In this document: positions 1 through 16,418 of the stretch, piece by piece | Numbering within the stretch: position 1 is the first letter of the stretch | How the letters are laid out: every line of letters starts with the position of its first letter | Source of the DNA: Clostridia bacterium | GTDB lineage: Bacteria; Bacillota; Clostridia; Christensenellales; Aristaeellaceae | Assembly: GCA_045599485.1 (NCBI GenBank) | Contig: JAZRWA010000002.1 | Location: forward strand, 1-16,418 | Reading direction: 5' to 3' | Length of the DNA: 16,418 nucleotides | Notes under the pieces: model-generated | What the model saw: the letters and a program-made list of their open reading frames with translations, nothing else | Database searches by the model: none | Told to the model about the DNA's origin: nothing | Translations under genes and position numbers: made by a program

Positions 1-99
1 GAATACATTGATTACTACAACAACGAGAGGATCCAACAGAAAACAAAATGGATGCCTCCTGCTAAGTACAGAGAAGCATCCATGAAGATTAGCTATTGA
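1..99 (+). CDS. IS3-family transposase OrfB (rve/DDE integrase), C-terminal fragment, 5' truncated by the window
   Basis: Frame +1 translates to EYIDYYNNERIQQKTKWMPPAKYREASMKISY*. The Y-x-YYN-x-R...P..YR tail is the conserved extreme C-terminus of IS3/IS150-group transposases. Confidence 0.8.
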   Translation, partial: EYIDYYNNERIQQKTKWMPPAKYREASMKISY

Positions 100-137
100 G
101 TTTGCTTAATGAACGGTGTCCAGAATTATGGGTACAC
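1..137 (+). mobile_element. Right end of an IS3-family insertion sequence; the rest lies off the left edge of the window
   Basis: The transposase C-terminus runs to a stop at 97-99. Bases 116-137 (GGTGTCCAGAATTATGGGTACA) read on the other strand as TGTACCCATAATTCTGGACACC. That is a TG-initiated terminus with an internal TGGACAC, which resembles IS3-type terminal inverted repeats as I recall them. The boundary at 137 is an estimate. Confidence 0.65.
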
Positions 138-166
138 ATCATTCGGAGGTTCCTTTTTTGATGGCT

Positions 167-520
167 TCAGATGGTGCAGTGGACAGTGTCCGCCAGCATC
201 ACGGTGTCGTATTCATCGTGGATAAAATTGCTCACGCGGCGTCCTGCGGGTTTGACGGGCATCTCCCGGGTGATTGGATCACAGGGCGGCAGGGCGGTAC
301 GAAGCTTTTTGTCGGCGATCGTCAGATAAGTACCAAAGGCGGCGGGATATTCAAACATACGCTCAACGCCGTCGATATCGGCCAAAATACAGCCACCGCG
401 CACGCCGGTGATGCGGCCGCGGCCGAACAGGACATGGATGACGCGCTTGCCGATCAGCTTTTCGGGGTCCGGCACTCGGAGCTTGCGCGGCATATTACAG
501 GTTACTGCTAAAGTGCTCAT
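167..520 (-). CDS. Hypothetical small protein (117 aa), no confident family assignment
   Basis: This is the minus-strand ORF 167..550. I prefer the internal ATG at 520 (MSTLAVTCN...) because GGAAAGAAGG lies 7 nt upstream. Third-codon-position GC is high on this strand. A possible extended -10 (TGCTATAAA, minus strand, 575-583) lies upstream. The segment GKRVIHVLFGRGRITGV...DGVERMFEYPAAF loosely recalls the small beta-barrel (Tudor/DUF3553-like) tails of UvrD-type helicases, but this was not verified. Confidence 0.55.
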   Translation of the reverse strand: MSTLAVTCNMPRKLRVPDPEKLIGKRVIHVLFGRGRITGVRGGCILADIDGVERMFEYPAAFGTYLTIADKKLRTALPPCDPITREMPVKPAGRRVSNFIHDEYDTVMLADTVHCTI

Positions 521-671
521 AGGGCGGCCTTCTTTCCGATAGAATCGCATCTTCCTTCCGGAGGGTACGCCCTATTTATAGCATTTGTATATGAATTGAA
601 GATGAACGCCCGTGTAAACTTTGTGAACGAACTGTAAAGCTTGTATCAAGTTTTGTTTATATACGACTTTT

Positions 672-1838
672 TTACAGCTTTGCGGCTTCCGCCTGCAGTT
701 TTTCGACGTAATCGGTACGCTCCCAGGTGAAGCTTTCTTCTTCACGGCCGAAGTGACCATAGGCGGCCGTCGCGCGGTAGATGGGACGGCGCAGGTCCAG
801 GCGTTCGATGATGGCGGCGGGACGCATATCAAACACGCGGCTCACAAGATCGGACAGCACATCATCGGCATATTTGCCGGTGCCGTAGGTGTCCACCGTC
901 AGGCTGACGGGCTCGGCAACACCGATGGCGTAAGCGACTTCGATCTGGCAGCGCTCACACAGACCGGCAGCCACCAGATTCTTGGAGGCATGGCGGGCGG
1001 CGTAGGCGGCACTGCGGTCCACCTTGCTGGGATCCTTACCGGAGAAGCAGCCGCCACCGTGGGCGCAGTAGCCGCCGTAGGTGTCCACAATGATCTTGCG
1101 GCCGGTCAGACCGGTATCGCCGGCGGGACCACCGATGACAAAACGGCCGGTGGGGTTGACGTAGTACTTGGTGTTCTCATGCAGCAGCTCGGCGGGAATG
1201 ACCTTTTTGATGACCTCTTCGATCATGGCCTTTTCGATCTCTTCATGGCTGACCGATTCGGCATGCTGCGTGGAAATGACCACCGCATCCACGGCAACGG
1301 GCTTGCCGTCTTCATACGCCACGGTGACCTGGGATTTGCCATCGGGACGCATCCAGGGGCAGGTGCCGTTTTTGCGTACTTCCGTCATGCGGCGGGTGAG
1401 ACGATGCGCCAACGCGATGGGCATGGGCATCAGCTCGGGAGTTTCGGTACAGGCATAGCCGAACATCATGCCCTGGTCGCCGGCGCCCTGCTCATGGCTG
1501 TCGGTGGCGGTGACGCCCATGGAGATATCGGGGCTCTGCTCATGCACAGAGACCATTACACCGCAGGAGTGGCCGTCGAAGCACATATCGCCGTGGGTGT
1601 AGCCGATATCAAGGATCACCTTGCGGGCTATGGATTCGATGTTGATGTTGGCGGCGGTGGTGATTTCGCCCATCACGGTGACAACACCGGTGGTGGCAAA
1701 TGTTTCGCAGGCAACGCGCGCCATGGGGTCGCGGGCGAGAATTTCATCCAGTACGGCATCGGAAATCTGATCGCAGATTTTATCAGGATGACCTTCGGTC
1801 ACGCTTTCGGAGGTAAACAGCTTTCTTACTTTGCTCAT
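672..1838 (-). CDS. metK: S-adenosylmethionine synthetase (methionine adenosyltransferase)
   Basis: 388 aa starting [31 protein letters not shown]. It carries the [12 protein letters not shown] and [19 protein letters not shown] signatures. The RBS GGAAAGGAAAAG sits just upstream of the ATG at 1838. The 68 upstream codons of the tracked ORF overlap the riboswitch and are not coding. Confidence 0.98.
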
Positions 1839-1867
1839 GTTCTTCTTTTCCTTTCCATACAATACGC

Positions 1868-2025
1868 GGACATAAAAAATCCGCTCGCAGCAGACGGGCG
1901 GAATCATTGCTTCATGTCTCGCCTTATCTGTCGGTGTTGCCACCGCCGGAATTAGCACCGCACGTTTTACCGTCGGTTGCCGGGCATCATCGGGCCGTTC
2001 CCTCCGCCACTCTTGATAAGGGATG
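1868..2025 (-). promoter_or_regulatory. SAM-I (S-box) riboswitch with expression platform, upstream of metK
   Basis: The minus strand reads CTTATCAAGAGTGGCGGAGGGAACGGCCCGATGATGCCCGGCAACC...GTGCGGTGCTAATTCCGGC...ACAGATAAGG, which matches the S-box core almost base for base (aptamer about 1922-2022). It is followed by a short GC hairpin (CCGCCC...GAGCGG) and ATTTTTTAT (1872-1880), then the metK RBS. Confidence 0.93.
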
Positions 2026-2042
2026 TTCAGTTGTCGGTGCAT

Positions 2043-2071
2043 ATTATAGTAAAAACATCAGGGACTGTCAA
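2043..2071 (-). promoter_or_regulatory. Sigma-70/SigA-type promoter for the S-box-metK transcript
   Basis: On the minus strand, TTGACA (2071-2066) is followed by a 17-nt spacer and TATAAT (2048-2043), a perfect consensus. The predicted start lies about 15 nt before riboswitch helix P1. Confidence 0.8.
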
Positions 2072-2112
2072 GAGAAAAATATGCCGAATTTGGCAAATAC
2101 GGTAAAAAACAT

Positions 2113-2141
2113 TTGCCGAAAAAGTAAAAAAGCGTTAAGAT
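2113..2141 (+). promoter_or_regulatory. Possible promoter for the DUF1294 gene
   Basis: TTGCCG (2113-2118), a 17-nt spacer, then TAAGAT (2136-2141). Position is appropriate but the match is only partial. Confidence 0.35.
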
Positions 2142-2159
2142 GGGGAAGAGGTGAGAAGA

Positions 2160-2426
2160 ATGAAAATGATTCTGACGGTGATCATGGCAGCGATGAGCCT
2201 GATGGCGTTCGCACTGATGGGCATCGATAAGCACAGGGCAAAAGCGGGAAAATGGCGCATTCGGGAGCGGACGCTGTTCATCGCGGCCCTCTGTCTTGGG
2301 GCCCTTGGCGGCACGGCGGGCATGCGGGTGTTTCATCATAAAACGAAGCACTGGTATTTCAAAGTGTTTTTTCCACTGCTGGCAGTGCTGCAATTTGTTC
2401 TGCTGGTTTGGATCTGGATCAAATAA
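2160..2426 (+). CDS. DUF1294 family small membrane protein
   Basis: MKMILTVIMAAMSLMAFALMGIDKHRAKAGKWRIRERTLFIAALCLGALGGTAGMRVFHHKTKHWYF matches the DUF1294 pattern (IDK..A....WRI.E..L...A..GG..G......HKT.K..F). I prefer the ATG at 2160 over the GTG at 2151 because GGGGAAGAGGTGAG lies directly upstream. Confidence 0.85.
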   Translation: MKMILTVIMAAMSLMAFALMGIDKHRAKAGKWRIRERTLFIAALCLGALGGTAGMRVFHHKTKHWYFKVFFPLLAVLQFVLLVWIWIK

Positions 2427-2430
2427 AAAA

Positions 2431-2462
2431 GGCGGGAGGAAGCGTTTTCCTCCCGTCTTTTT
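2431..2462. terminator. Bidirectional rho-independent terminator shared by convergent genes
   Basis: Stem CGGGAGGAA (2433-2441) pairs with TTCCTCCCG (2447-2455) across a 5-nt loop. An A-run (2424-2430) precedes it and a T-run (2457-2462) follows. It lies between the DUF1294 stop (2426) and the Gx-transporter stop (2477). Confidence 0.85.
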
Positions 2463-2476
2463 GGCAGGCATGGATA

Positions 2477-2995
2477 TCAGTTGAAGCGGATCTTTGAGGA
2501 TTTGAGGTGGCGGATGGCAATGTTGGCCGCCAGACCGATGAGCAGACCGGTGACCAGACCGACCACCAGCAGGATGGCCAGATAATAGATCAGTTTTGGG
2601 GTCTGAAGCACCAGCATGGCCATCAGCACCTGACCGGCGTTGTGCATGGCACCGCCCGCCATGCTGACGGTGACCATGTGCAGCCCTTTGACATGGCTGA
2701 GCAGGGACATGGCGATCATGCTGAGCAGACCGCCGGCGGCGGCATACATCATGGCGCTCACGCCGCTGAACATCAGGCCGGACAGCACGATTTTGAGGGC
2801 CATCAGGGCGAACGCGGTGGGAATATCCAGCAAATAGATGGCAAAGATCAATACGCCGTTGGAGAGCCCCAGTTTGATGCCCGGAATGCCGGGGACGGCG
2901 GGCAGCATGCTTTCCACATAACCGAGCACCAGCATCAGCGCGGTGAGCAGGCCGCAGAGAGCAATGCGCTGAACCGAATGTTTATGTTTGGCCAT
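2477..2995 (-). CDS. Gx transporter family membrane protein (Hpre_diP_synt_I / PF07456-like)
   Basis: 172 aa with about 5 TM segments. The N-terminal RIALCGLLTALMLVLGYVESMLP...IPGIKLGLSN is typical of this family, and it has the usual partnership with an upstream NusG-domain-II gene. RBS AAAGGAG. Confidence 0.75.
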   Translation of the reverse strand: MAKHKHSVQRIALCGLLTALMLVLGYVESMLPAVPGIPGIKLGLSNGVLIFAIYLLDIPTAFALMALKIVLSGLMFSGVSAMMYAAAGGLLSMIAMSLLSHVKGLHMVTVSMAGGAMHNAGQVLMAMLVLQTPKLIYYLAILLVVGLVTGLLIGLAANIAIRHLKSSKIRFN

Positions 2996-3013
2996 AAGGG
3001 CTCCTTTCGGAAA

Positions 3014-3559
3014 TTATTGGGCGTTCATCATTGCCAAGATCTCATCGGGGGTGTAGAGTTCAGCAACCACCTGATTCGGCAGACAGATGATCATGTTATA
3101 CAGGATGCGGGTATCTTTGTTTTCAAGCGTGACCTCGCCCTGATGGACACAGTCTTGTGAGTCACAGCTGGCGGATTCCATGTACATGCCGTTGGGAGTG
3201 ATATGCAGGTAATTTTCCAGCTGCTTTCCGGAGCCATCCGCGGCGGACTGGACGATGGGGAAGGTGTAAGCTGTCTCAGAAGGCAGCGGCAGCCAGTACT
3301 TGTCTTTGCTTTGAACCGTCAGCAGGATATAGCCGGCAGCGGGCTCAGCGGTGGCTTGCGGTTCCGCGGTGAAAGCATCCTCGGGAGAGACGGAAGGTAC
3401 AGCGGTTGCGACAGGCGCGGGGGTGGGGGTGAAGAGCTCTGGCAGCGGCGGTACAGCGGTGGAAATGCCGCGAACACCGATGAAGAGCAGAAGGGCTGCA
3501 ACGGCAAGGATGCCGCCGATGACCCAGATGTTTTTGTTGCTGAAAGGTTTGCGGGACAT
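3014..3559 (-). CDS. NusG domain II-containing (DUF1312/PF07009-like) membrane-anchored protein
   Basis: The start at 3559 (MSRKPFSNKNIWVIGGILAVAALLLF, one TM anchor) is preceded by GGAGGAATT. The C-terminal CDSQDCVHQGEV....ICLPNQVV matches the C..q.C...G......ivClPn..v motif of NusG_II proteins. Confidence 0.75.
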   Translation of the reverse strand: MSRKPFSNKNIWVIGGILAVAALLLFIGVRGISTAVPPLPELFTPTPAPVATAVPSVSPEDAFTAEPQATAEPAAGYILLTVQSKDKYWLPLPSETAYTFPIVQSAADGSGKQLENYLHITPNGMYMESASCDSQDCVHQGEVTLENKDTRILYNMIICLPNQVVAELYTPDEILAMMNAQ

Positions 3560-3612
3560 AATTCCTCCATAGACAAAAGGGATAAAACGGCAGAGGCGTT
3601 TCCTCTGAAATA

Positions 3613-3641
3613 ACAATAAATGATTTGTTTGAATTTGTCAA
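3613..3641 (-). promoter_or_regulatory. Probable promoter of the NusG_II/Gx operon
   Basis: On the minus strand, TTGACA (3641-3636) is followed by a 17-nt spacer and TATTGT (3618-3613). A short hairpin (CAGAGG-AAACG-CCTCTG) follows in the 5' UTR. Confidence 0.5.
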
Positions 3642-3658
3642 TCCATTTATATCGATAC

Positions 3659-3690
3659 CAAAAATCCGCAGCCCGAGGGACTGCGGATTG
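3659..3690 (-). terminator. Rho-independent terminator after the aldo/keto reductase gene
   Basis: The minus strand reads AATCCGCAG-TCCCTCGGG-CTGCGGATT followed by TTTTGG. The stem arms are 3681-3689 and 3663-3671. Confidence 0.85.
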
Positions 3691-3705
3691 TGTGTTGGTG
3701 GAAGA

Positions 3706-4812
3706 TTATTGGAGCAGACCTGCCAGCTCCGCCATGACGGAGGGCGTATCGATGTTCTGCGGGCAATGACCAGTGCAGGCACCGCAGCCGACGCAATCAG
3801 CAGGTTTACCGACGGATTCGATCTTTTCGGCAGCCCTTAGCGCACCGCGGCCATCCACCTTGTAGGCGTTATAGAGGTTAAGGTATTCGGGAATGTTGAT
3901 CTCCGCCGGGCAGCCGTCGCAGCAGTAGCGGCAGGAGGTGCAGGGAACCTGTACCTGATGACGGAACATTTCGCAGGACTTGAAAAGGAGTGCGGTCTCC
4001 TCATCCGTCAGGGGATTACCGTCAAAGGTGTTGAGGTTATCCTGAAGCTGGTCCATGCTGCTCATGCCGCTCAAAATGACATGTACGGCAGGCAATGTGC
4101 GCACAAAGCGCAGGGACCAGGAAGCGATGCTCCAATCGGGATGGGCGGCCTTCAGCGGGGCTTCGGCTTCGGGGGTCAGCGCCGCGAGACGTCCGCCACG
4201 AACCGGCTCCATGACCATGATGGGGATGCTGCGCTTGGCAAGAATATCGTATTCCTGCTTGGAGGTGCCGTAGAGCCAGTCATAATAATTGATCTGCAGC
4301 TGAGCAAAATCCCAGGCGTGATGATCGGCAAAGCGGGTCAAGGTTTCAAGAGAAGCGTGGCTGGAGAAGCCGAGGTAACGGATACGCCCCAGACGCTTCT
4401 GCTCCAGGAAATACTCGATGGCACCGCTGCAAAGGTAGGAATCGATGTTGTTGTCGAGCAAGCAATGGATCAGATAAAAATCGATGCGATCGGTCTGAAG
4501 ACGCTGCAGCTGCTCTTCGAACACAGCTTTGTAATCGGGGTTGGCACCGATGAAATACTTGGAAGCCAGATAGAAGCTGTCACGGGGATGCTTGGTCATG
4601 CAGGCGCCCAGGCATTTTTCGGATTCGCCGCCGCTGTAGGTATAGGCGGTGTCAAAATAGTTGATGCCGTTTTCATAAGCGCTGTCGATGATCTGATGGG
4701 CGGCCGGATAATCGATGGCGGCTTTGGGGTCGGCGGGGTTGACGGTGGGAAGACGCATGTTGCCCATGCCGAGCGTGGACAGGCGAATGCCTTGATAATC
4801 CTTGAACTGCAT
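3706..4812 (-). CDS. Aldo/keto reductase with C-terminal 2x[4Fe-4S] ferredoxin-type module (COG1453-like)
   Basis: The start at 4812 (MQFKDYQGIRLSTLGMGNMRLP) is preceded by GAAGGGAGA. AKR core motifs are present (GINYFDTAYTYSGGESE, RIDFYLIHC). The C-terminus carries two Cys clusters, CTSCRYCCDGCP and CVGCGACTGHCP. Confidence 0.88.
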   Translation of the reverse strand: MQFKDYQGIRLSTLGMGNMRLPTVNPADPKAAIDYPAAHQIIDSAYENGINYFDTAYTYSGGESEKCLGACMTKHPRDSFYLASKYFIGANPDYKAVFEEQLQRLQTDRIDFYLIHCLLDNNIDSYLCSGAIEYFLEQKRLGRIRYLGFSSHASLETLTRFADHHAWDFAQLQINYYDWLYGTSKQEYDILAKRSIPIMVMEPVRGGRLAALTPEAEAPLKAAHPDWSIASWSLRFVRTLPAVHVILSGMSSMDQLQDNLNTFDGNPLTDEETALLFKSCEMFRHQVQVPCTSCRYCCDGCPAEINIPEYLNLYNAYKVDGRGALRAAEKIESVGKPADCVGCGACTGHCPQNIDTPSVMAELAGLLQ

Positions 4813-4851
4813 TGGAGATCTCCCTTCGGGATAATTTACACTTTCGTATTT

Positions 4852-4880
4852 TTTATACAATAAAATGCGCCGAAGGTCAA
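4852..4880 (-). promoter_or_regulatory. Probable promoter of the aldo/keto reductase gene
   Basis: On the minus strand, TTGACC (4880-4875) is followed by a 17-nt spacer and TATAAA (4857-4852). Confidence 0.55.
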
Positions 4881-4912
4881 GAAAAACTTCGGAGCTGACA
4901 CGAAAACGGTGA

Positions 4913-4948
4913 TAAAAAAAGAACAGGTCAGTTCAGGACTGCCTGCTC
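4913..4948 (-). terminator. Rho-independent terminator of the infC-rpmI-rplT operon
   Basis: The minus strand reads AGCAGGCAG-TCCTGAA-CTGACCTGTT (9 bp with one bulge) followed by CTTTTTTT. It starts 16 nt after the rplT stop. Confidence 0.8.
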
Positions 4949-4963
4949 TTTCTTTTATAAGGC

Positions 4964-5314
4964 TCAGGCCTGCTTGGCGGTTTCGGCCAGCTTGGCGAAA
5001 GCTTCGGGATCGCTCACAGCGAGATCAGCCAGCATCTTGCGGTTGATGTCGATGTTGGCCTTCTTCAGGCCGGCGATCATGGTGGAGTAGTTCATGCCGT
5101 ACAGGTGAGCGGCGGCATTGATGCGGGTGGTCCACAGGCTGCGGAACTCACGCTTACGCAGCTTGCGGCCGGTGTAAGCGTAGCGCAGGGAGCGGCGGAC
5201 CTGCTCACTGGCGGTGCGGTACTGCTTGGACTTCGCGCCAAAATAGCCCTTCGCCAGCTTGAGCGCCTTACGGCGCTTCTTATGGGCGGTTACAGCCCTT
5301 TTAATACGTGCCAT
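4964..5314 (-). CDS. rplT: 50S ribosomal protein L20
   Basis: [39 protein letters not shown]... is a canonical L20 sequence. RBS AAGGAGG. Confidence 0.98.
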
Positions 5315-5341
5315 GGTTAATCCTCCTTGCCGGAAATGGGC

Positions 5342-5542
5342 TTATTTGTACGGAATCAGCGTGCGGATGGTAGCGGCTTCGGCATTGTTCTGCAGAACGC
5401 CGCCCTTACGCATATGACGGATACGCTTGGTGGTCTTCTTGTTCAGAATGTGGTTGCAGTTCATGCTCTTGTGCTTGACTTTGCCGGTCTTGGTCAGGGA
5501 GAAGCGCTTTGCTGCACCGCGATGGGTCTTTTGCTTAGGCAT
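5342..5542 (-). CDS. rpmI: 50S ribosomal protein L35
   Basis: MPKQKTHRGAAKRFSLTKTGKVKHK... is a canonical L35 sequence. RBS GGAAGGAGG. Confidence 0.97.
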   Translation of the reverse strand: MPKQKTHRGAAKRFSLTKTGKVKHKSMNCNHILNKKTTKRIRHMRKGGVLQNNAEAATIRTLIPYK

Positions 5543-5567
5543 GAGGTTTCCTCCTTCCGGGAATTAT

Positions 5568-6128
5568 TCAGGCCTTGGGCTCCGCTGCGGGGCGGGCCTT
5601 TTCGGCCTTTGCGGGTTTATCCGCCTTGGGGGCCAGAATCATAATCATGTGGCGGCCGTCAAGAGCAGGCCGTTTTTCAACGACGGAGACGTCCTTGGTG
5701 CGATCAATAAAATCCTGCATGACCTGCAGACCGATCTCGGAATGCGTGATCTGTCTGCCGCGGAAGCGGATGCTGACCTTGACCTTGTCACCGCCGGTGA
5801 GGAATTTGATGGCATTCTTGGCTTTGGTCTGCACATCGTTTTCTTCAATGGTGGCGGAAAGCTGCACTTCCTTGATGGAAATGACCTTCTGGTTTTTGCG
5901 CATATCGCGCTCACGCTTGGACTGCTCATAACGGTATTTGTCGTAGTCCATCAGCTTGCACACGGGGGGAATGGCGGTCGGGGAGATCTTTACCAGATCC
6001 AAACCGGCTTCTTCTGCCAGCTCCATTGCGCGCGCGGTGGGAAAGACACCCATCTGAGCGCCGTCAGCGCCAATCAGACGTACCTCGCGGTCACGGATTT
6101 CATCATTGATCATTAATTCGGCGGCTAT
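5568..6128 (-). CDS. infC: Translation initiation factor IF-3, probably starting at a non-canonical ATA codon
   Basis: INDEIRDREVRLIGADGAQMGV...VKISP...PPVCKLMDYDKYRYE is a canonical IF-3 sequence. The first ATG (6113) has no SD at usable distance. GGAGGTG (6143-6137) lies 8-10 nt upstream of an in-frame ATA (6128-6126), giving the N-terminus (M)AAELMINDEIR. The 3' end and protein identity are certain; the start codon is inferred. Confidence 0.9.
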   Translation of the reverse strand: MAAELMINDEIRDREVRLIGADGAQMGVFPTARAMELAEEAGLDLVKISPTAIPPVCKLMDYDKYRYEQSKRERDMRKNQKVISIKEVQLSATIEENDVQTKAKNAIKFLTGGDKVKVSIRFRGRQITHSEIGLQVMQDFIDRTKDVSVVEKRPALDGRHMIMILAPKADKPAKAEKARPAAEPKA

Positions 6129-6149
6129 GGTCGATGCACCTCCATCATG

Positions 6150-6285
6150 TTATGCTTTCTTTTTTGTAAAAAAGAAAAGCCGGCGGATGAAACCACCCGC
6201 CGACATACATAACTGCAAATCGGATGCCTGCACCGGGCGAAACAGTATTCGCGGGGTGAGGAGCGGGCGGCTCCTGCTTAACGCA
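6150..6285 (-). promoter_or_regulatory. Structured infC leader with intrinsic terminator (L20-leader-type attenuator candidate)
   Basis: About 130 nt lie between the promoter and the infC RBS. Hairpins are AGGAGC-CGCCC-GCTCCT and CACC-CC-GCGAA-TACTGT-TTCGC-CC-GGTG. A strong terminator follows: GTCGGCGGGT-GGTTTC-ATCCGCCGGC plus TTTTCTTTTTT (6168-6204). In Firmicutes this position is occupied by the L20-binding leader; class membership was not verified against a covariance model. Confidence 0.6.
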
Positions 6286-6290
6286 CAGCT

Positions 6291-6319
6291 ATTATAGCAT
6301 GAAGCCGCCGCGGTGTCAA
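6291..6319 (-). promoter_or_regulatory. Promoter of the infC-rpmI-rplT operon
   Basis: On the minus strand, TTGACA (6319-6314) is followed by a 17-nt spacer and TATAAT (6296-6291), a perfect consensus. Confidence 0.8.
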
Positions 6320-6339
6320 CTGTTCTCAGCGCTTTTTTG

Positions 6340-7425
6340 TTACAGCAGATGAGAGCAGACGGGATCAAAGGAAAGGTAGGCGGTATCGCCGACGGAGAAG
6401 ATCTTTTTGTTGGCGGGGCAGTTGTCGGCAATGCGCACCAGCGTATCGCCCACACGGACGTGATAGTTCTGGTAGCTGCCCATGAAGCAGCTCAGCTCCA
6501 CCGTGCAGGGCAGATCGCCTTTGTCGGAGATGCAGATGGCCTCAGGGCGCAGCACGATGGTGCCTTCGCTGCTGGCTTTGATGCCTTCCGAAGCAGAGAC
6601 ACGGACGATGTGACCGCCGACGTTGACCGCGGCGATGCCCTCCGCGCAGGAGACGACAGAACCCTTCAGGAAGTTGCATTCACCGATGAAATCGGCCACA
6701 AATTCGCTGTTGGGATGATAGTAGATCTCTTCGGGGGTACCCATCTGGGCGATGACACCGCCCTTCATCAGAATGATCTGATCGGACAGGGACATGGCTT
6801 CACTCTGATCGTGGGTGACATAGATGGCGGTGATGCCGATCTTTTGCTGAATACGGCGGATCTCAGTGCGCATTTCCACTCTCAGTTTGGCATCCAGATT
6901 GGAGAGCGGCTCGTCAAAGAGCAGAACACCGGGCTCCACCACCAGAGCACGGGCCAGGGCGACGCGCTGCTGCTGACCGCCGGAAAGCTGGTTGGTCATG
7001 CGCAGCTCCATGCCGTCCAGCTTGACCAGGGACAGGATGTTCATGACCTTTTCGCGGATGACATTCTTGGGTACGCCGCGCAGCTTCAGACCGTAGGCCA
7101 CGTTATCGTAAACGTTCATATGGGGGAAGAGCGCGTAGGACTGGAACACCATGGCGGTATCGCGCTTGTTGGGGGTCAGCTCGTTGATGGGCTGGTCCGC
7201 CAGATAGATCTCGCCCTCATCGGGGGACTCAAAACCGGCGATCATGCGCAGCGTGGTGGTCTTGCCGCAGCCGGAGGGACCGAGCAGCGTGATGAAGCTG
7301 CCGGGGGCGATATCCAGATTGCAATCCTTCACGGCATAGAAATCGGCGTGGGTTTTGGGATCCTTGTAGATCTTGGAGATATGCTCCAGGCGAACGCCCT
7401 TGGGGGCTTTAACAGATTGACTCAT
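6340..7425 (-). CDS. ABC transporter ATP-binding protein, FbpC/AfuC/PotA-type with C-terminal TOBE-like domain
   Basis: Walker A GPSGCGKTT, Q-loop, signature LSGGQQQRVALARAL, Walker B LLFDEPLSNLD and H-loop VTHDQ are all present. A C-terminal beta domain of about 120 aa follows. RBS AGGAGGAAAG. Confidence 0.95.
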   Translation of the reverse strand: MSQSVKAPKGVRLEHISKIYKDPKTHADFYAVKDCNLDIAPGSFITLLGPSGCGKTTTLRMIAGFESPDEGEIYLADQPINELTPNKRDTAMVFQSYALFPHMNVYDNVAYGLKLRGVPKNVIREKVMNILSLVKLDGMELRMTNQLSGGQQQRVALARALVVEPGVLLFDEPLSNLDAKLRVEMRTEIRRIQQKIGITAIYVTHDQSEAMSLSDQIILMKGGVIAQMGTPEEIYYHPNSEFVADFIGECNFLKGSVVSCAEGIAAVNVGGHIVRVSASEGIKASSEGTIVLRPEAICISDKGDLPCTVELSCFMGSYQNYHVRVGDTLVRIADNCPANKKIFSVGDTAYLSFDPVCSHLL

Positions 7426-7442
7426 GATCTTCTTTCCTCCTG

Positions 7443-9194
7443 TCAGGCTTTGTACAGCGCTTTGGTTTCACGCTCAAATTTGCGGGCCAGGCGCTTCTGC
7501 TTGTGATCGGTGTCGAAGTAGCGCAGTATGCCGTTAAGCAGCAGGATCACGCCGTAGGTGATGACGATCAGCACAGTGGCGTAAGCGCAGGCGATTCCGT
7601 TTTCACCCTTCTCGGCAAACTCGTTGATACGAACCGTGATGAGCAGGTATTTGGGAGTGACCAGCAGGATGATGGCGGAAATGGCTGTGATGGAACGGAC
7701 AAAGGTGGTGACGAGACCGGACAGGAAGCTGTCTTTGATGAGGGGCAGCGTGACGGAGGTGAAAACCTTGCCGGAGCCGGCACCCATATCGTAGGCGGAT
7801 TCCTCGATGGATTTGTCGATCTGCCGCAGAGCGGAGATGCCGGAGCGTGTACCGGTGGGCAGCGAGCGGACGATGAACACGATGACAAGAATCGTACCTG
7901 TGCCGTACAAGCCCTGCATTACGCCGGAATGGAAAAGACCGGCGGAATAACCGCGGATGTAGCCGATACCGAGAACGGTTCCGGGGACAGCCATGGCCAG
8001 AATGGAGACAAACTCGATGAAGCCTTTGAGTTTGAATTTCTTTTTGACCACCAGATAGCTGATGATCATACTGAGCAGGGCGGTGATGGGCGTGGCAATG
8101 AGGGACAACAGGATGGAATCCTTATAGGCACGCAAGCCATCGATCTTCCACATGTTGACGAAGTGATCGGTGACCAGCGTGTAGTTGCGGCCCCACAGCT
8201 TGAACATGGCACCGAAGGGAACGGCGACATAAAGCAGTACGACAAAGATGCTGACGAGCGCGCAAAGCACAGACAGAGGATAGCGGACGGATTTGTCCTC
8301 AATCAGCATACGGGCACGGCTGGCCTTGCCGGTGAGCGTCTGGGCGGTCTTTTTTTCCAGATAATACTTCTGGATCAGGAAGAGCACCAATGTCAGCATC
8401 AACAGGATGACGGCCATGGCGGAAGCACCGGGCATATCGTACGTGCCGCCCGTTACCTGCAGGTAGATGGTGGTAGCCAGCGTATCGTAATTGCCGCCGA
8501 TCATCATGGGGTTGGCAAAGTCGGCGACAGACTCGATAAAGGTGACCAGGAAGGCATTGCCAAGACCGGGCAGCAGCAGGGGGAGCGTTACGGACGTGAA
8601 GACCTTGAAGCGGCCGGCGCCCATATCACGGCTGGCTTCCTCCAGGGAGGGATCAATGTTTTTAAGCAGACCCGTCAGCATCATGTAGCAGACAGGGAAG
8701 AAGGTGAGGATCTGAACGATGGCAATGCCGTGCAGACCGTAGATGTTGTTGTTGCGGATGCCCAGCAGCGTACGGGTGACAAGACCGGAACGGCCGAAGA
8801 GCAGGATCATGCTCAAGGACAGCACAAAGGGCGGAGAAACAACGGGGAGCATGCTGACCACCTTGAACAGACCGCGTACCATGCGGGAACGAAGACGGAC
8901 ATAGACATCCACATAGGCAAACAGCAGTCCCAAAGTTACGGAACCGAAGCCTACGATGAGACCCAGCACGATGGTGTTGTTGAAGGCATTGCGGAAGGTA
9001 TACAGATCCCATACGCGGCCGAAAACCGAGAATGAGATGCCGTTGCTGCCGCTGATGGCATCGACCAACAGCATGGCAAGGGGATAGAGAATGAACAGCG
9101 AGAGGAAGATGACCAGAATGACGATGGCACCGATCAGCGTTGGATCGGCAAGGAATTTTTTACGGTCAAGTCGTTTGCTGTTTGATGTGGCCAC
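7443..9194 (-). CDS. ABC transporter permease, fused two-domain (FbpB/AfuB-type, about 12 TM)
   Basis: 583 aa with two repeats of the binding-protein-dependent permease module; the EAA-type loops are EEASRDMGAGRFKVFTSVTLPLL and EESAYDMGAGSGKVFTSVTLPLI. The GTG start at 9194 lies 7 nt after AAGGAGG. Confidence 0.93.
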   Translation of the reverse strand: MATSNSKRLDRKKFLADPTLIGAIVILVIFLSLFILYPLAMLLVDAISGSNGISFSVFGRVWDLYTFRNAFNNTIVLGLIVGFGSVTLGLLFAYVDVYVRLRSRMVRGLFKVVSMLPVVSPPFVLSLSMILLFGRSGLVTRTLLGIRNNNIYGLHGIAIVQILTFFPVCYMMLTGLLKNIDPSLEEASRDMGAGRFKVFTSVTLPLLLPGLGNAFLVTFIESVADFANPMMIGGNYDTLATTIYLQVTGGTYDMPGASAMAVILLMLTLVLFLIQKYYLEKKTAQTLTGKASRARMLIEDKSVRYPLSVLCALVSIFVVLLYVAVPFGAMFKLWGRNYTLVTDHFVNMWKIDGLRAYKDSILLSLIATPITALLSMIISYLVVKKKFKLKGFIEFVSILAMAVPGTVLGIGYIRGYSAGLFHSGVMQGLYGTGTILVIVFIVRSLPTGTRSGISALRQIDKSIEESAYDMGAGSGKVFTSVTLPLIKDSFLSGLVTTFVRSITAISAIILLVTPKYLLITVRINEFAEKGENGIACAYATVLIVITYGVILLLNGILRYFDTDHKQKRLARKFERETKALYKA

Positions 9195-9223
9195 AGGATG
9201 ACCTCCTTAATGATGAAGAGAAA

Positions 9224-9247
9224 GGGGATGGTCCGAAGACCATCCCC
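9224..9247 (-). promoter_or_regulatory. Intercistronic GC-rich hairpin between the binding-protein and permease genes
   Basis: The minus strand reads GGGGATGGTC-TTCG-GACCATCCCC (perfect 10-bp stem with a UUCG tetraloop) followed by TTTCTCTTC. It lies between the SBP stop (9264) and the permease RBS. Confidence 0.75.
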
Positions 9248-9263
9248 AGATCTAAGGCAAAGA

Positions 9264-10349
9264 TTATTCGGTCATGAAGCGGCTGTCGGCAGCGGCACCC
9301 AGAGCATCGAAATAATCGGTGATGTACTGAGTGGTGTTGGCCTTGGCATCTTCAAAGTCGTAATCGATCACGTTGTCGGGATCCAGACCCATGTCATAAG
9401 CGACCTGAGGCTGTTCGGCGTTGTCCAGAACCAGGAACTGATAGGATTCGTTGTCTTTGGCCAGGTTGACGCAATCGGGAGACAGGGCGAATTCCACCCA
9501 CAGCTTGGCGGCGTTGGGATGCTTGTTGCCGGTGAAGATGGCGGTGGCGCCGATCTCATAAGAGGTACCGGAGGCGGGGATGACCAGACCCACGTTGTCG
9601 TAGCCCTTCAGGATCTGGGTGATGCCGTCATGCAGGAAGCCGACGCCGATGACGCATTCACCGATACCGACCTTCTTGGAGGGGCCGGAGCCGGACTTGG
9701 TGTACTGGGCAACGTTCTTATCCAGTTCGACGAAGTACTTCATGGCTTCGTCATGGCCCTTCATCTGAACCATGGTGTTGATGACCAGCTTGGCGGTGCC
9801 GGCGGTGTTGGGGTTGGAAATCCAGATCAGACCTTTGTATTCGGGCTTGAGGAGATCGTCCCAATCCTGAGGAGCTTCCAGGTTCATGTCTTCCAGTTCT
9901 TCGGTGTTGACCATGAAACCGAGGATGCCCTTGTAAATGCCGTACCAGTAGCCATTGGCATCACGGAAGTTGGACTTGGTGATGTGGGAGGCGTTCTGGG
10001 CTTCGTAGGCTTCGAGCAGACCGAGACCAGCAACGATGTTGTAGGGATCGGTGGTGCCGCCGAACCAGACGTCAGCACTGGGATTGCCGTTTTCGGCAGT
10101 GATCTTGGCCTGCACCTCACCGGTGGACAGACGCTGCTTGCTGACCTTGATGCCGAATTCCTTTTCGAACTGGGCGCAGGCAGCGGACAGGTACATTTCT
10201 TCGCAGGAGCCGTAGACGATCAGTTCGCCTTCAGCCTGAGCAGCGGCGACCAGCTCGGGATCAAAATCGGCGATCTCGGCGGAGGCCGTCAGGGAGAAGC
10301 AGCCGAGCGCCAGCATGGCGGTCAGCATCAGAGCCAGGAACTTTTTCAT
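9264..10349 (-). CDS. ABC transporter extracellular solute-binding protein (family 1; AfuA/FbpA/PotD-like)
   Basis: The start at 10349 (MKKFLALMLTAMLALGCFSLTASA, a signal peptide and possible lipobox LALGC) is preceded by AAGGAGG. The mature part (LIVYGSCEE...FEKEFGIKV...ADVWFGG...GYWYG) fits the Fe3+/polyamine/sugar-phosphate SBP cluster. The substrate cannot be called from sequence by eye. Confidence 0.9.
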   Translation of the reverse strand: MKKFLALMLTAMLALGCFSLTASAEIADFDPELVAAAQAEGELIVYGSCEEMYLSAACAQFEKEFGIKVSKQRLSTGEVQAKITAENGNPSADVWFGGTTDPYNIVAGLGLLEAYEAQNASHITKSNFRDANGYWYGIYKGILGFMVNTEELEDMNLEAPQDWDDLLKPEYKGLIWISNPNTAGTAKLVINTMVQMKGHDEAMKYFVELDKNVAQYTKSGSGPSKKVGIGECVIGVGFLHDGITQILKGYDNVGLVIPASGTSYEIGATAIFTGNKHPNAAKLWVEFALSPDCVNLAKDNESYQFLVLDNAEQPQVAYDMGLDPDNVIDYDFEDAKANTTQYITDYFDALGAAADSRFMTE

Positions 10350-10398
10350 GGGAATTTTCCTCCTTGGATATAGAATATGGAATTTCCTGATAATCGAT

Positions 10399-10427
10399 AT
10401 TATATATTCGAATGTCACTTCTGTCAA
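10399..10427 (-). promoter_or_regulatory. Promoter of the ABC importer operon
   Basis: On the minus strand, TTGACA (10427-10422) is followed by a 17-nt spacer and TATAAT (10404-10399), a perfect consensus. The 5' UTR is about 40 nt with no riboswitch-sized leader. Confidence 0.8.
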
Positions 10428-10485
10428 TATTCAGAACAGAAAAAGCAGAGCATGGGAAAAACAAAAAATGTACAAAGGGAAACAG

Positions 10486-10515
10486 TTGACAACAGGGGGC
10501 GGATATGGTTAAATT
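10486..10515 (+). promoter_or_regulatory. Promoter of the T-box-controlled operon
   Basis: TTGACA (10486-10491) is followed by a 17/18-nt spacer and TTAAAT/TAAATT (10509-10515). The predicted start lies about 10 nt before the stem I K-turn. Confidence 0.65.
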
Positions 10516-10530
10516 AATGCCACAACCTGT

Positions 10531-10797
10531 TGCGATGACGGAATTATGGTTCCGGATTTCAACGCCCAGAGAGTTGGCGGATGGTGCGAGCCAATGCGTG
10601 AAACGGAAACCAGTCTCCCTCCCGAGCAGATGATGCGAAAGCGTTGGCCGTTAGCATGATCCGATTGGCCCCGTTAAAGGCTATGGACTTGATTGAGTCC
10701 GAGAGAACGTTTTTTTCCGGAACGGAAAGAAGCGTCCAGGGTGGTACAACGAAGTGATTTTCGCCCCTGAAACCGATATGGCTTCAGGGGCGTTTTT
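10531..10797 (+). promoter_or_regulatory. T-box leader (tRNA-sensing riboswitch) with intrinsic terminator
   Basis: Stem I elements: K-turn halves TGCGATGA (10531-10538) and GAGCA (10624-10628), AG bulge AGAGAG (10568-10573), and a distal loop containing GGTGCGA (10583-10589) closed by TTGGC/GCCAA. An F-box-like CCGTTA sits at 10648-10653. The T-box sequence CAGGGTGGTACAACG is at 10737-10751, and its GGG...CGAA can pair with TTCG.CCC of the terminator's 5' arm to form the antiterminator. The terminator is CGCCCCTGAA-(10 nt)-TTCAGGGGCG plus TTTTT (10762-10797). Confidence 0.92.
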
Positions 10798-10828
10798 CTA
10801 TCGATTTTAAGCTAAAGGAGAAGATACC

Positions 10829-12244
10829 ATGAGCGTTGTCAGACTGGCCGACATGACCATGCGTCAGAGCGGCAAAAATGTGCATTTCAGCCTTAACTTC
10901 AGAGAAAAGCTGGAGCTGGCCAAGCTGCTGGACCGGCTGGGCGTATCGGTAATTGAAGTCAGCGCCTTTGCCAACCCGAAGGTGGACCGACTGCTGGTCA
11001 AGTCGATCTGCTCTGCTGTAAAGGACAGCACCGTGGCGGTCTCTGTGGGGCTGAGCGAAGAAAACATCGCGCCCGTTCGCAGTGCTATGGAGGAATGCGC
11101 TCATCCGCGACTGCAGGTGACGGCTCCCGTCAGCGCCGTGCAGATGGAGTACCTCGCCGGCAAAAAACCCGCCGCCATGCTGGAAACGATTACCCGGCTG
11201 GTGAGCGCCTGCCATGCGGTTTGCCCTGATGTGGAACTGATCGCCGAAGACGCGACCCGTGCCGACAGCGCTTTTCTTTACGACGCTGTGCGCGCTGCCA
11301 TTGCGGCCGGGGCTTCCACGGTGACGCTGTGTGATGCCGCGGGCAATATGCTGCCCGATCAGTTTGCTTCCTTTATTAATGATGTAAAGGAAAATGTGCC
11401 CGAACTTCAGCAGATCACGCTGGGTGTGGCCTGCAGCAATGACCTTTCGATGGCCGACAGCTGCGCTGTTTCCGCCATCCGCTGCGGCGCGGGGGAGATC
11501 AAGTGTGCCGCGCACGCTGTGAACACCGTCAATCTGGGCAATGTGGCCCGTATTCTGGCAGTCAAGGGGACGGATTTTGACGCTGCGACCGATGTGACCA
11601 CCACGCAGATGAACCGTACGCTGGCTCAGATCTCCCGCCTGTGTGAGAGCGAGCGCAGTGAGAATTCCCCCTTCGATAACGGCGTACAGGCGGCGGACGG
11701 CACCTTCATGACCGTTCATGATGATATCACCGCCGTGATGAAGGCCGTCAACAAGCTGGGCTACGATCTGTCCGAGGAGGACAGCGTGAAGGTGTTTGAA
11801 GCCTTTGGACGCATTGCCGCCAAGAAGGAAACGGTCAACATCAAGGAACTGGACGCCATTGTGGCTTCCGCCGCGATGCAGGTTCCTTCTACTTATAAGC
11901 TGGAAAGCTATGTGATCAACACCGGCAACACCATCAGCGCCACGGCCCACATGAAGCTGAACAAGAACGGTGTGATGCTGGAGGGCATCAGCCTGGGTGA
12001 CGGTCCCATCGATGCCGCCTTCCTGGCGGTGGAGCAGATCGCCGGACGCCATTATGAACTGGATGATTTCCAGATCCAGGCCGTGACCGAAGGCCATGAG
12101 GCTATGGGCGAAGCAGTGGTCAAGCTGCGCAATGAGGGCAAGCTGTTCTCCGGCCGCGGCATTTCCACCGACATTGTGGGCGCGAGCATTCATGCCTATA
12201 TCAGTGCGCTGAACAAGATCGTTTACGAAGAAGCCGCTCTGTGA
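10829..12244 (+). CDS. LeuA/HMGL-like (DRE-TIM metallolyase fold) protein with LeuA_dimer regulatory domain; catalytic metal ligands substituted
   Basis: 471 aa, RBS AAAGGAGAAG. It is colinear with 2-isopropylmalate/citramalate synthases: IEVSAF vs IEAGFP, VELIAEDATRAD vs VEFSAEDAGRTD, and C-terminal GDGPIDAAFLAVEQI and GRGISTDIVGASIHAYISALNKI. However, DTTLRDGEQ reads DMTMRQSGK, HCHND reads ACSND (11429-11437), and GIGERAGN reads AVNTVNLGN. Confidence 0.85.
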   Translation: MSVVRLADMTMRQSGKNVHFSLNFREKLELAKLLDRLGVSVIEVSAFANPKVDRLLVKSICSAVKDSTVAVSVGLSEENIAPVRSAMEECAHPRLQVTAPVSAVQMEYLAGKKPAAMLETITRLVSACHAVCPDVELIAEDATRADSAFLYDAVRAAIAAGASTVTLCDAAGNMLPDQFASFINDVKENVPELQQITLGVACSNDLSMADSCAVSAIRCGAGEIKCAAHAVNTVNLGNVARILAVKGTDFDAATDVTTTQMNRTLAQISRLCESERSENSPFDNGVQAADGTFMTVHDDITAVMKAVNKLGYDLSEEDSVKVFEAFGRIAAKKETVNIKELDAIVASAAMQVPSTYKLESYVINTGNTISATAHMKLNKNGVMLEGISLGDGPIDAAFLAVEQIAGRHYELDDFQIQAVTEGHEAMGEAVVKLRNEGKLFSGRGISTDIVGASIHAYISALNKIVYEEAAL

Positions 12245-12269
12245 CGGCGAGACGGAAAGGAGATAACAA

Positions 12270-14786
12270 ATGAATCTTTCTTTTTCGACCCGCGGCTGGC
12301 AGGAATGCAGCTGGCAGGAGAACACCGAGACTGCGGTGACCATGCGCTTTCAGGGCATTGAACTTTATAATGTGACGGAGGATGAGCAGCTGACGGGCCG
12401 CGGCGGTCCTTTGCATAAATACAACACAGCAGCGACCGTGCGTGAGCTGAAGGAAAAGAAACTGACGGTGCCCTGCATCGACTCTTCCTGCGACATCTCG
12501 GTGCCGGGCAGTGTCGAGACCGTGAAAGCCATGCTGGAGCATGCCCGCAACATTCAGTGCCCCTGCGTGGCAGTAACGGCTCTGAAGGATAACGAAGAGA
12601 CGGTGCGTGCTGCATTGACCGAGCTGGTGCCGCTGGCGGCGGTGCAGCAGGTGACGATCCTGATCAAGACCACCGGCATTTATGCCGATACCGCCCGCCT
12701 GCGCGCGCTGCTGGACGATTTTGCCTGCGATGAGATCGCGGCGCTGTGGAGCATGCACCATCCCTATCGCCTGGCGCATGAATCCGCTGACACGACCATC
12801 AAGAATCTGGGCGGCTATGTCCGCCATGTGCATCTGCGTGACTCTGACGACGAGGGCGAAAACCAGCTCATCGGTGAAGGCACCCTGCCTGTCAAGGACA
12901 TGATGCGCGCCCTCAGCTCCATTGACTACGACGGCTTCATCAGCCTGGAATGGAAGCCCATGTGGATGGAGGAGCTGCCGGACCGCGAGGTCATTTTCCC
13001 GTACTTTGTCAACTACATGAACCGCTTTGAGCAGACCCGCGGCAAGAAAAAGGAGCTTTACGATAACGCTGCCCACACCGGCAAGTTCATCTGGAAGAAG
13101 GATCAGCTGATCAACCTGACCTTCCCGCAGGTGCTCGACCGTGTGGTGGAGGAGTTCCCCGACCAGTACTGCTTCAAATATACCACGCTGGATTATACCC
13201 GCACCTACGAGGAATTCCGCGAGGATGTGGACAACTTTGCGGCGGCGCTGATCTCGCTGGGCGTGAAGCGCGGCAGCAAGGTGGCCATCTGGGCGACCAA
13301 CGTGCCTGCCTGGTACATCACCTTCTGGGCTGCGACCAAGATCGGCGCTGTGCTGGTGACGGTCAATACCGCGTACAAGATCCATGAGGCGGAGTATCTG
13401 CTGCGCCAGAGCGATACCCATACGCTGGTCATGATCGAATCCTGTCTGGATTCCAATTATAAAGAGATCATCCGCGAACTGTGCCCGGAGATCGATTCCG
13501 CCCGTCCCGGCCAGCCGCTGCACTGCAAGAAGCTGCCTTTCCTGCGCAACGTGATCACTTCGGGCTTCCGCATGAAGGGCTGCCTGACGCTGGAGGAGGC
13601 GATGGAGCGTTCTTCTCTGGTGCCCCGTGAGGAAGTGCTGCGCATGGCGGCGCAGGTGCGCCCCGATGATGTGTGCAACATGCAGTACACCAGCGGTACC
13701 ACCGGCTTCCCCAAGGGCGTCATGTTGACCCATTACAACGTGGTCAATGACGGCAAACAGATCGGCGACCGCATGGACCTGTCCACGGCGGACCGTATGA
13801 TGATCCAGGTGCCCATGTTCCACTGCTTTGGCATGGTGCTTTCGATGACCAGCAGCATGACGCATGGCACCACCATGTGTCCGATGCCGTATTTCTCGGC
13901 GAAGGTGAGCCTGGCTTGCATCAATCAGGAGCGCATCACCTGCTTCAATGGCGTACCGACGATGTTTATTGCCATGTTCAACCATGCCGATTACCGCAAG
14001 ACGGACTTTTCCTACATGCGTACGGGCATCATGGCCGGCAGCGGCTGCCCGCCCGAACTGATGCGGCGCGCCGCGCAGCCCGATGAGATGCACATGCTGG
14101 ACATCGTCAGCGTGTACGGTCAGACCGAATCCGCCCCCGGCAGCACCATGAGTGCCTGCGGCGACCCGCTGGACCTGCGCGTCAACACAGTCGGCTATGC
14201 CTTCCCGCATGTTGAATGCAAGGTCATCGACCCCGAAACGGGCGAGGAAGTGCCCGTGGGCGTGAACGGCGAGTTCTGCTCCCGCGGCTACAACATCATG
14301 AAGGGCTATTACAAGATGCCCGAGGCGACCGCCGCCGCCATTGACAAGGATGGCTGGCTGCACAGCGGTGACCTGGCCTGCCGTGATGAACAGAACTGCT
14401 TCCGCATCACGGGACGCCTGAAGGATATGATCATCCGCGGCGGTGAAAACATTTATCCCAAGGAAATTGAGGAATTCATCTACACTCATCCCGCAGTCAA
14501 GGATGTGCAGGTCATCGGTGTGCCGGATAAGAAGTACGGTGAGGAGATCATGGCGTGCGTCATCCTCAAGGAGCCCGGCTCTGTGACGGTGGAGGAGATG
14601 CTGACCTACATCAAGGCTTCTCTGGCCCGCCACAAGGTGCCGCGCTACATCGAGTTTGTGGACGCCTTCCCGATGAACGCCGCCGGCAAGATCCTGAAAT
14701 ATAAGATGCGCGAGGAAGCCACCGAGCGTCTGGGCCTCAAGGGCGCGGCAGGCATCGATACCGCGTCTCCCGGCAAAAAGGAATAA
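12270..14786 (+). CDS. Fusion protein: N-terminal xylose-isomerase-like TIM barrel (sugar phosphate isomerase/epimerase family, about aa 1-250) plus C-terminal AMP-forming acyl-CoA synthetase (YngI/ACSF2-like, about aa 280-838)
   Basis: RBS GGAAAGGAG lies 7 nt before the ATG. The N-terminal part has HVHLRD, EGTLPV and YDGFISLEW, typical of AP_endonuc_2/PF01261. The C-terminal part has all adenylate-forming motifs: YTSGTTGFPKG (13686-13718), YGQTES, GEFCSRG, GWLHSGD, GRLKDMIIRGGENIYPKEIE and PMNAAGKILK. The frame is uninterrupted, and no internal start is associated with the junction. Confidence 0.88.
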   Translation: MNLSFSTRGWQECSWQENTETAVTMRFQGIELYNVTEDEQLTGRGGPLHKYNTAATVRELKEKKLTVPCIDSSCDISVPGSVETVKAMLEHARNIQCPCVAVTALKDNEETVRAALTELVPLAAVQQVTILIKTTGIYADTARLRALLDDFACDEIAALWSMHHPYRLAHESADTTIKNLGGYVRHVHLRDSDDEGENQLIGEGTLPVKDMMRALSSIDYDGFISLEWKPMWMEELPDREVIFPYFVNYMNRFEQTRGKKKELYDNAAHTGKFIWKKDQLINLTFPQVLDRVVEEFPDQYCFKYTTLDYTRTYEEFREDVDNFAAALISLGVKRGSKVAIWATNVPAWYITFWAATKIGAVLVTVNTAYKIHEAEYLLRQSDTHTLVMIESCLDSNYKEIIRELCPEIDSARPGQPLHCKKLPFLRNVITSGFRMKGCLTLEEAMERSSLVPREEVLRMAAQVRPDDVCNMQYTSGTTGFPKGVMLTHYNVVNDGKQIGDRMDLSTADRMMIQVPMFHCFGMVLSMTSSMTHGTTMCPMPYFSAKVSLACINQERITCFNGVPTMFIAMFNHADYRKTDFSYMRTGIMAGSGCPPELMRRAAQPDEMHMLDIVSVYGQTESAPGSTMSACGDPLDLRVNTVGYAFPHVECKVIDPETGEEVPVGVNGEFCSRGYNIMKGYYKMPEATAAAIDKDGWLHSGDLACRDEQNCFRITGRLKDMIIRGGENIYPKEIEEFIYTHPAVKDVQVIGVPDKKYGEEIMACVILKEPGSVTVEEMLTYIKASLARHKVPRYIEFVDAFPMNAAGKILKYKMREEATERLGLKGAAGIDTASPGKKE

Positions 14787-14799
14787 ACAGGAATCAAGA

Positions 14800-14833
14800 A
14801 ACGCTCCGTACAGAGGAATCTGTACGGAGCGTT
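14800..14833. terminator. Bidirectional terminator between convergent genes
   Basis: A perfect 14-bp stem, AACGCTCCGTACAG (14800-14813) with CTGTACGGAGCGTT (14820-14833), closes a 6-nt loop. It is followed by CTTTG on the plus strand and TTCTTGATT on the minus strand. Both U-tracts are weak. Confidence 0.75.
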
Positions 14834-14852
14834 CTTTGCGCGAAAAGGGATG

Positions 14853-16418
14853 TTAATTGTCAGTCAGAGTGATGTATTTGGGCAGGACATAGCCGCGGCG
14901 GCCGCGGGCTTCGATCAGATACCAGCCGTTCTGCTCGCCGAAGATGAGGACCTCGGTACCGGTATCCCATTCGCCCACTTTGGAGCTGGATTTGTCGGGG
15001 GCACAGCGGACGGAGATGGCGGTACTGCCGTTGGTTTTGCCGTTATAGCTGAGCTTGGCGGTGTGCTCGGGCGCGGTGCCGGGGGTGACGAAGCGAAGGC
15101 TGGAGGTGAGCACATACCCCGTATCGCCGTCGTATACGACCTTGCAGAATTTGCTGCCGTATTCCAGTACTTGTACCAGATAGCCGGCCTTGCAATGACG
15201 GGTCAGATAGGCGGAGGTGGAGGCGGAGCGGCGCAGGGCCGCGGAGCCCTCCTTGGGGGTGTAGATGACGCCGATCTGTTTGCTCTTTGGAACAGTGCTG
15301 CCGGCAAAAAATTCTTCGGTGGCGATCTCCAGAGAACGGCCGTTCAGGGTGACTTTGGAAGTGAGGGTACCCAGCTGCCTGAGGGTATATTGGGCGGGTT
15401 TGCTGCTGTAAGCTGTGTTGCCGGAGGAGACGGTCTTGGAAGAGGAGGAGGTGCTGTGAGCGGCGGTGTTATCGCTGCTGCCGTTCAGGGGGAGAACAGG
15501 GGCGTTTTGTTCGGAGAAAGCGGAAGCACTTGAAACGTTCTGTTCGGAAACATTCGGAGAGGGGACGGTTTCTTCAAGCGCTTCGGTACCCGAATACCCA
15601 TCGTAGAAGGTCAGCTTTCCCGTCTGAGCGTAACCGACCTTGCCGTTGTAGCTGACTTTGCACCAGCTTTCACCGCGGGAGACGATGTAGAAGTTTTCGG
15701 AGTCATAGATCCTTTTGACGGCGATCACCGCGGAAGAGGTGCTGGGCTGCTTGTAGATATTCATGGTGTCGGTGCGGTCCGTCGGTTCGAAATCACCTGA
15801 GACCGAGGTCCAGGGAGCGCCATCGTAAACGATGACGTAGTTGTCCATGGTCTCATTCGTCCCTTCGGCTTGCATCAGGATGGAAGCCCGGCCGGGGCTG
15901 CGCAGGGTGACCATGCCGTTGGAATCGACGGTGGCGACGTTTGGATTGTTGGAGGAATACAGGACTTTTTGTTCGACTCCATCGATGGTGCAGGTGTGTT
16001 TGAAGCTGATCTTCTGACCGACGGCAAGGACATTGCCGTGTTGGGTGATCCAGCTGAGCATCTGTGCGCTGTTGGCGGATTTATCCCACTTCCAGTTGAC
16101 GGCGGGGTCTTTTTTTGTGACGGTGACATGAATGGTGGTTTTGTAGGTGGTATCGGCGTCGGTATCGTATTCGACCATGTAGACCGTATAATTGCCGGTG
16201 TGATCGAAGCTCAGGGTGCCGCTGAAGGTGGACCAGATGCCTTTGCCCATGTCCTTGGTGATGGAAACGATTTCGGTGTTGGGCTGGCGTTCGGCGGTGC
16301 AGCCTCTGTCCACACGGCAGGTCAGATACTGGTCGGGACGCTGAATGACGGTATCGGCCAACACACAGGAGGTCATGCTCAACAGGAGGCACAGGACAAT
16401 GCAGACGGATCTTTTCAT
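14853..16418 (-). CDS. Secreted multidomain protein: signal peptide, Big_2-type Ig-like domain, Ser-rich linker and three SH3b-like domains
   Basis: The ATG sits exactly at the window edge (MKRSVCIVLCLLLSMTSCVLA). YSSNNPNVATVDSNGMVTLRSPGRASI is a Big_2 signature. Three W/Y-x-K/E-V...GYV/GYA SH3_3-like repeats are present (SWCKVSYNGKVGYA, KFCKVVYDGDTGYV, GWYLIEARGRRGYV). The upstream region is not in the window. Confidence 0.8.
   Translation of the reverse strand: MKRSVCIVLCLLLSMTSCVLADTVIQRPDQYLTCRVDRGCTAERQPNTEIVSITKDMGKGIWSTFSGTLSFDHTGNYTVYMVEYDTDADTTYKTTIHVTVTKKDPAVNWKWDKSANSAQMLSWITQHGNVLAVGQKISFKHTCTIDGVEQKVLYSSNNPNVATVDSNGMVTLRSPGRASILMQAEGTNETMDNYVIVYDGAPWTSVSGDFEPTDRTDTMNIYKQPSTSSAVIAVKRIYDSENFYIVSRGESWCKVSYNGKVGYAQTGKLTFYDGYSGTEALEETVPSPNVSEQNVSSASAFSEQNAPVLPLNGSSDNTAAHSTSSSSKTVSSGNTAYSSKPAQYTLRQLGTLTSKVTLNGRSLEIATEEFFAGSTVPKSKQIGVIYTPKEGSAALRRSASTSAYLTRHCKAGYLVQVLEYGSKFCKVVYDGDTGYVLTSSLRFVTPGTAPEHTAKLSYNGKTNGSTAISVRCAPDKSSSKVGEWDTGTEVLIFGEQNGWYLIEARGRRGYVLPKYITLTDN

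Follow-up and report, generated by a model that had tools for sequence, protein, structure and literature searches.

Why would a T-box leader, of a family that senses tRNA charging, be placed upstream of a LeuA-like protein devoid of catalytic residues and of a fusion between a TIM barrel and an acyl-CoA synthetase (ACS)? This question is posed by a two-gene operon in a 16,418-nucleotide stretch of DNA from a Clostridia bacterium, the whole of which is referred to here as the window. A first-pass annotation had surmised that starvation for one amino acid switches on the activation of a carboxylic acid, with which a salvage route could begin, and could name no characterized pathway with this gene pair; our literature search likewise recovered no such pathway and no published description of the pair or module. 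The evidence from the leader, the domain architectures and the gene neighborhoods of relatives leads us to propose, with moderate confidence, that the operon is the leucine-starvation-induced leucine arm of a route that salvages branched-chain fatty acids as branched-chain amino acids.

Operon organization and the T-box leader

In the window, exactly two ORFs are enclosed by a sigma-70-type promoter, a T-box leader with its terminator, and a 3' hairpin (Table 1), and all of these elements were confirmed at the positions assigned in the first-pass annotation. The promoter-like sequence lies 11 nt 5' of the T-box match, and the 25-nt gap between ORF A and ORF B contains an AGGAG ribosome-binding site. 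The 3' hairpin is likely a terminator common to the operon and the convergent SH3/Big_2 gene; its T-run is weak on the plus strand (CUUUG) and better on the minus strand, and the hairpin was not called by a simple terminator scan of the window.

Table 1. Features of the operon, with positions counted from the first nucleotide of the window
Feature	Position	Strand	Evidence or description
Sigma-70-type promoter, TTGACA-18-TAAATT	10486..10515	+	Consensus scan, 10/12 matches; predicted promoter function
T-box leader, candidate tRNA-Leu-sensing riboswitch	10526..10771	+	Rfam RF00230, 58.1 bits, E=4.8e-12, full model 1-219
Specifier codon CUC (Leu), Stem I specifier loop	10615..10617	+	In-register comparison of 39 leaders
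Conserved T-box sequence AGGGUGGUACAACG, containing UGGU for pairing with the tRNA 3' end	10738..10751	+	Read from sequence; aligned to the RF00230 T-box motif
Intrinsic terminator, T-box expression platform	10762..10797	+	Hairpin 10762-10792, then UUUUU
LeuA-like pseudoenzyme (ORF A), 471 aa	10829..12244	+	Pfam HMGL-like and LeuA_dimer
TIM-barrel::ACS fusion (ORF B), 838 aa	12270-14786	+	Pfam AP_endonuc_2, AMP-binding, AMP-binding_C
Xylose-isomerase-like TIM barrel, fusion aa 1-255	12270..13034	+	Pfam PF01261, 62.8 bits versus cutoff 31.1
AMP-forming ACS domain, fusion aa 286-838	13125..14786	+	Pfam AMP-binding (PF00501) 301.9 bits, AMP-binding_C (PF13193) 66.5 bits
14-bp hairpin, boundary of operon and convergent SH3/Big_2 gene	14800..14838	.	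Sequence AACGCUCCGUACAG...CUGUACGGAGCGUU

The match of the window leader to RF00230 comes from a local search and lies below the gathering score of the T-box family (58.1 versus 93 bits), and the leader is absent from the whole-window gathering scan; orthologous leaders reach up to 113 bits against the same model, that of locus L007 scoring 113.1. Moreover, an nhmmer profile of 40 related leaders, the window leader itself included, aligned the latter end to end (E=6e-61). The Stem I hallmarks are recognizable in the window leader, namely GCGAUGA...GAGC (the GA/K-turn motif), AGAGA and the distal-loop GGUGCGAG. The register of the specifier is set by a conserved lower helix, GGAA/UUCC, that covaries to GGAG/CUCC in four loci (L003, L020, L036 and L039). 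Read in this manner, the specifier is a leucine codon in 39/39 regex-parsed leaders (CUG in 25, CUC in 13 and CUU in 1), with variation confined to the wobble position, and also in all leaders 5' of the LeuA-like gene in a wider set; the base that follows it in the window is C, a pyrimidine, as opposed to the usual purine. The terminator hairpin has a predicted dG of -22.9 kcal/mol (z=-5.4), with none of 200 shuffled sequences folding as well, and the mutually exclusive antiterminator fold is represented by the helix CAGGG/CCCUG. These features suggest a leucine-specific T-box with putative read-through on uncharged tRNA-Leu. By analogy with the established T-box family, uncharged tRNA-Leu, on accumulating, would pair both with the specifier CUC and with the bulged UGGU, stabilizing the antiterminator and permitting read-through of the terminator.

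The LeuA-like protein and the TIM-barrel::ACS fusion

The LeuA-like protein consists of a degenerate HMGL-like barrel (aa 1-270; PF00682, in the 1e-31 range) and an intact LeuA allosteric/dimerization domain (aa 336-464; PF08502, 1.2e-31, 109.8 bits, positions 2-130 of 131). By NCBIfam scores its closest family is bacterial LeuA, the cutoffs of which are nevertheless missed widely (NF002086, the best match, 290.9 versus 532; TIGR00973, 267.7 versus 598.7). The first-pass annotation had termed this protein ligand-less. The two His ligands are indeed lost (HxH is replaced by AxS), DGEQ reads QSGK, and the GIGERAGN loop is shorter by four residues; however, the first metal-ligand Asp is kept, so that the loss affects two classical metal ligands out of three. 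The loop deletion is present in all family members compared, and the HxH site reads (S/A)C(S/A) in 71 members. Furthermore, about 29 residues of accessory subdomain I, HSSGIHQDG included, are absent when the protein is compared with E. coli LeuA or with the bona fide enzyme encoded in locus L051; the role of this subdomain, which contributes an essential His, has been described for LeuA (PMC9860122). Judging from these residues, the protein is predicted to be incapable of acting as an isopropylmalate synthase (IPMS). In the LeuA-like family the LeuA_dimer domain, which retains the GDGPIDA signature, is the best-conserved part (67%, versus 46% for the barrel), and since it is the allosteric domain that is best conserved, the data can accommodate the earlier suggestion of a regulatory or ligand-sensing subunit; a non-catalytic, leucine-sensing partner appears to be the most plausible role.

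The TIM-barrel domain of the fusion, modeled by AF2 with a pLDDT of 93.4, finds its best Foldseek matches among UlaE, AsbF and ketose 3-epimerases at a TM of about 0.75 (0.72-0.77; 0.76 to UlaE) and 12-17% identity. The canonical Glu-Asp-His-Glu metal site is incomplete in the window, with K133 and S161 as apparent substitutions and H188 and E227 retained, the four positions having been assigned by sequence-motif comparison rather than structural superposition. Of 75 other fusions, 42 have K and 26 have E at position 133, and 71 have D161. The family as a whole keeps E31, E171, H188, D191 and E227, and most of the distant members have E133 and D161 as well. Stand-alone TIM genes sit between the LeuA-like and ACS genes, such that a TIM barrel is always present, fused or separate. 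Given this invariable presence, the strong conservation and the full metal-ligand set in many relatives, the TIM domain is not a relic, and there is still room for a catalytic role. The earlier description of the ACS as the sole clearly intact enzyme of the fusion is fair for the window.

The core motifs of the ACS domain (YTSGTTGFPKG, YGQTE, GDL, GRLKDMIIRGGENIYP and AGK), among them the P-loop-like motif, the hinge GRxKD...GGENIYP and the C-terminal catalytic Lys, are all in place, and 16 relatives show no variation in them. With a mean pairwise identity of 76-78% across 74 species, it ranks first in conservation, followed by LeuA_dimer, the two barrels being least conserved (46% and 51%). 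Its best NCBIfam match is a generic one, PRK12583, at 663.2 bits, under the cutoff of 832, and the solved structures nearest to it, fatty-acyl or feruloyl-CoA synthetases, are likewise generic. From the genomic context, we infer that the domain is an isovalerate-CoA ligase.

Could the two barrels instead carry out genuine, undescribed chemistry on a leucine precursor, for instance enolization or isomerization of a 2-oxoacid or C-C chemistry on it, while the ACS provides or uses up the CoA thioester and the pair forms a catalytic unit? The pseudo-active site of the LeuA-like family includes near-invariant D, T, xDATR and CDTAG motifs, the TIM domain has as its structural neighbors metal-dependent enzymes, which generate enediolates adjacent to a carbonyl, and the family-wide and distant TIM residues listed above are in line with such a role; moreover, the trio is strictly conserved although a simple pathway can do without two of its parts. 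Set against this are the loss throughout the LeuA-like family of both His ligands, the GIGERAGN loop and the catalytic His of subdomain I, the conservation of the barrels well under that of the ACS and LeuA_dimer, the prevalence of Lys at TIM position 133 together with Ser161 in the window, and the fact that conversion of isovalerate to leucine requires no extra reaction. We consider a catalytic unit unlikely.

Gene neighborhoods and the proposed leucine-salvage pathway

The fusion is encoded in at least 598 species genomes, and all 80 of those listed are gut or rumen MAGs. In 71 of 76 loci the LeuA-like gene is the immediate 5' neighbor of the fusion. Comparative neighborhood analysis, a check proposed in the first-pass annotation, showed the trio of LeuA-like, TIM and ACS parts to be conserved across these genomes, with Leu leaders across relatives. 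A 2-oxoacid:ferredoxin oxidoreductase (OFOR) is encoded within 8 genes in 43/76 loci and IlvE in 20, and in relatives these genes frequently share an operon with the pair. No locus combines the two types of linked OFOR, a multi-subunit 2-ketoisovalerate:ferredoxin oxidoreductase (VOR) and a single-chain PFOR; tblastn added further cases of PFOR. Neither OFOR nor IlvE was found within 8 genes in 31/76 loci, several of which are short contigs and two of which (L039 and L041) carry a PFOR-like gene detected by tblastn. The OFOR alpha subunit scores above the NCBIfam VorB cutoff (527.7 versus 399), a ferredoxin-type VOR delta subunit is present, and the aminotransferase scores above the IlvE cutoff (473 versus 307). 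In locus L070, a single tight operon encompasses the LeuA-like gene, the fusion, IlvE, a P-loop protein, VOR delta/alpha/beta/gamma, an HTH-cupin protein and an ACS; in L077 the VOR genes, IlvE and the pair all lie 3' of a Leu T-box, and in L002 and L036 the pair, together with PFOR, lies 3' of ilvBNCD. No sugar-pathway genes were found beside the pair in the loci examined.

These neighborhoods also bear on the possibility that the pair is a non-orthologous replacement of IPMS that feeds LeuCD and LeuB, for example by condensing ACS-made acetyl-CoA with 2-oxoisovalerate. The proximity of the LeuA-like protein to bacterial LeuA, the presence of a Leu T-box, which is typical of leuA and ilv-leu operons, and the location of the pair 3' of ilvBNCD in two loci (L002 and L036) could all be so explained. 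However, the consistent partners are VOR or PFOR and IlvE; leuC, leuD and leuB adjoin the pair in only 1/82 loci (L051), where a canonical LeuA, 46% identical to that of E. coli, is encoded as well. Furthermore, the LeuA-like protein is without catalytic residues and the accessory subdomain, and the ACS falls outside the acetate-CoA ligase type, all of which makes replacement of IPMS highly improbable.

Additional support for a role in amino-acid supply comes from neighboring synthetases that are preceded by T-boxes of their own, specific for Ile (AUC) in about 29 loci and for Val (GUA/GUC) in about 13. The best NCBIfam match of these synthetases is MbcS, under the equivalog cutoff, and the window ACS is only about 25% identical to them. 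MbcS activates 2-methylbutyrate and isobutyrate, and isovalerate poorly (PMC10026030), so the recruitment of a different ACS family in the Leu arm makes sense. A PFOR-superfamily enzyme of C. sporogenes acts on all three branched-chain substrates (10.1101/401489). The salvage route is best read as three-armed, with Leu, Ile and Val branches. The leucine specifiers, the linkage to VOR/PFOR and IlvE and these T-box-controlled siblings thus support the earlier proposal of starvation-induced acid activation, to which the comparative evidence adds a predicted amino acid, leucine, and predicted partner enzymes, VOR/PFOR and IlvE.

In the proposed pathway, the ACS domain would convert isovalerate to isovaleryl-CoA with the use of ATP and release of AMP and PPi; the OFOR, a four-subunit VOR or single-chain PFOR that is encoded beside the pair in most relatives, would convert isovaleryl-CoA to 2-oxoisocaproate by reductive carboxylation; and IlvE would transaminate the latter to leucine. 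The AMP-forming type of the ACS and the predicted induction by leucine starvation suggest that flux runs in the biosynthetic direction. The linkage of an acyl-CoA enzyme with OFOR and a branched-chain aminotransferase is a property of the relatives, and since neither OFOR nor IlvE is encoded in the 16-kb window, the pathway is completed there by inference from them.

Two other fates or substrates have to be weighed. Isovaleryl-CoA might prime iso-branched membrane fatty acids, in the way that S. aureus uses MbcS-type enzymes for making branched-chain fatty acids (PMC10026030), or have another use outside amino-acid metabolism, and the window, without OFOR and IlvE, would fit; nevertheless, Leu-, Ile- and Val-specific T-boxes and operon linkage with VOR and IlvE point to amino-acid supply, and a response to the charging of a single tRNA is not expected of primer supply, so we find this use very unlikely. 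Alternatively, the ACS, the isovalerate specificity of which is deduced for a generic family (PRK12583, YngI/ACSF2-like), could activate another leucine-related acid, such as 2-hydroxyisocaproate, 3-methylcrotonate or 3-hydroxyisovalerate, which would then be processed by the otherwise unexplained TIM and LeuA-like parts. This appears distinctly unlikely given that an OFOR, as partner, requires a simple acyl-CoA with one carbon fewer than the 2-oxoacid and that symmetry with the Ile and Val arms favors isovalerate.

The salvage of isovalerate to leucine leaves the strict conservation of the LeuA-like and TIM parts unexplained, because the proposed chemistry needs neither. In the least certain step of the scheme, the LeuA-like protein would bind leucine and regulate or scaffold the synthetase, probably by contacting the TIM domain, adding feedback by free leucine on top of transcriptional control by tRNA charging. 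We tentatively suggest, as a possibility short of an even chance, that a dead IPMS was recruited as a leucine-sensing allosteric subunit that gates isovalerate activation via the fused or adjacent TIM-barrel adaptor, with control exerted by both tRNA-Leu charging and free leucine. If so, the LeuA-like protein would be the first pseudoenzyme regulator derived from IPMS, and the isovalerate-to-leucine route, with at least 598 gut and rumen species carrying it, would for the first time be defined at the level of genes. The module most likely provides the first candidate genes for a pathway that has been known physiologically for decades.

Comparison with known systems

Leucine-specific T-box leaders of the RF00230 family precede the ilv-leu operon and leuS of B. 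subtilis. The window leader shares with such leaders the GA motif, AGAGA, the distal-loop motifs, the CUN specifier, the T-box sequence and the terminator/antiterminator pair; in contrast, the genes it controls encode neither an aminoacyl-tRNA synthetase nor a de novo biosynthesis enzyme or transporter. No CoA ligase appears among the T-box regulons in a census from 2008 (PMC2494555). The TIM domain shares its fold and the H188, D191 and E227-type positions with the ketose 3-epimerase, UlaE and AsbF barrels (PDB 3CQJ, 3DX5, 3VNI), from which it differs in the fusion to ACS, in the low identity noted above and, by motif comparison, in the apparent presence in the window of Lys for the first catalytic/metal Glu and Ser for Asp.

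Rumen and gut anaerobes convert isovalerate, 2-methylbutyrate and isobutyrate to Leu, Ile and Val by reductive carboxylation, as established by classical labeling physiology. The chemistry proposed here is the same (acid to acyl-CoA, to 2-oxoacid via a ferredoxin-dependent oxidoreductase, to amino acid), as is the habitat, all 80 listed loci coming from gut or rumen MAGs. Our literature search found no gene-level module for this conversion, to which PMC7356843 refers. Compared with the classical scheme, each arm has its own T-box and synthetase, and the Leu arm adds the unpredicted dead LeuA and TIM barrel. The S. aureus MbcS is of the same AMP-forming, short branched-chain type and is the best match of the Ile- and Val-arm synthetases, whereas the window ACS belongs to a different, PRK12583-like family; moreover, MbcS serves lipid primers and is not T-box controlled in the report that describes it (PMC10026030).

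With LeuA (TIGR00973, NF002086; architecture in PMC9860122), the LeuA-like protein has in common the HMGL-like barrel fold and the C-terminal LeuA_dimer domain, along with the Leu T-box control of many Firmicutes leuA or ilv-leu operons; its partner, however, is always TIM plus ACS instead of LeuBCD. A functional analogy, although no homology, exists with the HisZ-HisG(S) ATP phosphoribosyltransferase, in which the first committed enzyme has HisZ, an inactive paralogue of a pathway-related enzyme, as the regulatory subunit that senses the end product (PMC9734150). By this analogy, we hypothesize that the LeuA-like protein interacts with its partner and responds to leucine in a HisZ-like manner.

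The leucine T-box operon and its recurrence

The window operon comprises a promoter-like element, a T-box leader with its terminator hairpin and two genes separated by a 25-nt spacer with a ribosome-binding site: one for a LeuA-like protein (ORF A) and one for a fusion of a xylose-isomerase-like TIM barrel with an acyl-CoA synthetase (ACS; ORF B). The ABC transporter genes immediately upstream are divergent and have a perfect promoter of their own; therefore, the operon consists of exactly two genes, as the first-pass annotation had proposed.

Features of the operon and of other genes in the window
Feature	Positions	Strand	Evidence or description
metK	672-1910	-	S-AdoMet_synt N, M and C domains
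SAM riboswitch (RF00162)	1921-2022	-	81.8 bits, above gathering
Aldo/keto reductase with C-terminal 4Fe-4S dicluster domain (fusion)	3706-4860	-	
ABC transporter	6340-10349	-	binding protein, fused double permease, ATPase
Consensus promoter TTGACA-17-TATAAT	10399-10427	-	perfect; drives the ABC transporter
Promoter-like TTGACA-18-TAAATT	10486-10515	+	consensus scan
T-box leader	10526-10771	+	full-length Rfam model match, 58.1 bits, E=4.8e-12
Specifier CUC (Leu)	10615-10617		in-register comparison
Terminator hairpin, strong, with U-run	10762-10797	+	dG -22.9 kcal/mol, z=-5.4
ORF A (LeuA-like), 471 aa	10829-12244	+	Pfam HMGL-like + LeuA_dimer
ORF B (fusion), 838 aa	12270-14786	+	Pfam AP_endonuc_2 + AMP-binding + AMP-binding_C
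TIM barrel of ORF B	12270-13034		
14-bp hairpin	14800-14838		faces the convergent SH3/Big_2 gene

The remaining genes call for brief comment. The transporter is similar to the putative 2-aminoethylphosphonate PhnS2/U2/T2 set, with all three proteins scoring under the NCBIfam cutoffs. The SAM riboswitch directly upstream of metK is an ordinary S-box arrangement. Near the aldo/keto reductase gene lie rplT, infC and genes for a heptaprenyl diphosphate synthase component I-like protein and a NusG_II-domain protein.

The T-box was detected by a permissive local Rfam scan. A scan of the whole window at gathering thresholds reported the SAM riboswitch alone and missed the T-box because the score of the latter lies below the gathering score of 93. 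Across related loci from other genomes, a canonical T-box sequence is present 75-100 nt upstream of the LeuA-like start in about 40 cases, and a profile search (nhmmer) recovered further leaders. Alignment of 39 leaders, with the specifier taken in register as the three bases 5' to the conserved lower-helix sequence N-UUCC-N-GAG, yielded leucine codons exclusively (CUG in 25, CUC in 13 and CUU in one), such that the variation is confined to the wobble base; the lower helix itself covaries, with GGAA/UUCC pairing in some leaders versus GGAG/CUCC in others. A Thr (ACC) or Val (GUC) reading of the window specifier is not supported by this alignment, which gives CUC. The same profile found no T-box in nine loci (L064, L067, L069-L074 and L080), and Rfam detected none in L070 either; these loci carry a separate HTH-cupin gene instead.

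The fusion was identified in at least 598 genomes in a scan of one genome per species. The 80 loci listed all come from gut or rumen MAGs and span Oscillospiraceae/Faecousia, Acutalibacteraceae, Lachnospiraceae, Eggerthellaceae and others. In 71 of 76 loci, the gene immediately preceding the fusion is the LeuA-like one; among the others, L045, L059 and L079 end short on the upstream side, and in L034 and L038 a LeuA-like gene overlooked by ORF calling was located directly upstream by tblastn.

A putative three-armed salvage of branched-chain fatty acids

The ACS part of the fusion retains every core motif of adenylate-forming enzymes and has a mean identity of 76-78% over 74 species (versus 51% for the TIM part); a PDB sequence search with this domain returned generic matches. 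With respect to the neighbors, a single-chain PFOR-type enzyme is encoded directly downstream in at least 14 loci (tblastn), and a four-subunit 2-oxoacid:ferredoxin oxidoreductase, identified by neighbor clustering and family searches, in 33; the two types never occur in one locus together. The four-subunit enzyme includes a ferredoxin-type delta subunit, and its alpha subunit scores above the NCBIfam cutoff for VorB (527.7 vs 399), a component of 2-ketoisovalerate:ferredoxin oxidoreductase (VOR). The branched-chain aminotransferase IlvE (473 bits vs a cutoff of 307) is encoded adjacent or near in 20 loci. In L070, the genes for the LeuA-like protein, the fusion, IlvE, a P-loop protein, VOR delta/alpha/beta/gamma, HTH-cupin and a 559-aa ACS form a single tight operon; in L077, the genes for the P-loop protein, VOR, IlvE, the LeuA-like protein and the fusion come after a Leu (CUC) T-box; and in L002 and L036, ilvBNCD precedes the pair and PFOR.

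Two other neighbors recur. The P-loop protein (MinD/ParA/CbiA-like, about 231 aa, GHYGSGKT motif; L070 13600-14295, L007 17815-18516) is encoded in about 30 loci, always just upstream of the VOR delta gene, and has no NCBIfam match. An Amidohydro_2 protein of 267 aa is encoded directly downstream of the fusion in L078 (12575-13378) and 11 other loci, mostly from Acutalibacteraceae. The Pfam wording for PF04909 is 'Amidohydrolase' alone, although reversible decarboxylases and lactonases belong to this family as well; in some lineages, the protein may be an additional part of the leucine arm.

The same nhmmer profile revealed additional T-boxes within the fusion loci. Those preceding one MbcS-like synthetase have the in-register specifier AUC (Ile; about 29 loci), whereas GUA or GUC (Val; about 13 loci) is read in those before a second MbcS-like paralogue, downstream of which come the P-loop gene and VOR. 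An independent Rfam search found three T-boxes in L007 (113, 93 and 69 bits). The best NCBIfam match of the Ile- and Val-arm synthetases is MbcS, under the equivalog cutoff, and each protein combines an XRE-type HTH and a cupin domain with the MbcS-like ACS in one chain (L007 12889-15156 and 15412-17805). In L070, HTH-cupin (16882-17430) and ACS (17462-19141) are separate genes without T-boxes. The fusion of a DNA-binding domain to a CoA ligase suggests a regulator of the trigger-enzyme type. In L017, the specifier of a T-box preceding an MbcS-like ACS (5259-5544, minus strand) can be read as either CUA or GUC, owing to a 2-nt difference from its neighbors. L007 also contains a THF riboswitch (6135-6232, 71.4 bits), which precedes a Mur-ligase-like gene and lies some 2 kb 5' of the Leu T-box.

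The most economical reading of these arrangements is a three-armed salvage of branched-chain fatty acids to the branched-chain amino acids, with the window operon representing the leucine arm. Under this reading, uncharged tRNA-Leu would cause read-through of the terminator, the fusion synthetase would produce isovaleryl-CoA from its presumed substrate, VOR or PFOR would reductively carboxylate this thioester to 2-oxoisocaproate, if flux runs in that direction, and IlvE would convert the latter to leucine. The biosynthetic direction is favored because the ACS is of the AMP-forming type and the operon would be induced by starvation. Purified MbcS is selective for 2-methylbutyrate and isobutyrate, with isovalerate a poor substrate (PMC10026030), which fits the use of MbcS-like enzymes in the Ile and Val arms and of another ACS family in the Leu arm. 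Moreover, PFOR is a plausible partner, given that, according to genetic evidence from C. sporogenes, all three branched-chain acids depend on a PFOR-superfamily enzyme (10.1101/401489). No 2-oxoacid:ferredoxin oxidoreductase and no IlvE is encoded within the 16,418-nt window, and the pathway is presumed to be completed elsewhere in the window's own genome.

A predicted LeuA pseudoenzyme and a TIM barrel

We aligned the LeuA-like protein with solved LeuA structures, E. coli LeuA and the bona fide LeuA encoded beside a family member in L051. The window protein keeps the first Asp; the DGEQ motif is gone, both His ligands are lost, with AxS replacing HxH, and the GIGERAGN loop is four residues short. 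Furthermore, accessory subdomain I, which is needed for catalysis by 2-isopropylmalate synthase (IPMS) (PMC9860122), is shortened by about 29 residues, HSSGIHQDG among them. All NCBIfam LeuA models score the protein far under cutoff, and each of the 71 members taken from related loci shows the same losses. Judging from these alignments, the LeuA-like protein is predicted to be catalytically dead, the loss being old and conserved. A decaying pseudogene is ruled out by the conservation of the family in 71 of 76 loci and by the near invariance of its D-x-T, xDATR and CDTAG motifs.

The possibility that the pair is a replacement IPMS is unlikely because leuCDB adjoins it in only one of 82 loci, where a canonical LeuA is encoded too. 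In that locus (L051 8589-17131, an Eggerthellaceae MAG), leuC, leuD, canonical leuA (encoding a protein with 46% identity to E. coli LeuA) and leuB come after the pair, so that genes for de novo leucine synthesis adjoin those of the putative salvage route.

The best-conserved part of the family is the allosteric LeuA_dimer domain (mean pairwise identity 67%, versus 46% in the barrel and 39% in the linker), in which the G(D/N)GP(I/V)DA signature is kept. A PDB sequence search with this regulatory domain gave marginal matches alone (E=0.28 to LiCMS 3F6G).

For the TIM barrel, an AF2 model built from a 42-sequence alignment of distant relatives reached a pLDDT of 93.4 (a model from a 13-sequence alignment, at 56.7, was discarded). 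In Foldseek searches against the PDB, it matched generic xylose-isomerase-like barrels alone, such as UlaE, AsbF, IolI and ketose 3-epimerases (TM about 0.75, identity 12-17%), none of which points to a specific function. The canonical Glu-Asp-His-Glu metal site corresponds, by sequence motif, to K133, S161, H188 and E227 in the window protein. Among 75 fusions, position 133, the site of the first canonical metal-ligand/catalytic Glu, is Lys in 42, Glu in 26, Arg in four and Gln in one, and position 161 is Asp in 71; in most distant and stand-alone relatives, these sites are still E and D. From residue identities, the changes look like a lineage-specific switch of active-site chemistry or metal loss. 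An exhaustive search of 1.84 billion representatives recovered 1405 relatives of this domain, some of them stand-alone proteins of about 260-285 aa. Two of the stand-alone genes were inspected, and each is flanked by a LeuA-like gene (likewise lacking HxH) on one side and an AMP-binding gene on the other; hence, the conserved unit is a LeuA-like/TIM/ACS trio, fused or split.

The dead LeuA and the TIM barrel are superfluous to the proposed chemistry, yet their conservation is strict and they are confined to the Leu arm, HTH-cupin domains taking their place in the Ile and Val arms. Both barrels might be catalytic, given that the metal site is kept in many TIM family members and several motifs persist in the LeuA-like pocket, but we do not favor this explanation. 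Since the allosteric domain is best conserved and the catalytic apparatus is gone, we tentatively prefer the possibility that the LeuA-like protein is a non-catalytic, leucine-binding regulatory or scaffolding partner.

Significance and relation to known systems

Many rumen and gut anaerobes require or profit from branched-chain volatile fatty acids, and the conversion of these acids to Leu, Ile and Val by carboxylation has long been known from labeling studies. T-box control of amino-acid supply genes is likewise of a known kind. In the literature searched, most subscription journals lying outside it, we found no definition of the genes for the iso-acid activation step and its regulation, and neither the module nor T-box-controlled CoA ligases nor a LeuA pseudoenzyme is described there; the 2008 T-box census (PMC2494555) contains no CoA or acyl terms. 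The placement of ACS and VOR under amino-acid-specific T-boxes, the three-arm logic and the dead LeuA/TIM/ACS trio are likewise absent from these papers and from the census.

The locus family provides concrete candidate genes for all three arms, and the separate T-box specifier of each arm amounts to an unusually clean built-in annotation of substrate specificity. This would permit prediction of the consumers of isovalerate, 2-methylbutyrate and isobutyrate, which are host-active metabolites, among uncultured Oscillospiraceae, Acutalibacteraceae, Lachnospiraceae and Eggerthellaceae, put iso-acid supplements in ruminant feed on a firmer footing and improve auxotrophy prediction for cultivation. 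Acyl-CoA synthetases and oxidoreductases join the T-box regulon. Finally, the dead LeuA and TIM barrel, a widespread combination under strict conservation, may represent either a new pseudoenzyme regulator or new chemistry; as a regulatory partner, the LeuA-like protein would have a functional analogue in HisZ (PMC9734150).

Follow-up and report, generated by a model that had tools for sequence, protein, structure and literature searches.

The window analyzed here, a 16,418-nt stretch of a Clostridia bacterium contig (JAZRWA010000002.1, positions 1 to 16,418, forward strand), carries a two-gene operon on the plus strand that is preceded by a structured leader. The first gene (10829-12244) encodes a LeuA-family protein with HMGL-like and LeuA_dimer domains, and its ATG at 10829 lies 8 nt downstream of a ribosome-binding site, AAAGGAG (10814-10820). 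The second gene (12270-14786) encodes a fusion of a xylose-isomerase-like TIM barrel with a PRK12583-like acyl-CoA ligase. It is followed by a perfect 14-bp hairpin and CUUUG (14801-14833, plus strand), which probably end the two-gene transcript despite the weak U-tract. Upstream of the leader, a consensus scan predicted a promoter-like site, TTGACA-18 nt-TAAATT (10486-10515, plus strand; 10/12 matches), with a predicted transcription start a few nucleotides before the leader. On the other side, a divergent ABC-importer operon has a perfect TTGACA-17-TATAAT promoter (10399-10427, minus strand) within the longest ORF call for its binding protein (9264-10427); hence, the true start codon of the binding protein lies further in.

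The complete leader, delimited by its match to the T-box family RF00230 and by the fold of its terminator, spans 10526-10797 on the plus strand and comprises stem I, stem II, a stem IIA/B region, stem III, an antiterminator and a terminator. At the base of stem I, the 5′ strand of a K-turn (GA motif), GCGAUGA (10532-10538; sequence and model alignment), pairs with GAGC (10624-10627; model alignment), from which the codon position was counted back. The next helix is formed by GGAA (10540-10543, with GGA at 10540-42) and CUCC (10619-10622, with UCC at 10620-22), the latter containing a second CUC at 10619-21; its position closing the specifier loop is an A.C mismatch (A10543/C10619). In constrained folds, the specifier loop consists of UUA (10544-10546) opposite G-U-CUC-C (10613-10618), a longer version of the 3′ loop strand, AGUCUCCC, covering 10612-19. 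Upper stem I (10547-10612; model alignment and fold) contains a middle helix of 10547/8-10554 with 10604-10612, in which A10607 is bulged (strands GGUUCCG, 10548-54, and CGGAAACC, 10604-11), an upper internal loop with the sequence GAAACGGA (10600-07), a helix ACGC/GCGU (10562-65/10596-99), the AG bulge AGAGA (10568-10572), a distal helix of 10573-78 with 10590-95 (UUGGC, 10574-78; GCCAA, 10590-94) and the distal loop GGAUGGUGCGA (10579-10589). The hallmarks of a T-box stem I, namely a K-turn, an internal specifier loop, an AG bulge and a distal loop, are therefore all present. All coordinates originally given, among them those of the K-turn, the stem I helices, the AG bulge, both CUC triplets and UGGU, matched the sequence at 10400-10950.

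Downstream of stem I, model alignment placed stem II at 10630-10660 and the stem IIA/B region at 10662-10676, and, together with the fold, an 11-bp stem III hairpin at 10708-10734. The antiterminator (10738-10768; model alignment) carries a 7-nt T-box bulge, UGGUACA, of which UGGU (10742-10745) is the predicted partner of A73-C-C-A at the 3′ end of the tRNA. An intrinsic terminator follows, with a hairpin at 10762-10792 and UUUUU at 10793-10797.

A cmscan run with an E-value threshold aligned 10526-10771 to the full RF00230 model (positions 1-219) at 58.1 bits (E 3.5e-12), as expected from the original prediction that this region is a T-box. This score lies below the Rfam gathering cut-off for the family, 93 bits in the release used, and a default Rfam scan of the whole window reported a SAM riboswitch alone (RF00162, 1921-2022, minus strand, 81.8 bits). 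The sub-cut-off score is no warning sign, however, because 13 of the 14 T-boxes that the same family search recovered from the genome of origin (assembly G000; 2.13 Mb in 117 contigs, 82% complete) likewise scored below 93 bits, with one above.

As a yardstick for the codon position, we aligned 12 full-length T-boxes of the same genome to RF00230. Model columns 91-93 held a sensible codon in all 12 (UAC, GUC, AUC twice, UGG three times, GCC, UGC, UCC, GUA and UUC), and in each of them the N of UGGN complemented the discriminator of the genome's own tRNA for that amino acid, as identified with ARAGORN. The spacing was also constant in 12/12: the codon, 1 nt, a 4-nt helix strand, 1 nt and the K-turn GAGC, that is, 6 nt from codon to GAGC. 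In the window leader, columns 91-93 correspond to C10615-U10616-C10617, which is followed by C10618, CUCC (10619-22), C10623 and GAGC (10624-27). CUC at 10615-10617 is the leucine codon that the original prediction had favored; a different codon in the covariance-model alignment, or no T-box score at all, had been named as its refutation, and in that alignment CUC occupies the codon columns of a scored T-box. Since the K-turn sets UCC as the partner of GGA, the second CUC (10619-21) is base-paired inside the helix and is not a specifier. In a program that leaves the A.C position out of the helix, the default frame lands on UCC (Ser); the closing mismatch would thus push a naive frame onto a serine codon. 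CUC had also been called non-canonical, which did not hold: it is the commonest leucine specifier, accounting for 74-77% of leucine specifiers in TBDB (PMC7778990), and the flanking context alone departs from the textbook.

Orthologous leaders were collected through the downstream LeuA-family ORF (10829-12244). Homologs were present in 21 of 60 related genomes, nearly all with the T-box core GGGUGGUACC about 90 nt upstream. A scan of one genome per species yielded 80 loci with orthologs at 55-69% identity, mostly from Oscillospiraceae (Faecousia and others) and also from Acutalibacteraceae and Lachnospiraceae, all of them MAGs from gut and rumen; about 70 of the 80 have a UGGU-bearing T-box. 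We read the codon by alignment and then by counting back from the K-turn. Two misaligned leaders (L063 and L069) were omitted, and nine further ones were dropped from the final set of 72 distinct stem I leaders when a regular-expression parse took the wrong K-turn; these nine read CUG or CUC in the alignment-based parse. At the calibrated position, the 72 leaders read CUG (41), CUC (30) or CUA (1), all of which are leucine codons. The first two codon positions (C10615 and U10616) are invariant alignment columns, against a mean column identity of 65%, and no other register yields a single amino acid: the −1 register, for instance, gives Ser in 64 leaders, Pro in 6, Thr in 1 and Ala in 1. RF00230, run independently on ten loci, placed CUG, CUC or CUA in columns 91-93 in 7/7 LeuA-type leaders displayed. 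The 72 leaders are kin, and their counts are therefore not independent events; nevertheless, two fixed bases followed by a variable third are the pattern that selection for one amino-acid family would be predicted to leave.

The helices that hold the codon in place covary, as a check proposed with the original prediction had asked of the orthologous leaders. Just below the codon, 98.3% of cells in the 72 leaders are paired, with compensatory changes in 3/4 pairs and variants including GGAA/UUCC, GGAG/CUCC, GAAG/CUUC, GGCA/UGCC, GGCG/CGCC and GAUA/UAUC. This covariation was matched by none of 500 shuffles, and sliding the partner by one column lowered pairing to 41-43%. The K-turn pair in columns 1/104 alternates between GC (30 leaders) and AU (42 leaders). 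In the distal helix, pairing reaches 99.5% and 4/6 pairs show compensatory changes, and the window leader itself has a compensatory U-A instead of C-G at 10575/10593. RNAalifold on the MAFFT stem I alignment recovered the distal helix alone because the variable middle of stem I was not structurally aligned; we therefore tested only the cleanly aligned helices, using an explicit structure, and described the loop by constrained folding.

The tRNA complement of the genome agrees with this assignment. G000:C40:27434-27518 encodes a tRNA-Leu(GAG), and A73 is found in this and the other four Leu tRNAs, matching the UGGU in the 7-nt antiterminator bulge. As the original prediction had recognized, UGGU calls for A73 and fits leucine without being exclusive to it; the Arg(CCG) and Pro tRNAs also carry A73. 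Both Ser tRNAs found have G73, with UGGC in the bulge of the genome's own Ser T-box, and the three genuine Thr tRNA genes have U73; these discriminators, which do not match UGGU, remove Ser and Thr. Arg and Pro are removed because of the position of their codons and the lack of conservation. Together, these results led us to conclude, with a probability of about 0.85, that 10526-10797 forms a full-length T-box riboswitch of the transcriptional class, with specificity for tRNA-Leu and with CUC at 10615-10617 as its specifier.

Other ways of reading the specifier were weighed against this one. A serine codon shifted by a single base, either UCU (10614-16) or UCC (10616-18), gains some appeal from the UCU found in the −1 register of those 64/72 leaders and from the G.U wobble at the discriminator that TBDB tolerates (PMC7778990). 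That register turns to Pro, Thr or Ala in the other eight leaders, however, and the +1 register contains codons for Ser, Trp and Cys as well as stops, while the constant K-turn spacing in the 12 calibrating T-boxes points to CUC. Moreover, the G73 of both Ser tRNAs and the UGGC of the Ser T-box speak against it, no tRNA-Ser with the anticodon AGA or GGA was found in the 82% complete assembly, and the regulated gene is of the LeuA family; we therefore regard a serine specifier as quite improbable. The original prediction had further pointed to the upper internal loop, GAAACGGA (10600-10607), as offering ACG (Thr) or CGG (Arg). These triplets are preceded by GAA, and the genome's tRNA-Arg(CCG) has A73, but the loop lies outside the specifier loop, above the middle helix and 8 to 14 nt from the position fixed by the K-turn, its sequence varies across the 72 leaders (alignment A1 columns), and the U73 of the three Thr tRNAs mismatches UGGU, leaving this placement barely credible. 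Hardly any weight can be given either to dual specificity through overlapping codons, Leu CUC plus Pro CCC (10617-19), after the manner of the two-tRNA T-box of Clostridium acetobutylicum: although CCC directly follows in the leader and a tRNA-Pro(GGG) with A73 is present, the +2 register is unconserved (GGU, GAU, CCC, GCU, CAU and CCU), C10619 is a helix position, and the loop here is small whereas that of the dual-specificity case is enlarged (PMC11404447).

The leucine T-box also has to be weighed against the possibility that this copy is decaying, without proper tRNA sensing, and that the operon is largely off through an intact terminator or expressed by low constitutive read-through. The window leader is the most divergent of the set, scoring 58 bits against 95-125 for the orthologs, and it departs from 12 of the 98 columns conserved at ≥90% compared with a median of 2 departures among orthologs. 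The stem III flanks of the discriminator domain, RRRxG and AA, are not recovered: GU stands at 10734-35, and A replaces G at 10707. The AA after stem III, kept in all 65 aligned orthologs (100%), is replaced in a linker that reads UCC in the window, and a passage of PMC11404447 citing Li et al. (2019) describes this flank as necessary for tRNA binding. The T-box bulge ends in ACA instead of the consensus ACC, the stem II motif is GUUA instead of the usual AGUA (departure at 10651), and an A.C mismatch replaces a G.U pair at 10749/10764, making it the second A.C mismatch besides 10543/10619. On the other hand, every helix is retained, one of them by the compensatory pair of substitutions at 10575/10593, and the codon and UGGU are intact, as are the K-turn, the AG bulge and the distal loop. 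The same holds for the promoter-like site, for the terminator and for the two long ORFs, which would be unexpected for a silenced operon. Two exact-pattern scans of metagenome contigs and an exact-protein look-up found no independent assembly of the exact locus, and the departures private to this leader may include assembly noise. Given these departures and the failure of these searches to find an independent assembly, there is roughly one chance in ten that the switch is impaired, and we consider decay unlikely.

For the intact leucine T-box, the specifier loop is the part with an unusual context. As originally noted, the codon stands in AGU-CUC-C, with neither the preceding GAA nor the following purine. 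The loop-E/S-turn motif (AGUA...GAA) and the purine 3′ of the codon are typical of T-boxes, not universal, and we treated them as non-defining because loops lacking GAA are documented elsewhere, in streptococcal glyQS leaders (PMC11404447). Constrained folds gave a loop of 3 x 5-6 nt in 51 of the 72 leaders, a size too small to accommodate the AGUA...GAA loop-E motif reported in tyrS (PMC2879506). GAA precedes the codon in only 2/68 aligned leaders. The base after the codon, a conserved purine in described T-boxes (PMC2879506, PMC11404447), is A in 26, C in 26 and G in 20 of the 72 leaders, and it is C in 12/17 leaders from the same genus and family. In the same genome, 7 of the 12 other T-boxes lack GAA and 2 of the 12 have a pyrimidine after the codon. 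Because the absence of GAA and a C following the codon recur in the lineage, with parallels among the other T-boxes of the genome, this context is a habit of the lineage and not peculiar to the leader. The lineage breaks three rules of automatic specifier calling, which expect the codon to be preceded by GAA, to end in C and to be followed by a purine.

The expression platform consists of two mutually exclusive hairpins with overlapping arms, which share the segment 10762-10768; the antiterminator folds at −9.1 kcal/mol alone and the more stable terminator, followed by its U5 tract, at −21.8 kcal/mol (RNAfold). This overlap is the classical arrangement. A simple terminator scanner failed on the leader terminator, owing to an internal mismatch, and also on the operon-end hairpin; folding recovered the former and direct reading of the sequence the latter. 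In the mechanism that we propose, transcription would start near 10521 and stem I would fold so that its compact loop (5′ UUA; 3′ G-U-CUC-C) offers CUC to the anticodon GAG of tRNA-Leu, with the AG bulge and distal loop stacking on the tRNA elbow. The A73-C-C-A end of an uncharged tRNA would then pair with UGGU and stabilize the weak antiterminator (10738-10768), allowing RNA polymerase to read into the two-gene operon. With charged tRNA, the far stronger terminator (10762-10797) would form and transcription would stop. Under such tRNA-Leu-gated antitermination, the operon, consisting of a metal-less LeuA copy and the fusion gene, is proposed to be on under leucine starvation. The sequence analysis establishes the motifs of this leader, where its codon lies and that this codon is conserved as leucine, the covariation of its helices, the presence of a tRNA gene that matches it and the competition between its two hairpins; judging from these features, the leader would be expected to bind tRNA and to mediate antitermination.

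One of its close known counterparts, the Bacillus subtilis ilv-leu leader, works by transcriptional attenuation with uncharged tRNA-Leu, as predicted here, and shares the CUC specifier, the UGGU/A73 match and a LeuA-family gene downstream; in that system, experiments established that the CUC triplet confers leucine control, according to Marta, Ladner and Grandoni (1996) as cited in PMC2494555. The window leader differs in its compact loop of 3 x 6 nt, which has no AGUA/GAA loop-E motif, and in having C for the purine after the codon, and in place of a biosynthetic ilv-leu operon it precedes genes for a metal-less LeuA copy and for a fusion of a TIM barrel with an acyl-CoA ligase. With the leucine T-boxes of RF00230 and TBDB (PMC7778990), it shares the overall architecture, the majority specifier CUC and, with the A.C position taken as helix, a codon 2-4 nt away from the specifier bulge's 3′ end. 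It departs from them in scoring below the gathering cut-off and in the absence of the stem III AA flank from this copy. The streptococcal glyQS T-boxes (PMC11404447) likewise have no conserved 3′-side GAA and an altered 5′ AGUA; they respond to glycine, however, keep a purine after the codon and have a long 3′ loop strand (10 nt), and no K-turn is recognizable in them, whereas the window leader combines a clean K-turn with a short loop. The leader is an expected member of a well-known RNA family, an ordinary leucine T-box whose compact specifier loop is typical of its lineage.

The genes under its control are less ordinary. Compared with the solved LeuA structure 3EWB, the metal-binding motifs of the LeuA-like protein are changed from RD to RQ and from HCHDD to ACSND, so that the three metal ligands are lost, and the RD and HCHDD losses are common to 99 orthologs. 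The protein thus appears to be LeuA-derived, having lost its metal site and kept what looks like a leucine-binding-type regulatory domain. The fusion gene lies directly downstream of the LeuA-like gene in 99/102 loci, at 72-80% identity, and the next two ORFs of the window have no counterpart in the 102 loci. Within the 82% complete assembly of this genome, we found neither a further HMGL-like gene nor a LeuC-type gene of the aconitase family, and no LeuB that was convincing. Five operon-carrying relatives with 95-100% complete genomes (G019, G025, G033, G039 and G060) have neither LeuA nor LeuB above curated cut-offs, and across these five and G000 no catalytic LeuA, LeuC-type protein or LeuB passed those cut-offs. 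In three of the relatives (G019, G025 and G060), an HMGL-like synthase (~340 matched residues) is encoded about 3 kb from an Iso_dh-family gene, a pair that could be a citramalate or Re-citrate-type cluster.

The leucine T-box here may control a conserved protein pair that includes no synthetase, no transporter and no working biosynthetic enzyme. No other single clue tells more about what the genes behind a T-box do than the amino acid that it reads. One tentative idea, which we hold as a possibility short of an even chance, is that the LeuA-like protein and the fusion form an undescribed leucine-salvage module in gut and rumen Oscillospiraceae, for example, one activating isovalerate for reductive carboxylation to leucine, and that this module is gated twice, the RNA responding to the charging of tRNA-Leu and the protein to free leucine. 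The leucine assignment is the firm piece of this idea, around which we infer the substrate, the sensor role and the physiological role of both proteins. That assignment makes two puzzling, widely conserved genes of gut bacteria candidates for leucine supply.

Several side observations accompanied this analysis. CUG outnumbers CUC among the orthologous leaders (41/72; L038-L117 and L017-L035), whereas CUG occurs in 7% of leucine T-boxes in TBDB, where the usual third-position C is explained by stem II contacts (PMC7778990). We sought a cause of the CUG preference by comparing the stem II motif with the third codon base and found no link; AGUAAU dominates both the CUG and the CUC groups. A second, divergent T-box with an AUC (Ile) codon lies a few hundred bases from the Leu T-box in several orthologous loci (L039:3292-3534, L047:1015-1250 and L053:236-468, all minus strand), on the side where the window has its ABC-importer operon.

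Among the ARAGORN calls in the same genome, one with the anticodon CUA (labeled Pyl) at G000:C50:8748-8823 has a Glu/Gln-like D-arm and may, from these features, act as an amber suppressor; the same contig carries a Trp T-box about 5 kb away. Two other odd calls are a tRNA-Phe with the anticodon AAA (G000:C48:33332-33406) and a 91-nt ‘tRNA-Thr(GGU)’ without a CCA end (G000:C59:38572-38662), the latter probably a false positive. Finally, a 132-nt T-box match at G000:C86:35209-35340 (L013), in which 80 stem I model positions are reduced to 9 nt and the bulge reads UGGC, may represent a T-box variant with a truncated stem I.

Follow-up and report, generated by a model that had tools for sequence, protein, structure and literature searches.

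A LeuA-like protein without its metal site is encoded with an acyl-CoA ligase fusion behind a leucine T-box and may serve isovalerate salvage

Introduction

What purpose is served by a protein that keeps the fold and the regulatory domain of 2-isopropylmalate synthase (LeuA) when the residues that hold the catalytic metal have been replaced? This question is raised by a gene at positions 10829..12244 of the window, the whole 16,418-nt stretch of DNA analysed here. A first-pass annotation, made from the sequence alone, had proposed that the gene encodes a pseudoenzyme or neofunctionalised paralogue and is not decaying. The answer that we develop below links the gene to the conversion of branched-chain acids to amino acids. 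The reductive carboxylation route has been known from labelling work since the 1960s. That rumen microbes carboxylate isovalerate to form leucine has likewise long been known (PMC7356843). The conversion of branched-chain acids matters for rumen nutrition and gut cross-feeding. All features described lie on the plus strand unless otherwise stated.

Results

Domain organization and structure of the LeuA-like protein

The LeuA-like pseudo-isopropylmalate synthase gene (10829..12244), assigned on domain, alignment and structure evidence, encodes 471 residues and is preceded by the ribosome-binding site AAGGAG (10815–10820), 8 nt 5' of the ATG, which agrees with the full-length reading frame and good ribosome-binding site described in the first-pass annotation. 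Pfam profiles place an HMGL-like domain (PF00682, 108 bits) at residues 4–228 and a LeuA_dimer domain (PF08502, 110 bits over 129 of the 131 model positions) at residues 336–464; both domains are therefore present, and the C-terminal domain is retained, as had been claimed. The AlphaFold2 model (pLDDT 89) has the LeuA fold and is disordered at residues 275–288. Structural comparison with Foldseek revealed that its barrel matches the catalytic domain of Listeria LeuA (3ewb) at 1.6 Å with a TM score of 0.93, and the full-length model matches M. tuberculosis LeuA. The protein nevertheless scores far under all LeuA, CimA and NifV equivalog cut-offs of NCBIfam, the best LeuA equivalog match being NF002086 (290.9 bits vs a cut-off of 532), and the match to TIGR00973 reaching 268 bits vs a cut-off of 599.

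The minus strand carries a 519-residue ORF at 10784–12343, one of many long shadow ORFs in the window, which has a GC content of 55%.

Loss of the metal site and of substrate contacts

Residue-by-residue alignments to the solved LeuA structures 3ewb, 3eeg and 3rmj revealed that the T-L-R-D-G motif of LeuA aligns with M-R-Q-S-G, in which Arg12 is followed by Gln13 (10862..10867) and the metal-binding Asp is replaced with Gln (codon 10865–10867). The H-C-H-[DN]-D motif aligns with A-C-S-N-D, so the 2 histidine ligands correspond to Ala201 and Ser203 of the segment Ala201-Cys202-Ser203 (11429..11437). Among 121 close sequences, position 13 is Gln in 115 and Asp in none; position 201 is Ser, Ala, Gly or Cys, with Glu in one sequence and His in none; and position 203 is Lys in 75, Ser in 28, Arg in 10 and Ala in 8, and again never His. 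The replacement of the 3 ligands, which had been read from the letters alone, is borne out by these alignments, which place an Asp/His/His set nowhere else in the sequence.

The losses extend beyond the metal site. The segment A-H-A-V-N-T-V-N-L-G-N (11510..11542) stands in place of the G-I-G-E-R-A-G-N loop, as the first-pass annotation had noted, and its A-V-N-T-V-N-L-G-N loop is 4 residues shorter. T-L-C-D-A-A-G (11324..11344) replaces N-I-P-D-T-V-G, according to the alignments and column counts. We take the Thr and Asn of this motif to contact the 2-oxoacid, in line with their roles in M. tuberculosis LeuA; the substrate-binding Thr of I-P-D-T-V-G is Ala170 within L-C-D-A-A-G. The His of the TS.IH motif is Gln105. 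The H-E-S-G-I-H-Q-D-G stretch of subdomain I, including the catalytic His, is absent, approximately 36 residues of 6e1j ('..vHesgiHqdgilk..', the HESGIH segment) being skipped by the profile of the LeuA-like family; this deletion rests on 6e1j, an IPMS-derived methylthioalkylmalate (MAM) synthase and the sole homologue aligned through the region, which replaced the comparator P0247 because the subdomain-I region of the latter is aberrant.

Arg12, Glu43 (of the IEV strand) and E140-D-A-T-R-A-D are present in the LeuA-like protein, as the first-pass annotation had it. Its statement that the catalytic Arg is kept is correct for the protein of the window and does not extend to the family: close orthologues have Arg or Lys at position 12, and the family at large shows free variation there. 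The Glu140 position (E218 in M. tuberculosis) is mostly Asp in close orthologues. In M. tuberculosis IPMS, a single mutation of R80 or E218 destroys activity (PMC10464499). As judged from its sequence, the LeuA-like protein is incapable of the metal-dependent Claisen condensation, since it has neither the metal ligands nor the HESGIH segment and is without several of the 2-oxoacid contacts.

Conservation, selection and distribution of the family

The 3 metal ligands are absent in all of approximately 225 relatives, which comprise 120 orthologues (63–99% identity) and approximately 105 cluster representatives (down to 31% identity); in neither set does Asp occur at position 13 or His at position 201 or 203. 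Comparison with a 99%-identical orthologue revealed 106 synonymous and 6 nonsynonymous codon differences, a ratio by which selection on the gene is strongly purifying. The ligand loss in all relatives and the codon differences therefore define a selected family, which we designate pseudo-LeuA, and a strain-specific lesion is refuted. Conservation, selection and alignment thus together uphold the original proposal of a pseudoenzyme or neofunctionalised paralogue.

Conservation also extends to the remodelled pocket at identities of 63% and above: Gln13 occurs in 115 of the 121 close sequences, Thr166 in 119, Cys168 in 120 and Asp169 in 121, and Asp141, Thr143 and Arg144 are each found in all 121. 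Together with the prevailing Lys203, this conservation could mean that the pocket, instead of being empty, binds a new ligand or carries out a new chemistry. In the wider family, positions 12, 13, 43, 201 and 203 take many unrelated residues and there is no common catalytic set. The LeuA_dimer (allosteric) domain (11834..12220) is the slowest-evolving part of the protein, with a mean distance of 0.38 vs 0.73 for the barrel. Its G-D-G-P loop (11996–12007) corresponds in the alignment to G-N-G-P in M. tuberculosis LeuA, and the glycines of the G-x-G-P loop, Gly390 and Gly392, are invariant columns in the family.

Relatives with E ≤ 1e-30 to the LeuA-like protein fall into 362 clusters at 50% identity, and at least 593 species-level genomes carry one. 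The carriers are gut and rumen Oscillospiraceae, Acutalibacteraceae, Christensenellales, Lachnospiraceae and Eggerthellaceae. Database labels for the family read only "regulatory domain-containing protein" or "hypothetical", and we found no published account of the family or of its operon in full-text searches of the literature.

A T-box leader with a leucine specifier

A promoter-like site (TTGACA, an 18-nt spacer and TAAATT; 10486..10515), a consensus match only, at 10 of 12 positions, is located just 5' of a T-box leader RNA (10526..10771; Rfam RF00230), the T-box sequence of which, AGGGUGGUAC, occupies 10738–10747. The leader scores 58.1 bits (E 3.4e-12), under the gathering score of 93, and its lower stem contains a mismatch; orthologous leaders score 93.6 and 88.5 bits against the same model. 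Stem I contains the AGAGA and GGUGCGA distal motifs and a specifier loop with the codon CUC (Leu; 10615..10617). A stem-I covariance model located a T-box 5' of the LeuA-like gene in 64 loci, in which the specifier column is conserved as CUN (CUG in 39, CUC in 24 and CUA in 1) and flanked on both sides by bases that vary; the base 3' of the specifier codon differs from the usual conserved purine. The leader ends in an intrinsic terminator (10762..10797; −22.9 kcal/mol, z −5.5), composed of a 10-bp GC-rich stem and a U run, which shares sequence with the 3' half of the antiterminator. The UGGU at 10742–10745 fits an A73 discriminator base.

A serine specifier, UCU, overlaps the CUC codon. This reading was rejected because the base preceding CU varies (U, A, C or G) while C-U-N is constant in the 64 leaders. 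The discriminator of tRNA-Ser is G73, and UGGU suits A73 instead. Members of the LeuA-like family in the actinobacterial Eggerthellaceae have no T-box. In the window, then, the LeuA-like gene heads a two-gene operon behind a T-box leader with a leucine specifier.

The partner gene encodes a TIM-barrel/acyl-CoA ligase fusion

The second gene of the operon (12270..14786; 838 residues) begins 25 nt 3' of the LeuA-like gene and matches the Pfam families AP_endonuc_2, AMP-binding and AMP-binding_C. Its product is composed of a xylose-isomerase-like TIM barrel (residues 1 to ~255) followed by an acyl-CoA ligase (residues ~280–838), in which the ligase motifs SGTTGFPKG and GKILK can be read; against NCBIfam PRK12583, a fatty-acid CoA ligase family, it scores 663 bits, under the cut-off of 832. 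The model of the N-terminal domain (pLDDT 92) matches only generic sugar epimerase/isomerase folds in Foldseek (TM ~0.7, at most 16% identity), and the putative first metal ligand of this barrel is mostly Lys (62 of 76).

The fusion gene is located directly 3' of the LeuA-like gene in all 84 related loci, and the pairing is also present for a member with 33% identity. In most loci the 2 genes are 0–30 nt apart or overlap, and the ligase part is 71–88% identical across paired loci. Over and above the ligase signal, the distances of the 2 barrels are correlated (partial r 0.45, p 0.001); since genes that are linked also have a common phylogeny, this correlation is weak evidence. With the ligase N-terminal barrel as query, no fusion of a LeuA-like gene to a TIM-ligase gene was found among the matches listed, all of which are shorter than 500 residues and represent partial sequences or N-terminal pieces.

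Branched-chain salvage genes in related loci

Neighbouring T-boxes in related loci carry the specifier AUC in 46 cases and GUC or GUA in 15, and precede HTH-cupin-AMP-binding ligases, the best NCBIfam match of which is MbcS (NF047394). In purified form, MbcS was active with 2-methylbutyrate and isobutyrate and only poorly active with isovalerate (PMC10026030), which fits the presence of a different ligase class on the leucine arm. Genes of the VOR, IlvE or ligase type lie within 6 kb of the LeuA-like pair in many loci, and VOR and IlvE are absent from many others within the 6–8 kb flanks covered. In one locus (L016) the order is ligase, CbiA-like gene, Fer4, VorB, beta, gamma, IlvE, LeuA-like gene and fusion; VorB scores 533 bits there against a cut-off of 399, and IlvE 497 bits against 307. 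In the window, no VOR, IlvE, or Ile or Val ligase genes were found near the operon, the ligase operon standing alone, and no leuBCD genes adjoin the LeuA-like gene.

Discussion

The best explanation of these results as a whole, which we hold tentatively at a little under an even chance, is an isovalerate-to-leucine salvage operon in which the dead LeuA binds leucine and partners the ligase without catalysing a reaction itself. Its 2 parts stand differently: salvage of isovalerate into leucine by the operon is moderately supported, and we infer the role of the dead LeuA. Uncharged tRNA-Leu would cause the leader to read through and the operon to be expressed; the ligase would activate isovalerate to isovaleryl-CoA; a VorB-type 2-oxoacid:ferredoxin oxidoreductase would convert this to 2-oxoisocaproate by reductive carboxylation; and IlvE would transaminate 2-oxoisocaproate to leucine. 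Salvage of branched-chain fatty acids would then have 3 arms, with the operon as the leucine arm and with MbcS-like ligases, under Ile and Val T-boxes, serving the isoleucine and valine arms. In the least certain part of the explanation, the dead LeuA would catalyse nothing, would bind leucine through its retained allosteric domain and would dock on the fusion protein, with a contact between barrels as the probable mode, for feedback control or scaffolding. The slow evolution of the allosteric domain, its invariant G-x-G-P loop, the invariant adjacency of the 2 genes and the co-variation of the 2 barrels speak indirectly for such a role.

A new catalytic role for the remodelled barrel is the most serious of the alternatives, and we consider it improbable rather than remote. 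Here the barrel, possibly together with the N-terminal TIM barrel of the ligase, would run a metal-independent or differently liganded reaction on the ligase's acyl-CoA or on a leucine precursor, with the C-terminal domain providing feedback on the new activity. The close conservation of the pocket (Gln13, Thr166, Cys168, Asp169, Asp141, Thr143 and Arg144) at identities of 63% and above speaks for such an enzyme, as do the Lys found in 75 of 121 sequences at position 203, where LeuA has His, the Lys that mostly occupies the putative first ligand position in the partner barrel, the purifying selection on the whole gene and the co-variation of the 2 barrels. Set against these are the lack of a shared catalytic set at positions 12, 13, 43, 201 and 203 in the wider family, the Ser rather than Lys at position 203 of the window protein itself, the deleted HESGIH segment and a barrel with twice the evolutionary rate of the allosteric domain; moreover, VOR and IlvE leave no extra step needed between isovaleryl-CoA and leucine. 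It is less probable again that the protein is a non-catalytic sensor of leucine or 2-oxoisocaproate with another target, such as VOR, IlvE, a transporter or a transcription factor, or a pure scaffold that does not respond to ligand. The allosteric domain is indeed the most conserved part, and some loci have the gene immediately 3' of vor and ilvE in a single gene string, but the TIM-ligase fusion is the only invariant neighbour (84 of 84 loci and the member at 33% identity), it is separated by 0–30 nt or overlaps in most of them, and VOR and IlvE are missing from many loci including that of the window.

Two further readings are easily set aside. A functional isopropylmalate or citramalate synthase with other residues as metal ligands, with the Leu T-box controlling an ordinary leuA, would account for the LeuA fold and domain order, for a normal regulator of leu genes, and for Arg12, Glu43 and Glu140 in the window protein; we regard it as very improbable, since every family member examined lacks all 3 ligands, other residues stand at the Thr, Asn and His positions that contact the substrate, the HESGIH segment is missing, the scores lie far under the LeuA, CimA and NifV equivalog cut-offs and leuBCD does not adjoin. 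The chance of a decaying pseudogene or a strain-specific lesion is negligible: the loss of catalytic residues is all that recommends it, and against it stand an intact ORF, 106 synonymous vs 6 nonsynonymous differences from a near relative, the same losses in hundreds of full-length orthologues and a model that folds with high confidence.

A more specific form of the salvage explanation is possible, and we advance it with greater reserve than the explanation itself: the LeuA-derived pseudoenzyme may be the leucine-sensing allosteric subunit of an isovalerate-CoA ligase, within a regulon that would be under T-box (tRNA-charging) and end-product control, would include Ile- and Val-specific HTH-cupin-ligase fusions, VOR and IlvE, and would form the genetic basis of the reductive carboxylation by which branched-chain fatty acids become branched-chain amino acids in gut and rumen Clostridia. 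The gene pair and its Leu T-box point to an undescribed control of leucine synthesis from isovalerate in gut bacteria. If this is true, pseudo-LeuA would be a clear example of a pseudoenzyme derived from a DRE-TIM metallolyase, in which the chemistry was discarded and the effector domain was kept, apparently to serve another enzyme. The clusters of Leu, Ile and Val T-box ligases, VOR and IlvE are candidate genes for the conversion of isovalerate, 2-methylbutyrate and isobutyrate to amino acids. Pseudo-LeuA genes can also be miscounted as leuA in metabolic reconstructions, which would lead to false predictions of leucine prototrophy.

Comparison with known systems

Pseudo-LeuA shares with LeuA (EC 2.3.3.13; a DRE-TIM metallolyase; 3ewb, 3rmj, 1sr9/3fig) the HMGL-like barrel, the helical linker, the LeuA_dimer domain of 2 β-β-β-α units with its G-x-G-P loop, an association with leucine supply, and Leu T-box control. 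By contrast, it is without the metal ligands, the GERAGN loop, the Thr, Asn and His contacts and the HESGIH segment, is approximately 45 residues shorter, falls under every LeuA model cut-off, and is encoded with an acyl-CoA ligase fusion and not with leuBCD. MAM synthase (6e1j), which is among the best sequence and structure matches, likewise descends from IPMS by neofunctionalisation; in MAM synthase the catalytic site persists and the regulatory domain is gone, and the pseudo-LeuA family is the opposite case.

As an enzyme paralogue that is without catalytic residues and under purifying selection, pseudo-LeuA is consistent with a pseudoenzyme regulatory subunit. HisZ is an inactive HisRS paralogue that acts as the allosteric subunit of the short-form ATP-phosphoribosyltransferase, and its complex and regulation have been demonstrated. 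The docking and control that we infer for the dead LeuA, among the least certain parts of our proposal, would resemble the service of HisZ to that enzyme. The likeness is in concept only: each is an amino-acid-pathway paralogue without catalysis, with its ligand-binding capacity apparently kept, and encoded beside its proposed target enzyme; fold and pathway are unrelated, and complex and regulation are putative in the case of pseudo-LeuA.

The leader resembles the RF00230 T-boxes of leuS and ilv-leu in its stem I specifier loop, UGGU, terminator/antiterminator switch and Leu codon CUC. It differs in that it controls a ligase operon, not a synthetase, biosynthetic or transporter gene, and its S-turn (AGUA/GAA) and the base in place of the purine after the codon are non-canonical. 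Among named proteins, S. aureus methylbutyryl-CoA synthetase, MbcS, which activates exogenous branched short-chain acids, is nearest to the ligases found beside the operon under Ile and Val T-boxes in related genomes. MbcS supplies fatty-acid synthesis and handles isovalerate poorly, whereas the ligase of the leucine arm belongs to another, PRK12583-like clade; this ligase is joined to a TIM barrel and accompanied by the gene of its dead-LeuA partner.

Structure of the LeuA-like protein

The LeuA-like coding sequence (10829–12244, + strand) encodes 471 residues, with an AAGGAG site 8 nt before it, in keeping with the first-pass annotation, which described a full-length ORF with a good ribosome-binding site. 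The Pfam search proposed there found both expected domains, HMGL-like (residues 4–228) and LeuA_dimer (residues 336–464), each at ~1e-31. The top NCBIfam matches were LeuA equivalogs, which aligned as two separate stretches and scored at most 291 bits against cut-offs of 532–748. HMMER alignments with the catalytic domains of solved LeuA structures (3ewb, 3eeg, and 3rmj) revealed that (i) Gln13 lies opposite the metal-binding Asp; (ii) Ala201 and Ser203 occupy the positions of the His-x-His; (iii) a shorter loop stands where LeuA has G-I-G-E-R-A-G-N; (iv) N-I-P-D-T-V-G reads T-L-C-D-A-A-G, with loss of the Thr and Asn; and (v) the His of T-S-x-I-H is Gln105. The three metal-ligand replacements are thus placed as first read, and the claimed replacement of the G-I-G-E-R-A-G-N loop is borne out. 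When the family profile was aligned with the IPMS-derived MAM synthase 6e1j, ~36 residues were skipped exactly at "...vHesgiHqdgilk...", the subdomain-I segment bearing the catalytic His.

AlphaFold2 modelling (pLDDT 89.2) gave the LeuA fold, with the barrel 1.6 Å from the Listeria LeuA N-domain and full-length structural matches to M. tuberculosis LeuA. The sole disordered stretch (residues 275–288) is the site of the absent subdomain-I segment. The protein agrees with LeuA in fold and regulatory domain and departs from it in metal ligands, HESGIH segment, and model cut-offs. Judged from its sequence, it cannot be a metal-dependent 2-isopropylmalate synthase (IPMS).

Conservation of the LeuA-like family

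Searching 5.8 billion proteins for homologues gave thousands of matches, of which the best 120 (63–99% identity, 466–485 residues) were analysed. Among these and the LeuA-like protein (121 sequences), Gln occupies position 13 in 115 and Asp in none, position 201 is Ser, Ala, Gly, or Cys (Glu in one), and position 203 is Lys, Ser, Arg, or Ala; His occurs at neither of the latter two. We scanned 1.84 billion cluster representatives exhaustively with HMMER and obtained 362 clusters at E ≤ 1e-30. All three ligands are missing from every one of ~105 full-length members of this wider set, which reach down to 31% identity and among which the L-R-D Arg and the I-E Glu also vary; at the margin of the matches, at 35% identity, stands a canonical-looking LeuA (516 residues) with TLRDGG and HCHDDLG. 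Absence of the ligands is common to both sets (121 close and ~105 wider sequences), which answers the concern that the substitutions might be a strain-specific lesion. The LeuA-like gene differs from a 99%-identical orthologue by 106 synonymous and only 6 nonsynonymous codon changes; the protein is under selection, and the earlier view that this is not a decaying pseudogene stands. The LeuA-like genes are a selected family rather than a lesion.

The allosteric C-terminal domain is the most conserved part of the family (mean distance 0.38, versus 0.73 for the barrel), and its G-D-G-P loop is invariant. In M. tuberculosis LeuA the region aligned with it holds the G-N-G-P loop, a hot spot, in yeast and bacterial IPMS, for mutations that confer resistance to leucine feedback. 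Two orthologues are named [quoted passage not shown] and "hypothetical protein" at NCBI. Separately, the database protein P0268 (511 residues), a LeuA homologue, exceeds an NCBIfam LeuA equivalog cut-off (569 bits versus 532) and reads T-L-C-D-G-E and I-R-A-Y-N-D-L-G, without the Arg and both His. P0268 may represent another, independently degenerated LeuA, which automatic annotation would label a true synthase.

The ligase partner and genomic context

An 838-residue fusion (12270–14786, + strand), starting 25 nt past the LeuA-like stop codon, carries a xylose-isomerase-like TIM barrel followed by a complete acyl-CoA ligase, whose SGTTGFPKG and GKILK motifs are intact. Its top NCBIfam match, PRK12583 ("fatty acid CoA ligase family"), scored 663 bits and missed the cut-off of 832. 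The metal site of the N-terminal barrel (12270–13034, + strand) may also be altered, because the expected first metal-binding Glu is Lys (K133; Lys in 62 of 76 orthologues) and the Asp of W-D-x-H-H is Ser161, a Ser confined to the window (Asp in 74 of 76).

At least 593 LeuA-like matches were confirmed across 185,579 scanned species genomes; the best 80 of them came from gut and rumen MAGs (Faecousia/Oscillospiraceae, Acutalibacteraceae, Christensenellales, Lachnospiraceae, and Eggerthellaceae). The fusion gene comes next after the LeuA-like gene in 84 of 84 loci, mostly at 0–30 nt or overlapping (maximum ~175 nt), with the ligase part 71–88% identical; an overlapping fusion gene also lies 3′ of a family member at only 33% identity. 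The pair is kept on orthologous contigs whose flanks are unrelated. Six Eggerthellaceae/Coriobacteriales loci (L052, L055, L058, L075, L079, and L082) carry the pair at 52–55% identity. The presence of the pair in these Actinobacterial gut MAGs, in which no T-box was detectable, suggests horizontal transfer of the pair and different regulation there.

The window is ~55% GC, with many shadow ORFs. Other neighbours of the operon are an ABC transporter and an SH3/Big_2 protein. At 2477–3616 and 3706–4860 (both − strand) lie a Hpre_diP_synt_I-family membrane protein, which adjoins a NusG_II-domain protein, and, beside these two, an aldo/keto reductase-4Fe-4S dicluster fusion; these are ordinary neighbours, unrelated to the LeuA-like finding. 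A SAM riboswitch (RF00162; 1921–2022, − strand; 81.8 bits, gathering score 44.4) lies in the metK leader, so the listed ORF 672–2042 is over-extended, and MetK itself probably starts at the internal MSKVRKLF....

A leucine T-box upstream of the LeuA-like gene

The ~400-nt gap upstream of the LeuA-like gene is occupied, in order, by a promoter-like site (10486–10515), a T-box leader (10526–10771; Rfam E 3.4e-12), and a strong terminator (10762–10797; −22.9 kcal/mol, z −5.5), all on the + strand. The leader scores 58 bits, under the gathering score, which orthologous leaders do attain (93.6 bits). Column alignment with these leaders places the specifier codon CUC at 10615–10617 (+ strand). A stem-I covariance model built for searching related loci found a T-box immediately 5′ of the LeuA-like gene in 64 loci, with the specifier CUG in 39, CUC in 24, and CUA in 1. 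The constant CUN triplet between bases that vary on both sides is a leucine codon signature, and the same pattern excluded an overlapping UCU reading. These sequence features show the LeuA-like gene to be co-transcribed with the ligase gene behind a leucine T-box.

Proposed isoleucine and valine arms

The same search found neighbouring T-boxes with AUC (Ile, 46) and GUC or GUA (Val, 15) specifiers, for example at 2856–2959 and 5454–5559 (both − strand) in the related locus L014 and at 12079–12320 (+ strand) in L001, and at many other loci. Downstream of them lie ~760-residue HTH_19-Cupin_2-AMP-binding fusions, an unusual architecture in which an enzyme carries both a DNA-binding domain and a cupin. 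Their top NCBIfam match is MbcS, the staphylococcal methylbutyryl-CoA synthetase, and such T-box-led fusions appear to be undescribed. Purified MbcS is active on 2-methylbutyrate and isobutyrate, with isovalerate a poor substrate (PMC10026030), which offers a rationale for the leucine arm having a ligase of a different class.

In the related locus L016 the gene order is ligase, CbiA-like, ferredoxin subunit, VorB, beta, gamma, IlvE, LeuA-like, and fusion. The string from the CbiA-like P-loop protein to IlvE (1521–5813, + strand) stands between the HTH-cupin ligase and the LeuA-like gene; VorB scored 533 bits (cut-off 399) and IlvE 497 bits (cut-off 307). Genes of this kind occur within 6 kb in many loci and are absent from the window itself, which has neither a 2-oxoacid:ferredoxin oxidoreductase (VOR) nor an IlvE gene. 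The 229-residue CbiA-like protein occurs in 27 loci and had no NCBIfam match.

Proposed role and relation to known systems

Formation of leucine by carboxylation of isovalerate has long been known in rumen microbes (PMC7356843). From the genomic context we infer an isovalerate-to-leucine pathway, in which uncharged tRNA-Leu would induce the operon, the ligase would make isovaleryl-CoA, VOR would reductively carboxylate this to 2-oxoisocaproate, and IlvE would convert 2-oxoisocaproate to leucine.

The least certain step is the role of the dead LeuA, which we favour as a ligase partner that binds leucine and is not catalytic. This role is favoured because the effector domain is the best-conserved part of the protein, the Ile and Val ligases have putative sensor modules of their own (HTH-cupin), the pathway needs no extra chemistry, and, as weak evidence, the two TIM barrels show co-varying distances with the ligase controlled for (partial r 0.45, p 0.001). 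The main rival is that the LeuA-like protein is an enzyme with a new activity. Good conservation of Q13, T166, C168, D169, D141, and R144 of the pocket in close orthologues, the frequent replacement of the second His by Lys in them, and the Lys at the presumed first metal-ligand position of the fusion barrel (62 of 76 sequences) would fit such an enzyme, but the wider family has no common catalytic set.

Literature searches found nothing on the LeuA-like family or its operon. As a ligase partner, the protein would resemble HisZ in logic only. MAM synthase is its mirror image: there, catalysis has been kept and the regulatory domain lost, whereas the LeuA-like family shows the reverse.

What the first reader, a model, noticed from the sequence alone, without database searches (positions are those of the whole stretch)
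12270..14786. 838-aa fusion of a complete xylose-isomerase-like TIM barrel with a complete acyl-CoA synthetase
Both halves look full length. About 250 aa of AP_endonuc_2-type barrel end at ...FPYFVNYMNRF. After a linker of about 30 aa (EQTRGKKKELYDNAAHTGKFIWKKDQLIN), a synthetase of about 560 aa begins with the LTFPQVLDRVVEEFPDQ... N-terminus typical of stand-alone YngI/ACSF2-type enzymes. Every adenylation motif, including the A10 lysine, is intact. Covalent coupling of these two families implies channelling between a sugar or keto-acid isomerase/epimerase/dehydratase-type barrel and carboxylate activation. I do not recognise this as a described enzyme architecture.
Basis: partly seen in the sequence, partly recalled or inferred. 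Interest (0 to 1): 0.7.

Follow-up and report, generated by a model that had tools for sequence, protein, structure and literature searches.

The report
Leucine-controlled barrel–acyl-CoA ligase fusion operon
The 838-residue fusion is real and widespread in uncultured gut and rumen Clostridia, always follows a catalytically dead LeuA copy behind a leucine-sensing T-box switch, and probably activates isovalerate so that leucine can be made from it when leucine is scarce.

Summary
The ORF 12270-14786 is intact and has the stated domains: a xylose-isomerase-like TIM barrel, a 29-aa linker and a complete AMP-forming acyl-CoA synthetase (ACS). It is not an assembly artefact. At least 120 protein clusters and the 80 best-matching GTDB species carry the same fusion, named only "AMP-binding protein".

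- The gene is always the second of a pair. The first gene (10829-12244) is a LeuA paralogue that has lost all three metal ligands but keeps a highly conserved LeuA regulatory domain.
- A T-box leader (10526-10799) precedes the pair. Its specifier is CUN (Leu) in all 54 leaders assigned to a LeuA-like gene.
- In related genomes the pair lies beside two MbcS-like ACS genes with Ile and Val T-boxes, a VorB-type 2-oxoacid:ferredoxin oxidoreductase, a PFOR-like gene or IlvE.

The barrel's canonical catalytic Glu is Lys in 73 of 79 species, and Asp161 is Ser only in this protein. An ordinary isomerase feeding the ACS is therefore unlikely.

Best reading, inferred rather than shown: a leucine-starvation-induced isovalerate-CoA ligase for the isovalerate carboxylation route to leucine. 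The dead LeuA would act as a leucine sensor. The role of the barrel is unresolved. I found no paper describing the architecture or the cassette.

The parts
10486..10515 (+). Promoter-like site (TTGACA, 18 nt, TAAATT) upstream of the leader
   Evidence: Consensus scan, 10 of 12 matches. Sequence read. This is a consensus match only, not evidence of function.
10526..10799 (+). T-box leader with a leucine specifier. Elements: AGAGAG 10568-10573; specifier CUC 10615-10617; K-turn GAG 10624-10626; T-box sequence AGGGUGGUAC 10738-10747; terminator stem 10762-10792 followed by a U-run to 10797.
   Evidence: Rfam RF00230 matches 10526-10771 over the full model 1-219, at 58.1 bits and E 3.4e-12, below the gathering score of 93. 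An nhmmer profile of related leaders matches at 5e-48. The homologous position is CUG, CUC, CUU or CUA in all 54 leaders assigned to a LeuA-like gene.
10829..12244 (+). Pseudo-LeuA: a 471-aa LeuA paralogue with an HMGL-like barrel that lacks metal ligands (DMTMRQSGK 10850-10876; ACSNDLSMA 11429-11455) and an intact LeuA_dimer regulatory domain (aa 336-464)
   Evidence: Pfam HMGL-like 5.6e-31 and LeuA_dimer 1.2e-31. The best NCBIfam LeuA model scores 291 bits against a cut-off of 532. Alignment to Listeria LeuA 3ewb shows RDGEQ replaced by RQSGK, HCH replaced by ACS, and GIGERAGN gapped. The gene lies immediately upstream of the fusion in every locus that has upstream DNA.
12254..12262 (+). Ribosome-binding site of the fusion gene, inside the 25-nt gap after the pseudo-LeuA stop codon
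   Evidence: Sequence read.
12270..13028 (+). N-terminal xylose-isomerase-like TIM barrel (aa 1-253). Lys133 codon AAG 12666-12668. Ser161 codon AGC 12750-12752. His188, Asp191 and Glu227 are retained.
   Evidence: Pfam PF01261. AF2 pLDDT 94.3. Foldseek matches to the PDB. Active-site column counts.
13029..13115 (+). Conserved 29-aa linker (aa 254-282), EQTRGKKKELYDNAAHTGKFIWKKDQLIN
   Evidence: Mean identity to the window protein over aa 256-285 is 62% across 65 species, about the same as the barrel. pLDDT is below 50 for aa 256-274 in the full-length model.
13116..14786 (+). AMP-forming acyl-CoA synthetase (aa 283-838) with motifs A3 13686-13718, A5 14115-14129, A8 14412-14459 and A10 Lys 14676-14699
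   Evidence: Pfam PF00501 and PF13193. NCBIfam PRK12583 at 663 bits. Motif coordinates. Mean identity to the window protein is 82% across species.
14800..14833 (.). Hairpin (AACGCTCCGTACAG / CTGTACGGAGCGTT) between the convergent fusion gene and the SH3/Big_2 gene; a likely terminator
   Evidence: Sequence read. The simple terminator scan did not report it, because the T-run is weak.

Best explanation
The fusion is the enzyme of a two-gene, leucine-controlled operon: T-box(Leu), then pseudo-LeuA, then barrel-ACS.

Proposed mechanism:
1. When tRNA-Leu is uncharged, the T-box leader lets transcription read through.
2. The ACS domain uses ATP and CoA to activate a leucine precursor acid, most likely isovalerate (3-methylbutyrate), to its CoA thioester.
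3. A 2-oxoacid:ferredoxin oxidoreductase (a VorB-type VOR or a PFOR-like enzyme, encoded next to the operon in many relatives) reductively carboxylates the thioester to 4-methyl-2-oxopentanoate.
4. A branched-chain aminotransferase converts that to leucine. This is the isovalerate carboxylation pathway known from rumen physiology.
5. The upstream protein is a LeuA paralogue that can no longer bind the catalytic metal but keeps the LeuA regulatory domain. I propose it is a leucine-sensing subunit that feeds back on the ligase.

The N-terminal barrel is not an ordinary metal-dependent isomerase, because Glu133 is replaced by Lys. Its pocket residues are nevertheless strictly conserved, so it probably binds a ligand or docks the pseudo-LeuA.

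Shown: the ORF, its domains, the conservation of the fusion, the obligatory gene pair, the T-box and its specifier, the loss of catalytic residues, and the neighbourhoods.

Inferred: the substrate, the biosynthetic direction, and the regulatory roles of pseudo-LeuA and the barrel.
For: Gene pair:
- tblastn finds the LeuA-like gene directly upstream of the fusion in 80 of the 81 fetched loci. The exception, L033, has no upstream DNA.
- In the five contigs that start too close to the pair (L049, L069, L071, L078, L081), only the 3' part of the LeuA-like gene is seen.

T-box:
- In the window, Rfam RF00230 matches with E 3.4e-12 over the full model, and a terminator precedes the RBS.
- nhmmer finds homologous leaders in front of the LeuA-like gene in most loci.
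- Their specifier is CTG 33, CTC 19, CTT 1 and CTA 1. Only the wobble base varies.

Internal control. The same position reads ATC (34 leaders) or GTC/GTA (17 leaders) in front of the neighbouring HTH-cupin-ACS genes. The ACS part of those genes best matches MbcS (NF047394, 411 bits, below its cut-off of 850). S. aureus MbcS activates 2-methylbutyrate and isobutyrate but only poorly isovalerate (PMC10026030). So there are three ligase genes under three BCAA-specific T-boxes.

Neighbours. Of 79 loci, 31 have a VOR and 14 a PFOR-like gene. Twelve of those PFOR-like genes lie directly downstream on the same strand, with gaps of -7 to 170 nt. Nine loci have IlvE.
- VorB scores 551.8 bits against a cut-off of 399.
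- The branched-chain aminotransferase scores 453 against 307.
- The PFOR scores 1654 against 911 (all).
- In L014 the pair lies at the end of a same-strand run, Val-T-box, ACS, ATPase, VOR alpha/beta/gamma, IlvE.

Pseudo-LeuA. The metal ligands Asp, His and His are absent in all species. The regulatory domain is 72% identical across species, against 50% for the dead barrel, and is nearly invariant over its last 80 residues.

ACS. It is the most conserved part of the fusion (82%) and YngI/ACSF2-like.

Physiology. Isovalerate carboxylation to leucine is long documented in rumen bacteria (Allison 1962 and 1966, as cited in PMC7356843). All 81 loci are from gut, rumen or faecal MAGs.
Against: - No substrate was tested, and ACS specificity cannot be read from the sequence. 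The closest solved structures are a fatty-acyl/feruloyl-CoA synthetase and FadD13.
- The window itself has no oxidoreductase or aminotransferase within 16 kb. About 35 of 79 loci show no OFOR in the fetched flanks.
- The pathway needs no TIM-barrel step, so the most distinctive part of the finding stays unexplained. The barrel pocket is too conserved for a mere spacer: His188, Asp191 and Glu227 are kept in 79 of 79 species.
- Leucine binding by the pseudo-LeuA is inferred only from family membership. The regulatory domain alone gave no PDB match.
- No physical interaction has been shown. No triple fusion appeared among the 120 closest pseudo-LeuA homologues.
- The window's T-box scores below Rfam's gathering threshold (58 against 93 bits).
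- About 13 loci lack a leader of their own in front of the pair.
Confidence: 0.55

Rival explanations
1. The barrel is an active isomerase, epimerase or dehydratase whose carboxylate product passes directly to the fused ACS, as a bifunctional channelling enzyme.
For: - The barrel fold is complete and confidently modelled.
- Its pocket residues His164, His188, Asp191, Glu227, Trp160 and Trp228 are invariant or nearly so in fusions and in stand-alone relatives.
- Lys133 is itself conserved (114 of 120 homologues, 73 of 79 species), which suggests a changed function rather than a lost one.
- Distant fusions (P0182, P0199, P0155) keep the full Glu-Asp-His-Glu tetrad and have no pseudo-LeuA partner. 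For that clade the model remains open.
- From my own knowledge, there is a functional precedent for a PF01261 enzyme feeding an adenylating enzyme: AsbF makes 3,4-dihydroxybenzoate, which AsbC activates in petrobactin synthesis.
Against: - The canonical catalytic and metal-binding Glu is Lys in the window's clade, and Asp161 is Ser in this protein.
- The barrel evolves much faster than the ACS (59% against 82% identity).
- Stand-alone relatives of the barrel are never next to an ACS in the three contexts examined.
- The Leu T-box and the VOR/IlvE context point to a pathway without an isomerase step.
- The Ile- and Val-controlled ligases carry a different N-terminal module (HTH plus cupin). That pattern suggests the N-terminal modules are accessory or regulatory.
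Confidence: 0.15
2. The operon serves leucine supply, but the ACS activates a different acid. Candidates are another leucine precursor or analogue such as 4-methylpentanoate or 2-hydroxyisocaproate, or a short acid that supplies acyl-CoA to a condensing enzyme. The pseudo-LeuA barrel would then act as a substrate-binding or presenting subunit rather than a leucine sensor.
For: - The Leu T-box ties the operon to leucine limitation but not to a particular acid.
- The pseudo-LeuA keeps several non-metal LeuA motifs, such as EDATRAD and the Arg/Lys of the RD motif.
- ACS specificity is unknown.
Against: - The parallel with the MbcS-like ligases under Ile and Val T-boxes, next to a VorB-type oxidoreductase, fits the set isovalerate, 2-methylbutyrate and isobutyrate best.
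- The pseudo-LeuA barrel is the least conserved part of the cassette (50%), whereas the regulatory domain is at 72%.
Confidence: 0.17
3. Catabolic reading. The cassette works with VOR or PFOR in the oxidative direction (BCAA to 2-oxo acid to acyl-CoA to acid), with the ACS running in reverse or scavenging.
For: - OFORs are reversible, and gut Clostridia produce branched short-chain acids from BCAAs (general knowledge).
- Oxidoreductase and aminotransferase genes lie adjacent in many relatives.
Against: - T-box leaders switch genes on when the cognate tRNA is uncharged, that is, when leucine is scarce. That is the opposite of what a leucine-degrading operon needs (established T-box mechanism; specifiers).
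- AMP-forming ligases are effectively irreversible in vivo and are not used for ATP conservation (general knowledge).
Confidence: 0.03
4. Artefact. Two adjacent genes were merged by an assembly or indel error at the junction.
For: None found. Read-level data are not available here.
Against: - The same continuous ORF occurs in at least 120 protein clusters from independent assemblies and in 81 loci from different species.
- The linker sequence is itself conserved (62% mean identity to the window protein).
Confidence: 0.01

Closest known systems
YngI / ACSF2-type medium-chain acyl-CoA synthetases (NCBIfam PRK12583; ANL superfamily)
   Same: The ACS half aligns over model positions 14-556 of 558. 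All adenylation motifs, including the A10 Lys, are present.
   Different: - The score of 663 bits is below the family cut-off of 832.
- It carries an N-terminal TIM barrel and a conserved linker.
- It is always co-encoded with a pseudo-LeuA and placed under a Leu T-box.
- No member with this architecture has been characterised, as far as I could find.
MbcS, the methylbutyryl-CoA synthetase of Staphylococcus aureus (PMC10026030)
   Same: It activates exogenous branched short-chain acids to CoA thioesters. MbcS-like ligases under Ile and Val T-boxes sit next to the cassette in about 40 of 79 loci.
   Different: - MbcS feeds fatty-acid synthesis, not amino-acid synthesis.
- It uses isovalerate poorly.
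- The window's ACS belongs to a different ANL subfamily and has different accessory domains.
2-Isopropylmalate synthase LeuA (HMGL-like catalytic barrel plus leucine-binding regulatory domain)
   Same: The partner protein has the same two-domain layout. Its regulatory domain is strongly conserved. Its gene is under leucine control, as leuA genes often are.
   Different: - The Asp, His and His metal ligands and the GERAGN motif are lost in every species.
- NCBIfam scores are about half the cut-off.
- NCBI names it only 'alpha-isopropylmalate synthase regulatory domain-containing protein'.
- It is therefore a pseudoenzyme, not a LeuA.
Xylose-isomerase-like TIM barrels: ketose 3-epimerases, UlaE, hydroxypyruvate isomerase, SCO6571
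   Same: The fold matches at TM 0.7-0.8. The Pfam PF01261 match is above the gathering score. The His and the second Glu of the metal site are retained.
   Different: - Identity to any solved structure is only 11-16%.
- The first Glu of the tetrad is Lys, and Asp161 is Ser in this protein.
- The closest stand-alone relatives (about 30-36% identity) are uncharacterised 'sugar phosphate isomerase/epimerase' proteins.
T-box riboswitch regulons of branched-chain amino acid genes in Firmicutes
   Same: The leader has Stem I with a K-turn, an AGAGA box, a specifier loop, the T-box sequence and a terminator. The specifier matches a BCAA codon.
   Different: The regulated genes are acyl-CoA ligases and an OFOR rather than aminoacyl-tRNA synthetases, ilv-leu biosynthesis genes or transporters. 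I found no paper linking T-boxes to this gene set.

Membership tests
ANL superfamily, AMP-forming acyl-CoA synthetase | Pfam AMP-binding plus AMP-binding_C domains above the gathering scores | tested here: met
   AMP-binding scores 301.9 bits (cut-off 29.9) and AMP-binding_C scores 66.5 bits (cut-off 24.5).
ANL superfamily, AMP-forming acyl-CoA synthetase | Core motifs: A3 (T/S)GTTGxPKG, A5 YGxTE, A7 GD, A8 GRxKD hinge, A10 catalytic Lys | tested here: met
   YTSGTTGFPKG 473-483, YGQTE 616-620, SGDLA 699-703, GRLKDMIIRGGENIYP 715-730, NAAGKILK 803-810.
ANL superfamily, AMP-forming acyl-CoA synthetase | ATP- and CoA-dependent thioester formation with a defined acid | not testable with these tools
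   This needs an enzyme assay.
PRK12583 (YngI/ACSF2-like fatty acid CoA ligase subfamily) | Whole-protein score at or above NCBI's curated cut-off | tested here: not met
   663.2 bits against a cut-off of 832, although it is the best-scoring model and is covered almost end to end.
Xylose isomerase-like TIM barrel (PF01261, AP_endonuc_2) | Pfam match above gathering score, and a (beta/alpha)8 fold similar to solved members | tested here: met
   62.8 bits against 31.1. AF2 pLDDT 94.3. Foldseek probability 1.00 and TM 0.70-0.81 to 2zds, 3cqj, 7cj5 and 3wqo.
Xylose isomerase-like TIM barrel (PF01261, AP_endonuc_2) | Canonical Glu-Asp-His-Glu metal and catalytic tetrad. The mapping to the motifs LLIETNG, LWD, HVH and SLEW relies on my recollection of D-psicose 3-epimerase Glu150, Asp183, His209 and Glu244. 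| tested here: not met
   - The window protein has Lys133, Ser161, His188 and Glu227.
- Lys133 occurs in 114 of 120 close homologues and in 73 of 79 species.
- Glu occurs in 70 of about 86 distant relatives.
- No residue-level structural superposition was made.
2-Isopropylmalate synthase LeuA (for the partner gene 10829-12244) | HMGL-like catalytic domain plus LeuA_dimer regulatory domain | tested here: met
   PF00682 at 108.3 bits and PF08502 at 109.8 bits over profile positions 2-130 of 131.
2-Isopropylmalate synthase LeuA (for the partner gene 10829-12244) | Divalent-metal ligands Asp (RDGEQ) and His-x-His, plus the GERAGN motif | tested here: not met
   RQSGK, ACS and a gap in the window protein when aligned to 3ewb. 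The same holds in all species and in the family profile.
2-Isopropylmalate synthase LeuA (for the partner gene 10829-12244) | Score at or above the NCBIfam equivalog cut-off | tested here: not met
   The best model, NF002086, scores 290.9 bits against a cut-off of 532.
2-Isopropylmalate synthase LeuA (for the partner gene 10829-12244) | Leucine binding by the regulatory domain | not testable with these tools
   Only conservation was shown (72% identity; last 80 residues nearly invariant). A sequence search of the regulatory domain against the PDB found nothing.
T-box leader (RF00230) | Match to the covariance model at Rfam's gathering score | tested here: not met
   58.1 bits against 93. The E-value is 3.4e-12 and the whole model (positions 1-219) is aligned.
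T-box leader (RF00230) | Conserved elements: K-turn, AGAGA box, specifier loop, T-box sequence with the UGGN bulge, and a terminator before the regulated gene | tested here: met
   GAUGA/GAG, AGAGAG 10568-10573, AGGGUGGUAC 10738-10747, and a terminator at 10762-10797 before the RBS.
T-box leader (RF00230) | A specifier triplet that behaves as a codon, varying only at the wobble base | tested here: met
   CTG 33, CTC 19, CTT 1 and CTA 1 in leaders before pseudo-LeuA. ATC, or GTC/GTA, at the same position in leaders before the MbcS-like genes.
T-box leader (RF00230) | Antitermination dependent on uncharged tRNA | not testable with these tools
   This needs in vitro transcription or in vivo reporters.

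The most novel reading that the evidence does not exclude
The cassette would be the missing genetic basis of the first step of the isovalerate carboxylation pathway to leucine. The step would be built in an unprecedented way: an ANL ligase whose activity is gated by a catalytically dead LeuA paralogue acting as a leucine sensor, docked through a repurposed xylose-isomerase-type barrel that has Lys in place of the metal-binding Glu.

Together with the MbcS-like ligases under Ile and Val T-boxes and a shared VOR, it would define a T-box-programmed regulon. That regulon would let uncultured gut and rumen Oscillospirales make each branched-chain amino acid from the matching branched short-chain acid.
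Probability: 0.25. Interest if true: 0.8.

Novelty: new variant of a known kind. Interest (0 to 1): 0.66.

Why it matters
Rumen and gut anaerobes have been known since the 1960s to make leucine, valine and isoleucine by carboxylating isovalerate, isobutyrate and 2-methylbutyrate (Allison, as cited in PMC7356843). In my searches of the held library I found no assignment of the activating enzymes or their regulation to genes.

This locus and its relatives give a concrete, testable gene set:
- three acyl-CoA ligase genes, each behind a T-box specific for one branched-chain amino acid;
- a VorB-type oxidoreductase next to them;
- IlvE.

The set occurs in abundant uncultured gut and rumen Clostridia. 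One fusion cluster alone holds 5426 sequences.

It also offers a likely new example of a pseudoenzyme recruited as a regulatory subunit, here a dead LeuA that keeps its allosteric domain. In addition, it shows a xylose-isomerase-type barrel with a Glu-to-Lys change at the metal site.

Practically, it bears on branched-chain amino acid and branched short-chain acid budgets in the gut and rumen. It also corrects annotations: stand-alone barrels are mislabelled 'fatty-acyl-CoA synthase', and the fusion is labelled only 'AMP-binding protein'.

Tried and rejected
- **Assembly artefact.** Rejected, because the fusion is conserved in 81 loci and at least 120 clusters.
- **Context of stand-alone barrel relatives** (P0374, P0349, P0276). 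The genes appear monocistronic with unrelated neighbours. A divergent PGA_cap gene is present in two of three contexts. There is no ACS nearby, so no Rosetta-stone support.
- **Distant fusions with an intact Glu133** (P0182, P0199, P0155, P0160). The contigs are short. There is no LeuA-like gene in the 160-1950 nt upstream, no hit to the leader profile in L087 or L088, and the downstream genes are unrelated. L089 and L090 were fetched after the profile search and were not scanned for leaders. These contexts say little about function.
- **Full-length AF2 model**, made to look for a barrel-ACS interface. The quality is too low (pLDDT 71.6, pTM 0.50, linker below 50), presumably because the ACS alignment is shallow. 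Domain packing was not interpreted.
- **Triple fusion of pseudo-LeuA with the ligase.** None among the 120 closest pseudo-LeuA homologues.
- **PDB search with the regulatory domain alone.** No hit. Leucine-binding residues could therefore not be mapped.
- **ACS substrate from solved relatives.** The best matches (8weu, 8wev, FadD13, 4CL, oxalyl-CoA and malonyl-CoA synthetases) are too diverse to infer specificity.
- **Rfam at gathering thresholds.** This found only the SAM riboswitch. The T-box appeared only in the E-value search of the intergenic region.
- **Literature.** Six searches found no paper on the fusion, the pseudo-LeuA, or T-box control of acyl-CoA ligases and OFOR. The library lacks most subscription journals, so this is not proof of absence.
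- **Catabolic role.** Considered and rejected on T-box logic.

Full report
**1.

Window 12270-14786 (+) is one uninterrupted 838-codon ORF. A good RBS lies 7 nt upstream. Pfam finds three domains:
- AP_endonuc_2, aa 25-230;
- AMP-binding, aa 290-681;
- AMP-binding_C, aa 732-807.

The best NCBIfam model is the YngI/ACSF2-like PRK12583. It is covered almost end to end, but at 663 bits it is below its cut-off of 832.

**2. It is not an artefact and it is common**

A search of 5.8 billion proteins returned, as its 120 best clusters, only proteins of 823-849 aa with the same three Pfam domains at 75-100% identity. They are named at most 'AMP-binding protein' or 'fatty-acyl-CoA synthase'. One cluster holds 5426 sequences.

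A scan of one genome per GTDB species found at least 595 relatives of the barrel. All of the best 80 align through the linker into the ACS. tblastn confirms the continuous fusion in all 81 fetched loci at 57-81% identity. The lowest value comes from a contig that ends inside the barrel.

All are gut, rumen or faecal MAGs. Most are labelled Oscillospiraceae, Faecousia, Acutalibacteraceae, Lachnospiraceae or Clostridia, and a few carry other labels.

**3. The barrel: complete fold, altered active site**

The barrel alone models with pLDDT 94.3 and pTM 0.91. It superposes on SCO6571, UlaE, Art22 and D-allulose and D-tagatose 3-epimerases at TM 0.7-0.8, but at only 11-16% identity.

Its closest stand-alone relatives are uncharacterised 266-276-aa 'sugar phosphate isomerase/epimerase' proteins of Clostridia, at 30-36% identity. 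These proteins, and the distant fusions P0182, P0199 and P0155, share the motifs LLIETNG, LWD(V/I)(H/N)HP, HVHxKDS and SLEW.

From my knowledge of ketose 3-epimerases, these motifs carry the Glu-Asp-His-Glu metal and catalytic tetrad. The counts at those positions are as follows.

| Position | Window protein | 120 close homologues | 79 species | Distant relatives |
|---|---|---|---|---|
| 133 | Lys (ILIKTTG) | Lys 114 | Lys 73, Glu 4, Tyr 1, Arg 1 | Glu 70 of about 86 |
| 161 | Ser (LWSMHHP) | Ser 1, Asp 113 | Asp 79 | - |
| 188, 191, 227 | His, Asp, Glu | - | kept in 79 of 79 | - |

So the pocket is under selection, but it is not the ancestral metal site. The barrel also evolves faster than the ACS: 59% against 82% mean identity to the window protein.

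**4. The gene is never alone**

The ORF just upstream (10829-12244) has an HMGL-like domain and a LeuA_dimer domain. tblastn finds its homologue ending a few nucleotides before the fusion start in every locus that has upstream sequence.

Aligned to Listeria LeuA (3ewb), DTTLRDGEQ reads DMTMRQSGK, HCHDDLG reads ACSNDLS, and GIGERAGN is deleted. The same degeneracy is seen in all species and in the family profile. All three metal ligands of the DRE-TIM lyase site are gone. NCBIfam LeuA models reach only about half their cut-offs. NCBI calls the family 'alpha-isopropylmalate synthase regulatory domain-containing protein'.

The regulatory domain, by contrast, is 72% conserved against 50% for the dead barrel. 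Its last 80 residues are almost invariant. I call this protein pseudo-LeuA.

**5. A leucine T-box controls the pair**

The 400-nt gap upstream of pseudo-LeuA contains:
- a promoter-like site at 10486-10515;
- a full-length match to Rfam T-box at 10526-10771 (58.1 bits, E 3.4e-12, below the gathering score of 93);
- the T-box sequence AGGGUGGUAC at 10738-10747;
- a strong terminator at 10762-10797, just before the RBS.

A profile built from 44 such leaders finds 127 leaders in the fetched loci.

I used Geobacillus glyQS as the guide for the specifier position. There the specifier loop reads GAA-GGC-A and is followed by the lower helix and the K-turn GAG (from memory). The specifier is then the triplet 9 to 7 nt before the K-turn GAG.
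- In leaders preceding pseudo-LeuA it is CUG 33, CUC 19 (including the window, 10615-10617), CUU 1 and CUA 1. This is always a leucine codon, and only the wobble base varies.
- In leaders preceding the neighbouring HTH-cupin-ACS genes, the same position is AUC (34) or GUC/GUA (17), that is Ile or Val. This serves as an internal control for the reading frame.

**6. Neighbourhood in relatives**

A typical layout (for example L013, L015-L019, L025, L030, L039, L044, L051, L054) is as follows:

VOR gamma <- beta <- alpha <- CbiA-like ATPase <- ACS(Val T-box) <- ACS(Ile T-box) | (Leu T-box) -> pseudo-LeuA -> barrel-ACS

The annotations are:
- The alpha subunit passes the VorB model (551.8 bits, cut-off 399).
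- The ACS part of the HTH-cupin-ACS proteins best matches MbcS (411 bits, below its cut-off).
- An IlvE-type aminotransferase (453 bits, cut-off 307) is present in 9 loci.
- A PFOR (1654 bits, cut-off 911) is present in 14 loci. In 12 of them it lies directly downstream of the fusion on the same strand.

Overall, 44 of 79 loci show an oxidoreductase and 56 show at least one associated family. In L014 the pair has no leader of its own. It lies at the end of the same-strand run ACS(Val T-box)-ATPase-VOR-IlvE. The window itself has none of these genes within 16 kb.

**7. Interpretation**

T-boxes turn genes on when the cognate tRNA is uncharged. Three acyl-CoA ligase genes under Leu, Ile and Val T-boxes, next to a 2-oxoisovalerate-type ferredoxin oxidoreductase and IlvE, fit the classical reductive carboxylation routes:
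- isovalerate to leucine;
- 2-methylbutyrate to isoleucine;
- isobutyrate to valine.

These routes are documented in Allison 1962 and 1966 and in Allison and Peel 1971, as cited in PMC7356843. S. aureus MbcS activates 2-methylbutyrate and isobutyrate but hardly isovalerate (PMC10026030). That matches the use of a different ligase type for the leucine branch.

I therefore read the fusion's ACS as a leucine-starvation-induced isovalerate-CoA ligase. I read pseudo-LeuA as a leucine sensor giving feedback at the protein level, because the part it conserves is the LeuA allosteric domain.

The barrel remains unexplained. The pathway needs no such step. The Ile and Val ligases carry a different N-terminal module, which suggests accessory or regulatory roles. 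Even so, the barrel's pocket is conserved.

Substrate, direction and regulatory roles are inferences. Nothing was assayed.

**8. What argues against, and alternatives**

It stays open for the distant fusions that keep the full tetrad and lack pseudo-LeuA.
- A different leucine-related acid cannot be excluded.
- A catabolic role contradicts T-box logic.
- Physical interaction of pseudo-LeuA with the fusion is unproven. There were no triple fusions. The full-length AF2 model was too poor to interpret.

**9. Comparison with known systems, and novelty**

Each piece belongs to a known kind: an ANL ligase, a PF01261 barrel, a LeuA fold and a T-box. The combination has not been described in anything I could search. 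The combination comprises:
- a barrel-ACS fusion with a remodelled metal site;
- an obligatory pseudo-LeuA partner;
- BCAA-specific T-box control of acyl-CoA ligases and VOR.

I rate it a new variant of a known kind. It has good potential to assign genes to a 60-year-old physiological pathway.

Noticed in passing
L002-L081, e.g. L044:3245-5518 (-), L013:5576-7843 (-): A family of about 757-aa proteins fuses an XRE-type HTH, a cupin and an MbcS-like acyl-CoA synthetase. The genes often occur in tandem pairs. Each is preceded by its own T-box leader, with an Ile (AUC) or a Val (GUC/GUA) specifier. Like the finding itself, this is a regulator-like module fused to a ligase.
   Followed up: partly
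e.g. L054:2406-3092 (-): A 229-aa CbiA/MinD-like P-loop ATPase with no NCBIfam match is conserved between the Val-T-box ligase gene and the VOR alpha subunit in 32 loci. Its role next to an OFOR is unexplained.
   Followed up: no
window 12750-12752: Codon AGC gives Ser161, where 113 of 120 close homologues and all 79 species have Asp, a presumed metal ligand. Going from GAY (Asp) to AGC needs two base changes. It could be a real lineage-specific change or a sequence error.
   Followed up: partly
proteins P0277, P0285, P0286, P0295, P0317, P0322 and others: JGI labels stand-alone 267-aa barrels with no ACS domain as 'fatty-acyl-CoA synthase'. The annotation was probably transferred from the fusion proteins.
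   Followed up: no
window 1921-2022 (-): A SAM riboswitch (RF00162, 81.8 bits) lies upstream of metK. The mechanically listed ORF 672-2042 therefore overruns the leader. The true MetK probably starts at MSKVRKLF.
   Followed up: no
window 12201-14633 (-): An 810-aa ORF lies antisense to the fusion gene. Similar long antisense ORFs lie opposite most genes of the window. They look like shadow ORFs of a 53-59% GC genome, not genes.
   Followed up: no
window 3706-4860 (-): An aldo/keto reductase is fused to a C-terminal 4Fe-4S dicluster domain (Pfam Aldo_ket_red plus Fer4_9).
   Followed up: no
window 6340-10427 (-): An ABC importer is transcribed divergently from the T-box operon. It comprises a solute-binding protein (SBP_bac_6/8), a 583-aa ORF between the two that looks like a membrane permease by its sequence (not scanned against any family library), and an ATPase. 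A perfect TTGACA-17-TATAAT promoter match sits at 10427-10399 (-). This neighbour is not conserved in relatives.
   Followed up: no
L066, L067, L073, L074: Four cassette-bearing MAGs, labelled Bacteroidaceae, Eggerthellaceae or 'bacterium', keep Glu133 in the barrel. They have pseudo-LeuA but no T-box leader. They may represent an intermediate stage, horizontal transfer outside the Firmicutes, or mis-binning.
   Followed up: partly
L082:6549-7886, L085:6536-7858: In two of three contexts, a PGA_cap (CapA-like) gene is transcribed divergently from the stand-alone barrel relative.
   Followed up: no
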